Shown here: positions 1-59,339 of the stretch, one piece after another
How positions within the stretch are numbered: position 1 is the stretch's first letter
Layout of the letters: the number at the start of each line of letters is the position of its first letter
Virus record (IMG/VR): IMGVR_UViG_3300028883_000010
Location: 1 to 59,339 of that record
From: a virus
Taxonomy: Duplodnaviria > Caudoviricetes
Reading direction: 5' to 3' (one strand)
Length of the DNA: 59,339 nt
Notes under the pieces: generated by a model
Seen by the model: the letters and a program-made list of their open reading frames with translations, nothing else
Database searches by the model: none
What the model was told of the DNA's origin: nothing
Position numbers and translations under genes: made by a program

Positions 1-31
1 GTTGAGATAACTTCTCCGGCAGCTTTTCGTT
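1..31. repeat. Terminal direct repeat (circular overlap), copy 1
   Basis: GTTGAGATAACTTCTCCGGCAGCTTTTCGTT at 1-31 is identical to 59309-59339, and an ORF reads in frame across the join. Confidence 0.95.
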
Positions 32-3000
32 ATTATCGAGTTCAAATTTTAACAAAACAATTAGTTCCGGGGCAGAGTTCTTTTGCTTATGTGGGAATAG
101 GTGAAGCTGAATTTACCCTTTCTGAAGCAACGGTTGATTTAAAAATTGATCACGAAAAAATCGATTCAACGCTTTCAGATTTTCCGGTTATGGTTAACCT
201 AGCGGCTTATCCGGAGGTTTTTACAGCTTTAGGAGAGGATGCCAATAGAAAAAAGATAACTCTTGAAAATGCAAGTGGCGATGCTCTTTATGGTGAAATT
301 GAACATTTTGATTATTCCAATAAAAAAGGAATTCTCTGGACAAAACTTCCCTCTGTTTCAGATTCAGAAGACACCGAATTTTCTTTAGTGGCAGGCGCTG
401 CAAAAGCGGTAACAGCTAAATCAGTTATTTTTGATATTGCTGACAACTATGGTTATTCTGGTGTTGTTGGTATTAGGTCTGTAGATTTTTATAAAAATGA
501 CGAAAAGATAACTATTACAGGCTCAGACATTACAGCTTATGCGACAACAACTTTTAGTAATTATGATCCAGAATGGGCCTTTGTTACAGCCTTATCTAAA
601 ACAGGATTGGGGTCTAGTAATTCTTGGGCGTCAGACTCAGCAACTATTGCATCTCGGTTAAGTGTTGTCTTTAACACCGAAATTGAATTTGATAAAATTA
701 TAATTAATAATTACCATCATGAAGGCACATTAACTGATGCTGGTGCAAAGAATATAAAAATAAACATCTCTGATGATTCCATTACTGATACCACCTATAA
801 TGCAGCAATTTCTAATAGTACTGAAATTTTTGATGGCCAAATAGCAGAACACGCCGCTTCAAATGTGGCTGATGACCAAGAGTTTCCTCTTTACGTTGAT
901 GACACCGGAGGATGGGCAGCACAGCAAGTTTGGGATGATAATTTCAAAGCAGTTTACCATATGGCTCAAGACCCTTCTGGTGGTTCTGGCTGTATCCTTG
1001 ATTCTACTTCTAATGCCAATCATGGAACACCTGCAGGCTCTATGCTCACAGGGGATCTTGTTGATGGAGAATTTGGCAAAGCATTAGATTTTGATGGTAC
1101 GGATGATTATATAGAAATTTCTGATCATGCTGATTTTGATATAACAGATTATCTAACACTTGAAGCTCATGCAGATATTAATTGGACAACGTTAAATGGT
1201 GTTGCTGGTCCTTTAATAGCAAAATCAAATTGGGCATCTTCTGGATATGGCTATTTACTTGCTGCTAATGACTCAGCTTTAGTTGAAGCTATAACAATTC
1301 AAGCATACAAATCAAGTGACAATTATATAACAAAATCCCAAGAATCGGTATCAGAAGGTTGGCAAACTATTTGTGGTGTTTATGATAAAGATGCTTCTGG
1401 AACAGATAAAATAGATTTGTTTCGCAATGGTTCGACTACTGGAACGGCTTCAACAAATAATTCTTACGATAGTATTGGAGAAAATAATCTCCCTATTCGT
1501 ATAGGTCGTGACTCTGGTTCTAATAATTTTTTCTATGCTGGTAAAATTTCAGAAATTCGTATTTCAGATATTGCTCGTTCAGCCGCCTGGTTAAAAGCGA
1601 CTTATTATTCCAATAAAGACCTCCTTGTTTACCGGGATGTTGATATTGACGAGGATTATACAAAGCGTATTCGCTTTGAAATCAACCCAGATTTAATTGA
1701 TTCCGAGTTAACCGACTTCCCGGTTATGCTTAATCTTTCCAGTGCCTCTGGAATCTCTGACAAAGATATTACCGCGATTTTTGATGAACTTACCTCTGAC
1801 GCAAATCGCTTTAAAATAAAAGTCACAACTGATGATGGTGTTGAATGCCCTGTTGAAATTGCCTATTGGGATGATACTACTGAAAAGGCACAGCTGTACG
1901 TCAAATTACCCACGGTTTATGCAGATAAAAAGACTGTTTTTTATCTGAACTATGCCTCTACAGCGAGCCCCTATTATAGTGCTAAATCAGTTATTATTGA
2001 TTTTACAAATAATTGGGGGGCTAGCACATATACAAGTATTCGGTCAGTTGAGTTTTATAAGGATGGAGTACTCTTACCCCTTACCCAAAGTGATTACACA
2101 GCTTATCATTCCAGTATTGTAACAGAAACTTATAACTCAAAATATGCCTTTGATACTTCTTTATCAAAGGTGGACGGATGGGGTTCTACTTCTTGGGTCT
2201 CTGATAGTGGGGATTATACAAACCAAAGAATAATTTGCGTTTTTAATACATCAATTGAGTTTGATGAAATAGTTATAAATAACAACCATGATAGTGGAAC
2301 AAGGTTAACCGAGACCTGTAAGGACATCCTCCTTTATATTTCAGATGATGCCATCACGGATACCACTTATGGGAATGCTATTTCAAATAGCACCCTTCTC
2401 TTTGACGGACAAATACCCCAGCATGTGGCATCCAATATAGAAGATCCCCAATATACAGTTTATGGTAATGTCGGTGATACCAGCCAAACAGCCTCTCAAC
2501 AGGTTTGGGATGATGATTTTAAGGCCATTTACCATATGAGTCAAGACCCCAGTGGTGGAGCCGGTTGTATCCTTGACTCAACTTCAAATGCTAATCATGG
2601 AACGCCCTTAGGCACTATGCTTACGGGGGACCTTGTTGACGGTCCGTATGGGAAGGCTATTGATTTTGACGGAGTTGATGATGGTATTGATACTGGATTA
2701 ACTTTCAGCAATGCAACAGGTGCAACACTTGAAGCCATTGCATCTTTTGCTGAAAACGGCGGGACCGACTCAGAGCACACAATACTTGACCTCGATGAAA
2801 ATGCAGACGTTTGGGTTTTACGACATGGCTTAGGTAAGGTTCAATCTTCAATTAAAACAGGAAATAGCAAGCTTACCTCTGATGGGCTAAATAATTCTCA
2901 GTTCTATGGTATCCAGGCAACCTATAATCAAACTACCCATTTACTTTATATTGATGGGAATCAAGTCGGAACGGATAGCTACACTACAGCATTAGACTCC

Positions 3001-4074
3001 GCAGCTTTACCAATCAGGATCGGTAAAAGAAATAGCGCAAAAAGTGGAGACCGACAGTTAGCTGGAAAAATTGCCGAAGTTCGAGTTTCCTATACGAGTC
3101 GTTCAGCAGCATGGGTTAAAGCAACTCATTATTCAGGTACTGACGCCCTTATTACCTTTGGCTCAGAAGAGGCGGAGACCCCGGCTGTACCGGGAACAAC
3201 AGGGGATATCACGGCAACCCTGCCGGCGCTTACCTGTGAGATAAATACCCTTTACAGTGGCTTGAGCGCAAGCCTACCGGCCTTGACCTGTGAGATGGTA
3301 GCGGGCGCCTATATGGCCGCAACCCTGCCAGCGTTGACAGCCAGCATCCAGGCGGACGCATTCAGCTTTTCCGGCGACCTGGTCGACAGTCTCGGCGCCC
3401 TAACCATGACAGGCGTCACCGATCAATACCGGGAGGTCGAGGGCACGCTTCCCGTCATCACATGCGAAATGGCAGGCGTGGCAAACAAGATTGCCATGGC
3501 CTGCGAGCTGCCCGCCCTGACCGCGGCCATCCATGCCGCCGGCCATCTTTCCGCCAATACCCCGGGCCTGGCCATGACCGGGACCGGTTTCAATGAGATT
3601 CTCGCCCAGGTGGCGGCCGAGATCCCCGGGCTTTCCATGCTGGCCCAGGCCGGCGCCCGCATTTCCATTGACCTGGTCTGCCCGGCCGTCGCCATGGTCG
3701 GCAGAAACCAGGTAGTAACGCAGCTTTCAGCCACAGTTCCGGCGCTGCGGGTGTCAATTTCCGGCAACGCCGACAGCGCCCCGGCCATTGCCGCCAGCCT
3801 GCCGGCAATCCGGGCAGCCCTGACCGGCCACAGTAGCGCAGTCGGTGCCATCGCTGCCAATCTTCAGGCCTTGACTTTTTCCGCCACAGCTCAAACCGGC
3901 ATCGTCGGCAACCTGGCAGCCAGCCTGCCGGCGCTCGGCCGCTGCCGTATATCCGCGGCCCCTGGTGGCCCGGCAACCCTTGACTGTGCCTTGCCGGCCC
4001 TGGAACTGCTGGCCGTCGTCAATAACTCGAACAGGGACGCCGTATTGCGGCACGCCCGGGGACAGATCAGATAA
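1..4074 (+). CDS. Receptor-binding/tail fibre protein (3' part): two DUF2341-like + LamG-like modules, C-terminal LPALT repeats
   Basis: Duplicated blocks IDS.L.DFPVM.NL, AKSVI.D..NNWG, QQVWDD.FKA.YHM.QDPSGG.GCILDSTSNANHGTP, G.I.E.R.S...RSAAW.KAT.YS; AT-rich up to about 3170, then GC-rich LPAL repeats. Confidence 0.75.
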   Translation, partial: VEITSPAAFRYYRVQILTKQLVPGQSSFAYVGIGEAEFTLSEATVDLKIDHEKIDSTLSDFPVMVNLAAYPEVFTALGEDANRKKITLENASGDALYGEIEHFDYSNKKGILWTKLPSVSDSEDTEFSLVAGAAKAVTAKSVIFDIADNYGYSGVVGIRSVDFYKNDEKITITGSDITAYATTTFSNYDPEWAFVTALSKTGLGSSNSWASDSATIASRLSVVFNTEIEFDKIIINNYHHEGTLTDAGAKNIKINISDDSITDTTYNAAISNSTEIFDGQIAEHAASNVADDQEFPLYVDDTGGWAAQQVWDDNFKAVYHMAQDPSGGSGCILDSTSNANHGTPAGSMLTGDLVDGEFGKALDFDGTDDYIEISDHADFDITDYLTLEAHADINWTTLNGVAGPLIAKSNWASSGYGYLLAANDSALVEAITIQAYKSSDNYITKSQESVSEGWQTICGVYDKDASGTDKIDLFRNGSTTGTASTNNSYDSIGENNLPIRIGRDSGSNNFFYAGKISEIRISDIARSAAWLKATYYSNKDLLVYRDVDIDEDYTKRIRFEINPDLIDSELTDFPVMLNLSSASGISDKDITAIFDELTSDANRFKIKVTTDDGVECPVEIAYWDDTTEKAQLYVKLPTVYADKKTVFYLNYASTASPYYSAKSVIIDFTNNWGASTYTSIRSVEFYKDGVLLPLTQSDYTAYHSSIVTETYNSKYAFDTSLSKVDGWGSTSWVSDSGDYTNQRIICVFNTSIEFDEIVINNNHDSGTRLTETCKDILLYISDDAITDTTYGNAISNSTLLFDGQIPQHVASNIEDPQYTVYGNVGDTSQTASQQVWDDDFKAIYHMSQDPSGGAGCILDSTSNANHGTPLGTMLTGDLVDGPYGKAIDFDGVDDGIDTGLTFSNATGATLEAIASFAENGGTDSEHTILDLDENADVWVLRHGLGKVQSSIKTGNSKLTSDGLNNSQFYGIQATYNQTTHLLYIDGNQVGTDSYTTALDSAALPIRIGKRNSAKSGDRQLAGKIAEVRVSYTSRSAAWVKATHYSGTDALITFGSEEAETPAVPGTTGDITATLPALTCEINTLYSGLSASLPALTCEMVAGAYMAATLPALTASIQADAFSFSGDLVDSLGALTMTGVTDQYREVEGTLPVITCEMAGVANKIAMACELPALTAAIHAAGHLSANTPGLAMTGTGFNEILAQVAAEIPGLSMLAQAGARISIDLVCPAVAMVGRNQVVTQLSATVPALRVSISGNADSAPAIAASLPAIRAALTGHSSAVGAIAANLQALTFSATAQTGIVGNLAASLPALGRCRISAAPGGPATLDCALPALELLAVVNNSNRDAVLRHARGQIR

Positions 4075-4664
4075 TGGGAGACATCAGCGCAAGCTTGCCG
4101 GCCATCACCGGCGAAATTACAGCCCTTGACGACACGCTCGACTTTGATATCCCGGCCCTTACCAGCGCGATCGAGGCCACAGTACACGAAAACGCTCTGG
4201 CCCTTGTCCTGGATACCAATCTACAGGCTAAAGCCGCTACAACGCAATACACGGCGTTTCCGGTCAATTCCATGGCCATGGTCAACGGAAAAATTTTAGC
4301 CGCGGCTGAATCCGGGCTTTTCCAAAACACCGGTGACCATGACGGGTCCGATCAGATAGACGCATTTTTCGAGCTGCCTACCATGGATTTTGGCATCAAA
4401 CAGGTTAAGCGCCTGCGGTTTATTTACCTGAGTGTTGAAACCTCCGCGGCCACAAACCTGACCATCACCGTGTCGACGGAACTCGGAAAGACCCAGACGA
4501 TTACAATCCCGATAGCTGCGGCCGGCCAGCACGCTATTCGGGAAACCGTCACCCGGAAGGTTTACGGCCGATATTTTACCATCCAGGTAAGAGGCAACAA
4601 TTTTTCCATCGATGAAATCAAAGTGCTTCCAGTGGTGTTGAATCATGGCAGGAACCGGAATTGA
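4074..4664 (+). CDS. Virion tail protein (podovirus nozzle/stabiliser C-terminal-like)
   Basis: 196 aa, coupled to upstream stop; DFG...KRLRFIYL...GRYF beta-sandwich pattern. Confidence 0.55.
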   Translation: MGDISASLPAITGEITALDDTLDFDIPALTSAIEATVHENALALVLDTNLQAKAATTQYTAFPVNSMAMVNGKILAAAESGLFQNTGDHDGSDQIDAFFELPTMDFGIKQVKRLRFIYLSVETSAATNLTITVSTELGKTQTITIPIAAAGQHAIRETVTRKVYGRYFTIQVRGNNFSIDEIKVLPVVLNHGRNRN

Positions 4665-6783
4665 TAACGTCCTTCTGAGCAGGGACCTTGAGCACTACGA
4701 CCCGGAAACCATCAAGCGGTTTCATGGCATTGCCCGGGCACAGCTGGAGATACTCGAAAACTTCATGCGATTCCAGGGCCTGAAACAGTGCATCCGCCGG
4801 GTGAGCCTTGGCGGCGGGGTGGTGGTCGATTGCGCCATTTCCTTTGGCCGGCGCCGGGCGCTTGTGCATGTGCCGACCGTCGGCGGGGAGGAGCCCGGGA
4901 CCGAGATCATCAGGACAGTTACCCAATACCTACTTGTCGTTTTTGGTAACCCGGAGGAATACCTGTCTGTCAGCTATGGTAAGAATTCCCCGCTTTTCCT
5001 GGCGGCCGAGGCTGTTTTTTGTACCGAAGGATCAGGCCTTCTAACCTATGTGGAAGGTGGGCAAATTTACGGGTCCTTTACCATGTGTTTCGAGGGCATG
5101 GTCAACGGTGAGGATTCCGGGGCCTTTGCGTCCATCAATGCGGCCGTTGAAGAGCATTATACCCGGACGTACAACAAAAAAGAAATTTTTGCGGAAACCA
5201 TCGATGACGCGATTTTATCGGAGGATGCCCCGGAGATCGTTTCCCCGCTTGATCAGTATCCGACCGGCAACGTTCCGGCCAACAGTGACCCCCCGTCCCG
5301 GCAGGAATGGTCAAAGACCGTCGGGGATTTGTGTGTGTCTGCCTTTATCTTTTATCCAATGGGGCGCGGATCACTCGGCGCCGACAAGTGGGCCGTATCA
5401 GCTACTATGAAGGGCACGGTCCTGGACTGGCAGACGCCAGGCATCAAATATTATCCCCAATCCGGGTTTTGCCGTTCAGTCTGTAAGCAAGCGACCTGTG
5501 ATGTTGCAGACTCTTGGATCAATGTTCATATCGGTTTTGACGCCTGGACGGAAGTTAATGCAGAAACTGGCGCTCTGGAATACTTTGTTGGTCTAATGGC
5601 GGATTACGAGGAAGAATTTTCCATCTGGAAATACAACCCCGAGACCGGGGCTATGGAAAAACAATATCTGTATTATTCCCGAGTCCGATCAACCAAGTTT
5701 GAGCCCACCTATCATCCGGACAGGCATGTTCGTTTGATTGGCTATGGTGGTACAAATTCAGCTACTCAAAAAGCCTATTGGTGTGACTTAGGACGCTCCG
5801 GGGATTATTTCGAGGAAGACCTTATCAATGAACAAATCGGAACTTGTCATCAAGTTGATGGGGATATCGTTACAGCAGCATGGCACCCGGCTGAACGCAA
5901 ACTCTATTTTGTGACTGACGATGATGTTTCTGATCCTTCTGAAAGTGGGACACCTCCATGGGCTACATTTACTCCAAGGGAAACACCAAATCCACCAAAT
6001 CCATATTGCTTTGGATATTTTACCTATAATCATGCTGTCCATCTAATTGATTCTGTTGACTATGAAGTTACATGGCAAGGCAACCCATATACAATAGAGG
6101 GCCGACGAGCCTTATGTAGTGAATGGCCTACCCACCGGGACCTTTGGGCGGGCGCTCGTTCAGTAATCCATAGTGAAAGCATTCAGTCCTACCAGCATGG
6201 TAATTTTAAAATTGATGATTTGAGTCTTTCGAAAGGTAGTCATCAGGAAGTTACAGAATCACAGCAAACTTTAGGTTGGCGCCGATATATGCCGGGTTTT
6301 GATTATGATGATCCCCCATTAGAGGGTTTTGATCTTCAAGGGATTTATAATTATGGATTTTGCAAGCCTTCCGGCCGTCATGAATACGACCTCCATAAAC
6401 TTGGCATCAACCCCAATGGCGGCCTTTCCTATGAGTATTCAGAAATTGGGTATGAGGAAGTTTCAAAGGTCGACACGACCGGCAGCACCTGCGAGGCCAC
6501 AGAATGGAGTGAGCCCATTCAAGGCGGCGGGTACACGGAATACCTTTGTGGCGGCTTTCCCTGGGACGGCGCATGGCGGGCCGTGCTGCTTTCCGGAGCC
6601 GGCCGCAATTCTGCATTAGAGCCCCTGCCGAAAACTGAGCACAACGGCCTGATTATCATGAAGGATTCAGACACCGGTGAATTAAAACTGTTCGGTGAAG
6701 GCAATGCTCTTTCACTGGGGATTTATTCACGAGCATTTTTCAAACAGGTGGAGGTTATCACCGAAACCGAGGAGGAAATATAA
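4645..6783 (+). CDS. Hypothetical virion-associated protein with an AT-rich internal segment
   Basis: 712-aa ORF in the structural operon, overlapping its neighbours. Confidence 0.6.
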   Translation: MAGTGIDNVLLSRDLEHYDPETIKRFHGIARAQLEILENFMRFQGLKQCIRRVSLGGGVVVDCAISFGRRRALVHVPTVGGEEPGTEIIRTVTQYLLVVFGNPEEYLSVSYGKNSPLFLAAEAVFCTEGSGLLTYVEGGQIYGSFTMCFEGMVNGEDSGAFASINAAVEEHYTRTYNKKEIFAETIDDAILSEDAPEIVSPLDQYPTGNVPANSDPPSRQEWSKTVGDLCVSAFIFYPMGRGSLGADKWAVSATMKGTVLDWQTPGIKYYPQSGFCRSVCKQATCDVADSWINVHIGFDAWTEVNAETGALEYFVGLMADYEEEFSIWKYNPETGAMEKQYLYYSRVRSTKFEPTYHPDRHVRLIGYGGTNSATQKAYWCDLGRSGDYFEEDLINEQIGTCHQVDGDIVTAAWHPAERKLYFVTDDDVSDPSESGTPPWATFTPRETPNPPNPYCFGYFTYNHAVHLIDSVDYEVTWQGNPYTIEGRRALCSEWPTHRDLWAGARSVIHSESIQSYQHGNFKIDDLSLSKGSHQEVTESQQTLGWRRYMPGFDYDDPPLEGFDLQGIYNYGFCKPSGRHEYDLHKLGINPNGGLSYEYSEIGYEEVSKVDTTGSTCEATEWSEPIQGGGYTEYLCGGFPWDGAWRAVLLSGAGRNSALEPLPKTEHNGLIIMKDSDTGELKLFGEGNALSLGIYSRAFFKQVEVITETEEEI

Positions 6784-8715
6784 ATGGGCACTTGGGTTAA
6801 TATGTCGGATGCGCCGGACGTTGTAACGCATTTTGGCAACACACACGATCTTGTTGAAAACCGGTTTGACCTGGCCGAACAATACGCCCGGGAAAACCTG
6901 ACCCTGGCGCAGCAGTATATAACGGACCTGACCACGCTGTTAAATTCCCTGGAGGTCCCGTCAACCGAGACCATTGAAGACATCGAGGTCCCGACCATCA
7001 CGCCCCTGGATTACAGCGCCCGGCCGGAAATGTCGGATGCAATTGATTCCTTCCCGGAGTTTGACGACCCGGCCCCGACCATGGAGGCCTTGGCAGACGT
7101 CCCGGACATCGATACGGCGGATATTCCCGAGGAAAATTTTAATTTCACGGAAAACATTATTCCGGTGCCCAGTTTCAATGACATTGCGCCGCCAGATGAC
7201 AACATCACCATCAACACCGTCGAGACGCCGGCAAAACCGGACCTGACCACGCCGGCGCCGATCGCCTTCGAAGATTTGGAAATTCCGGCGCCGCCCACCA
7301 TCAGCCTGCCGGATTTTGATTTAAACGTTCCCAATTTGGGAACTCTTAACGACCCGGCGCCGTTTTCCTATACGGAGGCCCCGTATAATTCCGACGTCTG
7401 GTCGGATCTGCTGGACAAGGTCCTGACGGACATCAGGAACGGCGGTACCGGCCTGGATGTCACCGTAGAGGCCGAGCTGTACGACCGGGCAAGGGACCGG
7501 CAGCGCGACGAGAACGAGCGCCTTTATCGGGAGTCTGAGGATACCTTTTCAGCCACAGGGTTTCCGCTGCCCCCGGGTGCCCTGGCTGCCCGCCTGGCCG
7601 AAGTCAGCGCCGAAATATCCCGGAAAAATGACCAGATGAGCCGGGAAATCATGATCAATCAGGCGGAGCTTGCCCAGAAGAATACGCAATTCATGGTTGA
7701 AAAAGGGATCCAGCTGGAGGGCATACTCCGCGATTTTTTCAACCAGCAATCCAACCGGGCCCTAGACGCGGCCAAGTCGGTGGCCACGATCGGCATTGAA
7801 GTTTTCAAGGCCCTGGTGACCAAATACAGCGCCGCTCTGGAAAGCTACAAGGCCGAGGCCGCGGTTTACGAATCCCGAATCAAGGCGGCCCTGACCACGG
7901 CCGAGATTTACAAAACCCAGATTCAGGGACTGGAGGTTTCCGCAAAGGTCCAAAGCGTCAAGGCGGATGTCTACAGGGCTCAGGTGGAGGCTGTAAACAC
8001 AGTTGCCAAGATTTACGAAACCGAAATGCAGGCGGCCAAGGTTCAATCAGAGGTCGAGCTTTCCAAGCTGGAGGTCTTCAAGGCTCAGACACAAGCATAT
8101 GTTGCGCAGCTGGAAGGCGAAAAAACAAAGTTTCAGGTCTATTCCGCACAGGTGGACGGGGAAAAGGCCCGGGTCCAGGTTTACGCCGAAAACGTCAAGG
8201 CCTACATCGCCCGGGTAGAGGCTGCCAAGTCAACGGCCGAGATCGAAGCTATCGCCGCCGAGAACGTCCTCAAAACCAATCAGCTGAAAATCGACAAATA
8301 CCGCGCCGACCTGGCCCGGTATCAGGCCCAGATAGAGGCCGAGATCAAAAGCGCCGGCCTGCAGGTGGAGGCCTTCAAAACTGAGGTCCTGGCCTACAAT
8401 GCCGAGACCGACGCCGTTAAAGCGGAGAACTTGGCCAAGATCCAGGAAATGACCGCCAACGTCAGTGTCGCTGAACTCCGATTGAAAAAGGCGGTTGCCC
8501 AGATCGAGGCCATTTCAAACAGCTATGTTGCCTTGAAGGAGCTGCAATCCAAGGGCACCGAGGGCATTATGAATGTCGGGGCGCAGCTGGCGGCATCGGC
8601 CATGAACGCCGTGAACGCTTCGGCCAGCTATGACGCTTCCAGCCGCAGCAGCAGAAGCGAAAGCCAGGATTGGAACGCAAGTATTTCTGAATCCCACAAA
8701 TACGAACACGAATAA
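6784..8715 (+). CDS. Coiled-coil virion/ejection protein
   Basis: 643 aa; Pro/acidic N-terminus, then long 11-residue Y.A.VEA helical repeats; GAGGA SD. Confidence 0.6.
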   Translation: MGTWVNMSDAPDVVTHFGNTHDLVENRFDLAEQYARENLTLAQQYITDLTTLLNSLEVPSTETIEDIEVPTITPLDYSARPEMSDAIDSFPEFDDPAPTMEALADVPDIDTADIPEENFNFTENIIPVPSFNDIAPPDDNITINTVETPAKPDLTTPAPIAFEDLEIPAPPTISLPDFDLNVPNLGTLNDPAPFSYTEAPYNSDVWSDLLDKVLTDIRNGGTGLDVTVEAELYDRARDRQRDENERLYRESEDTFSATGFPLPPGALAARLAEVSAEISRKNDQMSREIMINQAELAQKNTQFMVEKGIQLEGILRDFFNQQSNRALDAAKSVATIGIEVFKALVTKYSAALESYKAEAAVYESRIKAALTTAEIYKTQIQGLEVSAKVQSVKADVYRAQVEAVNTVAKIYETEMQAAKVQSEVELSKLEVFKAQTQAYVAQLEGEKTKFQVYSAQVDGEKARVQVYAENVKAYIARVEAAKSTAEIEAIAAENVLKTNQLKIDKYRADLARYQAQIEAEIKSAGLQVEAFKTEVLAYNAETDAVKAENLAKIQEMTANVSVAELRLKKAVAQIEAISNSYVALKELQSKGTEGIMNVGAQLAASAMNAVNASASYDASSRSSRSESQDWNASISESHKYEHE

Positions 8716-8730
8716 AGAACGGGGGTAGAT

Positions 8731-9495
8731 ATGGCCTGGTTGACAATGAACCAACAGGAGCAACTTGAAAGAGACGAGCGGATTAAAAAAGATCGGCTCA
8801 CCCAACGGATTGAAGGCGACAAGGACGTTCAGCGCGTCAGGAACGCGGGGCAAATGGACGTTGCCAAATTCAAGGAAAAAGGCATCGATCGTCGCTTTGA
8901 TAAAGACATCGATTTTCGCACCGGCATTGCCGATCGGAAATTTGAATTTGACACGGCAGACGCGGACCGGACGTTCAACCTTCGGGAAGGCGACGCGAAC
9001 CGGACCTTTGCGGAACGAACCCGGCACAACACCGTAATGGAAGGCCAGGATAAGCAAAAGGTCGGCATCCAGAAAAGTACGCTCGATCTTCGCCGGGATG
9101 AACTCACCGCAAAAAATCGGCAGTTTGATCTTGAACGGTTTGATAAGCGGATGAATTCCGCCCTGGAGCGTGTCGACAAACAGTTTGAAAACATCCTGGG
9201 GGGTGAGGGCGGAGCCCGGCCCGGTGAGGCCGACATTGTCGGGCGCCTCAAAAGAATTGACGAACTGCAGGGCATGAGCGCCGACGAAGTGGCACAGAGA
9301 ACGTTTGATATGGCCTTGCAACAGAATATGTCCATACTGGAGACCTTGGACCCGTCCGAGCGGCAAGCCTATGTTGACCGGCTGCCCCGGACCATGCGGG
9401 AGCATTTAACAAAATTTGGGTTCAATACCGGCGAGCCTTCCTTTAGAATGGATAGAAACCGTCCGGAAGATGAAGGCAATCGCCTTTTCCAATAA
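8731..9495 (+). CDS. Putative internal virion (ejection) protein
   Basis: 254 aa, charged and helical with DRxF repeats; directly upstream of the giant protein. Confidence 0.5.
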   Translation: MAWLTMNQQEQLERDERIKKDRLTQRIEGDKDVQRVRNAGQMDVAKFKEKGIDRRFDKDIDFRTGIADRKFEFDTADADRTFNLREGDANRTFAERTRHNTVMEGQDKQKVGIQKSTLDLRRDELTAKNRQFDLERFDKRMNSALERVDKQFENILGGEGGARPGEADIVGRLKRIDELQGMSADEVAQRTFDMALQQNMSILETLDPSERQAYVDRLPRTMREHLTKFGFNTGEPSFRMDRNRPEDEGNRLFQ

Positions 9496-9525
9496 GCAGC
9501 GACGACAGCCAGGAGAAACCACCCA

Positions 9526-12500
9526 ATGGGATACCCGAGCACTGACGACCTTTTCGCACAGGACCTGGAAACCATCAGCTCAGACTTTGCCCGCCTTACC
9601 GGGAAAACAGACAGCTCCCAGGAGGCCCGGCCCGCCGATTTGACGCCGGCCGAGGCCGCTGATCATCAATTTTTTTCCGAGACATCTTCAAAATACCGGC
9701 AGTTGACCGGCCAGGAGGGAGATCCCTTTGTTCCGGATAGCCAGAAATCCCGCGAACAGCTCGCCAAGGAAAATATGGAAACCCGGAGTGAATTCACGCG
9801 GAATTTGCTTTCCGGCATCGATGACACCCAGGGGCTACTTTATGGCGCCGCCGGCCTGGTGGGCAAGGCATTTCATTCTGACACGCTCAGGGACTGGGGC
9901 TTTGAAAATTACAAGCGCAACATAGAGGAGGCGTCCCTCAACCCGTCCACCTTCAACAGCGTTTCAGAAGTTGACTGGACATCTCCCGGGGATGTCGGTA
10001 CCTGGTTTGCCGGTGTCATTGGTAAGCTGACGCCGACCATGGCCGAGATTATGGCCGCGTCCACCATTGGCACGGTAATCGCTCCGGGCGCCGGGACCGT
10101 CACCGGTGCGTTCAGCCGCGGCATCATTAAAAAGGCCATGCGTAACAAGGTGGCCAAGGCCATGGAGTCCAAGGCCGTCCAGGCCGTAGCAGCTAAATCC
10201 GGAGAGGCCGCAGCCAGGAAGGCGGCCGAGCGCCTGGTAGCCAAAGAGGTCGGCGGTAATATCGGGCTGGTTCTGGGGTCCACGGCCCTGGAGGCCGGCG
10301 GCATGTGGGCGGAAGGCGCCGAGGAATTCGGCGTTGAAAACAGCAATGAGTGGACCGCCGCGGCCCTGGGTCTGCTTTCCGGTGCAACTGAGCTGGTGGC
10401 GCCGTCTGGTACGTTTGTCCGGCGCGCCTTGGGGCTCAAGGAGGTTACCCGGGGTATCACCAAAGAGACCGCTAAGAAGTTGGTCCAGCGGGCCGGCAGC
10501 GGACAATTCATCAAGGCGATGATCAAGGCTGTCCCAGGGACCATGGCCAAAGAGGGAACGCAAGAATTTGTTCAGGAATTTATTTCAACCCTGAATATGT
10601 TTGTTCAGGACCCGGAGGAAAAGCTCTTTTCCCCTGAAAACATCCATCGATACATCGATTCAGCGGCCGCCGGCGCCGCGGCCGGTGTCCTTTTTGGTCT
10701 GGGGGAAGGCTACTCCGGTCATAAATCCCGCCTCAATGAGGCCCGCGACATCCTGGCCCGCCGGCAAGCTGCCGCCGACGCAGAGGAAGACGCGGACATC
10801 GCCGCCGCCGAAGCCGCCGAGAATGGGCCGGCCGCCGGCAAGACTGACGACATCAACGCTCCGGCCAATCCCGAGGCCGCAGCGAACGAATTCACCGACG
10901 AGGAACTTGCAGCAGCGGCCGCGGCCCGGGCAGAAGGAAAGACGGCAGACGCCCGGGCCGCCATGGATCAGGCCAATGAGGTCATGCAGGCGAAACAGGC
11001 ACAGCTCGACAACCTGAGTCGGTTTAAAAATCCCTCCAAGAAACAGCAGGCGCTCATCAAAAAGCTGAAAAAAGAGCTGAACGCCAACTATGGCAGCCCG
11101 GATGCCATGATTATCAATTCCGCCGAAGAATCCGCCCGGGCCTATGAGGATCAGCTGTCAGAAAGTCAAAAGGTTGTCACCCGTCAGAAAACCAAAGATG
11201 CCATTGAGGCCATCATGCAGACGACGGGCAAGTCAGCGCAGCAGGCGGCCCAGGACATCAAAAACGGTGCGGAAATTCATTGGAACCGGATGGTCCGGAA
11301 GGGCGCTCCGGATGCCAAAAAGTTTCAGGAGGAACGCCCGGACCTGGTTTCCCTGATTGACGGCTTGAGGAATGCGCCATCCCGAGAGGCAGCCGAGGAG
11401 GCCATCAAGAATCACAAGCTCGACGAAATCCGGGACAACGTCGGCGGCCGGCTTACAGAGGCCAGCAGCGAGGCGTTGACCCAGGTGCGGCAGCAATACG
11501 AGCATGAGGGCCGGTCCGACCTGGTGGCAATGATTGATTCCGAGTTGAGCACCCGGAATATTGCCACGGCCCTTTCACCGAAAAACAATAAAGAACGGTT
11601 TGTCACTCTTGGCGGCGCCATCCGGGCCATGGGCGGCATCAACCCGGCGGGCTTAAAATCGGATTACCTGGCCCAGTACAAAGACGCCGGCAAGGCCAAG
11701 CTATTCAATAAGGGCGGAGTGGAGATCGAAAAAGCGCAGACGGGTCTTGTGCGGGCCGGCTGGATGCTGCCCAGTGAGGACCTGGCCGGCATTCTGACCC
11801 ACAACCCCGATGCACTGAAGCGCGGCAAGCTGGACGCAGAGCCCAAAACCAAAAACCAGAAGGCGGCCGCGGCCGAGATCGATGAGTCAACCAATGTAGA
11901 CGTTGAGGCGCCCCCGGATTACGACAAGGAAGGCGCCTATAAAAAAGAATTGGCTGGAGACCTGGCAGAAGGCACAGAGGCCACCATGGTCATTGATGGC
12001 CAGTGGGACAAATACAAGGTGGTCGAAAATGACCCCCTGGGCGATGGCGTAACCCTCCAGGACGGCAAACAGATTACCATTCCGGCCGGCAAAGAGGTTG
12101 AGATCCTGGTATCCGACATCAAGGGTATCGAGGCCACAGAGAACGAGCGCGACCAGGTTCACGACTATTCTTCCACCCAAGTTGATATACCGGGGCCGGC
12201 TGCCGACGAGATCCGGGAGCTTGGGCAGCTCATTCCGGATGAGGAGCTTTACACAGACCCCAAAGACCCCTCATACGGCCGCGAAGAAAAGCCGCATGTC
12301 ACGGTAAAATATGGCGTGCACTCGGCAGACCCGAAATCGATTGAATCCGCCCTGGCAGGCGTCGGGCCGTTCAAGGTCACCATGGGGAAGGTTTCCATCT
12401 TTGAAAGCGATGATTACGACGTCGTCAAAGTCGACGTTGAGAGCCCGGAACTGCGCGCCTTGAACAAAAAAATTGCCGAGAGCACCAGCGTTACCGATAC

Positions 12501-15500
12501 GTTTCCGGATTACCACCCGCATGCCACCATTGCCTATGTAAAAAAAGGCGAAGGTCAAAAGTACGTCGGTGAAAACAGCCTCGAAGGCAAAGAAATCACC
12601 ATGAACGCCCTGACCTTTTCCGGCAAGGACGGGAAAGAGTCGGTTTTCGATTTGACAGAGCGCCGGCGGGCAGCCGGAAAGCCGAAGGCTGGCGAACAAC
12701 GCTCCGGCAATGACCGGCGCCAGGATACCGAGTATCGCAAACGCATTGATGAGATGACCCACGATGAGGCCATTGCCGAGCTGAAAAAGGATTCCACCGG
12801 CCTGACGAACCTGTTGTCAAAGCGGGCCTATGAGGAAGATCAAAATAAAAAACCGATCCAAGTAATGTTTGACATGGACGGGCTCGGCTATATAAACGAT
12901 CATGTAGAGGGTGGGCATTCACTCGGAGACAAGGCCATTTCCCTGTTTGGAAGAGCCATTGAAAAAAGCTCACTGGGCAAGGACGGGGTTCATTTTTCCG
13001 GAGATGAGTTCGGCACCCAGGCCGTGAGCTTGGATGAGGTTGAAACGGCCAAGGCCGAAATACGGGCATTCCTGGAGGCCCGCCCGCTTGAAATCATCAT
13101 CGATGACGTAAAATACCATCACGTTTTACAATTCAGCACCGGGACAGGAGACACACTCAAAAATGCGGATAAAAACCTTATCGCCCGAAAAGGCGAAAAA
13201 GAACGAGAAGGCACCCGACCGGCCAAAGGTTCTGGACTCGCGGCAATTACGCGAATTGATAGAGGCCGGGGGGAAGGTGACGTCAGTCAAACTGGAGGGA
13301 GTGGAACTCCTGGAGAAACCGCCGAAGCAGAGCCCGGAAAAGAAGGAGTAGCGCCCGAACCGCCGGCGCCGGCAGATCCCCGGGAAAAATTTACCCAGGA
13401 CATTGAACGGACGGGCTTTGCGATTGACCCGAAGGGCCGGTCCTATAAAATTATGCAATCGGACGCCGGCGGATTCTATGTCCGGATAACGGAAGATGGT
13501 TTCCGCACCGACCTTGGCGGCGATCCCCGGGGTGGCGGCTGGACACTGGGAGAGGCCCAGGCCAAAGCCATTGACCGGGCTTTCCCCGCAAAACCCGCGA
13601 AACCCACCAAAAAAGAAAAGGCCCTGGCAGACTATAAGGCCTACGTCGATAGCCTCACCGATGAGCAGCGCGAGGCCGTCAAGGACCATACCCCAGAAGA
13701 ACCAGCATCGCCCGCCAGTCAGATTTTAAAAATAAAAAAGATGCTGGCAAATCTCAAGGCGCCCGAAAACGTTGAAAGCGCATGGGATAGCCAGACGCCA
13801 GAGTCCCGCGGAATGATTGCTGAAATGTTGGGTATGGTGGCGGCCGGGAGCCCCAGTTCACATTATACAGAAATTGCGTTCAAAAACCTGTCAGACATTG
13901 ACAAGGAGGTTATCACCAAGGCGAAAGACCAGTGGGAGGGCCGCACGTTCTCCAGAATCGCCATCGGTGACAATGTCCAACCGCGCAAGGGCAGCGAGGT
14001 CCCAAAGAGCATGGCCGGGGCCGTCACCCATATCAAGCGGGACTACAAAACCGGGCAGGAAAAAATAAAAACCGAAAATTCTGGGAACCTTTATTTTCAC
14101 AACTACGATCTTGAAAAGGTGAAACGGAAAAAGACGCCGGCTGAGATCGAGGCCGAGCTTGACGACTTTTTCAAAGACGAGCGGGTGCCCGTCGGGTCCG
14201 TCCGGAAAGCATGGGACCGCCTGCCGTATGACGCCCGGCTCAAGGCCATGGAGGCCATTAACGCCCCGTCTGGTATCCATGAATATGTTGCCAGCCGCGA
14301 ATGGGCGGACATCGGCCCGGAGACTCAACGGCGCCTTGCCCGGGACCGTGACAAGTGGATGCCGACCCAGGAGCCGGCCGGCATCAGCATCGATGACGAA
14401 AACGCCGAAAAGGTCGGCAAAGATTGGGATAAGGAACTGACAAAATATGGCCGCCGGCAGGTGGCCTTAAAAATGGGATGGAACAGCTCATCCGCTGAAA
14501 GGATTGCCAAGACCCTATGGCAGCATCTGACAGACGCCGCCAAAAAAGTTTTGATCCGCAGCCATGAAAAATGGGCACCCACCGTAAAGGATAAGACCCC
14601 GGACCATGGGAAACCCGGGGCCAGCGAAAAGCTCTCTTTCTTTATCGGCAAACAGATCGCCGAGGGGAAAACAACATCCTGGCAGGCGCTGTTTAAAGAA
14701 GCCGACAAGGCTTTCGGAGGCACTCAGGCCGCGGGGGCCTATACTCCCAAAGACGCCTATGACGCAATGGAACTGGCCGTCAACCGGTTTATCTCGAAAC
14801 GGCCGAACCTTTATTCGCCGGACACGATATTTGAAGTTGTCGACGCCCAGAAGACCATCACCCGGCTGCAAAACCTGATTTCCCTCCTGCCCACCCAGAC
14901 CAAACGCACCCGGGAAATGGATCAGTTCCAACAATTTTCTACGCCCCCGGGCCTGGCCTATGCTGCAGCATGGGCAGCCCGACCGACAGCAAAAGATACC
15001 GTCATGGAGCCGAGCGCCGGAGTCGGCGGCCTGGCCGTGTTCGGTAAAACTGCCGGTGCCAAAACGATTGTCAATGAACTGAGCCCCAGGCGGGCCGAGC
15101 TGCTCAAGCTGATGGGCTTTGACCGGGTGTTCACCGAGAACGGTGAGCAGCTCAACAACATTTTGCCGGCCGATGTCAAGCCGACCGTCGTCTTAATGAA
15201 TCCGCCGTTTTCCGCCACGGCCGGCCGTACCCAGAAAAACAACACCATGAACGGTGCCCGGCACATTGAGCAGGCCCTGGCCCGGCTGGCGCCTGGTGGC
15301 CGCCTGGTGGCCATTGTTGGCCGCGGCATGGCCGATGACCGGCCGTCCTTTAAAAAATGGTGGACCCGGATGAAAGCGAAATACAATGTCCGGGCAAATA
15401 TAGGGATTTCCGGAAAGGAATACGCAAAATATGGGACCACCTTTGATAATCAAATCTTAGTTATTGACAAAGACGGCCCCACCAATGGTAACATTGTAAC

Positions 15501-18500
15501 CGGGTTTGTGGAGAAATTCAAAGACTTACCCGCCAAACTATGGGAGGTCCGAAATGACAGACCTGCAATCGATCAGGAAGGCCAATCTTCATCCCCTCAA
15601 TCAGAAGATACTGACGTTACTACGCAAGGAGGGAATCCCCCCGCGGACGGATCGGGTCCAGGTCCTGAATCTGCTGGATTGGGCACTGGAAAAGGGCCTG
15701 ATAACGGAGGAAGAACCGGAGGTCTGGAGTCTGGCAACGAGTCTGCCAATAATGAATCTGGATCCAGCGGAACTGATGGAACGGTTAAATCCGGAAGAAA
15801 CGATGACAGCTCAAAGCATCGGCCGGATAAAGACCGCGGAGGAAATGGCCGAGGAGATAGCGTATCTCCTGGAATTAATGACAAAGAATTAAGCCTTGAC
15901 GAGCTTTCCGACCTGTTCGACGAAGTCGCCGCAGAGGAAGGCCTGATTGAAAAGCCGACCGAGGCCCCGGCGCCGCCGACCAGCAAAGGCAAACCCACCC
16001 TGAAAGGCGCCGCAACGCACGCCGGCAAAGGTGCCAAGAAAGGCCTTGAGGCCGTCGCCGACATCCTGAAAGGCCTGAACCAGACCGGCGCCATTGGCGA
16101 TAACCTGCCCCCTTTAATCCATCCCGAGGCCTACGCCCAGGCCAAAGAGCATCTTGCAGAGAGCTACAATGAATTTGTTGCCGCCGGCAACGAAATCAAG
16201 GAATGGATCCGTTATGCGCTCAAACGCCTTACGGAACTGGGCGCCCCTGTTGGTATGTCCAAAAACTGGATACTGAATTTTTATGCCAAGGACCGCCCGG
16301 CCCCGCCAGAAAAGCCCGCCGAAACCGGAGTTGAAAACGTCGAAAACAAAGCCGAGGGTAAACTGACAGATTCCTTGTATGAGGTTTACAGACCCCGGGC
16401 GGCCATCGCCGGCAGCCGGCAGCATCCGACGCCGCTGGTTGAAAGCGCGGCCATGGCTGCCACCCAGGCGCCGCCCATCAATTACAAGCTGAGTATTTCC
16501 AAGGTTGCGATCGAAGGCGATCCGGCGGACCCCTCCAAAGGCATAAGTGATATTCAGCTGGAAGCTATCGCTTACGCCGGCGCTGCCCATGAAAAAATCC
16601 TGCCGAGCGGTGAACGCAAAGGCTTTTTCATTGGCGACGGTACCGGGGTAGGCAAGGGCCGGCAGATTTCCGGCATCATCTGGGACAACTGGAACAAGGG
16701 CCGCAAAAAGGCGGTTTGGATTTCAGAAAAATGGAGTCTGCTGAAAGACGCCAACCGGGATCTGACAAACGTCGGATGGAAAGAAGGCCCGGACCTTTTA
16801 TTCAGTCAAAAAGATACTGATGTGGGCAACGCCATTAAAAAGAAAGAGGGTATTCTCTTTACGGCCTATTCGACCGCGAGGGGTGGGTTTGACAGAATCC
16901 GAGATGACATAAGCGAACACGATACAATCGCCGCCCGGCGCCAGGACAATGATATGTCCATCCGGATCAACCAGATTATCAAATGGTGCGGCAAAGACTT
17001 TGACGGGGTCATCGCCTTTGATGAATCCCATAATATGGCCAATGCCGCACCGACCAAGGGAACCCGCGGGACTAAGGCGGCATCAAAGCAGGCGCTCGCT
17101 GGTATCTACCTGCAAAAGAAGCTGCCCAAGGCTCGTGTTGTATATGTGTCGGCTACTGGCGCCACTGAGGTTGAAAACCTGGTTTATGCCCGGCGCCTTG
17201 GCCTTTGGGGTGCCGAGACCCCCTTCAGAAGCGCCAGGGATTTTGTTTCCAAGATTGCCGCCGGCGGGGTGGCAGCCATGGAAATGGTGGCCGGCAATAT
17301 GAAATCTCTCGGGCTCTACCTGGCTCGGTCCCTGACGTATGACGGGGTCAAGTATGACCGCATGACACACAAGCTCAGCGACGCCCAGGCCAAAAAATAT
17401 AATGAGCTGGCCCAGGCCTGGCAGATTGTTTTGCAAAACATCAACGAAGCCGTTGAGCTGACTGGATGCAGCAAGGGGCAAGCTGCCATGTCGCAATTTT
17501 GGGGCGCCCACCTGCGGTTTTTCAACCAGATCATCACAACCATGGAAATGCCGTCAGTTATCAAGGCGGTTAAAAAAGACCTGGCCGAGGGCCGCACGGC
17601 TGTTTTACAGCTGATCGACACCAATGAGGCCGCACAAAACAGGGCATTAGCGAGTCTGCAGCAAGGGCAAGAGCTTGAAGACCTGGACATTACCCCGCGG
17701 AATGACCTGATTGCCTATCTCGAAAACGGTTTCCCGGTCCAGGAATATGAAACCGTTACCGATGAACACGGCCACGAGGTAAAACAGCCGGTTGTCGATT
17801 CCGAGGGGAAACCGGTTTTGAATGCCGAAGCTGTTCAGATGCGGGATGATTTGATTCTCAGAATCATGTCCATCAAAATGCCGAACGGCCCGCTTGATTA
17901 CCTGCTGAATGAAATCGGCCACGAGAATGTGGCCGAGGTTACCGGGCGCAGCCGGCGCCTTGAGCCGGACCCGGAAACCGGCCGGTTGAAAATTGTCCGA
18001 AGGACCCCAAAACATTCAGAGGCAGAAACAGAGGAATTCGACGCCGGAAAGCGCCGGGTGCTGATTTTTTCCGAGGCTGGCGCCACTGGCCGCAGCTATC
18101 ACGCCGACCGGACCATTGAAAATCAGGAGTTGCGCCGGCACTATCTGGTTCAACCCGGCTGGCGGGCGGACAAGGCTGTCCAGGGACTCGGCCGGACGCA
18201 CCGTTCCAACCAGGCGCAGCCGCCCGAATTTACCTTATGCACTACCGACCTGAAAGCACAGGCCCGCTTTCTGTCATCGATCGCCCGGCGCCTTGATCAA
18301 CTTGGCGCGCTGACAAGGGGCCAGCGGCAGACCGGCAGCCAGGGCATATTCCAGGCCCGGGACAACCTTGAAAATGCATATGCCCGCGATGCTCTCAAAA
18401 CCCTTTTAGAGGATATTCATGCCGGGGATGTCCCGGGGATCACGGTTGACGACGTCCGCGAACAAATGGGGATTGACCTGGAAGCCGGAGACACGCTTCC

Positions 18501-21500
18501 CGACGTGGCGACCACTCAGTTTTTAAACCGCATGCTTTCCATGACGATCGACATGCAAAACTTGACGTTTGACGCCTTCACCAGCCGTATGGACCGAATC
18601 ATTCAGGCCCATTCCGACGCCGGCACGCTTGACGTCGGTATCGAAACAATCACCGGTACGAGCGTCCGGCAGATCGATAGCCAGGTTATCCGAACCGATG
18701 AAACCGGCGCCGAGACCAAATATGTTCAGCTTGACGTTGACAACCCGGCTGCCATCAATGACTTTGATTCCATAGCTGAAATGTTCGCCGGGCGCGGCGG
18801 GTTTGTCAGAAACCTGAAATCCGGGAAGGTTTGGCGGACGTCTCCTGAACGAGACCGCACCACCAGCACCGGCGAAGTGGTCGGCTATCGAATGCTAATT
18901 TCACCTGGCAACACTCATCAGCGAATTGATGTTAACAAGCTAACGCCGGATAAATATGAACCTTTGTCAAAGGTCGAGGCACAGGCTTACTGGGAGGCCG
19001 AATATGAGGCCCTCCCGAAGGTCACGACCGACAAATATCACATCATCACTGGCGCAATCCTGCCTATCTGGGACCGTCTGGGCGGCAAGGCCACGATTTA
19101 CCGATTCCAGACGGACGATGGCAGCCGCTTTCTTGGACGCGCGATTCCGCAAGCCCAGTTGCAAGCCACCATGAGGAGCCTTGACATCGAGGCCGGCAAG
19201 GTGAAATATACCGGCAAACAAGTTGTTGACGCTGCATTGACCCAGGGTACCAAGTTTTCTTTGGAACACAGGTGGTTTATTGAGCCGGTCATGGTTTCCG
19301 GTGACCAGCGCATTGAATTGAAAGGCCCTGATTATGATGACCTGGACTGGATGGACCGCCTTGGTATCATTAACGAGCGGATCGGCTGGCAAGCCCGATA
19401 CTTTGTGCCGACCGACAAGCGTGCAGCCGGCATCATAGATGATGTCATCAATCGCCATCCGGTCATTGCCATTGAAAGCGGCAAGCGGGGCGGCGCCAAT
19501 ATGCGCCTGGATTCGGATACGACTTTTTCCAGGCCGAGCCCGTCGGAGACCGACACCACAAACAAAAGGATAGATGAATATGGCGGGAGGCCGATTTCAA
19601 AAGAAACAAGCCCGTCGCAGCCGGGCAAAGTCACTGAGAATTCAAAAAAGCTCCATGAGACCATCGCCAAGCTGTTTGATCATCTGCCGAAAAACACCTT
19701 CACAGAAGTTGCCGCCGATGACGTCGGCGACCCCTCTACTTCATTTGCTCGAAGACTTGCCGACATCTACGGCAAAAAAATAAGCTTTTTCCATAACGCC
19801 CACCCGGAAACATTCCGCTTTGACGGGGTCTCAACCGGTCCACTCAAAGGGACCGTTTTTGTCAACGCGGATTCCAAAAAGCCTCATCTGGTTATCGCCG
19901 GCCATGAATTTGTGCATGAAATGCGCCGGGATCAGCCGGAGCTGTATCGAGAATTTGCCCGGACCATGGAGGGCATGCTCAAAAACTTCACCGATTTCAA
20001 AGCCTATTTTGACAGCCTCACAACCCGGGACGGCACCGGCAAGCTTTCAGACGACCGGATTTTCGAGGAGCTGCTCGCTGACTTTGTCGGTGAACAGATG
20101 ATGACTAAAAAATTTTGGCGAGATTTCAGCCAGGGGAAACCGTCCCTGTTTGAAAAAATCGCCACCATGTTCATGAATTTCCTGGATAAGGTCCTATCCC
20201 AAATAAAGGTAAGCAAGGGGTCTGAGCAATATTTCAACGACCTGGAGCGGGCCAGAAAGGCCGCTGCCGGCGCCATGTCCGAATATGCCACCCGGCAGGC
20301 CGCCGGCCAGGGCCGGAACAAGACGGCGCTTTCGAACGAAATTGCCGACGTGTGGCATTCGCAAATGGAGGGGGCCCTAGCGCAGAAGCTGCCCGGCAAA
20401 GGCTCGCCGGCACAATTCAAACAGATGATCCAGGCATGGGCCAAAAAGGGCCAGATCAAAGCCGAGGAGCTTGAATGGTCCGGGCTTCTGGACTGGCTGG
20501 ATAATGGCCTCTACGAGAAGCGGCTTGACGATTTAACCGGGGAATTGACAGTCCGGCAGTTTAACGAAAAAGGTGATAATCATTGGCAGGCCCAGGCCAA
20601 GAAGGCTGCCCAGAAAGTAAGCAAGACCGAGGTCATGGACTTTTTGAAATCCAACCGGCTGCAGGTGAAAGAGATCAACCGCGGCGGCCCCGATCCATAT
20701 ACAAGGACGGCCCAGGATTGGCGCCGATACCTGGTCGATGAAATGTATGTGCGCGAAGCCGAAGCCGAAGACATGACCGACCAAGAAATTTATGGTTTCG
20801 TTGGCGAGGAAATCAGCGCCGGAACAATCCACAATACCCGATATGAAAACTATCAAGAGCCCGGCGGGAGAAATTATCGTGAGCTGTTGATCACCTTGCC
20901 GCCCAAAACCCCGGCCGCTGTTACGGCATATCATAAGGCCTTGCAGGATATGGCCAAGAAATACGGTGCCGATTATTTGGAGCTGGCGAGTTTCGGCCAC
21001 GCGCGCGAAAACTTGTTTAAACGGATGCCGACGCTGGAGGTTGCAGATTTTCGTGAAATAGAAGCCGCCTATTTAAAAGCCCGCAACGAATTTGAAGGGG
21101 ACAACTATCAATCTGGGCATTGGTCCGAAAAGAATGTTCTATCCCACGTCAGATTCAACGAAAGAACCGACGCGGACGGGGCGCGGGTGCTGTTTCTTGA
21201 AGAAATTCAATCGGATTGGCATCAGGCGGGGCGGAAGGAAGGGTATGCCAAGGACATAACAGGGTGGAGTGCCGTTCGTACGGGCCGGAAAAATGAAAGG
21301 GGTCGTGCGGAGTGGACCGTCAAAAATCCGGATGGAGATGTCCAAGGCACTGTTTTTGCTATTCGCGAACAAGGCGCGATTAGGAGAGTGGCAAAAGCCC
21401 CGGTTAACGCTCCCCCAGACGCCCCCTGGAAAAAGACCTGGCCGATAAAAACCTTTCAGCGCATGGTGCGGTACGCGGCGGAGAACGGGTTTGATAAAAT

Positions 21501-24500
21501 CGCCTGGACACCCGGGGAGGTTCAGGCCGCCCGGTACGACCTGAGCAAGCATATCAAGGAAATCAATTACGAACAGGATACCGACGGGTCCGACAATTAC
21601 GACCTCCAGGCGATAGGCCATGACGGTAAAGAGGCCTTTTCCGAGGAAGACATCACCATCGCCCGTATCGAAGAACTGGTCGGAAAAGAAATTGCCCAGA
21701 AAATCCAGTCCGGTGAAGGCCGCGACGATTCGAGCGAGTACCGGAGTTGGCGTTCTCTTTCTGGTCTTGATCTGAAAGTCGGCGGCGAAGGCATGAGGGA
21801 ATTCTATGACAAGATCCTACCCGCCGAGGTCAATAAATTCTTTGGTAAGAAAGCTTGGGGCAAGGCCCGGGTGGGGACGACCGAGGTCATAATCCCCAAA
21901 GCGCCGAAACTCCCGCCAACGCATAAACCATACCCCCTTGAGGTGTGGTCTCTACCCATAACCCCCGAAATGAGAGCTATGGCCCTGTTCGAGGGTATGC
22001 CGACCTTTGCCGGGGTGCCTAAGAAATCGGTAAAGGCCTATAAGCTGTTCCGGACCCTGAAAAGCAAGCCCGGTGAGCTATTCCCCCTCTTTATCGGTAA
22101 AACAAAGCCCGTCGCGGTAGGCAAATGGGTTGACGGGGAGTTCATCCCCACCAAAGGCTTTGCACAGCGCCCGGGATGGCACGCCGGCGCTCTGCCGATC
22201 GCTCCGCATTTGCGGCAGAAGGCAACCGGCAAAATTGCGCCTGATCGGGTATGGGCGGAAGTCGAAATGCCAGCGGACAAAGATTGGCAGCAGACAGCCG
22301 ACCAGAGCCCGACCCGGGACATCCGGGACCAAATCCCCGAAGATGGCCATTATCGATTCAAAACCAGCAAGCTGCAGGGCGGCGCCTGGATGATCGGCGG
22401 CGGAGTCAAGGTCAATCGGATCTTAACCGACTCCGAAGTTGCACAGGTGCTGCGCGAGGCTGGATTCGCAGACGACGAGATCACAAACGAACTGCATGAC
22501 CCGAAATCCTTAGACGAGGCCCCGACTTTTTCCCGCCCAGGCCCCCAGAAGGTTTCAGACGTGCTGCCCGCGGAAGTTGCCAGGCGCATGGCCGCGGCCA
22601 AGGGTGTTGACAAGACCCGGTTCATGGACCGTCTGAAAGCTGCCGGCCGCAAGATCAAAGAGGAGGCCGCCCACTTCCCGGGGCTCACCCGGATAGAGGA
22701 CGTCAATCAGCGGGCCGTTTACAAGGAGATCCTGCGGCAGCATCAGGAAATACCGAGCAAGGCCCAGGACGCGGCCGCCCGGGCCATCAAGGGCTTTCTG
22801 GCAGACCTGACGCCCGAGGAATACGATATGTATTCACTCCGGATCATTCTTGGCGACGAAATGCGGTGCATTGAAGACGGGCAGCGCACAGAAAAGAACC
22901 TGCCATTTGGATTCAAATCGTTTGCCGAGCTTGGCAATAGTTTTGATGGCCTGAACAGCATCATCAACCATAACCCCAGGGTAAAAAAGGCCCTGGCCAA
23001 ACGGAAGGCTTTTCAACGCGATTTGGCACAGAGCCTGGTTGACATGCAGGTCTTGAAACCGGAAATTCTCAAATCGGACGAATATTTCCACCACCAGGTA
23101 CTTGAGTACTGGAATGCAAAGGAGGCGGAATTCAAAGGCATCGGTGTTTCGTCCAGTGACGCCCGGTCTCACTGGCGGCCCTGGATGGCCAGCCGGAAGG
23201 ACAGCGCCAAGGATTACAACACGGAATATGCAGAGGCCGAGCTGATGACAGTGGCCCAGATGATTGGCCAGGTTGAAACGGCAAAGAGCCTGCGGCGTCT
23301 ACGGCAGGAATCCGACATTCTCGGCGACCTGAATTCGATTGCCAAACAGAATAACCATCAAGCCGTCTGGGATGCGTTCCAGTTCAACCCGGCGACGTCA
23401 GACCCCAAAGACGATCCATTTTTACCCTACCGGCAGGCCATCGCCATGGGCATTCAAAACCTGGTGAAGATGGCCGGCAAGGAACAACTTGAATATGACA
23501 GCGAGTTTCAGGACGTTGTTGACGATCTGATGGACCAATACTATGCCGGCAAGGATGAGGAATACGATTACCCTGGCAAGATCATGGACTCCGGCCGTTT
23601 CTTTCATTTTCTGAGTCACCAAATCAATGCCAAGCTCAACGGGTCCGGGCACGCGGCCACCATCTTCAAGGGCATCAAAAGCCGCGAACAGTTTACCAAG
23701 GATGTTTTGGGAGACGCCTTCCAGACCGGTCTGGACATCATCCCCGAGGGATACACCCGCTGGCAGCCGGACAAAAACAAGGGCTGGTTCTGGACAAACT
23801 CCATTGCCGACAACGTCCTTGAAAAAGTTGTGTCCGGTGAAAAATCCCTGGAGGATAAAGACGTTCGTAAGGTCCTGGCCAAGGGCCGGAGCGTTTACTG
23901 GGTAGTGCCCGAGGGCCTGGCCGATACCATGGACAATTTCCGGCCGGTCCAAAAGGAAGGCATGTTCGGAAACATGCTGACGAACACCATGCAGGCATGG
24001 AAACAGTACATCCTGATGAACCCCCTGTCGGTGGTCAAATACAACGTCAACAATATGTCCGGCGACATGGACGCGGTCCTTGCCTGCGATCCTCAGATAA
24101 TGAAGTACGCCAAAAAGGCGCTTTCCGACCTGCGGCCATGGATGAAGCACGATCCGGCAGCCAGCCGGGCCCTAGACGAAGCCCGGGACCTTGGCGTCAT
24201 TGGCAGCGGGTTTTCCGTCCAGGAGGTTGAAGACACCCTCAAGGTTCTCGGGACCGATCGACTTTTGAATGACGTCTTTCTCGGAAAAAGCCCGGGGCTC
24301 ACTCAGAAATATTGGACAAGCGTCAAAACTTTGACGACCCTGCGGGAGAACATGCTTCGGCTGGCCGCCTTCCGGTATTTTCAGGATGCCATCAAAAATC
24401 GGGAGCGCGGGACCCTGAAAAATTACGGGGCCTCGAATCCCAAAGAGGTTGACGCCCTCATCAGAAACGGCATGACCAAGGATGCCGCCGCCAAGCTGGC

Positions 24501-25569
24501 CCGGGAACTTCTGGGGGACTACGGCGCCATTTCCCGGCATGGCGAATATCTCAGATCCCATATGATCCCCTTTTATAGCTGGCTGGAAATCAACACTCCT
24601 CGCTATGTCTATATGATGCGGAATCTGAAATACAATTCCGGCGAGGTCACCGGCGGCAAGGCCCGGATTGCCGGGACCCTGGCCAAACGGGGCAGCGTGT
24701 TTGCGCTCAAAGCGGGCATGCTGTTTGCGGCCGTGAGCCTTTATAACGCCGTCGTCTGGCCGGAGGAGGAGGAGGAACTCGGGGAGGCCGGCCGCCGGCA
24801 GCTGCATATTATTCTTGGTCGGCGGGCGGACGGATCCATTATCACCCTTCGGTTTCAGGGGGCCTTGTCAGATGCGCTTTCCTGGTTCGGCGCCGAGGAT
24901 TTTCCGAATGACGTTCGAGAGGTCACCCAGGGCAAGGCTTCCATAGGCGACAAACTCAAAGAGGCGTCAAAGGCCGTTGCAAACAAGGGCCTGCAGGGAT
25001 TCCGGCCGGATGTGAAAATCTTATTTGAAAGCCTCACCGGGAAAAAGCTTTATCCGAATGCGTTTTCCCCGCGGCCGGTCCGGGATAAAGTCGAAAACAT
25101 CCTATCAACGGTCAAGCTGAACCTGCCCTATCAGTGGGCGATGGGCAGACCGCACCGGGGCTCCAGTGTCCCGGAACAGCTGGCCAACGATTTGACGAGT
25201 ATCCTGCTTTACACGACCGAGCCAGGGGTACAGGCTTATTACGATGCCCGCCGGATGGTATTTGACTGGCAGGATAAAAAGGGCATTGAAAAGAACTATG
25301 GGCAGCCGACCAGCAAGGGAAACGCCCTGTACTACTACAAACAGGCCATGAAATATGGCGACCTGCGGGCGGCCAAAAAATACCTGAAAGAATATCAGAA
25401 GCTCGGCGGCACAAAGACCGGCCTGAAACAGTCTATCCGGATGATGCACCCGCTTTCCGGAATCAAACAGACACAGCGGGCCGCATTTGTCCGCGGGCTG
25501 TCGGCAAAAGAGCGGGCCACAGTGGAACGCGGTATCACCTGGTACCGAAAAACATACATGAAGAATTAA
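9526..25569 (+). CDS. Giant polyvalent/DarB-like internal virion protein (2H phosphoesterase, GGDEF-like, N6-MTase, Strawberry-notch helicase, zincin peptidase, LPD38-like C-terminus)
   Basis: 5347 aa; HVT (12295) and HAT (12520); SGDEF (12997); EPSAG and NPPF (15199); GDGTGVGKG, DESH, QGLGRTHRSNQ; HEFVH (19903); LEEIQSDW; AGGAG SD. Confidence 0.85.
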   Translation: MGYPSTDDLFAQDLETISSDFARLTGKTDSSQEARPADLTPAEAADHQFFSETSSKYRQLTGQEGDPFVPDSQKSREQLAKENMETRSEFTRNLLSGIDDTQGLLYGAAGLVGKAFHSDTLRDWGFENYKRNIEEASLNPSTFNSVSEVDWTSPGDVGTWFAGVIGKLTPTMAEIMAASTIGTVIAPGAGTVTGAFSRGIIKKAMRNKVAKAMESKAVQAVAAKSGEAAARKAAERLVAKEVGGNIGLVLGSTALEAGGMWAEGAEEFGVENSNEWTAAALGLLSGATELVAPSGTFVRRALGLKEVTRGITKETAKKLVQRAGSGQFIKAMIKAVPGTMAKEGTQEFVQEFISTLNMFVQDPEEKLFSPENIHRYIDSAAAGAAAGVLFGLGEGYSGHKSRLNEARDILARRQAAADAEEDADIAAAEAAENGPAAGKTDDINAPANPEAAANEFTDEELAAAAAARAEGKTADARAAMDQANEVMQAKQAQLDNLSRFKNPSKKQQALIKKLKKELNANYGSPDAMIINSAEESARAYEDQLSESQKVVTRQKTKDAIEAIMQTTGKSAQQAAQDIKNGAEIHWNRMVRKGAPDAKKFQEERPDLVSLIDGLRNAPSREAAEEAIKNHKLDEIRDNVGGRLTEASSEALTQVRQQYEHEGRSDLVAMIDSELSTRNIATALSPKNNKERFVTLGGAIRAMGGINPAGLKSDYLAQYKDAGKAKLFNKGGVEIEKAQTGLVRAGWMLPSEDLAGILTHNPDALKRGKLDAEPKTKNQKAAAAEIDESTNVDVEAPPDYDKEGAYKKELAGDLAEGTEATMVIDGQWDKYKVVENDPLGDGVTLQDGKQITIPAGKEVEILVSDIKGIEATENERDQVHDYSSTQVDIPGPAADEIRELGQLIPDEELYTDPKDPSYGREEKPHVTVKYGVHSADPKSIESALAGVGPFKVTMGKVSIFESDDYDVVKVDVESPELRALNKKIAESTSVTDTFPDYHPHATIAYVKKGEGQKYVGENSLEGKEITMNALTFSGKDGKESVFDLTERRRAAGKPKAGEQRSGNDRRQDTEYRKRIDEMTHDEAIAELKKDSTGLTNLLSKRAYEEDQNKKPIQVMFDMDGLGYINDHVEGGHSLGDKAISLFGRAIEKSSLGKDGVHFSGDEFGTQAVSLDEVETAKAEIRAFLEARPLEIIIDDVKYHHVLQFSTGTGDTLKNADKNLIARKGEKEREGTRPAKGSGLAAITRIDRGRGEGDVSQTGGSGTPGETAEAEPGKEGVAPEPPAPADPREKFTQDIERTGFAIDPKGRSYKIMQSDAGGFYVRITEDGFRTDLGGDPRGGGWTLGEAQAKAIDRAFPAKPAKPTKKEKALADYKAYVDSLTDEQREAVKDHTPEEPASPASQILKIKKMLANLKAPENVESAWDSQTPESRGMIAEMLGMVAAGSPSSHYTEIAFKNLSDIDKEVITKAKDQWEGRTFSRIAIGDNVQPRKGSEVPKSMAGAVTHIKRDYKTGQEKIKTENSGNLYFHNYDLEKVKRKKTPAEIEAELDDFFKDERVPVGSVRKAWDRLPYDARLKAMEAINAPSGIHEYVASREWADIGPETQRRLARDRDKWMPTQEPAGISIDDENAEKVGKDWDKELTKYGRRQVALKMGWNSSSAERIAKTLWQHLTDAAKKVLIRSHEKWAPTVKDKTPDHGKPGASEKLSFFIGKQIAEGKTTSWQALFKEADKAFGGTQAAGAYTPKDAYDAMELAVNRFISKRPNLYSPDTIFEVVDAQKTITRLQNLISLLPTQTKRTREMDQFQQFSTPPGLAYAAAWAARPTAKDTVMEPSAGVGGLAVFGKTAGAKTIVNELSPRRAELLKLMGFDRVFTENGEQLNNILPADVKPTVVLMNPPFSATAGRTQKNNTMNGARHIEQALARLAPGGRLVAIVGRGMADDRPSFKKWWTRMKAKYNVRANIGISGKEYAKYGTTFDNQILVIDKDGPTNGNIVTGFVEKFKDLPAKLWEVRNDRPAIDQEGQSSSPQSEDTDVTTQGGNPPADGSGPGPESAGLGTGKGPDNGGRTGGLESGNESANNESGSSGTDGTVKSGRNDDSSKHRPDKDRGGNGRGDSVSPGINDKELSLDELSDLFDEVAAEEGLIEKPTEAPAPPTSKGKPTLKGAATHAGKGAKKGLEAVADILKGLNQTGAIGDNLPPLIHPEAYAQAKEHLAESYNEFVAAGNEIKEWIRYALKRLTELGAPVGMSKNWILNFYAKDRPAPPEKPAETGVENVENKAEGKLTDSLYEVYRPRAAIAGSRQHPTPLVESAAMAATQAPPINYKLSISKVAIEGDPADPSKGISDIQLEAIAYAGAAHEKILPSGERKGFFIGDGTGVGKGRQISGIIWDNWNKGRKKAVWISEKWSLLKDANRDLTNVGWKEGPDLLFSQKDTDVGNAIKKKEGILFTAYSTARGGFDRIRDDISEHDTIAARRQDNDMSIRINQIIKWCGKDFDGVIAFDESHNMANAAPTKGTRGTKAASKQALAGIYLQKKLPKARVVYVSATGATEVENLVYARRLGLWGAETPFRSARDFVSKIAAGGVAAMEMVAGNMKSLGLYLARSLTYDGVKYDRMTHKLSDAQAKKYNELAQAWQIVLQNINEAVELTGCSKGQAAMSQFWGAHLRFFNQIITTMEMPSVIKAVKKDLAEGRTAVLQLIDTNEAAQNRALASLQQGQELEDLDITPRNDLIAYLENGFPVQEYETVTDEHGHEVKQPVVDSEGKPVLNAEAVQMRDDLILRIMSIKMPNGPLDYLLNEIGHENVAEVTGRSRRLEPDPETGRLKIVRRTPKHSEAETEEFDAGKRRVLIFSEAGATGRSYHADRTIENQELRRHYLVQPGWRADKAVQGLGRTHRSNQAQPPEFTLCTTDLKAQARFLSSIARRLDQLGALTRGQRQTGSQGIFQARDNLENAYARDALKTLLEDIHAGDVPGITVDDVREQMGIDLEAGDTLPDVATTQFLNRMLSMTIDMQNLTFDAFTSRMDRIIQAHSDAGTLDVGIETITGTSVRQIDSQVIRTDETGAETKYVQLDVDNPAAINDFDSIAEMFAGRGGFVRNLKSGKVWRTSPERDRTTSTGEVVGYRMLISPGNTHQRIDVNKLTPDKYEPLSKVEAQAYWEAEYEALPKVTTDKYHIITGAILPIWDRLGGKATIYRFQTDDGSRFLGRAIPQAQLQATMRSLDIEAGKVKYTGKQVVDAALTQGTKFSLEHRWFIEPVMVSGDQRIELKGPDYDDLDWMDRLGIINERIGWQARYFVPTDKRAAGIIDDVINRHPVIAIESGKRGGANMRLDSDTTFSRPSPSETDTTNKRIDEYGGRPISKETSPSQPGKVTENSKKLHETIAKLFDHLPKNTFTEVAADDVGDPSTSFARRLADIYGKKISFFHNAHPETFRFDGVSTGPLKGTVFVNADSKKPHLVIAGHEFVHEMRRDQPELYREFARTMEGMLKNFTDFKAYFDSLTTRDGTGKLSDDRIFEELLADFVGEQMMTKKFWRDFSQGKPSLFEKIATMFMNFLDKVLSQIKVSKGSEQYFNDLERARKAAAGAMSEYATRQAAGQGRNKTALSNEIADVWHSQMEGALAQKLPGKGSPAQFKQMIQAWAKKGQIKAEELEWSGLLDWLDNGLYEKRLDDLTGELTVRQFNEKGDNHWQAQAKKAAQKVSKTEVMDFLKSNRLQVKEINRGGPDPYTRTAQDWRRYLVDEMYVREAEAEDMTDQEIYGFVGEEISAGTIHNTRYENYQEPGGRNYRELLITLPPKTPAAVTAYHKALQDMAKKYGADYLELASFGHARENLFKRMPTLEVADFREIEAAYLKARNEFEGDNYQSGHWSEKNVLSHVRFNERTDADGARVLFLEEIQSDWHQAGRKEGYAKDITGWSAVRTGRKNERGRAEWTVKNPDGDVQGTVFAIREQGAIRRVAKAPVNAPPDAPWKKTWPIKTFQRMVRYAAENGFDKIAWTPGEVQAARYDLSKHIKEINYEQDTDGSDNYDLQAIGHDGKEAFSEEDITIARIEELVGKEIAQKIQSGEGRDDSSEYRSWRSLSGLDLKVGGEGMREFYDKILPAEVNKFFGKKAWGKARVGTTEVIIPKAPKLPPTHKPYPLEVWSLPITPEMRAMALFEGMPTFAGVPKKSVKAYKLFRTLKSKPGELFPLFIGKTKPVAVGKWVDGEFIPTKGFAQRPGWHAGALPIAPHLRQKATGKIAPDRVWAEVEMPADKDWQQTADQSPTRDIRDQIPEDGHYRFKTSKLQGGAWMIGGGVKVNRILTDSEVAQVLREAGFADDEITNELHDPKSLDEAPTFSRPGPQKVSDVLPAEVARRMAAAKGVDKTRFMDRLKAAGRKIKEEAAHFPGLTRIEDVNQRAVYKEILRQHQEIPSKAQDAAARAIKGFLADLTPEEYDMYSLRIILGDEMRCIEDGQRTEKNLPFGFKSFAELGNSFDGLNSIINHNPRVKKALAKRKAFQRDLAQSLVDMQVLKPEILKSDEYFHHQVLEYWNAKEAEFKGIGVSSSDARSHWRPWMASRKDSAKDYNTEYAEAELMTVAQMIGQVETAKSLRRLRQESDILGDLNSIAKQNNHQAVWDAFQFNPATSDPKDDPFLPYRQAIAMGIQNLVKMAGKEQLEYDSEFQDVVDDLMDQYYAGKDEEYDYPGKIMDSGRFFHFLSHQINAKLNGSGHAATIFKGIKSREQFTKDVLGDAFQTGLDIIPEGYTRWQPDKNKGWFWTNSIADNVLEKVVSGEKSLEDKDVRKVLAKGRSVYWVVPEGLADTMDNFRPVQKEGMFGNMLTNTMQAWKQYILMNPLSVVKYNVNNMSGDMDAVLACDPQIMKYAKKALSDLRPWMKHDPAASRALDEARDLGVIGSGFSVQEVEDTLKVLGTDRLLNDVFLGKSPGLTQKYWTSVKTLTTLRENMLRLAAFRYFQDAIKNRERGTLKNYGASNPKEVDALIRNGMTKDAAAKLARELLGDYGAISRHGEYLRSHMIPFYSWLEINTPRYVYMMRNLKYNSGEVTGGKARIAGTLAKRGSVFALKAGMLFAAVSLYNAVVWPEEEEELGEAGRRQLHIILGRRADGSIITLRFQGALSDALSWFGAEDFPNDVREVTQGKASIGDKLKEASKAVANKGLQGFRPDVKILFESLTGKKLYPNAFSPRPVRDKVENILSTVKLNLPYQWAMGRPHRGSSVPEQLANDLTSILLYTTEPGVQAYYDARRMVFDWQDKKGIEKNYGQPTSKGNALYYYKQAMKYGDLRAAKKYLKEYQKLGGTKTGLKQSIRMMHPLSGIKQTQRAAFVRGLSAKERATVERGITWYRKTYMKN
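13163..13351 (+). CDS. Possible nested (+1 frame) small protein overprinted at the end of the GGDEF-like domain
   Basis: AGGAG 12 nt upstream; RQLRELIEAGGKVTSVKLEGVELLE is protein-like; host frame becomes a Gly/Ser linker with A/T-ending codons. Confidence 0.35.
   Translation: MRIKTLSPEKAKKNEKAPDRPKVLDSRQLRELIEAGGKVTSVKLEGVELLEKPPKQSPEKKE
15554..15892 (+). CDS. Nested (+1 frame) 112-aa helical protein overprinted in the linker between MTase and helicase
   Basis: GGAGGT-N5-ATG; MTDLQSIRKANLHPLNQKILTLLRKEG...VLNLLDWALEKGLI...AEEMAEEIAYLLELMTKN; host frame is low-complexity G/S/N/D across exactly this span. Confidence 0.7.
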   Translation: MTDLQSIRKANLHPLNQKILTLLRKEGIPPRTDRVQVLNLLDWALEKGLITEEEPEVWSLATSLPIMNLDPAELMERLNPEETMTAQSIGRIKTAEEMAEEIAYLLELMTKN

Positions 25570-25590
25570 TTATTTTTAACGAGGGGGGCC

Positions 25591-26052
25591 TTGATCATGC
25601 AGAAATTGAAAAACTTTTTTATCCTGATGGTAACATTTCTTGCCCTGGCGCTTTTGATCACCTGTGCGATTGCCGGCAACGCCGGGGCTGTAACCCTGGC
25701 ATGGGATTCGCCATCTGACAACCCAACCGGCTATACACTCTATTTCGGGCCGGATGGTGACACCAGCAAATACCGAAAGTCGTTTCCGGCTGCCGACGTT
25801 GCGAATGATGACACGCAGTGCCGGTATGACATCGATGATGGGTATTTCCCAATTGGCGAACCGGCGACATTTACGCTTTACGCCTACGATGCCAACGGGG
25901 TTTCCGGCCCGTCAAATAGCCCGACCTGGACACGGCCGGCCTATGCGCCGCCACCCGATGTTTTGCCGCCGGCCGACGAGTCGCAGCCGCCGGCGCCTCC
26001 TGGAAATCCAGTCATTTCCTTCACGTTCAATTTTGCGGCTCCGGTCCAGTAA
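25591..26052 (+). CDS. Secreted fibronectin type III-like protein with Pro-rich tail
   Basis: Signal peptide, VTLAWD...GYTLYFG...LYAYD..G.SGPSN. Confidence 0.65.
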   Translation: MIMQKLKNFFILMVTFLALALLITCAIAGNAGAVTLAWDSPSDNPTGYTLYFGPDGDTSKYRKSFPAADVANDDTQCRYDIDDGYFPIGEPATFTLYAYDANGVSGPSNSPTWTRPAYAPPPDVLPPADESQPPAPPGNPVISFTFNFAAPVQ

Positions 26053-26084
26053 CCCGCTACCAGAAACTCAGCAGAGGAAGAACC

Positions 26085-26444
26085 ATGGCACTCACAAAAG
26101 CGGACAGAGAGGAAATAGCCGAGATTATCACAACGGCGGTATCAAGCAGTATGCGGGAGATGGCGCCGGCCTGCGGCCTGCTGCCCAAGGATACACAGGA
26201 CGAAATCCCAAAATTTATGCCGCATTTCATGGGCATGGTCAAGGACATCGGGCATGGCGACTATGCCCATGGGATTGAGACCCTGCGCGTTAACCTGAAA
26301 ACCATTTCCGGAATCCGGACGGTATCGTCTCAATTCATGACAAGGGTGGTTGCCGTCCTGGCCGCTGGCCTTACCGGGGCAATCATTTGGTGTTTGATCA
26401 ATGGCGCCCATGCCTGGGCGAAGCTGAAAGGATGGGTTGAATGA
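26085..26444 (+). CDS. Membrane protein of the lysis cassette (holin/antiholin-like)
   Basis: Single C-terminal TM helix; GAGGA SD. Confidence 0.5.
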   Translation: MALTKADREEIAEIITTAVSSSMREMAPACGLLPKDTQDEIPKFMPHFMGMVKDIGHGDYAHGIETLRVNLKTISGIRTVSSQFMTRVVAVLAAGLTGAIIWCLINGAHAWAKLKGWVE

Positions 26445-26851
26445 TACTGCCGACAGTTGATCTGATACGGATGGAAAACAGTTTTGACGGCGGCGCCCTG
26501 GGTGCCCTGCGGATCGGGAAAAAGCTTTTTTGTACGACCCTGGAGCCGGCAGACCGCGGAAACAAACCGGACGTTTCCTGTATCCCCCCCGGGCAATACC
26601 TTTGCCGCCGGGTCCAGAGCCCCAGATTCTGGGATACATTCGAGGTTCTGAATGTTCCGGGGCGGACCCTCATCTTGTTTCACCCTGGAAACAGGATGCA
26701 AGACACAGAGGGCTGTATTCTGATTGGTCGGACCTGGGGGCAGCTGGAAGGGGATAGGGCAGTATTGAATTCCGGAAACACCTTTGAACGGTTCATGATT
26801 GAAATGAAGGGTGTTGACGAATTCATTTTGACCATCACGGAAAATTATTGA
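26441..26851 (+). CDS. DUF5675-family putative endolysin
   Basis: CTTLEP, SCIPPGQY, VPGRTLILFHPGN, DTEGCILIG motifs. Confidence 0.75.
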   Translation: MILPTVDLIRMENSFDGGALGALRIGKKLFCTTLEPADRGNKPDVSCIPPGQYLCRRVQSPRFWDTFEVLNVPGRTLILFHPGNRMQDTEGCILIGRTWGQLEGDRAVLNSGNTFERFMIEMKGVDEFILTITENY

Positions 26852-26864
26852 AAGGAGAACCCTC

Positions 26865-27047
26865 ATGAAAAAAATTACAGCGATCATTGACTATCTGAAG
26901 CAGCCCTCGACATTAAAGGGCTTGGTTGCCCTGGCCGGCTTACTCGGCTATGCTGTTACACCCGAACAGCTATCAGCGTATGCGTTGATTTTGCCTTTAA
27001 TCGTCGGCTTGTTTGAAGTCGTCAGGAATGAGGATAAAGCAAAATGA
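26865..27047 (+). CDS. Putative holin
   Basis: 60 aa, two TM helices, LKQPSTLKGL motif, charged C-terminus. Confidence 0.65.
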   Translation: MKKITAIIDYLKQPSTLKGLVALAGLLGYAVTPEQLSAYALILPLIVGLFEVVRNEDKAK

Positions 27048-27583
27048 TAAACGAGCGGAAAATAAAAGGCCCTGAAGACCTGAAAGAGATCTCCCCGGAC
27101 CTGTTTCCGCTGCCAGTGTTCAGCTACGCTATCGGATCACCGGTGGCGTCGCTGATCGCTGCCAAGGAAAAGGGCGTCTATAACCATTATATGTGGCTCA
27201 TCGATGCCGAGACGATTGCAACTCAGGATTGGATTTTTAAACAATCGCCGGTTGAAAAGTACATGCAGGGCCGGCATGCTCTTAAATTCGTGTGCATGCC
27301 TGGATGGAAAAAATTAAAACGGGCCATGCTCAAAGCCTTTATTGTACGGGACCTGGACCGGCCATGGTACCGCCGGTTATACGACATCCCGGCAATTATA
27401 GGCCAGGCAATCAATTGTGAGTGGCTGCAGATTCCGGGGTTTGACATCTGCAGCGACAAGGCCCGGCACTTGGCCAAAGTGGATCCACGGTATAACCTGG
27501 CCCACCCGTCGCCGACCAACATCAATCAGTGGATGAAACAGACGGAAGGCTATGAGGTTTGGGGGCGGTATCGGCTGGATTGA
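27044..27583 (+). CDS. Permuted papain-like (YaeF/YiiX-like) amidase
   Basis: His (YNHYMW) precedes Cys (DICSD); YD..AIIGQ and PSPTNI motifs. Confidence 0.55.
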   Translation: MINERKIKGPEDLKEISPDLFPLPVFSYAIGSPVASLIAAKEKGVYNHYMWLIDAETIATQDWIFKQSPVEKYMQGRHALKFVCMPGWKKLKRAMLKAFIVRDLDRPWYRRLYDIPAIIGQAINCEWLQIPGFDICSDKARHLAKVDPRYNLAHPSPTNINQWMKQTEGYEVWGRYRLD

Positions 27584-27866
27584 AAAATTCAAACTCAACC
27601 ACGACTTCTGGAATGTCTATCAACCATTGGTCAGGCAAGAAATCATCCTCATGCACATCCAAAATGGTGGCTTCTCGGCTTGAGGTGAATGGGGCATAAA
27701 TATGTTTAGTCGGCCCTCCACCTTCCGGGGTGTACGGTTTTCCGTCTGGCTTGAAAAATTTGATTGTTTGAAAATCAATTTTACCGAACTTTTCAACAAG
27801 AAATTGAGGATCAAGAATCCAACTGGGCAATGCGGTCAGCATGTTGGTTAATTTTATTTTCATCAT
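27522..27866 (-). CDS. Hypothetical moron-like protein beside attP
   Basis: 114 aa, AT-rich, AAGGA SD, convergent on the lysis genes. Confidence 0.5.
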   Translation of the reverse strand: MMKIKLTNMLTALPSWILDPQFLVEKFGKIDFQTIKFFKPDGKPYTPEGGGPTKHIYAPFTSSREATILDVHEDDFLPDQWLIDIPEVVVEFEFFNPADTAPKPHSLPSVSSTD

Positions 27867-27904
27867 ACGGTCCTTTTAATTTGTCGGTTGACTGCGGTGT
27901 GTAT

Positions 27905-28054
27905 TTACCCCTTGGGCCACGGCCTATCCGCAGCTTTCCTCTCTCTCAGTTCTTGATATACTTCCAGAAAACGCCGTTCGAGACTTAGATAGCAAACAAC
28001 AGCTTGTTCTTTGCTGTCAAACAGGTCCTCAAATTTGGTTTCATCGTAGAGCAT
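27905..28054 (-). CDS. Small hypothetical protein beside attP
   Basis: AAGGGAG SD, MLYDETKFEDLF..., 49 aa. Confidence 0.5.
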   Translation of the reverse strand: MLYDETKFEDLFDSKEQAVVCYLSLERRFLEVYQELRERKAADRPWPKG

Positions 28055-28170
28055 TTGATCTCCCTTGTGTTTTTGGCCATGATATGAGAAATACTTTTTG
28101 CAAACTTTACGCAGAGAGCGCAAAGAAAAGCCCGGTTTAGGCCGGTTTAGGCAGGTTTGAGAATTCCAAC

Positions 28171-28209
28171 AAAAAAAGGATTTCGGCCATATGTGCCTGA
28201 AATCCTTTT
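28171..28209 (-). terminator. Intrinsic terminator downstream of the tRNA 3' fragment
   Basis: AAAAGGATTTC...GAAATCCTTTT inverted repeat with U-tract. Confidence 0.75.
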
Positions 28210-28217
28210 AAATATTC

Positions 28218-28266
28218 TGGAGCCGGCGAGCGGACTTGAACCGCTGGCCTGCTGATTACGAATCAG
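28218..28266 (-). other. attP core = 3' half of tRNA-Thr(CGT)
   Basis: Minus strand CTGATTCGTAATCAGCAGGCCAGCGGTTCAAGTCCGCTCGCCGGCTCCA: anticodon arm (CGT), T-arm, acceptor 3' strand and CCA; 5' half absent; next to the integrase. Confidence 0.9.
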
Positions 28267-28358
28267 ACGCCCCGTGTAATAAAAACAGATAGTTAAGCCT
28301 GACTTTTTGCAAATATTGTGCAGAAACGATAAAAAAAAAGAAAAGTTTAAGCGGGCGC

Positions 28359-29393
28359 TCACACCATTTTCCCCATTTCATCCTCGACCACCTGGTCATA
28401 AATTTCGGCATAAATCTGAGTTGTCCGGATGTCTGAATGGCCCAGGATTTTCTGGATGATTTCCAGCTTAATTCCCTTTTCAACCATCCGGGTTGCCGAC
28501 GTATGGCGGAGGCTGTGAAAGCTGTATCGATGGCTATCGAGTTTGCAGGCCACCACGATCTTATGCGTTTCCCGGCTTAGATAATCTTTGTGGTGCCGAG
28601 CGAACACCGGGCCGAGGTCTTTTGAATCCCCCATGGCCTCGACGGCCTCTTTCAATAACGGGATGTTTCTTTCCTTGTCACCTTTGCCAACAATTCTGGC
28701 CCGGCCGTGTACCGCCCCCCTGGGCTCGTCATAAATAGTGACGTTCTGCCAGGTTAAATTCAGGCACTCTTGACGCCGGCAGCCGGTATAAAGCGCAAAG
28801 GTGATATAGCGCCACATTTCCGGGTGTTTTTCCTGGGCATAGGCAAGGATCTTATCCATGTGGTTTGCCGGAACTACCTTTGGCTTGCGCTTTGGGGTTT
28901 TGACCTTTGGGATTTTCGGCAGGCGTTCGGCATACCCCAGGGTTACCGCCGTGTTGAGCGCGGCCTTGATATGTCTCAGATAGGTTCTGACGCTATGGCC
29001 GGAGAGCCCCCGGGAAAGGCAGGCGTCCTTGAACTTGATCAAATCACGATCGTTGATAGCCCGGACGGCCCGCTTGTGGCCGATGACATCCCCCAGGGAC
29101 CGGAGGGCCAGCTCATCCATTCTGAGGGTGTCGGCGCTCAGGTCTGTACGGCCCGCCTTTTCGATGTAATCGGTTTTAAAATCAATCAGGGTTATCCGCT
29201 GTCCCTGATCCAGTTCGGCTACCCTGGACTTGTGCCATTTGCGCTCCATGACGCGCAAAAGCTCTTTAGCTTTTTTAAAATCCTTGGTTTTGAGGGTTCT
29301 CAGCTTGCCATTGGGGAAACGCCGGCAGCGGGGAAAACGGGCATAATAGGTGCCGTATTCTGGGTGTTTCCAGAGGTTCATGGGGGTAATCAT
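28359..29393 (-). CDS. int: Tyrosine integrase
   Basis: YTGCRRQE, VGKGDKER, HSLRH, ILGHSDIRTTQIY catalytic residues. Confidence 0.95.
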   Translation of the reverse strand: MITPMNLWKHPEYGTYYARFPRCRRFPNGKLRTLKTKDFKKAKELLRVMERKWHKSRVAELDQGQRITLIDFKTDYIEKAGRTDLSADTLRMDELALRSLGDVIGHKRAVRAINDRDLIKFKDACLSRGLSGHSVRTYLRHIKAALNTAVTLGYAERLPKIPKVKTPKRKPKVVPANHMDKILAYAQEKHPEMWRYITFALYTGCRRQECLNLTWQNVTIYDEPRGAVHGRARIVGKGDKERNIPLLKEAVEAMGDSKDLGPVFARHHKDYLSRETHKIVVACKLDSHRYSFHSLRHTSATRMVEKGIKLEIIQKILGHSDIRTTQIYAEIYDQVVEDEMGKMV

Positions 29394-29641
29394 ATGCCCA
29401 GTTCCTCACAAATTGCAAGCGCCTCTTTTTCAACGGTGCTGGTTTCGCACATCGATTCCATATATCTATCCAGGCTCAACCGATCGATAAACCGGGTTTT
29501 TCTTTTATCATCAACCACCCGGCCGCCTTTGATTTTTCCGGCATCCAGCAGGCGCAAAAGTAGGGTTTCGCCAAGGGGGCTATACTTTTTCGCGTCTTTT
29601 ATGCTCATCCAGCGCGGGTATGTGTCGGTTGATGCGGGCAT
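29390..29641 (-). CDS. xis: Excisionase (Xis-like winged HTH)
   Basis: WMSIKDAKKYSPLGETLLLRLLDAGKIKG...FIDRLSLDRYM; overlaps the int start. Confidence 0.75.
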   Translation of the reverse strand: MPASTDTYPRWMSIKDAKKYSPLGETLLLRLLDAGKIKGGRVVDDKRKTRFIDRLSLDRYMESMCETSTVEKEALAICEELGI

Positions 29642-29642
29642 T

Positions 29643-30161
29643 CTAATTGAGGCCTGGCGTTTTTATTTTACCGGCTTGCCAGTTTTCTATAAAATCTATC
29701 AACTGCCATCCGGTGATAATCCTTAGCGGCCTTTTCCCATATTTCGTGTTTACAATTCTTTTTACAATGAACCCAATTTCTCCGCTATCCATCCATTTTT
29801 TTATCTGATTTTCGCTGACATTAAGGACTCCAGATGCTTCGGGTATGGTATATGTGACGTTAAATTGTACTATGCGCTCAACAAGTCTCTGCTTGCTTTC
29901 TTGGGCCTTTGTTTTTTCTTTTAAAACCCTTTTTGGGGTGGGGCGCATTAGGTTATGTTTTGGCTTTTCTGAATAGATTGCTTCGCGCTCAGCTTCCAAG
30001 GCTTCTTTTCTTGTCTCGAAACTCTCTATTTCGACCCTATTAATTTGATTAAACCAGTGCGCATGCTGTTTGTGTTGCGCTAATCTGTTCAATGCGTTTA
30101 AAGAAACGCCGACATAAAGCAAATTATTGTCTTTATCAAAATGGCGGTAAAGATTTTGCAT
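29643..30161 (-). CDS. GIY-YIG nuclease fused to a C-terminal HTH
   Basis: LYRHFD..NLLYVGVS...RLAQH...EALEAEREAI...PKHN, then YTIPEASGVLNVS. Confidence 0.75.
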   Translation of the reverse strand: MQNLYRHFDKDNNLLYVGVSLNALNRLAQHKQHAHWFNQINRVEIESFETRKEALEAEREAIYSEKPKHNLMRPTPKRVLKEKTKAQESKQRLVERIVQFNVTYTIPEASGVLNVSENQIKKWMDSGEIGFIVKRIVNTKYGKRPLRIITGWQLIDFIENWQAGKIKTPGLN

Positions 30162-30163
30162 TT

Positions 30164-30571
30164 TTAATTCTTTTCCATTTCAACAATCACAGCAGCACAA
30201 ACATAGTTCATAGCCCCAAGCAATTCAGCAACGGCCGCGTCACGATCCAGGCGCCGGCTTTCATAAATTTTTTTGACGGCCTGGCCGAGCGGATACCCGG
30301 GCCCTAGCCGGCGGGTGATTTCACAAATCGGTTGTTTGTCGAATGGTTCACCGTCTGAGGCATGGCGCATTTTGCCCTTGCCGGCGGCGGCCTGATTCAT
30401 GGCCAAGCGTTGAACTTCAGCAAGGCTTTCATAATTTTTTGGACCCTCCAGATAATCAATCGTGTCCGCTGCCGCATGGATGTACTCGTAAAAATCACTA
30501 TTCTCTATGCCTGACACGCGTTTTTCTGCAAGATCTCTCAATTTGTTAGAATCCATCCAAGGGCCTTTCAT
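30164..30571 (-). CDS. Conserved phage protein (all-alpha, possibly MazG-like fold)
   Basis: GKGKMRHA..EPFDKQPI...GQAVKK..ES...ELLGAMNY pattern. Confidence 0.45.
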   Translation of the reverse strand: MKGPWMDSNKLRDLAEKRVSGIENSDFYEYIHAAADTIDYLEGPKNYESLAEVQRLAMNQAAAGKGKMRHASDGEPFDKQPICEITRRLGPGYPLGQAVKKIYESRRLDRDAAVAELLGAMNYVCAAVIVEMEKN

Positions 30572-30573
30572 TT

Positions 30574-30771
30574 TTACTCCTCAATAAATTGCAGTTGAGC
30601 AATCCGGGTTTTCCCGTATTTGTCACCCAGTTTTTCCTGGAACACCTTCACGTTTTCCAGGGAAGCGGCGCCCTGGTCGGTATATTGTTCAAAGACAATC
30701 GGCCGGCAGCGGTCATCAGGTTTGTAATGGTCCCGTTCGGCTACCAGGACATAGAGTTTTTCATTTTCCAT
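30574..30771 (-). CDS. Hypothetical protein
   Basis: AGGAG SD, 65 aa. Confidence 0.55.
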   Translation of the reverse strand: MENEKLYVLVAERDHYKPDDRCRPIVFEQYTDQGAASLENVKVFQEKLGDKYGKTRIAQLQFIEE

Positions 30772-30842
30772 AGGTTCTCCTTTGTGGCAATTTGTGGCTC
30801 ATATTTTGGGAGCCATGAGCCATAAACCGCTTTGTTGTTAAT

Positions 30843-31016
30843 TTAATAGCCACGCCTATCAACGAGCCAACACCCGAGCATGACGGCAATGGCGCCAAAA
30901 ACTTTCCACCAGCTGGCGTCATAGTGTTGCGGGACCCCGTACATGATGCGGATCACGTTCATAAAGCAGACGCCGCCGGCCAGGAATGTGGCCGGGAAAG
31001 AGATATATTTAATCAT
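30843..31016 (-). CDS. Small two-TM membrane protein (not in ORF track)
   Basis: AAGGAGG SD; MIKYISFPATFLAGGVCF...WWKVFGAIAVMLGCWLVDRRGY, 57 aa. Confidence 0.55.
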   Translation of the reverse strand: MIKYISFPATFLAGGVCFMNVIRIMYGVPQHYDASWWKVFGAIAVMLGCWLVDRRGY

Positions 31017-31031
31017 TTGGAGACCTCCTTT

Positions 31032-31190
31032 TTAATCGCCTAATCCGTGTTCTCGCCTGTAAAACATTTCGATGGTTCGACGGACCTTCCAAGAAAGCCC
31101 ATCGTATTTGGAATGTCCCATCCGTTTGGCCCATCGGCGGTAACATCTGCCATCGTGCGGGGGCTGCCACTTTCCGGTTTTGTTGGTCAT
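31032..31190 (-). CDS. Hypothetical protein
   Basis: ATGA overlap with the upstream stop. Confidence 0.45.
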   Translation of the reverse strand: MTNKTGKWQPPHDGRCYRRWAKRMGHSKYDGLSWKVRRTIEMFYRREHGLGD

Positions 31191-31474
31191 TTGCCTGCCC
31201 TCTTGTCGGTTGCCATCCACGCCTCTTCCCATTTATGCAAGGCCTCTAAGATTTTCTCCACAGCTTCCGGTAGTTGCGGGACAACAATTTCACGAATGGT
31301 CATTTTTTCATACATAATCGATGCAAGAACAGCGGCATCCCTTATTTCTGATGGTGTAAAACGACACATTCGTATGTGTGCATGCATCATGTCCACCAAG
31401 GCCCTAAAATCGTTGTCACGGTTGTACCGTTTTTCTGGTGTATTTGGATAATCGTATTGTATTTGTGGCTCCAA
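31187..31474 (-). CDS. Hypothetical protein
   Basis: AAGGAGG SD before TTG; RY..D..FRALVD...TPSEIRDAA pattern. Confidence 0.6.
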   Translation of the reverse strand: MEPQIQYDYPNTPEKRYNRDNDFRALVDMMHAHIRMCRFTPSEIRDAAVLASIMYEKMTIREIVVPQLPEAVEKILEALHKWEEAWMATDKRAGK

Positions 31475-31488
31475 AGGGGCCTCCTTTC

Positions 31489-31785
31489 CTATTCAAACAG
31501 CTGCCGCTGTTTCGGATCCTTTGACGGATGACGCTTGCCGGCGTGCATTTTTGCGTCGTATTTCAGATGACAAGGGGCACACATCGCGGCCAGGTTTTCC
31601 GTCCGGCAATCTGCCTCTATATGGTTACAATGCGCGACTGTGAGCGTATTTTTGTGGGTATCGAAGGCCTCCCCGGGCCGCCTGCATTGTTTACCTCAGC
31701 ACTCACACTGCCAATCGGCTTCAATTTTGACGGCCAAGGTGATTTCTGGCCATTCATCCGGGTATTTGCTCCAGTCTACCGGCAT
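31489..31785 (-). CDS. HNH endonuclease-like protein with in-frame TGA at codon 30 (Sec read-through or pseudogene)
   Basis: MPVDWSKYPDEWPEI...WQCEC*GKQCRRPGEAFDTHKNTLTVAHCNH...DCRTENLAAMCAPCHLKYD...LFE; TGA at 31698-31696. Confidence 0.75.
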
Positions 31786-32042
31786 GATTTTGCCAGCTCC
31801 TTTTCAAGCTTATCCAGGCGGCCCCGCATTACGTCTATGTATCCCTGGAGCGTTTCAACGCCTTCGGGCAGGCCGATAGGTAAAACAATGAATTGGCACA
31901 CAACGGGGCTGTTTGAAAAATCAGTGCGCGTCATTGCGACAGCATGGTCCGTCTCCAGATCCAAGGAATGCACGCCACCCATTCCCCTTGTTACTACGCT
32001 TCCTATTATGGTTATTTTTTTTGGCATTACGCACTCCCTCAA
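31776..32042 (-). CDS. Hypothetical protein
   Basis: Tightly packed in the early-left operon. Confidence 0.5.
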   Translation of the reverse strand: MRECVMPKKITIIGSVVTRGMGGVHSLDLETDHAVAMTRTDFSNSPVVCQFIVLPIGLPEGVETLQGYIDVMRGRLDKLEKELAKSCR

Positions 32043-32254
32043 TCAATCTGTTTCCGGGCAAGGATTACAGCCTCACGAAAGGGGTTCGGCTGCCGTTCCA
32101 GTCGTGGAAGCAGCTGATTTAATGCGATCCACCGGCCGGCCTGGTGACCGAACTCAGAAAACCTGTAATCGGCCAGTGCGGCCCAGGCCTTCCGGGCGGC
32201 TTTGGCCATTTTGTCGGTGATCAATCCGGCGGTGTCGTTCAGTCTGTCATCCAT
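32039..32254 (-). CDS. Hypothetical protein
   Basis: GAGGGG SD; AW.ALA.YRF..FG..A..W..LN...PNPF pattern. Confidence 0.6.
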   Translation of the reverse strand: MDDRLNDTAGLITDKMAKAARKAWAALADYRFSEFGHQAGRWIALNQLLPRLERQPNPFREAVILARKQID

Positions 32255-32301
32255 GGCTACCCCTCAAAAAAAGTTAACGTAGGAGGTTAATAATTTTCTA
32301 T

Positions 32302-32634
32302 TTAATGAATGGTGGCGCCGGATGCTTTTTCGTCCATCGCAGCATCGACCTCAAACCCTTCGGCTTTATCTTTTGCAGCTTGCGCGGCGGCCAATTCGGC
32401 TTGTCTGGAAGCCACGGCCCCGATGACCTGAGCGGATATTTGAGCAAAGGTTTCCATGGGCATGTTGCCAATCACTATGGGGGTCACCGGATCTTTACCG
32501 GTTTCCTCGAAAACGGCCATGCCCATTCTAATTTTACTGGCAGGGGTTCCGGACACTTCTGAAATCGTTTTGATTACTGCTTCTGCAATTTTGTTGGCGT
32601 TTTCGCCAGGTCCTAATTTAATTTTTTCTGACAT
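32302..32634 (-). CDS. Hypothetical protein
   Basis: 110 aa with SD. Confidence 0.55.
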   Translation of the reverse strand: MSEKIKLGPGENANKIAEAVIKTISEVSGTPASKIRMGMAVFEETGKDPVTPIVIGNMPMETFAQISAQVIGAVASRQAELAAAQAAKDKAEGFEVDAAMDEKASGATIH

Positions 32635-32843
32635 GCCTCTATCCTTTCAATAATTTGTTCTGGGGTTTCCATTACGTCCGTTGGTAATTCCGGATCATCT
32701 CCGATTAAAAATATCCTTGTAAAGGAGACGGTATCTTTTAGTTGGGAGTCATAAGCGGTATCTCGAACCATGCTGGCAATTGCTGCCGGGTTTATATAGA
32801 CAGGATTTGCCCCATACCTTGGTTTTAATTTTAAAAAGTGCAT
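32613..32843 (-). CDS. FlbD-like small protein
   Basis: FLKL...VYINPAAI...TRIFL...VMETPEQIIERI resembles the FlbD family pattern. Confidence 0.45.
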   Translation of the reverse strand: MHFLKLKPRYGANPVYINPAAIASMVRDTAYDSQLKDTVSFTRIFLIGDDPELPTDVMETPEQIIERIEACQKKLN

Positions 32844-32849
32844 ACGGTT

Positions 32850-33542
32850 TTATTTCTCCTTGCAGACATAGACAGGCTTGCCGGTAAGTCGCTCGATTTC
32901 GGTTTGAAACAGGTTTTCGTCGCTGTTGTCTCGACTCAGATGCAGCAGGTAAATTTCACGGACCCGGGAAAGGTCATTGGCCTTAAAAAATTCTCGGACA
33001 TTCTCCAGGCTGAAATGCGATTTGAATAGGCGCTTTTTCTGGGACGGATGAAGGTCCGGACTCAGGGTGTCGATGCTGTAATTGCATTCGATCGCAAAAA
33101 TGCTGACATCCTTGAATTTGTATCGACAAAAATAGGTGTCAGTGGCAAAGACGAGCTTGTCATCACCATCTGTCAGGAGCCAGCCGACGGACCCGGGGCA
33201 ATCATGTTCAGTGGGGAAAGCGATCACCTGGAAATGGTCAATGGTGAACTGCTGCAGGGGCTCGACGATATGCAGCCGATGGCCGGCCAGGTCTAGGGCC
33301 CGGGCGGTCTCGGCCGTCATATAGCAATCAATGCCGGCCGCCATGACGGCCGCGGCGCCCTTGGCGTGGTCCATATGGGCATGGGTGACAAGGGCGGCCC
33401 TGATACCGGACAGCTGGTAATTCAGGGCCGCTCTGATTTGTTTGATCGTAACGCCGGCCTCTATCATCAGCGTGCTGTTACCGCTGCCCGCGGTGTAGAG
33501 GTTGCCGGCGCTCGAACTGTAATATGGCTGGAAGTTGATCAT
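32850..33542 (-). CDS. MBL-fold metallo-hydrolase (YycJ-like 5' exonuclease)
   Basis: SSSAGN, THAHMDH, EHD, ATDT, ECNY, SHFS, LLHLS. Confidence 0.9.
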   Translation of the reverse strand: MINFQPYYSSSAGNLYTAGSGNSTLMIEAGVTIKQIRAALNYQLSGIRAALVTHAHMDHAKGAAAVMAAGIDCYMTAETARALDLAGHRLHIVEPLQQFTIDHFQVIAFPTEHDCPGSVGWLLTDGDDKLVFATDTYFCRYKFKDVSIFAIECNYSIDTLSPDLHPSQKKRLFKSHFSLENVREFFKANDLSRVREIYLLHLSRDNSDENLFQTEIERLTGKPVYVCKEK

Positions 33543-34535
33543 TTAAAATTCCGGAACATCCTCGTCGGTGATTTCCTGGTTCAGGTTTTCCATCCAGTCG
33601 TCATCTTCCGGGGGGCCTTCCGGGGCGGGTTCCTGGGGGGTAGGCTTGCCGGCCGTTTTCGGCTGGTTTCCCTTCGGGGCCTGTTTGCCGTTACCCTGGC
33701 CGGCGGTGGGCTGTCTCTTTTGAGTTTTGGGACTGGCCGTTTCCGTCTGGGGCCTTACCCTGGGCTTTTCAACTGCGGTCTTTTTTTGTGAGGGGTCCGG
33801 AAGTGCCCCGGCCGCGGTCGACGGTCCTTCTATCGTAAAATCGACCTCTTCTTTATTGGCCAGAGTTTCAGCTTTGACATCTACAACGTCGTCGTCGACA
33901 CCTTCCATTTCTTCAGCGCTATACAAGCCTTTCAGTGCGTCCGGCCATCCGTCGCGCAGGGTAAAAGCGCGAGCCCTCATTTTGAGCATGCGTTTCGGGT
34001 TTGTTTGCCAAACGCCGGCTTTAGTCCAGAGACCGGCTTTTTTTGCGTCGGCAACGGAATATTCGTTTACAAAAAGGCCCCGCTTTCTCAGATCATCAAG
34101 CGAAAGGTCTGGATCATATTTAAAGCCGGTCCCGTTTCTTTTGGCGACACAAATCGCCCGAAAATCATCTTTAGGGAATGTGCCTTCAAAATATTCTACA
34201 AAAAACTCACAGGAGCCTGAATTCATGACCAGGGCCTTCTGGGCGTCTCCCCACACCGTCGGCATGCCATTGACACTGGCAATATTCTGGAGCGATGTTA
34301 GCGTATCCATGCCAAGTTGCGCCCCCAGTTGTGTTGCCACAAGGATGCCGGCCGGGTTATTTGTGTAGGCCTTGGGTACCATGCCGGATTTGGCATATAC
34401 CTCTGCAATGTACCAAGCCTGCTTGAAGCTTTCCGGGCAAAACTGCCCGTCTACAATCCTGATGTCGTCTGGCGCCCTTAGCGCTATTTCTTTGGTTTGT
34501 TCTGCCAATTTGATACCTCCTTTTTTTTGTGACAT
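33543..34535 (-). CDS. RecT/Red-beta-like single-strand annealing protein
   Basis: GMVPKAY..NP, LQNI..VNG.PTVWGD, W...PKRMLKMRARAFTLRD..PD.LKGLYSAEE; acidic tail. Confidence 0.75.
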   Translation of the reverse strand: MSQKKGGIKLAEQTKEIALRAPDDIRIVDGQFCPESFKQAWYIAEVYAKSGMVPKAYTNNPAGILVATQLGAQLGMDTLTSLQNIASVNGMPTVWGDAQKALVMNSGSCEFFVEYFEGTFPKDDFRAICVAKRNGTGFKYDPDLSLDDLRKRGLFVNEYSVADAKKAGLWTKAGVWQTNPKRMLKMRARAFTLRDGWPDALKGLYSAEEMEGVDDDVVDVKAETLANKEEVDFTIEGPSTAAGALPDPSQKKTAVEKPRVRPQTETASPKTQKRQPTAGQGNGKQAPKGNQPKTAGKPTPQEPAPEGPPEDDDWMENLNQEITDEDVPEF

Positions 34536-34578
34536 TTCCCGGGGGCACGAAAACGGCCCCCAGAAATGTTACAGTTTT

Positions 34579-36522
34579 TTATGCAGCCTTTTTGGTTTCG
34601 GCCCCGAAAACAAGTTCCGGGTGATCCGGGGATACAAACAGCCTGATCTGTTGGGCGGAGGTCTGGTACAAGTCGGTGACGGCCTCGGCATTGTCCACAA
34701 AGATCGGGAAGTCACGGCCATGATGGGCGGCGACAACCTCACAGATGGAAAGCCCGACATTGATTCGCATGGCGTTGTTCAGGCTGCCATAGGGCACGCC
34801 GTCGACCGTGACCTCGCAGCATTCAGCGAGTCCGCCGTTAATCTGTTCGTCGAACAGCTTGAACCTGGCCAGGTCGAATTTTTCGTTGATGCTGGTTTCC
34901 AGCATGGAAACCTTGGCCCGAATGAAATCTTCACAAAGGTTCAATTCGCATTCGAGCCTTTCATACTCGGCGGCCAGTCTCTTTTCATCGGCCATGTACT
35001 TTTTAATACGCTCATCGATCTTGGAATTTTCCTCAATCTGCAGGATTTCCGTATCAAGTTTGGCCTTCTGCGATTCGATTTCTCCAATTTCCGCCTTGAG
35101 GCTTTCAACTGCAACGCTGTTTCCGTCCTTGATACCGTCAATTTCCGTCTGCAGCGTTATGGTACGGTCCGCCATTTCCTTGTGTGCGGGCGGGAATTCA
35201 GCCTGTTTAATCGGTTCTTCCTCGGCCTTTTTAAGATTTGCCTTGGCCTTGGCAAGCGCCTTTTCAGTGCTTTCGATTCCAGCCAGCGCCTTTTCCCGGT
35301 CAAGGCGGGAGGCTTTCAGTTCGGATGAGACAGCCTTGCCGGCGTTGTTGATATTCCTTTTGCGGTCCGCCTGCTGCTGGTTGAAGGCAGCCCGGGCATT
35401 CTTCCGTGCTTCCTCGATCTGGTTTTCCGGTATGTCCTGGCCGCAGGTGGGGCAGATGGTGACGATTTCATCGGTGTCAAAGGTTTCCGCGTCGACCTTG
35501 AAAAATTCATCGCGTTTATCGGCGATTTGCTTTTCAAGGGCCGCAATTTCTTTTTCGATCCGGTTCAGCTTGCCTTTTTCACCTTCCAACACCCGATCCA
35601 GGGCATCAACGGCCCGACGGCATTCTTCTACAGCATCGTCATGGTCATCCTTGGCCTTGCGGTTTTCCCTGCTGATTTCAGATTCAATGCGGATCCGCTT
35701 TGCATCGATTTCAGCCAGCTCTTTTTCACGCGAGGCAATGCCGCCGCCGTTTTCCAGATTGATAAGCTCGGCGTTCTTTTCTTTGAGCCGTTCGTTTATG
35801 CCGGCCAGGGCAGACTTGACCGTTTTTTCGCCGCGGGCCTTGACAAAGCTGTTGTTTGCCTCATCGATCCGGATAGGTAGGGCCTTCAATTCTTCATTGA
35901 TTTTTGTTTTTCGGGCCTTGATAATTTTTTTGTGATCATCGATGTTGCGCCCGTTCAGGACGCCGGCCAGGTCTGCCAGGTCCTCATTTGCGTCGATGAC
36001 ATCGGCATCGGTGATGTTCCCGCAAATCTCCAGCAGCAGCGCCCGGCGCTTCTGCCAGGTCATGACCTCATTGAAATAGCGGGGGTTCGTCAGGAGACGG
36101 AAGGTTTGTTCCTCGGCGATGGTTTTGACGGTGTCATCAAATTCTTTTTTTTTCGTGGGCACGCCGTCAATGAAATAGTCGGTAGTGTGACCGGTGAATT
36201 CTTTCGAGGCCGATCCTCTTTTTTTGGTGTATTTTTCGTAATAGACTTTTTTCAGGGTGATCTGTTTGCCATCAAACTGAAAGACCCCCTCGACGGATAC
36301 GTCTATGTTGGTTTTCGGCTTCCCGTCGGCGCCCAGGGGTTTGATTTCAAACTGGGCACTGTTCAGCGAGTCCTTACCGAACAGGAGCCAAAAGAAAGCA
36401 TCGGCAATCGTCGTCTTGCCGGTACCGTTATCGCCGAACAGCTCGACGGTTTCGCCCCGGGGTTCAATGATAAAATCTGAGAGCCCTTTGAAGTTTTTCA
36501 TGACCAGCTTAATCAGTTCCAT
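34579..36522 (-). CDS. SMC/Rad50-like ATPase
   Basis: NFKG, Walker A GDNGTGKTT, coiled coils, CPTC hook, IFVDNAE Walker B. Confidence 0.9.
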   Translation of the reverse strand: MELIKLVMKNFKGLSDFIIEPRGETVELFGDNGTGKTTIADAFFWLLFGKDSLNSAQFEIKPLGADGKPKTNIDVSVEGVFQFDGKQITLKKVYYEKYTKKRGSASKEFTGHTTDYFIDGVPTKKKEFDDTVKTIAEEQTFRLLTNPRYFNEVMTWQKRRALLLEICGNITDADVIDANEDLADLAGVLNGRNIDDHKKIIKARKTKINEELKALPIRIDEANNSFVKARGEKTVKSALAGINERLKEKNAELINLENGGGIASREKELAEIDAKRIRIESEISRENRKAKDDHDDAVEECRRAVDALDRVLEGEKGKLNRIEKEIAALEKQIADKRDEFFKVDAETFDTDEIVTICPTCGQDIPENQIEEARKNARAAFNQQQADRKRNINNAGKAVSSELKASRLDREKALAGIESTEKALAKAKANLKKAEEEPIKQAEFPPAHKEMADRTITLQTEIDGIKDGNSVAVESLKAEIGEIESQKAKLDTEILQIEENSKIDERIKKYMADEKRLAAEYERLECELNLCEDFIRAKVSMLETSINEKFDLARFKLFDEQINGGLAECCEVTVDGVPYGSLNNAMRINVGLSICEVVAAHHGRDFPIFVDNAEAVTDLYQTSAQQIRLFVSPDHPELVFGAETKKAA

Positions 36523-36604
36523 CAGCGTTCTCCTTTTTTTGTTAAGCTTAAAAGGGCGGGCGCTGGCTGCCCAGGCCCGCCCTGGTATTTTTGCCAGGTG
36601 CCGG

Positions 36605-37330
36605 CTATGCGATTACCGGGATGTCAACCGCCTTCCGCAGGTATTCGGCGATGTTGTGCATCGCTTCAAGCTTCCATTTTCCGCCGTCTGCAATGTGCAG
36701 AGAACAGGCCATGCCGTTTCGGTTGTTGAGCCTGAAAATGACCTGAGACGCTGGCTGTTCGACTTCGCGAAACGTCCGGTAGGGCCGGAGGGTTAGCGGA
36801 TTCTTGATTTTAACCTGAGACTTGGTATGGATGCCGGTCTTGATCTGAATGGACTGGGAAAACCCATCATCCTTGTTTTCGACGATCTGTTCATTGGCCA
36901 GGTTTCCAAGCATGTCGATTAGCGCATCAATTTGTTCATCCGGGACAAACATGGATTGCAGGGCAATGATAAAATCTTCCAACTGGATCCAATGGCCGAA
37001 GCTGAATTTTCCACCTTCCAGCAGTGCCGTCAGGTAGTTGAAACGGATGTTGTCGTTTTTCGGATCAAGATGCCCGAACAGATTGACGGTATCGTAATCC
37101 TGGACATGCAAAAACAGCGCGTCCGGATCGTAAGGAATGTCATTGCTTTCCAGATACCCCTTAATGCTGTCCAGTGTGTGTGTTTTCAGGTGGTCAGGTG
37201 CGTGCTGTTCCGGCGCCTTGAGCCGGGAAACGGCCCGGCCGTTCGCGCGGTCAATGTATAGATTTTCATCATGTTCGAACTCCCGGGTTTTCCCCAGGGA
37301 AAGAACCTTTTCAATGGCTTCCGTGATCAT
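36605..37330 (-). CDS. Conserved phage protein
   Basis: DDGFSQ, LRPYRTFREVEQPASQVIFR, ADGGKWKLEAM. Confidence 0.7.
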   Translation of the reverse strand: MITEAIEKVLSLGKTREFEHDENLYIDRANGRAVSRLKAPEQHAPDHLKTHTLDSIKGYLESNDIPYDPDALFLHVQDYDTVNLFGHLDPKNDNIRFNYLTALLEGGKFSFGHWIQLEDFIIALQSMFVPDEQIDALIDMLGNLANEQIVENKDDGFSQSIQIKTGIHTKSQVKIKNPLTLRPYRTFREVEQPASQVIFRLNNRNGMACSLHIADGGKWKLEAMHNIAEYLRKAVDIPVIA

Positions 37331-37725
37331 CCTATTTTACCTCCCCTTATCGGTTTGACATTGCCAAACGGCAATTGTTGTTGTGGGGCTATGCGTTCGC
37401 GCGCGTAGGTGCGCCCTTTTTCATCCAGTTTGATTTCCGCCAGGCCCTTGATGGATTCGTGTCCGGACAGCTTGGTTGACTTGCAGTTCATGGCAAAGGC
37501 CAGCATCGAGCGGCCTTCATCTGCAGGTACAACTGCCACCTTGAGCGTGATTTCGCGCGGTTTGGCGTCTGTGTTGATGTCGACAATGTTCGGCAAAACC
37601 TCATCATTGAGGACCCGGTCAAAGGCCTCGATGGCGCCGCCGCCCAGGATTGTAATTAACGACATCCGATCCTCATCGATGACCTTGTCAAGCATTTCCC
37701 GTAAAAGCTCATAGCGATCTTCCAT
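37327..37725 (-). CDS. Conserved phage protein (partner of the downstream gene)
   Basis: GGAIEAFD...NIVDINTD...REITLKV. Confidence 0.65.
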   Translation of the reverse strand: MEDRYELLREMLDKVIDEDRMSLITILGGGAIEAFDRVLNDEVLPNIVDINTDAKPREITLKVAVVPADEGRSMLAFAMNCKSTKLSGHESIKGLAEIKLDEKGRTYARERIAPQQQLPFGNVKPIRGGKIG

Positions 37726-37729
37726 TTTG

Positions 37730-37852
37730 TTACCACCCCCTTCCAGCTGTTTGAATGATGACGGTTACCACGGCCAGGGCCGCAGCAATCAGCGCGACCT
37801 CGATAAGCATGTCAACCGTTTCCCTGCCAAACCGCCAAATTTTATCTTTCAT
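37730..37852 (-). CDS. Small membrane peptide, first gene of the early-left operon
   Basis: 40 aa with one TM helix. Confidence 0.45.
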   Translation of the reverse strand: MKDKIWRFGRETVDMLIEVALIAAALAVVTVIIQTAGRGW

Positions 37853-38121
37853 TTTTTTGCCTTTGATATAACCCTGGCCGCCCGCATTGGCTGATGAAGT
37901 GCGCCCGCCGGAGGCGGCCAGGGTGTTTGATAGGAGCCGACGGACGCGGGACATCGGAAAACTTTAAACCTTCCTGCTTTGGGAAAACGTTACAAATTCC
38001 TGTTGTGTTGCTGCCGGCATGCCCGGGTTCGCTCGCCTGTCAAAGCGAATTGCGAGGGGCTCGCCGGTTTGACACCTAAGTTGATCCGCCTGAAGGCTTC
38101 AAAGGTTAAGATGTCAACGGC

Positions 38122-38164
38122 AGATTAGGACATATTGTCCTATAAAGCAAGGACAAAATGTCCT
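38122..38164 (-). promoter_or_regulatory. PL-like promoter with two operators
   Basis: AGGACATATTGTCCT (38127-38141) and AGGACAAAATGTCCT (38150-38164); minus strand TTGCTT-17-TAATCT. Confidence 0.75.
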
Positions 38165-38212
38165 TTTTTATAAAAAAAAGGGGTTATGAAAGGACGGATT
38201 GGCAAAAGGCAT

Positions 38213-38242
38213 AAAAAAACCCCGGGGGAGTTCCCGGGGTTT
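38213..38242 (-). terminator. Intrinsic terminator of the repressor gene
   Basis: AAACCCCGGG/CCCGGGGTTT stem, U-tract on the minus strand. Confidence 0.8.
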
Positions 38243-38243
38243 A

Positions 38244-38266
38244 GGTGGTGGTGGTGGTGGTGGTGG
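38244..38266. repeat. (GGT)7 microsatellite between the cI stop and its terminator
   Basis: GGTGGTGGTGGTGGTGGTGGTGG. Confidence 0.9.
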
Positions 38267-38273
38267 GTACGGG

Positions 38274-38921
38274 TTAGCTGCTTATTATAACAATTATTTT
38301 ATCCAAATTATGCGGCGCATGGCCATGGTTGAAATATAGTGGTTTTTGAACCAGGCTGAATGGATGTAAAATATCTTGGTTTGTACCTCGTTCAATCCAG
38401 GTGATGTGTGACAGCTCGCCATCATTAAAAATGATCTTGTCTCCGTTTTTTATTTCCTCCGGATCTGCTTTGCGGGCAATCAGAACATCACCGCTTTTAA
38501 ACATGGGAAACATCCTATCCCCAACAATTCGGATGCCATAATATAATGAAATGTCTTTTTTGGGGAAATCATGAACCAGGCTTTTTATATCGATAAGACC
38601 GAAGTCATGATCATTATCAAAATGGTAATGCCTTTTAAATTGGTTGTTTGACGTTTCTGCCACGATTCTTACTTGATCCTCCCTGCTGCCAAGCAATTCA
38701 TCTCGGGATACATTTACACCGTATCTTTTAAACATTTTGACGACTCGGTCGACTTGATCCATCTTCCAGTGGTGTTGACCTTTTAGGAGTCTGTAAAAAT
38801 GCGATGGGTCAAAGCCAGCTGCTTCGGCAAACGATTTTCGCGTAACGCTGCCTTGAATTTTGGAAAGCGACCTTACCACGCGATTTCCTATCCGTCTATC
38901 GTTTTCGGATAGTTTTTTCAT
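38274..38921 (-). CDS. CI-like repressor (XRE HTH + degenerate S24 domain)
   Basis: TRKSFAEAAGFDPSHFYRLLKG; IRIVGDRMFPMFKSGDVLI. Confidence 0.85.
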   Translation of the reverse strand: MKKLSENDRRIGNRVVRSLSKIQGSVTRKSFAEAAGFDPSHFYRLLKGQHHWKMDQVDRVVKMFKRYGVNVSRDELLGSREDQVRIVAETSNNQFKRHYHFDNDHDFGLIDIKSLVHDFPKKDISLYYGIRIVGDRMFPMFKSGDVLIARKADPEEIKNGDKIIFNDGELSHITWIERGTNQDILHPFSLVQKPLYFNHGHAPHNLDKIIVIISS

Positions 38922-38961
38922 TTTTTTGCCCCAAGGAAGGATAATGAGTCTTTTTTCTATA

Positions 38962-38991
38962 TTGACAAAAGGACAATTTGTCCTATATGAT
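38962..38991 (+). promoter_or_regulatory. PR-like promoter with operator in the spacer
   Basis: TTGACA-18-TATGAT; AGGACAATTTGTCCT at 38970-38984. Confidence 0.8.
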
Positions 38992-38998
38992 TTCTATT

Positions 38999-39163
38999 AT
39001 GAAAAACAAACTCGAAATACTTGAAAAACGGTTCAAAACCAGACAGGCCGTCGCGGATCGCCTCGGAATCAGCTTGAGGCATTACAGAAGGATAAAAAAA
39101 GATGGTCGCGTTTCAAAGCCCGTTGGTTTGTTAATAGAGGCCATTTTGGCCGCTAAACGATAA
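38999..39163 (+). CDS. Cro-like HTH (probably leaderless mRNA)
   Basis: TRQAVADRLGISLRHYRRI; ATG lies 7 nt after the -10 box, no SD. Confidence 0.75.
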   Translation: MKNKLEILEKRFKTRQAVADRLGISLRHYRRIKKDGRVSKPVGLLIEAILAAKR

Positions 39164-39265
39164 CCCATAGCACGGGCTTTGGGATAGGTCTATTTTTATT
39201 TAAAACTGTGTCCATTTTATTCTTTTTTAAAACAATTTCAAGCAACCTAATTTGTATGGTTTTGT

Positions 39266-39514
39266 ATGAAAATCACGGACATATTAGACGAAATCATTGA
39301 TAAAGAAGGCGGTAAGGTCATAGCCGCTGCGGCCGGAATTGATCAATCCTTGCTTTCCCGTTTCAGAAACGGCACCAAACCCCTGAAAATTGGTCAAATC
39401 CAGGCGATATTTGAATTTTCGGAGTACATGCTGACAACTCAAGACCATCAAGCCGATTTAAAAAAGGCTATCGTAACGGTTGCCGGGCTCCTCAAGGAGG
39501 AGATGGGCCGATGA
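39266..39514 (+). CDS. HTH regulator (CII-like position)
   Basis: KVIAAAAGIDQSLLSRFRNG. Confidence 0.65.
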   Translation: MKITDILDEIIDKEGGKVIAAAAGIDQSLLSRFRNGTKPLKIGQIQAIFEFSEYMLTTQDHQADLKKAIVTVAGLLKEEMGR

Positions 39515-39783
39515 TACAGAGCCCCTGCCAGTCATGCCCGCTGAGTTGTCGGGATAAAAACCATTGGGCATGTAAACATTGCAAGGCCCGAAAGCTCTAC
39601 ATCGATGCTATCGAACACGACGCAGATTACACCGGGCTGTTTGTGGATGACATCAACTCAAAAATCAAGGCATGGATTCCGACCCCCGCCGAAATAGCGG
39701 CTGCCGCACTAAAGCAAAAACTGACCGCCGCCACTTATCCCCCCAAAAAACACAAATCCAAAATACAGAGGCCCGCGGAATGA
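39511..39783 (+). CDS. Cys-rich hypothetical protein
   Basis: SPCQSC...C..C, coupled on both sides. Confidence 0.5.
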   Translation: MIQSPCQSCPLSCRDKNHWACKHCKARKLYIDAIEHDADYTGLFVDDINSKIKAWIPTPAEIAAAALKQKLTAATYPPKKHKSKIQRPAE

Positions 39784-40598
39784 AACGAGGCTACACGAAA
39801 TCATACCGCAAGGAACTTGAATCCGATATTTGGATGATGCCGCCTTTGTATCACCGGGTATTTCATTACCTGCGCCAGAAAGCCGAATGGAAACCGACCA
39901 TTTTCCCGACGCGAAAAAAGTTCGGGATTGCCGTGAACCCTGGGCAGCTAATCACCAGCATGGGTAATATCGCCGAAGGCGTTGCATGGTACGAATACGG
40001 CGCCAGGAAAGTCCCAAATCGTAAAACCATTAGGGACGTTTTGACCTGGCTCGAAGGTAACACCATGGTAACAGTTTTTAGTAACAAGCGCGGAACGTTC
40101 ATTATTATAAATAATTGGGATGTTTACAACGTTTCCGACAACAAGAAAGTAACACCGGGGAAACAGCCGGAAGTAACACCGGAGAAACACAGACCGGACA
40201 TACCTAAAGAAGTTAAAGAATTTAAAGAAAAAAAGAAAAAACCTAAAACCCTCTTTGTCGAAACTCAAATTGAGTTTCGACTCGCCCAATACCTTTTCCA
40301 ACTTATTCGCCGAAACAATCCCACCGCCAAAGCCCCAAATTTCCAGACATGGGCCAAGCACATCGGTTACATGATTCGCCTGGACCACCGGGACCCAAGA
40401 GACATCCAGACGGTAATTGAGTGGTGTCAGCAGGATTCTTTTTGGCTCGCAAACATCCTGTCAACGGCAAATCTCCGGGAAAAGTATGACAAACTTTGGA
40501 TGAAAATGACCAGGGGGGGGCGGGGAAATAGCAGATTTGACTTGCATGAGCATCTTGTTCAGGTCGGAAGGGAATTCGTTGAAGATGAAAGTATCTGA
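39780..40598 (+). CDS. Replication initiator (O-like)
   Basis: GYTKSYRK, PGQLITS, IINNWDVYN, FWLANILSTANLREKYDKL; internal iterons. Confidence 0.8.
   Translation: MKRGYTKSYRKELESDIWMMPPLYHRVFHYLRQKAEWKPTIFPTRKKFGIAVNPGQLITSMGNIAEGVAWYEYGARKVPNRKTIRDVLTWLEGNTMVTVFSNKRGTFIIINNWDVYNVSDNKKVTPGKQPEVTPEKHRPDIPKEVKEFKEKKKKPKTLFVETQIEFRLAQYLFQLIRRNNPTAKAPNFQTWAKHIGYMIRLDHRDPRDIQTVIEWCQQDSFWLANILSTANLREKYDKLWMKMTRGGRGNSRFDLHEHLVQVGREFVEDESI
40056..40250. repeat. Putative replication origin (iterons + A-rich tract)
   Basis: GTAACA x3 at 11-13 bp spacing (40056-40086); AAGTAACACCGG(G/A)GAAACA x2 (40147-40165, 40171-40189); then an A-rich run. Confidence 0.65.
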
Positions 40599-41094
40599 CA
40601 AAAAACGGTTTGCAGCAGCCTTTCAATCCTTGTGTGAAATTTTCGGCAAAGAATCAACCAAGATAATGCTGAAAGGATATTTCAGAGCCCTGGAACGCTT
40701 GTCTATTGATCAGGTTGAAGCCGCCATTTCCCAGGCAATCAAAACCTGTACTTTTTTGCCAAAGCCAGTTGAATTGATCAATCTTGTTCCCGGAGGCAAG
40801 GCCCCGCAGCTGGAGCACAAGGCCGGCGCCGAGGCAGATCGGATTCTATCTCATATGAAATTAAAAGGCTCAAGTGTCTGGCCGGATCTTAGCAAGGATC
40901 CTATTACCAAACACTTGATGACAAGCCGGTGGATATACAACTTGTGGGCGCGAAACATGATCGAGGCGGATGAACATTGGTGGCGAAAACAGTTTGTCGA
41001 GGCATACCAGGCCCGACAGGAAACCGATATGTCGCCTCAGATTGAGGCAGCGCCCAGAGTTTTAAAATTATGTTCAGGAATAGGAGGAAATTAA
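40585..41094 (+). CDS. Putative helicase loader/inhibitor (P-position)
   Basis: [16 protein letters not shown]...FLPKPVELI; position after the initiator. Confidence 0.55.
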
Positions 41095-41098
41095 AAAA

Positions 41099-41563
41099 AT
41101 GGCATCGTTAAACAAGGTTCAGCTTATCGGCAATCTCGGGAAGGATCCGGAAGTCAGGTACACCCAGGGCGGCACGGCAGTAGCCAGTTTCAGTATGGCC
41201 ACTTCGGAAAAATGGAAAGACAAAAATAGCGGTGAAATGCGGGAACGCACCGAATGGCACAATATCGTCGCATGGGGCCGCCTGGCGGAGGTTTGCGGAG
41301 AATACCTCCACAAGGGAAAGCAGGTTTACATTGAGGGCCAGCTGAAAACCGAAAAGTACGAAAAGGACGGGGTCACCCGGTACGCCACAAAAATTACAGC
41401 TCAGTCCATGAAAATGCTCGGCAGCAATCCACAGGGCCAGCAGCCGGGCGCTCAGGGTGGCGGATACGGTAACGGCGGTTACCCGGGGCCTGGAAACAGC
41501 GCGGCCCCTCCGGAATACGACGGCCCCCCGCCCGGCGGCTATGACGATGATATTCCATTCTGA
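41099..41563 (+). CDS. ssb: Single-stranded DNA-binding protein
   Basis: [18 protein letters not shown]...TEWH...DDDIPF. Confidence 0.97.
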
Positions 41564-41757
41564 TGGCCATGAAACCAAACGCGAATCTGCCGCCGGCATG
41601 CCCACTGCGCGGGAAACCGTTTACCAAGGCATGCCGGTTTCACCCCTGGGCCTTTTCAAAGTTGCTGCGGGAAAAGGCTATTCCGAATCCGGATGGCAGC
41701 TGTCCGTTATTGAGGGTCTGCAGGCTGAATAGAAAAAGGAGGAACCACAGTGGATGA
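41563..41757 (+). CDS. Small Cys-containing hypothetical protein
   Basis: TGATG coupling with ssb. Confidence 0.4.
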   Translation: MAMKPNANLPPACPLRGKPFTKACRFHPWAFSKLLREKAIPNPDGSCPLLRVCRLNRKRRNHSG

Positions 41758-42502
41758 ATCTATTCGAAATGAGTTAACGATTTTTGTTTACGGCAAAAAA
41801 AAGGTTAGGACCGTGAATATCGGTGATGAGATTTGGTTCGTCGCAAAAGATGTCGCTGAAGCTCTCGGGTACACATGGAGCGGAAGCCGAATCAAGCATA
41901 TCCCGGACGAATGGAAAGGGATGACATCGGTTGTCACCCCCTCTGGAACCCAAGCAATGGCGGTACTTTCCGAGCAAGGGCTTTATTTCTTTTTGGGCCG
42001 ATCTGATAAGCCGGCCGCTGTCCCAATGCAAAAATGGGTAGCAGGGGAAGTTTTACCCTCTATCCGCAAAACTGGATCATACGGAAAAGATCCAATTGCC
42101 GCCCTGAACGATCCTGCAACCATGCGGGGGTTGTTACTTACATATTCCGAGAAGGTTCTTGCTCTTGAATCTCAAGTTGAACAGCAGGCCCCAAAGGTTG
42201 ACGGTTTCGATCGGATTTCAGACGCGGATGGATCAATGTGTATTACTGACGCGGCAAAAACGTTACAGGTCCGCCCAAAGGACCTTTTTCAATATCTGTC
42301 AGCACAAAGCTGGATATATCGTCGTACCGGTTGCAAGCACTGGGTAGGGTATCAACCTAAACTACAACGAGGAGTGGTGGTTCACAAGGTTACGACTTTC
42401 GAACGAGCCGACGGTACCGAAAAAATAACAGAACAAGTAAGGATTACGCCGAAGGGTCTTGCTGAATTGGCTGAAAAATTTTCGGCTAAAAAAGCCGCAT
42501 AA
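41750..42502 (+). CDS. Antirepressor (BRO-N + KilA-C/ANT)
   Basis: WFVAKDVAEALGY, RSDKP...WVAGEVLPSIRKTGSY, PKV..FDRI, QVRITPKGL. Confidence 0.9.
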   Translation: MDESIRNELTIFVYGKKKVRTVNIGDEIWFVAKDVAEALGYTWSGSRIKHIPDEWKGMTSVVTPSGTQAMAVLSEQGLYFFLGRSDKPAAVPMQKWVAGEVLPSIRKTGSYGKDPIAALNDPATMRGLLLTYSEKVLALESQVEQQAPKVDGFDRISDADGSMCITDAAKTLQVRPKDLFQYLSAQSWIYRRTGCKHWVGYQPKLQRGVVVHKVTTFERADGTEKITEQVRITPKGLAELAEKFSAKKAA

Positions 42503-42514
42503 AACCATGAAAGG

Positions 42515-42862
42515 ATGAATATGGAACTAAGAGAATGGCAGAAAAAGATTCACGAAAACGCGGTAGCTCACGGATGGCACGATAAGCCCCGCAGCGACGG
42601 GGAGATTATTGCCCTGGTTCACTCCGAACTATCGGAAGCCCTTGAGGAAATTCGAAACCACCGGGCTTTTACAGAAATTTATTTTGAACCGGACAAAGAA
42701 GGTATCCCGAAACCCGAAGGGGCGGCCGTTGAGTTGGTCGATGCAGTGATTCGCATTTTGGATGCTCTGGCTCTAAAAAAAGTGGATGCCGAGGAAGTGC
42801 TGGAGCTGAAACACAGATACAATCTTACTCGGCCCTATCGCCACGGCGGAAAGGCGCTTTGA
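42515..42862 (+). CDS. MazG-like nucleotide pyrophosphohydrolase
   Basis: ALVHSELSEALEE...ELVDAVIRILD...K..YN..RPYRHGGK. Confidence 0.85.
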   Translation: MNMELREWQKKIHENAVAHGWHDKPRSDGEIIALVHSELSEALEEIRNHRAFTEIYFEPDKEGIPKPEGAAVELVDAVIRILDALALKKVDAEEVLELKHRYNLTRPYRHGGKAL

Positions 42863-42967
42863 TATGGAAGAATTTATAAGGCACCTATGGCACATGCCCA
42901 GGGAAGAGTTTTTAACCCTGATATTGCTGGCGGCCCTATTTATTTATGCGTTCAGAAGGTGATTCTC

Positions 42968-43156
42968 ATGGCCACCTGCCCCAAATGTCAAACCAAGATC
43001 AAATATTACCACGACAAAAAACAGCCCATCTGGCACCGGGAATGCGATTGTTTGCACATCACGGCGGCCACCTTCCAGACCCTGAGCCGGAAGGCCCACC
43101 AGGTGCACAGAGGGGAATGCACTGAAAAGGAGATCAACCAATGCGAAATGGAATAG
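42968..43156 (+). CDS. Zn-ribbon hypothetical protein
   Basis: MATCPKC...ECDC. Confidence 0.4.
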   Translation: MATCPKCQTKIKYYHDKKQPIWHRECDCLHITAATFQTLSRKAHQVHRGECTEKEINQCEME

Positions 43157-43461
43157 TGTCAAAACACAAAGTCGATGAAAACGGCAACCCCACCGGCGGG
43201 GCTACCACCGGGACCGGAATCCGCATCCAGTGGCAAAATGGCCCCCTCGGAACCGGTAAAGACCGGAAGGAGCCCAATGGCGCCTTTGTCGAAGACGTCA
43301 TCGATGCTGCCCGGGACCGTCTGGAATTTTATCAGGGGTCCCAGTTCCGTTGCAACATGAACAGCCTGGCCATATTTCACCTGGAAAAGGCCCTGGAGTT
43401 TCTGGACAGGCGCACCAAAGAGCGCGAGGCCCGAGGGATTGAAGGGACACATACAATTTAA
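43141..43461 (+). CDS. Tad1/Acb2-family nucleotide sponge (anti-defence)
   Basis: IQWQNGP...NG...EDVI...DRLEFYQ...FRC..N..A..HLEKAL..L.RRT.ER.ARGIEGT. Confidence 0.8.
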   Translation: MRNGIVSKHKVDENGNPTGGATTGTGIRIQWQNGPLGTGKDRKEPNGAFVEDVIDAARDRLEFYQGSQFRCNMNSLAIFHLEKALEFLDRRTKEREARGIEGTHTI

Positions 43462-43481
43462 ACTTTAGCTTGGGAGATTTT

Positions 43482-43700
43482 ATGGCAAAAGTCAAAATAA
43501 AGCAGGCAGGCGGGAAATATGGCGAATTTGTTTGTCCGGTATGCGGGTATGATAAGGCCGCATACAAGTTTACGGCTGCTTCGGGGTGGTGCGATAAATG
43601 CGAAGCTCATTTTAATCATGTTGGAGGGCCGGCATTGGAATCTGTCAGAGATGACGGGAAACATGGAGACTTCTGGATGGAATTGGAAATTGAACTTTGA
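43482..43700 (+). CDS. Zn-ribbon hypothetical protein
   Basis: CPVC...CDKC; GGAG SD. Confidence 0.5.
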   Translation: MAKVKIKQAGGKYGEFVCPVCGYDKAAYKFTAASGWCDKCEAHFNHVGGPALESVRDDGKHGDFWMELEIEL

Positions 43701-43712
43701 AAGGAGAAATAA

Positions 43713-44177
43713 GTGGCAAGTAGAGCCCGGATGAAAACATTTACCGCACTGGCATTTGCTCGCGGATTGGCACTGACTTTTGAGTCTGTTTACAGAACAA
43801 AAGAGCGGAACAAAACCATTCTCGCGATACTGGCCCGCGTTAAATCTGCATCAGACGCGGCGTTTGATATGTGGCCCCACGACCTGACGCAAAAAGACAT
43901 CAGGATTCTCAGCGCAAAAATAGAGGCGCTCAGGCAGGAACAATTCAGCGAGGGGAAACCTGCAACGGTTTTGATTTCCTTTACCGAAGGTGTCGTCGGC
44001 GATGTTCGGGACCACATTAAAAACAGCCGACGCGGCAAGGCGCTTGACGAGTTGATCGCGGCGCTTGAGGCCTGGCGGAAATATTATGACCGCAAAGGCG
44101 ACAAGTTCGATGAATACGACGAGGCCAACGAGGGGGTCAAAGCCTGGGATAAAAAAATAGAGGCGGAAGCGGCATGA
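43713..44177 (+). CDS. Hypothetical helical protein
   Basis: AAGGAG SD before GTG, 154 aa. Confidence 0.6.
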   Translation: MASRARMKTFTALAFARGLALTFESVYRTKERNKTILAILARVKSASDAAFDMWPHDLTQKDIRILSAKIEALRQEQFSEGKPATVLISFTEGVVGDVRDHIKNSRRGKALDELIAALEAWRKYYDRKGDKFDEYDEANEGVKAWDKKIEAEAA

Positions 44178-44557
44178 AACAGACCGTATTCATTCCCGGA
44201 CCGCTGCCGGGCCTCAACGAGATCATAGCGGCTTCAAAGCGGCGTCTCAAAAAAAACGGCCGCCGGCGGGTGTTTGAGTTTTCACAGATGAAAGCGGACT
44301 GGGACATGCGCGTTTCTATTGCCTGTAAAATGGCCGGCATGGTCCCCATGAAGCGTGCCGACATCGGCATTATCTGGGTTGAAAAAGACCGCCGGCGGGA
44401 TCCGGACAACATCATGGCCGGGAAAAAGTTTATTCTCGATGGTCTGGTAAAAGCCGGGATTTTAAAAAACGACGGGTGGCGCCAGGTCGGCAGCTTCACG
44501 GAGATCGTTGAAGTCGGGGAGCTGCCCGGCGCCCACGTAACGTTGATCGGAGAATGA
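44174..44557 (+). CDS. RusA-like Holliday junction resolvase
   Basis: PGPLPGLNE, RRRDPDNI...KFILDGLV.AGIL.NDG. Confidence 0.85.
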   Translation: MKQTVFIPGPLPGLNEIIAASKRRLKKNGRRRVFEFSQMKADWDMRVSIACKMAGMVPMKRADIGIIWVEKDRRRDPDNIMAGKKFILDGLVKAGILKNDGWRQVGSFTEIVEVGELPGAHVTLIGE

Positions 44558-44766
44558 TGCATATGGAGGCATTCGCTACAAAATGGGCCGGTATCGCCGA
44601 TATGCTTGGCCGCTCAATCTCATCTGCAAAGCGGCTCTACTACCGTCACGGTCTGCCTGTTGTTAAAGAGTGCGGGGTGCCAACGTTGCTATGGTCTGAT
44701 TATTTGAAATGGAGAAAAACAAAAATAGGAGATACGAAGGATGAAAAGGACACCAAAAAGGATTGA
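44554..44766 (+). CDS. Xis/MerR-like HTH protein (candidate late regulator)
   Basis: WAGIADMLGRSISSAKRL...GLPV...WSDYLKW. Confidence 0.6.
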   Translation: MMHMEAFATKWAGIADMLGRSISSAKRLYYRHGLPVVKECGVPTLLWSDYLKWRKTKIGDTKDEKDTKKD

Positions 44767-45121
44767 AACTGAACATGAAATTGAGGTCAACAAATTCATA
44801 AAGCATGCGGAAGCTGTGGCCAATGATGCTGTCAAAAGAAAAGATTATACTGTCCCAAGTGAATATCGACGCGACTGGGGGCGGGTTTTCATAAAAGAAA
44901 TGGACCGCTTGACGGCTGCGGCTGGATTGCGGGTGACCAACGATCCAGCAGGGAAACGGGCATATCATAAAGCAAAAAAGAAGCAGGCCCTCGAAGGTGT
45001 AACAAAGATCAAGGACCTGCTTTCAAAAGTTGTGGAAAAAAATGATCGTCACGGCGTCGCTGATGAAGTCGATTCCGCCATTTCTGCTCTGGGCGCCTAT
45101 AAAACGTTATTGGTGGCTTAG
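44741..45121 (+). CDS. Hypothetical protein
   Basis: 126 aa, last gene of the rightward early operon. Confidence 0.5.
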   Translation: MKRTPKRIETEHEIEVNKFIKHAEAVANDAVKRKDYTVPSEYRRDWGRVFIKEMDRLTAAAGLRVTNDPAGKRAYHKAKKKQALEGVTKIKDLLSKVVEKNDRHGVADEVDSAISALGAYKTLLVA

Positions 45122-45295
45122 CGCGATTAACCTTTTAAGGGCCGCAGCTGGTATAGCCCTGCGGCCCTGTTCCCAGTTTTCAATCGTTCTCGGGCTCCGG
45201 GCCACAAGCTCGGCCAGATCTGCCACCGACCATCCTTTTTTCTTTCGGAGTTTTTTGACGGCCGCGGCCGGGTCTGTTTCAAATTCTTTTTTCAA
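45107..45295 (-). CDS. XRE HTH protein (Aca-like)
   Basis: VKKLRKKKGWSVADLAELVARSPRTIENWEQGRR; AAGGAGG SD; last gene of the counter-oriented operon. Confidence 0.85.
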   Translation of the reverse strand: MKKEFETDPAAAVKKLRKKKGWSVADLAELVARSPRTIENWEQGRRAIPAAALKRLIALSHQ

Positions 45296-45309
45296 AGGTT
45301 CCCCTCCTT

Positions 45310-45828
45310 TTAGGCCGCCAGGTAATCAGCCCGGACCTGGGCGGCTGTTTTTATGATTGCACATTCTGTTTCGACCACGCGGCCGGCAATTGCCGGCGTT
45401 GAAAAGATCCATTGCCCCGGCATGCCTTCGCTGATTGCATATCCGCAGTACACAGCTTTGTAATTATCAAGGGTCATTTTTTTGCGTTTACCATTTTGCC
45501 ACTGATGGAAACAAACAATATCTCCATCGAGGCTTTTAAATGTGCCGGCGAGCTCGAACCCTGATCCCTTGTAAAACGTTAAATCGACAAAACCCGCGGA
45601 TGTGCGTTTACCCCCCAATTTAACAAGGATTTCTCCGACCTGTAACATGCGGCCGTCCTGCAGCTGTACCGGAGTTGTGCTTAGCCTGGGCTTTGTGTGG
45701 AAGCCGAAGAACCAGCACTCCCATACTGAAAACTTGTCGTAAGCAAATTCTGTGTAAACCGGGACCCGCCGCGGTTTCCTGGCCGGCACGCTGCCGGCGG
45801 GAAGTGGCTTGTATTCGTGTTTATTCAT
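45310..45828 (-). CDS. Hypothetical protein (candidate anti-defence)
   Basis: 172 aa within the operon. Confidence 0.6.
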   Translation of the reverse strand: MNKHEYKPLPAGSVPARKPRRVPVYTEFAYDKFSVWECWFFGFHTKPRLSTTPVQLQDGRMLQVGEILVKLGGKRTSAGFVDLTFYKGSGFELAGTFKSLDGDIVCFHQWQNGKRKKMTLDNYKAVYCGYAISEGMPGQWIFSTPAIAGRVVETECAIIKTAAQVRADYLAA

Positions 45829-45845
45829 TGATCACCATCCCCCTT

Positions 45846-46604
45846 TTATAAATAAGTCGTGTCGTTTTCAAATTCCTGGATGAAAAAACAGTCACTTCCC
45901 ATGCCCGGGATGGTGTACGGGAACGGCTTTTCCATGGGGATTTCATCCGCATGCTTCATGATTGCAGCAGATAGGTCATTTCGCAGAGCGGGGGGCATTT
46001 TGCCGGCATCGTCCCACTTCACGGCGTCATCAAAACCTTCTATGTGGCACCATGCGTCATATTCGCCGGCGGAGTCCCACACATGATACCAGACCGAATT
46101 ATCCCTGACCCAGTAAAAAGACGCTTCGTCGTTGACCGCCTTGACGGCTTTCCAAAATTCATCCGGTTTAAAAGGGGCATCGAAAATTTTTCCATCGATT
46201 TCAACGTCTGACCCTTCCACAATCGATGAAACCCGGACGCCGGACAGGTCCAGTTTTTCAATCGGGGTTTTGTCGGGGAGGTCCTGGCCATACACCCATT
46301 CCCCATCGATTCGGAATCCGACCATGGGGCCGCAGGCCGTACCTTTATATAAGGCCCGGTAAAATTTCCAGGCATTTTCGGCTATGTTTTTCACCAGGGC
46401 CACGATGCTATCAAACGGATCGCTTTCCGGGTGCATTGTGTGCTGCCATTCATGCCCGCAGTCCTCACAATGCAGGCCGACCGTGCCGGCCCGCTGGTTG
46501 GTCCCGGATTCTTCCAAGATGTCATTGCCGCACTTCGGGCACTTGGCGCCCATTTCTCCCCAGTCCGGTGTATTGTCCCAAGGACATTCTTCATATGGAT
46601 TCAT
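45846..46604 (-). CDS. Acidic Zn-ribbon protein (candidate anti-defence)
   Basis: AAAGGAG SD; CPKC...CEDC; LYKGTACG...SIVEGSD...EFW...VNDEASFYW. Confidence 0.7.
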   Translation of the reverse strand: MNPYEECPWDNTPDWGEMGAKCPKCGNDILEESGTNQRAGTVGLHCEDCGHEWQHTMHPESDPFDSIVALVKNIAENAWKFYRALYKGTACGPMVGFRIDGEWVYGQDLPDKTPIEKLDLSGVRVSSIVEGSDVEIDGKIFDAPFKPDEFWKAVKAVNDEASFYWVRDNSVWYHVWDSAGEYDAWCHIEGFDDAVKWDDAGKMPPALRNDLSAAIMKHADEIPMEKPFPYTIPGMGSDCFFIQEFENDTTYL

Positions 46605-46648
46605 GGTTACTCCTTTGCTGTGCCCCGGCCGGAGCCGGGGCGGTTGAT

Positions 46649-46903
46649 TTACATCCAATCAAACGGCTTGCCGTTTTTCGAATATTGCAGCTCGGTGCAT
46701 CCCAGGCCGCCCATGCCGAAGTCATCGAGGGGGTCGAAGTCGCATTCCATCATACGGCCCTCACAGTAGAGCTGCCGGTCATCGTCATACATTTTGAAAC
46801 GGACCGGCATGTTCTCCGGTTTGAGATCCGCGGGGAAGCTGCGGGATTTAATACCCACCAATTTACTGTCAATGTGGTCCTTGGTGATGATCCAGTGATT
46901 CAT
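46649..46903 (-). CDS. Small acidic protein (candidate anti-defence)
   Basis: AAAGGAGG SD; FKMYDDDRQLYCEG...PLDDFG...GCTELQY. Confidence 0.7.
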   Translation of the reverse strand: MNHWIITKDHIDSKLVGIKSRSFPADLKPENMPVRFKMYDDDRQLYCEGRMMECDFDPLDDFGMGGLGCTELQYSKNGKPFDWM

Positions 46904-46920
46904 GGTCGAGCCTCCTTTTT

Positions 46921-47112
46921 TTAACAGTCGTAAGCCTTGCAATAAATGTCCTCATAAACTTCTGAAACCAAAAAATCGAACAGGGTTTCATCGTTGTAAT
47001 TCCGCCATCCGTACGCTGTTTTAAGGCAGCTGAACATTTCGGCGGCCGGTACGTCCCCGCGGTATTCTCGCCAGGCCCAGGCAATTTCTTTTTTTGTGCT
47101 TTTTGTTTCCAT
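46921..47112 (-). CDS. Small protein (candidate anti-defence)
   Basis: AAGGGGG SD; 63 aa. Confidence 0.6.
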   Translation of the reverse strand: METKSTKKEIAWAWREYRGDVPAAEMFSCLKTAYGWRNYNDETLFDFLVSEVYEDIYCKAYDC

Positions 47113-47143
47113 AGGTCCCCCTTGATTTGGTGGTTTTTGGTTT

Positions 47144-47197
47144 ATTTTATACGTCATTGACGTATGTTGTCAAGTGTTAAATACGCCTATGGCGTAT
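47144..47197 (-). promoter_or_regulatory. Strong leftward promoter with twin palindromic operators
   Basis: Minus strand TTGACA-18-TAAAAT; ATACGTCATTGACGTAT (47149-47165) and ATACGCCTATGGCGTAT (47181-47197). Confidence 0.8.
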
Positions 47198-47215
47198 TTT
47201 TTTACATAACGGAAT

Positions 47216-47285
47216 ATGACCCGGTTTGACACGACATGACCCGATTTGACACGGCATGACCCGATTTGGCACGGCATGACCCGGA
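47216..47285 (+). repeat. 3.5 x 20-bp tandem repeat (7 x 10-bp phased wTGAC[C/A]CG)
   Basis: ATGACCCGGT TTGACACGAC ATGACCCGAT TTGACACGGC ATGACCCGAT TTGGCACGGC ATGACCCGGA. Confidence 0.9.
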
Positions 47286-47333
47286 GGGGTGGGGTTGAAG
47301 GGTTTCAGCACTTTGTTTTATTCTGGCCGCACT

Positions 47334-47918
47334 ATGGCAAAGCGGAAATTTATAGATTGGGACAGCATTAAGCCCTTGTGGTGTTCGGGCATGTCAAACT
47401 GTGAGATCAGCCGGCAGTATGCTGCGGATCATGTTCATAGCCAGACCTACCGACAGACAGTCACAGAGGCCGCCATCCGAAAACAAGCCAAGGCCAAAAA
47501 GTGGCAGCGGAACATTGCCAATAAGGTCAAAGATCGGGTTCGAGAAAAGTTAGTTCGAAGCGAAGTTCGAACCTCGAACAAAAAGGGGATGTCCGAGGAT
47601 GAGCTCATAGAGGCAGCAGCTGAAAAGCCGGTTGCGGTCCGTATGCTGCAGCGGGGCCGGGCTCAGGAACTGGCACAGACTGGGGATGACCTCCAGCAGG
47701 GGATTAATTATCAGCTCGACAAGTGGCGCGACGAAAAGACCGGCAAAGTCATTCTCCCGTTTATTCAGATGTACGAAGTGGTCAAGACCTATGCCAAGCT
47801 GGTGGCCGCCCGGAAGAACCTCCAGGAAATGGAGTCCGACGCCTTCGGGTTGAACGATAAGGATGACCAGGGGAAAAAGCGGATCCGGATCACCAGGTTC
47901 AAGGAGGATGCCGATTGA
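47334..47918 (+). CDS. terS: Terminase small subunit
   Basis: IDWDSIK...EISRQY...TEAAIRK.AK..KW.R N-terminal HTH; directly upstream of terL. Confidence 0.75.
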   Translation: MAKRKFIDWDSIKPLWCSGMSNCEISRQYAADHVHSQTYRQTVTEAAIRKQAKAKKWQRNIANKVKDRVREKLVRSEVRTSNKKGMSEDELIEAAAEKPVAVRMLQRGRAQELAQTGDDLQQGINYQLDKWRDEKTGKVILPFIQMYEVVKTYAKLVAARKNLQEMESDAFGLNDKDDQGKKRIRITRFKEDAD

Positions 47919-49192
47919 CAGTAGCGACGGCCCAACCATACGACGTTGAGATTGAAATCTCTGAGGGGATTTACAACTCCGTCTATATTCCGTACCTGGA
48001 GCTCACCAGGCCAACGGAAATCTTTTATGGTGGGTCATCCTCTGGCAAATCCTATTTCCTGGCGCAGCGGGCCATTGAGGACCTGCTCGCCGGCGGTCAC
48101 AACTATCTGTGCTGCCGGAAACGCGGGAACAGCCTGGGCAAATCGGTTTTCAATGAATTGGTCAAGGCCATCACCCGCCTGAAAGCTACACATCTGTTTA
48201 ATATCGTCCCGTCCCAGGGGCATATTACCTGCGTCAACGGGTACCAGATCCTTTTCAGTGGTCTGGATGACGTTGAAAAGATCAAGTCCATCACGCCAAA
48301 GCTCGGGGTCATCACCGACATATGGCTTGAGGAGGCCACAGAGGCCGCCCTGTCCGACGTCAAGCAGCTGCGAAAAAGGTTGAGGGGGAAGGCCACCTAT
48401 GATGGCCGGCGCATCAGGAAACGCATCATATTAAGTTTCAACCCCATTTACCGAACGCACTGGATTGTCAAAGAGTTTTTCGACCCGATCGATTGGAAGG
48501 ACAATCAAAAGCATTACCTGGACGATTCCATTTCCATTTTAAAGACCACGCACCTGGACAACGAGTATCTTGATGAGGACGATCACAATGAGCTTGAAAA
48601 CGAGACGGATAAATATTGGTACCAGGTCTACACTCTTGGAAATTGGGGTATCCTTGGCGACGCAATTCTCACAAACTGGCGAACCGCTGATTTGTCCGGA
48701 CTCGCCCATACATTTGACCATATCCGGAACGGCCTTGACTTCGGATACTCCGCCGACCCGAACGCCTTCGTCAGACTCCATTATGACCGTCGGCATAAAA
48801 AAATCTGGATCTTTAACGGGTGGCACGAGCGGGGCCTTACGAATCCGCAAATAGCCAAACGGCTGAAACCGATCATCGGGCATGAATGCATCTTCTGTGA
48901 CAGCGCAGAGCCCAAATCCATTCAGGAATTGAAAGACGAAGGCATAGACGCCCGTCCGGTAAAAAAGGGGCCGGATTCACTCCTATACAGCATCAAATGG
49001 TTACAGAAACACGAAATCATCGTTGACGAGAGCCTTCAGGGTGTCGTCAACGAGCTGAACACCTGGCAATGGAAAAAGGATAAGGACGGCAACAGCCTTC
49101 CGATTCCGGTTGATGCCGACAACCATTACATCGACGCCACCAGGTACGGCTGCGAGATCGAATATCTCGGCTTTTTCGGGGATGTCCTATGA
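47915..49192 (+). CDS. terL: Terminase large subunit (PBSX family)
   Basis: YGGSSSGKS, WLEEATE, SFNP, GLDFGY, CDSAEP, NHYIDATRY. Confidence 0.95.
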   Translation: MTVATAQPYDVEIEISEGIYNSVYIPYLELTRPTEIFYGGSSSGKSYFLAQRAIEDLLAGGHNYLCCRKRGNSLGKSVFNELVKAITRLKATHLFNIVPSQGHITCVNGYQILFSGLDDVEKIKSITPKLGVITDIWLEEATEAALSDVKQLRKRLRGKATYDGRRIRKRIILSFNPIYRTHWIVKEFFDPIDWKDNQKHYLDDSISILKTTHLDNEYLDEDDHNELENETDKYWYQVYTLGNWGILGDAILTNWRTADLSGLAHTFDHIRNGLDFGYSADPNAFVRLHYDRRHKKIWIFNGWHERGLTNPQIAKRLKPIIGHECIFCDSAEPKSIQELKDEGIDARPVKKGPDSLLYSIKWLQKHEIIVDESLQGVVNELNTWQWKKDKDGNSLPIPVDADNHYIDATRYGCEIEYLGFFGDVL

Positions 49193-49890
49193 CGGAGATC
49201 ACGACATACATTGAAATTGACAAAAGCGCTTTCGAGGCCGGCACCCGGCAGGCTCGTTATGACTGGGCAACGGTCACCGGGCAGCCGGCACGATTGCGCC
49301 CGCCAATTTACCGGGACACCCGGGATGGCCAGGGCTATTGCAACATTCTCGGCGCCTTGGCCTATCCGGCCATGGAGCCCGGGTGTATGATCATCCTTGG
49401 CATTACCACCGACAAAAATTTTAGAATCCTGGAGTTCCGGGAGCACCGAACAGTGGCCCGGCTGCTGGAGGATGCCGTTTTGACCCGGCGCCTGTACGGG
49501 TGGGGCCTGGATAAGCATGTCCTGAGATCCTGGACCGGCGACGAGCTGAGGTATCAGACGATCGTGTCCAAGATCAGCCAGGAGATTGAAAAGCAGATGG
49601 GCCAGGATACCGGGCTTTACATCCGGGACCCGCTCGACTTCCGGGAACGGCATGCTTTCCCGCTCTACATGAATCAGATCCGGCAGACCCTGAAGGATGG
49701 GCGCCTGGATATTCCGCAGGTTGATTTGATTACCCGCCTGCAGGCCATGCAGCATGACGCCGCTGAAAAGGGCCGGATAGAGGATTACCCGGCCGCCGGC
49801 ATCCTGGGCGGGATAGTCAACAGCATCCTGACTGAAGAACCATGGTTTGAAACCGCCGAAGATGGCGACGCATACAATTATAACGATTGA
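49189..49890 (+). CDS. Hypothetical protein
   Basis: 233 aa, coupled to terL. Confidence 0.6.
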   Translation: MTEITTYIEIDKSAFEAGTRQARYDWATVTGQPARLRPPIYRDTRDGQGYCNILGALAYPAMEPGCMIILGITTDKNFRILEFREHRTVARLLEDAVLTRRLYGWGLDKHVLRSWTGDELRYQTIVSKISQEIEKQMGQDTGLYIRDPLDFRERHAFPLYMNQIRQTLKDGRLDIPQVDLITRLQAMQHDAAEKGRIEDYPAAGILGGIVNSILTEEPWFETAEDGDAYNYND

Positions 49891-49901
49891 GGAGGTTCCC
49901 A

Positions 49902-50675
49902 ATGAAATTGAGAAAGAGCTTTTTGTTTTTGTCCATTCTGTTCCTGGCCGTCGCTTGCATGTTCGGCGTCAGTATTGATGTTGCCTTTGCCGGAGACAAG
50001 GCGGTCACCGTCGGAGGGCGGGCAACCTATCCCATCCTGGATGAGGATGCCATGGGGTCCGATTCGGATAAAAGCCTGGCAACGCAGCAGAGCATTAAAG
50101 CCTATGTCGACACGCGAGACCAGGTGATGGCCGGCGGGGTGGCTGCCCCGGGAACGGTTGTCACCAGCGATTACCTGGCTGTATCTGAATACGGCGCCGG
50201 GTTGATTCACAAAACGGTTATCACGGCAGCGGCCCTACCCATGGCCTTGGCAGACGTCGCCGACACAGTGGCCTATGTTGGAACCAAACTTTATGATTTT
50301 CCGGCCGGCGCGATCATGATTGTGGGGGCCACGGCGGATCTGGAGCTTGCACTATCCAGCGCGGGGGTAAACGCCGACTGGGACGGGGATTTCGGTGTCG
50401 GGACGGTCACCGCCAGTAACAACGCCACGCTTGCCACGACCGAACAGAATATCATCCCGACCACGGCAACGCCCCAGGCATCCGAGAGTGAGACGACCGC
50501 AACTGGCCAGTCCACGGCAACCGAAAACGCTGTCGTTGATGGCACCACCACGGCCCTGGATATGTACCTGAATTTCCTTGTCGATGACGCGGATCAGGAT
50601 GTCACCACGACCGCCTGCAATCTTCTGGTTACCGGCACGATTACCGTTTATTGGATCAATCTCGGAGATTATTGA
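49902..50675 (+). CDS. Signal-peptide-bearing beta-rich protein
   Basis: GGAGG SD; MKLRKSFLFLSILFLAVAC...AFA; ILDEDAMGSDSDKSLATQQSIKAYVD motif. Confidence 0.65.
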   Translation: MKLRKSFLFLSILFLAVACMFGVSIDVAFAGDKAVTVGGRATYPILDEDAMGSDSDKSLATQQSIKAYVDTRDQVMAGGVAAPGTVVTSDYLAVSEYGAGLIHKTVITAAALPMALADVADTVAYVGTKLYDFPAGAIMIVGATADLELALSSAGVNADWDGDFGVGTVTASNNATLATTEQNIIPTTATPQASESETTATGQSTATENAVVDGTTTALDMYLNFLVDDADQDVTTTACNLLVTGTITVYWINLGDY

Positions 50676-50678
50676 TCA

Positions 50679-50843
50679 ATGAGTTTATCCAAACTCGAAC
50701 AGCTGCAGATGGTTGTGGCAAAGATGAGCCGGGAGCTGGCCAAGCTGGTTGAAGGCGACCAGACAAGCAAGGTCCGGTTTGAAGTCGACGTTTCACAGGG
50801 CAGGGTGAGAACCCCAGTTATGGAGACCCGAAAGGCCCTGTAA
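50679..50843 (+). CDS. Small protein (DUF2292-like; not in ORF track)
   Basis: GGAG SD; MSLSKLEQL...SKVRFEVDVSQGRV..., 54 aa. Confidence 0.5.
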   Translation: MSLSKLEQLQMVVAKMSRELAKLVEGDQTSKVRFEVDVSQGRVRTPVMETRKAL

Positions 50844-50863
50844 AGACATAGGTTCCCTGGCAG

Positions 50864-50963
50864 CCTCTTTCTAACGAAAGAGAACCTCGAAGGCCCGAAT
50901 TAATAGCACCTGGGGAGGTTTTTTATCCTTTTCCCTCCCCGCTATTGGTTCGGGCCTTTTTTT
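50864..50963 (+). terminator. Structured attenuator/terminator-like RNA
   Basis: CTCTTTC-TAAC-GAAAGAG hairpin, then long stem AAGGCCCGAA..TAATAGC..GGGGAGG / CCTCCCC GCTATTG..TTCGGGCCTT plus U-tract. Confidence 0.7.
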
Positions 50964-50976
50964 CTGGAGAAAGCGC

Positions 50977-51294
50977 ATGGATTCACATCTCACGTATCTG
51001 ATTTTTGGATGGCTCGCCACGTTGACCGGTACGCTTTTGGGCGGGCTCCTGGTTTTCAAAACCAAACGGGACCCCTCTGAGGCGTCTTTGTTTACACCAC
51101 CGCCCGATGGCGAGGCCTTCAACCTGACGGACGAATTTTCCGGCGGCATTGGTGGTGACGAAACTAGGGCCCGGGACCTTCCACAGCCAATCAAAGAGGC
51201 CAATGACCGGTTTGTCGACATATTCGCCGAGAACCTGGCCAAAGAGGCCGGCCGGCAGACATCTAAGCCGGTGCCTGAGAAGGAGGCCCCCTGA
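50977..51294 (+). CDS. Membrane-anchored hypothetical protein
   Basis: N-terminal TM helix; GGAG SD. Confidence 0.6.
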   Translation: MDSHLTYLIFGWLATLTGTLLGGLLVFKTKRDPSEASLFTPPPDGEAFNLTDEFSGGIGGDETRARDLPQPIKEANDRFVDIFAENLAKEAGRQTSKPVPEKEAP

Positions 51295-51584
51295 TGGCAG
51301 CCAAGAAAACGACCACGAAGCCCAAGACCACCCTGCATGTCAAGTGCCCGAACTGCGGCGGAATTTATCACCGCATCACCAAATCATATCGGGCCAGACG
51401 CTCGGCCAACCCCGGCATGCTGGAGCTGCTGCCGAAATATGCCGCCTATGGATGGACGCCGCCGCCGCCGGACCCGAGCGCGGGTTATGGCTGCTTGGAA
51501 TGCCCGAGCTGCGGGGCCGCCCTGGCGCCGTCCGGGAAGCTGAAAACCGTCCGGGTAAAGGTGGAGACCGATGAAAAAGTATAA
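51294..51584 (+). CDS. Zn-ribbon protein
   Basis: CPNC...CPSC. Confidence 0.6.
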   Translation: MAAKKTTTKPKTTLHVKCPNCGGIYHRITKSYRARRSANPGMLELLPKYAAYGWTPPPPDPSAGYGCLECPSCGAALAPSGKLKTVRVKVETDEKV

Positions 51585-53463
51585 GGACATCGCCGAATAC
51601 AGCCGCAATGAGCCGCCGCCCGAGAATCACCCTGATTTGGGAAAGTGGGTCTGGAATCTGTTTGAACAGGCCTATTCCGATAAGGAGCGACTCGGCATCC
51701 TGGACCGCTGGCGGGAAAATTATAAGCTGCTGCGCGGCAACCATTGGGGAGACCTGGCCCGGACCGATCGAAACAAGATCACCGTCAACCTGTTCTTTGC
51801 CAACGTACAGCGGACAGTCGCCAATGTTACCAGCAAAAACCCGGTTGTCGAAGTGGTCGACCTGGACGGGTACACGGATAAGGCCGATCAGGTCCTGACG
51901 ACCAAGATCCGGAAATGGTGGAGCGAAACAGAACAGCAATCCAGCCTATCCCGATCATGCCAGACGAACGAGGTTTTCGGCATCACCATTGAAAAGGCCT
52001 GTTGGGACCCGGAAGAACGGCAGCCGAACCCGGTTGTCATGGACCCCTACGCCTTTTTCCCGGAATCCGGATTGACCGGAGACCTGCAAAAGGCCGCCGT
52101 CTTGATCCATGCCTATGCAATGGACGTTTCCAGGGTAGAGGCGCAATTCGATGTTGAAGGCGTTGACGCCGAAGACGTCCGGCAAGTTCTCGGCCGTGAG
52201 GACCGCGAGAACGTCCGGCCGAATGAAACCATGCTCAATCGGACCACCGGTATTGTGCATGACCAGGTCAAAAACAATGTTTCCTTGGTGCCCGGCGCCG
52301 TTGATGAGGCTCTCGTCGTTGAACTCTGGACCCGGGATTACACCGAGGTCATGGTCGACACCGGTGAAGTTGATGAAGGCGGCAAGCCGATCAAAGTCAA
52401 GGCCTTGAAATACCCCGACGGCATCCGGGTCATTACCGTCTGCAACCGCGGCGAGCTGGTTCTCGCCGACATGGAAAACCCCAATATCAATTTTGAGCTG
52501 AATCTGGATCAGATCAGCCGAACATACGCATGGGGTCGGTATCCATTCTATTACGCCAATTCCTACGAAGATCCCTCATGTATCTGGGGATTCTCGGCCG
52601 CCGAACAAACCGGCGAACTCAATAAAAGGATCGATGAGATTGTTTCCCGCCTGGCGTCCTGGGCCAATCGGGCCATGTCACCGCCCCTGCGGGTGGATAA
52701 GGGCTGCGGCATCACCCGGAAAATGATCAACAACAAGCCCAACCTGATTCTCATGCCGACCAGGCCGAACGCCAGGATTGAGTTTATCCCGGTGCCGAAC
52801 CTGCCGTCTGGATTTTTCCAGGTGGTGGACATGCTGGTCAATTTCCATGACCGCATTTACCAGATCGAAGACGCCGACCGCGGGGTAGTGCCCCAGGGAG
52901 TGACGGCCGCATCGGCCATTGTGGCGCTGCAGGAACGTAACGCGGTCCTCATTCAGGCCAAAATCAGGGCCATCGAGCGCCTCACCCGCGAGCGCGGCAG
53001 GTGGGCCATTTCATTTCTGCAGAACTTTTCCGACCGGATCGAGACCATCGAGGCCTCCGGGGAGAAATACGAATTCCAGGGCATCGGTCTTGCCGGCCGG
53101 CATTTCAATTATGTTGTCGAATCCGGATCCACAGTGGCCAGGACCAACGTCCAGACCCAGGAACAGGCGATGACCCTATTCAAAATGAACGTCATCGACC
53201 GCCAGGCCCTACTCGAAACCCTGAATTTCCAAAATTACAAGGAAGTGCTCGAACGCATCGGAGAAAGCCAACTGGATATGTACATCCAGGGCCTGATTCA
53301 GGCCGGGCTTTCCCAGGAACAAGCCGCCCACCTGAAAAGCTACCTGATGGAAAAACAGGTCGGGCAGCCGGAGCCGGCAGCCGCCGGCGGCGGAGCACCG
53401 ACAACCGAAACGCCAGGACCGAAACCAGGCACCCCGCGCGCGCAGCAGGGGGCTACTGCATAA
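51571..53463 (+). CDS. Portal protein (P22-like)
   Basis: 630 aa; LRGNHW, DADRG..P.GVTAASAI.ALQE; position in the head cluster. Confidence 0.85.
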   Translation: MKKYKDIAEYSRNEPPPENHPDLGKWVWNLFEQAYSDKERLGILDRWRENYKLLRGNHWGDLARTDRNKITVNLFFANVQRTVANVTSKNPVVEVVDLDGYTDKADQVLTTKIRKWWSETEQQSSLSRSCQTNEVFGITIEKACWDPEERQPNPVVMDPYAFFPESGLTGDLQKAAVLIHAYAMDVSRVEAQFDVEGVDAEDVRQVLGREDRENVRPNETMLNRTTGIVHDQVKNNVSLVPGAVDEALVVELWTRDYTEVMVDTGEVDEGGKPIKVKALKYPDGIRVITVCNRGELVLADMENPNINFELNLDQISRTYAWGRYPFYYANSYEDPSCIWGFSAAEQTGELNKRIDEIVSRLASWANRAMSPPLRVDKGCGITRKMINNKPNLILMPTRPNARIEFIPVPNLPSGFFQVVDMLVNFHDRIYQIEDADRGVVPQGVTAASAIVALQERNAVLIQAKIRAIERLTRERGRWAISFLQNFSDRIETIEASGEKYEFQGIGLAGRHFNYVVESGSTVARTNVQTQEQAMTLFKMNVIDRQALLETLNFQNYKEVLERIGESQLDMYIQGLIQAGLSQEQAAHLKSYLMEKQVGQPEPAAAGGGAPTTETPGPKPGTPRAQQGATA

Positions 53464-53520
53464 GACAAACAGGAACGTTTTAAAAGTGAGGTTTTGTCTT
53501 AACGAAAGGAGAGCGCACCA

Positions 53521-53970
53521 TTGAAGATTTTTCTTGGAGGAACATGCAACGGGTCCAGATGGCGGGAGGCCGGATTCATTCCATACCTGGAACCCGGGAT
53601 AGAGGCCTTCAACCCGGTTGTTGACGACTGGAACGAGGAAGCCCAGGAGCGCGAGCGGCACGAACGGGAGCATTGTGACTTTTGCCTGTACGTCATCACT
53701 CCGCTGATGTCCGGGGTCTATTCGATCGCCGAGGCCATCGAGGATTCCAACAAGCGGCCGGGAAAGACCGTCTTTTGCCTGCACAACGCCGATTACGCCG
53801 GGTATCTGGACGCCTCAAAGCCCCCGCTGCCAGAAACAGAAATCAATTTTTCAGAATCTGAGCTCAAGAGCCTGGATCAGGTCGGCCGCATGGTTCGGCG
53901 CAATGGCGGCCGGTATTTCGACAGCATCAAGACCGCCGTCGATTTTTTCAATTCACAAATCGAGGAATAG
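53521..53970 (+). CDS. Nucleoside 2-deoxyribosyltransferase-like protein
   Basis: IFLGGTCNGSRWR...FNPVVDDW...E...CDFCLYVITP.M.GVYSIAE. Confidence 0.75.
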   Translation: MKIFLGGTCNGSRWREAGFIPYLEPGIEAFNPVVDDWNEEAQERERHEREHCDFCLYVITPLMSGVYSIAEAIEDSNKRPGKTVFCLHNADYAGYLDASKPPLPETEINFSESELKSLDQVGRMVRRNGGRYFDSIKTAVDFFNSQIEE

Positions 53971-53973
53971 CAA

Positions 53974-54258
53974 ATGCCGCTTTACACCTACGAATGCGAC
54001 GAATGCAAACACGAATTTGAGGAAGTAAGGCACCTGGCCGAATACGACGTTCACCCGCTTTGCCCGCATTGTCAATCCGGGCACGGCCGGCACGTCATCG
54101 TTCAGGGCCATGGCGGGAGTCATGGGGATGAACCTGTTTGGCTGGATGACAGCGTCCGCGGAGCACTCCAGGACCTGGAAGACCCAACAGAGCGCCCCAT
54201 TGAAAACCGCACCCAATACAAGCGCCACCTCAAGGATAACGGCATCGTAGAGCGATAG
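53974..54258 (+). CDS. FmdB-family zinc ribbon protein
   Basis: MPLYTYECDECKHEFE...CPHCQS. Confidence 0.85.
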   Translation: MPLYTYECDECKHEFEEVRHLAEYDVHPLCPHCQSGHGRHVIVQGHGGSHGDEPVWLDDSVRGALQDLEDPTERPIENRTQYKRHLKDNGIVER

Positions 54259-54336
54259 CCGCCCGACCGGTGAACGCAACCCAAAAACCGGGATAACTGC
54301 CCACGCGGCAGCCCCATCAGGAAAGGAGAGTACGTC

Positions 54337-55125
54337 ATGTCAGGAATTATGCCAGCAGGAAGCCAGCCCCCAAAAGCCGACACCCCCGCACCCGGGGATA
54401 ATGCCGACGGAAAAGCCGCAGCCGACAACGGCGGGCAGGGACAGAGTGAGCCGATTCTCGGGAAGTTCAAATCTCAAGACGATCTGATCAAAAGTTATCA
54501 GGAGCTTGAAAACAAGCTGTCCGAGACAGGCGCTCAGAACAAACAATTGACAGAGTTGTTGCTCAACAAAAATGCGGCGCCCACGGAGCCTGCCAAACCG
54601 GCAGAACCCGAAGGCCCGTCATATGACGAGCAACTTGCCGCCATTCAGCAGGATGTTGAAGACGGCAAACTGACAGTCGCCGAGGGCATCGTCAAGTCGT
54701 CAAACCTGGCCGCAGAGCACGCCACGCAGCAGGCGCTGACCCGGTCCGAAAAGATGCAGCAGGAAAAGGCCATCAAGAGCGAACAGGCCGCATTCCTTGA
54801 ACAGCATCCGGATTTCGAGGAGCTCAAGCGAACAGGCGTTTTGGACAAGGTCAAAAAGAACATGCCGCACCTGCATGATGATTTTTCGGCCTATTTCCAG
54901 CACAAGGCCACGGTTGCCATGACAGAGGCCGATGAGGCCAGACGGCAGGGCGAAGAAAAGGGCAAACAGGAGGCGGCCCGCATCGCCGATGGTGACAGAC
55001 GTACGAAAAAGGTTCTCCAGCAACCCGGAAAGAGTGCCGCGGAGGTCGGGCGAACCACAACCCGTAAATCCGCGGCGGACATTAAAGCAAGCATGCTCGC
55101 GAGGCTCAACGCGCTTGACAGCTAA
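54337..55125 (+). CDS. Capsid scaffolding protein
   Basis: ILGKFKS.DDL.KSY.ELE.KL; helical; directly before the capsid gene. Confidence 0.75.
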   Translation: MSGIMPAGSQPPKADTPAPGDNADGKAAADNGGQGQSEPILGKFKSQDDLIKSYQELENKLSETGAQNKQLTELLLNKNAAPTEPAKPAEPEGPSYDEQLAAIQQDVEDGKLTVAEGIVKSSNLAAEHATQQALTRSEKMQQEKAIKSEQAAFLEQHPDFEELKRTGVLDKVKKNMPHLHDDFSAYFQHKATVAMTEADEARRQGEEKGKQEAARIADGDRRTKKVLQQPGKSAAEVGRTTTRKSAADIKASMLARLNALDS

Positions 55126-55171
55126 GTAGCACCCGGGCGCCGGGGCCTTCGCAGAATATGGAGGTATAACC

Positions 55172-56134
55172 ATGGATTTAACCCAACTGCAGGCAATCAC
55201 CGAGGATTTTGTAATTAACAATCCCGTCGATATTTATTTCGACGACAATGTGCTCCTTTACATGCTGATGGCCGGGGGCAAGTTCAAAGACAACCTGGTT
55301 ACGCCGGGTGAGCTGGTCGACGGCGGCACGATGATTCGAGCATTCCTCGAGTACGGAAAGTCGCACGGCGGCTCTTACGGCAACACCACCAAAATTCCGC
55401 AGTCCAAAAAGGACATTCTGAATGCGGCCCGTTTCCGATGGGCTGGCTACTATGCCTCGAACACCATCGATCTGGACGATCAGGTCCAGAACTCCGGGAA
55501 ACAGGCCATGGTCAACCTGGCATACGCCAAGTTGCAGAACATTCAGAAAACCATCCGGGACAGCATGGGCACGGATATTTATGCGTCCGCGGCAGATGCC
55601 AAGTGTTTTCTGGGTCTCGGCAACCTGTTCGACACCACCACGGACACCGCATACGGCAGCATCGCTGAGGACGATATGGCCAACTGGAAAGCCAACGCTA
55701 CCGGCGCCATCGGTACCATTTCCTTTAAGGTCATGCAGGCCCTGCGCCGGGGCGCCAAGGTCGGCCAGAACAAGGACGCCAAACCCAACCTGTATATCAC
55801 CACGGATGTCCTGAAAGACGGGTTTGAAAGAACCCTCCAGGTCCAGGCCCGGTATGCAGACGTTGACTTGGTCAACGCGGGTTTCGACAACGTTCTTTTC
55901 GGCGGGCAGCCGGTAGTTGCCGACGACAAACAGTCCAGCGGCTATATCGACGCCCTGAACCTGAACTATTTGTCGGTCAAGACCCACAGCAAGTATCAGT
56001 TCACGCCGCCCAAATGGGAGTACAGCAAGGATCAGCCGGATACCCTGACGGCCAATACCCGTTGGATTGGCCAGCTGATTTGCACCAATCGTAAGGCCCA
56101 CAACCGGAACACCGGTGTCACTGAGCCTGAATAA
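55172..56134 (+). CDS. Major capsid protein
   Basis: 320 aa; GGAGG SD; GF.NV.F.G.PVV.D pattern; position. Confidence 0.85.
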   Translation: MDLTQLQAITEDFVINNPVDIYFDDNVLLYMLMAGGKFKDNLVTPGELVDGGTMIRAFLEYGKSHGGSYGNTTKIPQSKKDILNAARFRWAGYYASNTIDLDDQVQNSGKQAMVNLAYAKLQNIQKTIRDSMGTDIYASAADAKCFLGLGNLFDTTTDTAYGSIAEDDMANWKANATGAIGTISFKVMQALRRGAKVGQNKDAKPNLYITTDVLKDGFERTLQVQARYADVDLVNAGFDNVLFGGQPVVADDKQSSGYIDALNLNYLSVKTHSKYQFTPPKWEYSKDQPDTLTANTRWIGQLICTNRKAHNRNTGVTEPE

Positions 56135-56221
56135 AGCCTTGATGTAGGCAAGTAACGACGGCGGGGGCCTCTGAGCCCCTGCCGCTTCCCATCACCACTT
56201 TTTAAAACAAGGAGATCAACC

Positions 56222-56575
56222 ATGGATCAAGACATTCATTTTCAGCACAGCATGACCGGGTCCACCGGTGCGGCCGTGACCGAATATTTCCGCGTTCCCT
56301 ATCGGTGTACCCTCCGGGACGTCAAAGCCGTTGCCCAGGCCGATATTGGCGACAGTGAAACCCTTACCCTGACCGAGAAAGTCGCTGGTACCGCCCTGGG
56401 TGTCGCTGCCTTTGGCGATGACATTGCCGCGGGCGCCCTTGCAACCTGGACGGCCGATGCAGACAACGGCGACCACGTTCTCGAAAAAGGCGAATTCATC
56501 AAAATCGTTCTCACCCAGTGCACGGCAGCCGGCAAGGTGGACATTGACATCGAACTTGACCCCTACGCGAGGTAA
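56222..56575 (+). CDS. Putative capsid decoration/cement protein
   Basis: 117 aa, beta-rich, after the capsid gene. Confidence 0.5.
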   Translation: MDQDIHFQHSMTGSTGAAVTEYFRVPYRCTLRDVKAVAQADIGDSETLTLTEKVAGTALGVAAFGDDIAAGALATWTADADNGDHVLEKGEFIKIVLTQCTAAGKVDIDIELDPYAR

Positions 56576-56581
56576 TAGCCG

Positions 56582-57250
56582 ATGACACTGAGCGAACTCA
56601 TTGAGAGCGTTCAGGACGCTATCCAGGACGATGGCTATACGAGCACGGTCCTGACTACCCTGATAAACCGGACGATTAAAAAAATCGCCCGCGGGGTGGC
56701 CATGCCGGGCAAGTATAGCCTGAGTCCGCCGCTTCCGTCGCTCTACACCGCAGGCGATGTTGAAACGACAGCCACCGGCATCATTTCTTTACCGCCGGAT
56801 TATTCCCGGCCGGCGAACATGGTTGTCGATTCTGACGGCAAACTGATCACCATCAAGGATTCATTCAGGGATTTCATCAAGGTCTATGGGCGCGAGCTGA
56901 ACGCCGGCAGCCCGTATATTTGCACGTTTTACGGAAAGCGTTTGTTTTTCCGGGACGTGCCGGCAGCCGCGGAAACCCTGACGGTTCATTATTACAAGAA
57001 CCCGGAACCCCTAGAAGATGACGCCGACGAGCCCGAGGACATCCCCGAGGAGCTCCAGGATGAGCTCATCGTGTCCGATGTTGCCGGATACATCTACAAC
57101 CTGATTGAGGACGGCATGGACGGGCAGAAGGTCAACACGCAGAACTATCTCAACCGGTTCAATGCGGGCCTTTTCGCGCTGGAGCTGCTGCTTGGCGAAG
57201 ACGGGGAGCCGATCGAATACGACGACGACTCAGCGGGGTACATACCATGA
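56582..57250 (+). CDS. Head-tail adaptor protein
   Basis: MTLSELI..V, LP.DY, LTVHYYKNP..L..D.DEP..IPE. Confidence 0.7.
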   Translation: MTLSELIESVQDAIQDDGYTSTVLTTLINRTIKKIARGVAMPGKYSLSPPLPSLYTAGDVETTATGIISLPPDYSRPANMVVDSDGKLITIKDSFRDFIKVYGRELNAGSPYICTFYGKRLFFRDVPAAAETLTVHYYKNPEPLEDDADEPEDIPEELQDELIVSDVAGYIYNLIEDGMDGQKVNTQNYLNRFNAGLFALELLLGEDGEPIEYDDDSAGYIP

Positions 57251-58155
57251 ACCCGATTATCGTTTTTGCCGGCGCCACAGGCCTGAATACGGTAGCTGAT
57301 CCGGTCCGGGTGCCCTTCCAGAAAAACGGCATTACCGACCTGCAGGCGGCCGTGAACGTCTCCATTGACAAAACGTTGAGGGTCAACCGGCGCCGCGGCC
57401 TCAACCTGCTGCAGGCCGGCAGTTACCACAGCCTTTTTTGTGACGGCGGAGACGCCTTCGTCTGTTCGGCTGCCGGCGCCATTTACCGGATCGGGCCGGA
57501 TCTTTCCTTGCAAGGAGTCCGATCCGGGCTCACGGCCGGCGCCCGGGTGTCTTTTGTTCAGGTAGGGGATTACACATATTACGCCAATGGCCACGAGCGC
57601 GGACGCATCAAGGACGGTGTGTCCTATGCCTGGGCAGAAGGCACCTACACCGGACCGACCACAAACCGGCAGTTTTTCGGCCCCATGTCCGGCCATCACC
57701 TGGCCTGGGCTTTTTCCAGGATGTTCATTGCCGAAGACAACGCTGTTTGGTGGAGTGAGCCCTACAATAATGATCTTTTCAACCTGGCGGAATCTTTCGC
57801 CCCTTTCAACACCAAAGTTTTGATGGTCAAGCCCGTAGATGACGGGTTGTTCGTATCGACGTCAAAGAACACCTATTTCCTGGCCGGCAAAAAGCCCCGG
57901 GAATTTGTCGCCCAAAAGGTGGCGCCTTATCCGGCCATCGAATGGAGCGACGCGACCGCCTATGTTCCTGGGGCAGATGTCGGGCTCAAGGATCCACGGC
58001 TTTGTGCGCTTTGGGCAAGCCCCGAAGGCGCCATCCTGGGCACGGCCGGCGGGAGCATCATCAATCTTAACAAAGACAAAATCGTTTATCCGGAGACCGG
58101 TCAAAAAGGGTTTGGCTGTCTCATTGGCTACAATTTTATTCATGGATTGGAGTAA
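57247..58155 (+). CDS. Tail nozzle/stabiliser beta-propeller protein
   Basis: GLNTV.DP, AVNV.ID...RRRG, WWSEP. Confidence 0.6.
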   Translation: MNPIIVFAGATGLNTVADPVRVPFQKNGITDLQAAVNVSIDKTLRVNRRRGLNLLQAGSYHSLFCDGGDAFVCSAAGAIYRIGPDLSLQGVRSGLTAGARVSFVQVGDYTYYANGHERGRIKDGVSYAWAEGTYTGPTTNRQFFGPMSGHHLAWAFSRMFIAEDNAVWWSEPYNNDLFNLAESFAPFNTKVLMVKPVDDGLFVSTSKNTYFLAGKKPREFVAQKVAPYPAIEWSDATAYVPGADVGLKDPRLCALWASPEGAILGTAGGSIINLNKDKIVYPETGQKGFGCLIGYNFIHGLE

Positions 58156-58160
58156 AAATC

Positions 58161-58886
58161 ATGGCTCTCAGACTTTCTACAGGATTGCGAAACGCAATGA
58201 TGGACAAAAAGGCAGAGGCGCTGAACCTGATTACCGGGACCACCATTTCCTTTGGTGACGGTACCGGGTCCAGCTCAAGGGATCAGATTCTTGATTCCGG
58301 TAATGGCCTGGGTGACTTCGTCGTCGGCGACAAGATCACCGTTGCAGGCTCGACCAGCAACAACGGCACGTTTGAAATCCTGGCGGTTGCCGCCGGCGCT
58401 ATCGAAGTGGCCGCCGGGTCCCTGGAGACCGAGGAGGATGGTGACCAGGTCATTCTTGCAGCTGCCCGCGGCGGCAGCTTTTCGGATCTTTTCCGACAGG
58501 GTGTCTTGCGGATCTTCACCGGCACGCAGCCGACGGATCCGGATGACGCCGAATCCGGCAGCCTTTTGGTGGAGATTTCACAGGGCTCCGCGGCCTTTGT
58601 GGCCGACACGCTCGCAAACGGCCTGAACTTCGGCGCTGTTTCCGAGGGCGCCATCGCCAAGGAAACCGGGGAGGTATGGTCCGGCGCGGCCAGTGCCACT
58701 GGTACGGCCGGATGGTTCCGGTTTTATGACAATGGCGTTGATACCGGGGCCAGCTCCACGGCCATCAGATTTGACGGCGCCATCGCTACCAGCGGGGCAC
58801 AGCTCAATATGTCCAATACCGCCATCACCAGCGGCGGGACCACGACCATTGACACCGTTGCTATCACCCTGCCGTATGCAGCGTAA
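58161..58886 (+). CDS. Virion tail-associated protein
   Basis: MALRLSTGLRN, IFTGTQP..PD.A..G.LL, GTAGWFR, RFDG. Confidence 0.65.
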   Translation: MALRLSTGLRNAMMDKKAEALNLITGTTISFGDGTGSSSRDQILDSGNGLGDFVVGDKITVAGSTSNNGTFEILAVAAGAIEVAAGSLETEEDGDQVILAAARGGSFSDLFRQGVLRIFTGTQPTDPDDAESGSLLVEISQGSAAFVADTLANGLNFGAVSEGAIAKETGEVWSGAASATGTAGWFRFYDNGVDTGASSTAIRFDGAIATSGAQLNMSNTAITSGGTTTIDTVAITLPYAA

Positions 58887-58948
58887 TTAATTCTTATACT
58901 TATCCCCGGGGGGCCTAAGAGCCTCCCCGGGGTGTAAGGGGTCCCCGT

Positions 58949-59339
58949 ATGGCCATTACTTTAGTAGGATCAGATACAATAAAAGCCAACTGTACGGTGT
59001 CAGGAAACTATTCTAGTTTTTATGGCTATAAAGCTTGGAATGGCACTTTAACAGACAGTGATGATACCTGGCTTTCAGACTCCGATGGTCCACAATCTGA
59101 CGGCTCTTGTTGGATTCAATGGGATTTTCTTAGTGCCGTTTCAGTTGCGTCTTTTATTTTTTGGGCCAGAAATGGGGGCTCTCAAAATGGCTTTCCTGAT
59201 AGCATTAAAGTTTTAGGAAGTGATACAGGAAGCTTTTCAGGAGAAGAGACCAATTTAGGGACATATAATTGTTCTCAGCCATCAGGGGCAGGTGAGCCCT
59301 GTAATGCTGTTGAGATAACTTCTCCGGCAGCTTTTCGTT
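58949..59339 (+). CDS. 5' part of receptor-binding/tail fibre protein (discoidin F5/8C-like N-terminal domain); continues at position 1
   Basis: ATG 58949, MAITLVGSDTIKANCTVSGNYSSFYGYKAWNG...WLS...CWIQWDF...FPDSIKVLGS... is open to the end and joins frame 1 (AFRYYRVQIL), giving about 1477 aa in total. Confidence 0.8.
   Translation, partial: MAITLVGSDTIKANCTVSGNYSSFYGYKAWNGTLTDSDDTWLSDSDGPQSDGSCWIQWDFLSAVSVASFIFWARNGGSQNGFPDSIKVLGSDTGSFSGEETNLGTYNCSQPSGAGEPCNAVEITSPAAFR
59309..59339. repeat. Terminal direct repeat (circular overlap), copy 2
   Basis: Identical to positions 1-31. Confidence 0.95.

Follow-up and report, generated by a model that had tools for sequence, protein, structure and literature searches.

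Operons under the control of Aca proteins are described as having a strong promoter furnished with inverted repeats and an HTH protein that acts as autorepressor (PMC13551039; PMC9765179); many of the genes in them are without annotation, and some are large (PMC13551039). The DNA analysed here, which we call the window, is the whole stretch of 59,339 nucleotides from a marine sediment metagenome and constitutes a complete 59-kb temperate phage. A search of sequencing runs listed one DNA run containing this sequence, a marine sediment metagenome that may be its source, and no RNA runs. The phage encodes an integrase and a CI-like repressor and bears a minus-strand cassette of five genes flanked by terS/terL and by the early-right operon, which ends with RusA followed by a 126-aa ORF (table 1). 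In the initial annotation this region had been described as a counter-oriented cassette between the early-right and late operons, with a near-consensus promoter, two related 17-bp palindromes (one in the spacer, one upstream), small-to-medium genes preceded by Shine-Dalgarno sequences, several of them acidic, and a final stand-alone XRE HTH. All these elements were recovered where they had been placed: each of the five ORFs has its Shine-Dalgarno sequence, and three of the four cargo proteins (genes 1-4) are acidic.

The resemblance of this cassette to acr-aca operons lies in the inverted repeats within and beside a strong promoter, in the short same-strand operon with a small HTH gene in last position, in the small and mostly acidic proteins without known relatives and in the temperate phage that carries it. 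The differences are that no Acr homologue was found, that gene 3 reaches 252 aa and that the cassette is counter-oriented to both neighbouring operons. The rules of AcaFinder call for genes on the same strand, gaps below 250 bp, an HTH gene under 150 aa and proteins all under 200 aa (PMC9765179); the intergenic gaps of the cassette (17, 44, 17 and 14 nt in gene order) and its HTH lie within the operon and HTH rule, whereas gene 3 breaks rule iv on protein size. Our preferred reading, held tentatively and with less than even confidence, is that of an immediate-early accessory operon autorepressed by its HTH protein and driven by host RNA polymerase, the cargo of which would act on the host.

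Table 1. Features of the cassette and its flanks, in the direction of cassette transcription (positions in the window).
Feature	Position	Strand	Details
terS/terL	47334-49192		beyond the promoter side of the cassette
Palindrome 2	47181-47197		ATACGCCTATGGCGTAT; 17 bp; 8 nt upstream of -35; candidate second operator
Promoter, sigma-70 type	47144..47173	-	TTGACA 47173-47168, 18-nt spacer, TAAAAT 47149-47144; score 11/12
Palindrome 1	47149-47165		ATACGTCATTGACGTAT; 17 bp; fills promoter spacer and overlaps first base of -10; candidate primary operator
Gene 1	46921..47112	-	63 aa; acidic, pI 4.6; Shine-Dalgarno AAGGGGGA
Gene 2	46649..46903	-	84 aa; acidic, pI 5.0; phrog_12268, E 5.7e-9
Hairpin between genes 2 and 3	46621..46642	-	GC-rich, 8 bp; no U tract on mRNA strand
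Gene 3	45846..46604	-	252 aa; very acidic, net charge -26, pI 4.4
Gene 4	45310..45828	-	172 aa; basic, pI 9.4
Gene 5	45107..45295	-	62-aa stand-alone XRE HTH; TTG start; Shine-Dalgarno AAGGAGGGG
Intrinsic terminator (predicted)	44966..45022	-	14-bp stem 45022-44981, then CUUCUUUUUUGCUUU
RusA	44174-44557		early-right operon, near the 3' side of the cassette

The cassette promoter, from which transcription would start near 47137, is one of the two strongest of the genome: only this site and PR (38962-38991) score at least 11/12 in the whole window, the chance level being a mean of 0.39 and a maximum of 2 in 100 first-order Markov simulations. At the looser threshold of 9/12, promoter-like sites are not in excess in the cassette region (2 found vs 3.0 expected). 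PR shares the same design, with TTGACA, an 18-nt spacer and a palindrome within the spacer, but that palindrome, AGGACAATTTGTCCT, is unlike those of the cassette; control by CI or Cro is consequently unlikely here, and a dedicated regulator is needed. Each of the two cassette palindromes is perfect, their centres lie 32 bp apart, and they are private to this promoter within the phage, since their common pattern ATACGYCNNNGRCGTAT (ATACGYC-N3-GRCGTAT) matches exactly twice in the window, also with as many as two mismatches tolerated. With the same tolerance, two matches were obtained in 5 of 100 shuffles, and a search of IMG/VR for the two-palindrome pattern gave no match. As far as sequence can show, both palindromes occupy positions from which a bound repressor would obstruct RNA polymerase; gene 5, which encodes the sole DNA-binding protein of the cassette, is the candidate autorepressor.

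Two adjacent palindromic boxes at the promoter of a small XRE HTH protein are also found with the controller (C) proteins of restriction-modification systems, the gene for which normally comes first in the operon. In the cassette, by contrast, the HTH gene is last, endonuclease and methyltransferase genes are absent according to Pfam and NCBIfam, and the PDB match of gene 5 to C.BclI is weak and not significant (E 0.62).

Given the close spacing of the genes and the terminator that follows them, the cassette is best seen as a single transcript. The terminator, which overlaps the convergent 126-aa ORF towards the 3' end of the latter, folds with -22.9 kcal/mol (z -3.8), a stability reached by 0 of 200 shuffles. 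The 5' UTR, some 25 nt long, shows no structure (z +0.7), in contrast to the RNA motifs known from Aca1 and Aca2, a point against the preferred reading; the 70-nt region of the hairpin between genes 2 and 3 (-26.2 kcal/mol, z -2.7) is possibly an element of RNA stability or processing. Another hairpin introduces a different explanation, which we consider quite improbable, namely that the cassette serves the life cycle of the phage itself: The HTH and its palindromes would protect the late (terS) operon from early-right read-through or govern its timing, palindrome 2 would double as a plus-strand terminator, and genes 1-4 would be accessories of replication, recombination or packaging. Palindrome 2 with its flanking A/T runs does score as a plus-strand terminator-like hairpin (47179-47199 and then a T run; -11.4 kcal/mol, z -2.5) just upstream of the control region of the late operon, and the convergence of the cassette with the early-right operon, in which both the stop codons (45107-45121) and the terminator hairpins overlap, would suit such a function. 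However, any plausible terS promoter is more than 100 bp downstream of the palindromes.

The nature of gene 5 was confirmed by its matches to HTH_31 (E 1.3e-9) and HTH_3 (E 8.4e-8). It is a generic XRE protein with a single close homologue, at 54% identity, and no close relatives in IMG/VR. Comparison with solved structures and Pfam gave no assignment to a named Aca family: Aca2 structures match it at E 0.6 and DUF1870 does not match; no other chain named Aca appears among solved structures at E up to 5. Its top matches among solved structures are instead antitoxins, HigA-2 (E 1.5e-3) and HipB, and it also resembles the Y4mF and MqsA-family models of NCBIfam (E 7e-6, far below their cut-offs); in a Pseudomonas phage, a relative that follows a toxin carries the annotation of antitoxin. 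In HigBA and MqsRA systems, the toxin gene is first, the XRE HTH gene last, and palindromes lie in the promoter. These likenesses to type II toxin-antitoxin systems (HigBA, HipBA, MqsRA), namely the HTH gene in last position, the palindromes overlapping the promoter and the antitoxins nearest to the HTH, lend substance to the idea of a prophage moron that benefits the lysogen through toxin-antitoxin action, abortive infection or superinfection exclusion. In this scenario the effector would be gene 4, perhaps together with genes 1-3, gene 5 would serve as XRE antitoxin or autoregulator, and expression from the prophage would not depend on CI. Phage morons, such as lambda bor/lom, are independent transcription units between modules, and the cassette has indeed its own strong promoter, devoid of a CI/Cro-type operator, and its own terminator, is counter-oriented between lytic modules at the boundary of early and late genes, and is missing from the nearest relative of the phage.

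Several features, nevertheless, do not fit such a module, which we rate as unlikely. A typical toxin-antitoxin module has two genes and not five cistrons, the HTH here amounts at 62 aa to a bare domain without any extra toxin-binding segment, and no toxin family is matched. Moreover, the G+C content of the cassette (51.7%) equals in practice that of the phage genome (52.6%) and thus gives no sign of a recent foreign acquisition, and neither this lack of compositional deviation nor the dedicated autoregulator is moron-like. A modelled complex of the gene 4 and gene 5 products scored 0.00, which is evidence neither way. That the cassette is counter-oriented and has no CI operator would also suit a gene set expressed in the lysogen, an observation that counts against an immediate-early operon.

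No function could be assigned to any of the four cargo proteins: Searches of genes 1-4 in Pfam, PHROGs, NCBIfam and PADLOC yielded only a generic zinc ribbon and phrog_12268, a PHROG without function annotation; the latter corresponds to gene 2, which has weak relatives among hypothetical right-arm genes of mycobacteriophages. Gene 1 has no relatives in Pfam, PHROGs or NCBIfam and no solved structure by sequence; its matches to TFS/TFIIS were rejected because it has no cysteine pairs. Gene 3 combines an N-terminal CxxC...CxxC zinc ribbon (about residues 20-55) with a conserved domain of about 190 aa in which the motif SSIVEGSDVE is invariant. Its family is rare, with phage or metagenome members and no Pfam match, and close relatives were found neither in IMG/VR nor, by tblastn, in GenBank phages or PLSDB plasmids; one relative is present in a Thauera genome, and BFVD contains one probable, unnamed family member (A0A516MM50, E 9.9e-4, 25% identity over 123 columns). 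The similarity of the zinc ribbon to the Lar family (E 0.065) and to ECs_2282 (E 6.4e-5, below cut-off) was dismissed as generic. Structural comparison of gene 3 gave no convincing fold: The best Foldseek match in the PDB has E 0.045, and the best VIA-align Z of 6.0 remains below the level that the tool considers meaningful, as do the similarities of the middle domain to type III secretion chaperone/YbjN-like folds (Z 5.0-5.4) and of the C-terminal part to roadblock and CbeA/YeeU-like folds (Z 4-6). Its zinc ribbon could bind nucleic acid, a point in favour of the life-cycle role discussed above; it aligns weakly with that of NrdR (Z 4.3, rmsd 1.6 A over 40 residues).

Gene 4 belongs to a family that is very rare in our searches, with 58 relatives among 1.84 billion representatives, sharing the motifs GGxxTSAGF and TPAxAGRxVET. 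None of 41 sequences (gene 4 and 40 aligned relatives) has a family match, IMG/VR holds no close relatives, and tblastn found nothing in GenBank phages or in PLSDB plasmids. The gene-4 profile had no hit in 401 sampled Pseudomonadota genomes, nor in the Thauera genome that has the gene-3 relative, although neither result is proof of absence; such rarity would be unusual for a toxin-antitoxin family. The model of gene 4 is all-beta and very confident, with a pLDDT of 94.8, and its best matches in the PDB are at E 0.28 with Foldseek and only Z 3.8 with VIA-align (small beta-barrel/BAH/Tudor-like pieces), which makes the protein worth a structural look whatever its function. In the ESM Atlas, no usable match was obtained for gene 4 or for residues 62-252 of gene 3, the Atlas's own models being poor. 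An ADP-ribosyltransferase-like reading of the residues R...TS...E-T-E in gene 4 was abandoned, since the second Glu is not conserved and no such fold was matched. Both gene 3, for its 252 aa, and gene 4, basic and of 172 aa, would be atypical as Acr proteins, which counts against the preferred reading.

No likeness to known Acr, anti-defence, defence or toxin families was found in the cargo with Pfam, PHROGs, NCBIfam, PADLOC and PDB sequences, the last providing neither an Acr nor any solved-structure match. The initial remark that none of the genes is recognisable as a named Acr thus holds for Pfam, PHROGs, NCBIfam and PDB sequences, a coverage that distant or structurally unsolved Acr proteins might escape. 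Among 5027 PADLOC defence models, nothing in the cassette rises beyond chance (the best cargo match, at E 0.036, is to the zinc ribbon), and this speaks also against the moron reading.

The genomic context of the relatives indicates that the cargo is accessory and mosaic, in line with the preferred reading. None of 42 loci with gene-3 relatives also carries relatives of genes 1, 2, 4 or 5, and the phage records with gene-4 relatives have neither gene 2 nor gene 3. No HTH family is matched by any of 133 ORFs flanking gene-3 relatives, which leaves the anti-defence reading without guilt-by-association support. Beside gene-4 relatives, too, no HTH gene is immediately adjacent in three viral loci (a small sample with two distinct contexts), where these relatives lie within long same-strand early operons, contrary to what a toxin paired with its antitoxin would lead one to expect. 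The relatives of genes 3 and 4 occupy early or accessory regions of phages, next to ParB-like, Mu Gam-like, DUF932, SNF2, AAA/DUF2201 and methyltransferase genes. ParB-like, SWI2/SNF2 and methylase domains recur in phage conflict proteins (PMC5512222). The same neighbourhoods can be read as DNA metabolism (ParB-like, Gam-like, metallophosphatase/SbcD-like, helicase), as would befit replication or recombination accessories; yet Pfam and PHROGs place none of the cargo genes in a family of replication or packaging. Furthermore, the nearest relative, provirus G404 (94% complete, with the closest terS that has readable flanks), packages its DNA without the cassette, which therefore is not essential to that module. 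G404 has only plus-strand ORFs upstream of its terS, and relatives of genes 2, 3 and 4 are missing from it; in a second relative, the corresponding position is taken by another acidic ORF, likewise counter-oriented but different.

How would an HTH-autorepressed immediate-early operon, the reading that we prefer, work in the infected cell? Sigma-70 RNA polymerase would fire the near-consensus promoter upon entry of the phage DNA and perhaps also, at a low steady level, in the lysogen, producing a transcript of about 2.2 kb that spans genes 1-5 and ends at the hairpin 45022-44981. From it would come the three acidic products, the basic one and the 62-aa XRE HTH, a dimer of which would bind palindrome 1, which separates -35 from -10, and palindrome 2, located three helical turns farther upstream. 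Such binding would shut the promoter, thereby capping both the dose of the cargo and the transcription that runs head-on into the PR operon. Like that of acr-aca operons, the cargo would most likely target host functions, through either counter-defence or takeover of the host.

As to the acr-aca architecture proposed at first, its promoter, palindromes and last-gene HTH are all in place, but the same layout fits equally well an XRE-antitoxin operon or a moron cassette, which leaves the anti-defence reading plausible but unproven. For the four genes as new anti-CRISPR or anti-defence candidates, we found no direct evidence, and the cargo matches no known anti-defence family. A more specific version, a counter-defence operon under a previously unclassified Aca-type XRE repressor with genes 3 and 4 as two new families of anti-defence or host takeover, appears to us rather doubtful. 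Gene 3 would then contribute its domain with the SSIVEGSDVE motif and gene 4 a basic all-beta protein with a fold absent from the PDB, both families being scattered through the early regions of uncultured phages.

The practical value of the locus is limited by the many similar candidate operons already catalogued: Nearly 1900 genes, mostly unannotated, are predicted to be under Aca control (PMC13551039). If the circuit works as we infer, however, an unclassified pair of repressor and operator would join the Aca-like regulators that serve for guilt-by-association mining, and genes 3 and 4, members of rare and structurally unassigned families, would be flagged as candidates in the conflict between phages and their hosts.

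The best-supported part of our interpretation of the cassette, the five-gene minus-strand operon lying between the early-right operon and the terminase genes, is its regulatory circuit. The near-consensus promoter, the two palindromes, the Shine-Dalgarno sequences and the final stand-alone XRE HTH recognized in the initial annotation all held up. The promoter scores 11/12, and only one other site in the whole genome reaches at least this score, the early-right promoter PR (simulated mean, 0.39 sites); at a loose threshold of 9/12, the region has no surplus of promoter-like sites (2 vs 3.0 expected). Both promoters follow a common design, with a consensus -35 and, inside the 18-nt spacer, a palindrome (AGGACAATTTGTCCT in PR), and the cassette promoter is as strong as PR. 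Palindrome 1 fills the cassette spacer, palindrome 2 stops 8 nt short of the -35 on its upstream side, and 32 bp, or about three helical turns, separate the two centres. Their common pattern, ATACGYCNNNGRCGTAT, is unrelated to the PR palindrome and has no further match anywhere in the phage with up to two mismatches allowed; judging from their placement, these two private palindromes would exclude RNA polymerase from the promoter. The 5' UTR of about 25 nt is without structure.

Coordinates of the cassette and of other features of the phage
Feature	Position	Strand	Remarks
1327-aa protein	91-4071	plus	
5347-aa ORF	9526-25569	plus	27% of genome
Integrase	28359-29393	minus	
CI-like repressor	38274-38921	minus	
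PR promoter	38962-38991		TTGACA, 18-nt spacer, TATGAT; drives Cro-like gene divergent from CI-like repressor
RusA	44174-44557	plus	in early operon
Minus-strand hairpin	45022-44981	minus	
Hairpin plus U-rich tract	45022-44966	minus	
Plus-strand hairpin	45138-45168	plus	-25.5 kcal/mol for folded 71-nt fragment
Gene 5	45295-45107	minus	
Gene 4	45828-45310	minus	
Gene 3	46604-45846	minus	
Hairpin between genes 2 and 3	46621-46642		
Gene 2	46903-46649	minus	
Gene 1	47112-46921	minus	
Cassette promoter	47173-47144	minus	TTGACA-18-TAAAAT
Palindrome 1	47149-47165		
Palindrome 2	47181-47197		
Tandem repeats	47216-47283		
terS	47334-47918	plus	
terL	47915-49192	plus	

Gene 5 encodes a bare XRE HTH of 62 aa (HTH_31, E 1.3e-9). 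The promoter has the strength of PR, the two palindromes are private, and this terminal HTH is the sole regulator within the transcript; gene 5 probably autorepresses the cassette promoter. Aca proteins are described as working by such autorepression, and the operons that they control contain many unannotated genes, even large ones (PMC13551039). A search of 5.8 billion clusters gave one close homologue of gene 5 (54% identity). Among solved structures, the protein comes closest to the antitoxins HigA-2 (E 1.5e-3) and HipB; matches to Aca2 (E 0.6) and C.BclI (E 0.62) are much weaker. Its relatives in named phages occupy varied places: one in a Microcystis phage has a Cro-like position, and another, in Pseudomonas phage Shamal, belongs to an annotated toxin-antitoxin pair. 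These nearest matches to antitoxins, together with the similar layout of XRE-antitoxin operons (HTH gene last, palindromes in the promoter), count against a role of the cargo, genes 1-4, in counter-defence or host takeover. That the cassette is itself a toxin-antitoxin system or defence moron is rather unlikely, given that the HTH is a bare domain of 62 aa, that the gene-4 family is rare and that its members elsewhere are unpaired.

The five genes are separated by gaps of 17, 44, 17 and 14 nt and have good Shine-Dalgarno sequences. A plausible cassette terminator, a 14-bp hairpin with a U-rich tract behind it (-22.9 kcal/mol; none of 200 shuffles folds as well), is situated within the 3' end of a convergent 126-aa ORF. 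This ORF, ending at 45121, is the last member of the plus-strand early operon that includes SSB and RusA. The two convergent operons overlap at their stop codons (45107-45109 and 45119-45121), each having its terminator-like hairpin in the last gene of the other, and so close a convergence could permit antisense or collision effects. The overlap with the early operon, as well as a second role for palindrome 2, as plus-strand terminator ahead of the late operon, would suit a cassette serving the phage's own timing, which we regard as distinctly improbable. Genes 2 and 3 are separated by a GC-rich 8-bp hairpin that has a tetraloop but no U tract; it may be a sign that mRNA stability or processing differs along the operon. 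Between palindrome 2 and terS lie 3.4 tandem copies of the 20-bp unit ATGACCCGRTTTGRCACGRC, which has an internal 10-bp periodicity and is absent elsewhere in the genome (3 matches vs 0.03 expected); these may be terS/pac recognition sites or late-promoter activator binding sites. TTTGACA-type repeats also precede terS in a contig carrying a terS relative (L047, ~380-500).

The phage is temperate and tailed, and its IMG/VR record (59,339 bp) is entire, bounded by direct terminal repeats. The region occurs in a single sequencing run, from a marine sediment metagenome, and the closest named relatives of terL, in Marinitoga and Clostridium phages, show <50% identity. The 1327-aa protein has a Laminin_G_3 (E 4.9e-23) and a DUF2341 domain, and probably functions as a tail fibre or receptor-binding protein. 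The single 5347-aa ORF combines a Strawberry-notch-type helicase (AAA_34, E 1.8e-53; Helicase_C_4, E 1.2e-80) with a 2H phosphoesterase domain (2_5_RNA_ligase2, E 1.5e-11) that falls just below the cut-off of 27 for the Acb1 anti-CBASS model (25.3 bits, E 1.4e-5); most of its length is without annotation. It resembles the 'polyvalent proteins' reported in PMC5512222 and, as one of them, would represent a large counter-defence or early effector of the same phage.

What, then, could be the role of the cargo? Three of its proteins are acidic, in line with the initial annotation. For gene 1 (63 aa, pI 4.6), none of the family libraries searched gave a relative, and gene 2 (84 aa, pI 5.0) matches phrog_12268, a family without assigned function, and weakly some hypothetical genes in the right arm of mycobacteriophages. 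In gene 3 (252 aa, net charge -26), a zinc ribbon is joined by a conserved domain with an invariant SSIVEGSDVE motif; 14 of 167 candidate relatives reach E <=0.001, most of them missing the ribbon. Its AlphaFold model is good (pLDDT 83.7) and has no convincing PDB match (Foldseek best E 0.045; VIA-align best Z 6.0, under the tool's own noise guide). For gene 4 (172 aa, pI 9.4), a word-indexed search gave no relative and an exhaustive search of 1.84 billion representatives gave 58 at E <=0.001, with no Pfam family in any of 41 aligned members; its excellent model (pLDDT 94.8) predicts an all-beta protein, with a best PDB match of only Z 3.8. No cargo protein matched PADLOC defence models beyond chance, or solved structures by sequence profile.

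Relatives of gene 3 were located in one genome (Thauera) and 41 metagenome contigs, and relatives of genes 1, 2, 4 and 5 in none of these 42 loci (tblastn). Up to three ORFs per side were sampled at 40 loci, L010 and L041 being left out because a rough ORF caller missed their matching ORF, as were neighbours <55 aa or >1200 aa. The resulting 133 ORFs matched 22 Pfam families, including AAA_16 (4 members), DUF2201 with a metallopeptidase domain (3), ParB_N (2), GP88 (2), methyltransferases, SNF2, DUF932 and metallophosphatase, plus phage ATPase, ParB-like, helicase and NinI-like phosphatase PHROGs; a separate scan added a Mu Gam-like protein. Guilt by association gave no support: no HTH family appeared among these 133 ORFs, nor did any HTH gene directly adjoin gene-4 relatives in three IMG/VR contigs. 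The latter represent two distinct contexts, within long operons on a single strand that contain many small zinc-ribbon ORFs, with a metallophosphatase nearby in one case and genes 2 and 3 absent. The small to medium CxxC...CxxC ORFs surrounding gene-4 relatives (L048, 2241-5786; L050, 3565-4637) echo the ribbon fused to gene 3. In the Thauera sp. contig (L002, 2104-7068), the only gene-3 relative among species genomes, a 362-aa form with an N-terminal extension, adjoins an IS630-type transposase and is followed closely by a 125-aa ORF and an SNF2 helicase of 1113 aa that has a SWIM-like cysteine motif. A terS relative is present in two other phages. In the first, a provirus of 94% completeness (40% identity), every ORF upstream of terS lies on the plus strand and genes 2, 3 and 4 are missing; the second, a short contig (57% identity), carries a different acidic ORF, which is counter-oriented and diverges from terS. 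The G+C of the cassette equals the phage average. Taken together, these comparisons show that the cargo is accessory and mosaic, at a variable position.

Counter-defence or host takeover is a possible role for the cargo: the early-type promoter, the three acidic proteins, the rarity of cargo families restricted to phages and the neighbours of their relatives, domain types recurrent in phage conflict proteins (PMC5512222), speak for it, whereas the sizes of genes 3 and 4, their relatives' lack of HTH association and the absence of homology to any known inhibitor speak against it. The acr-aca-like operon initially proposed is partly supported, namely in its regulatory layout. We consider the cassette a new candidate HTH-autoregulated accessory operon in a phage, of a layout type already known, the most original elements of which are the fold of gene 4 and the conserved domain of gene 3.
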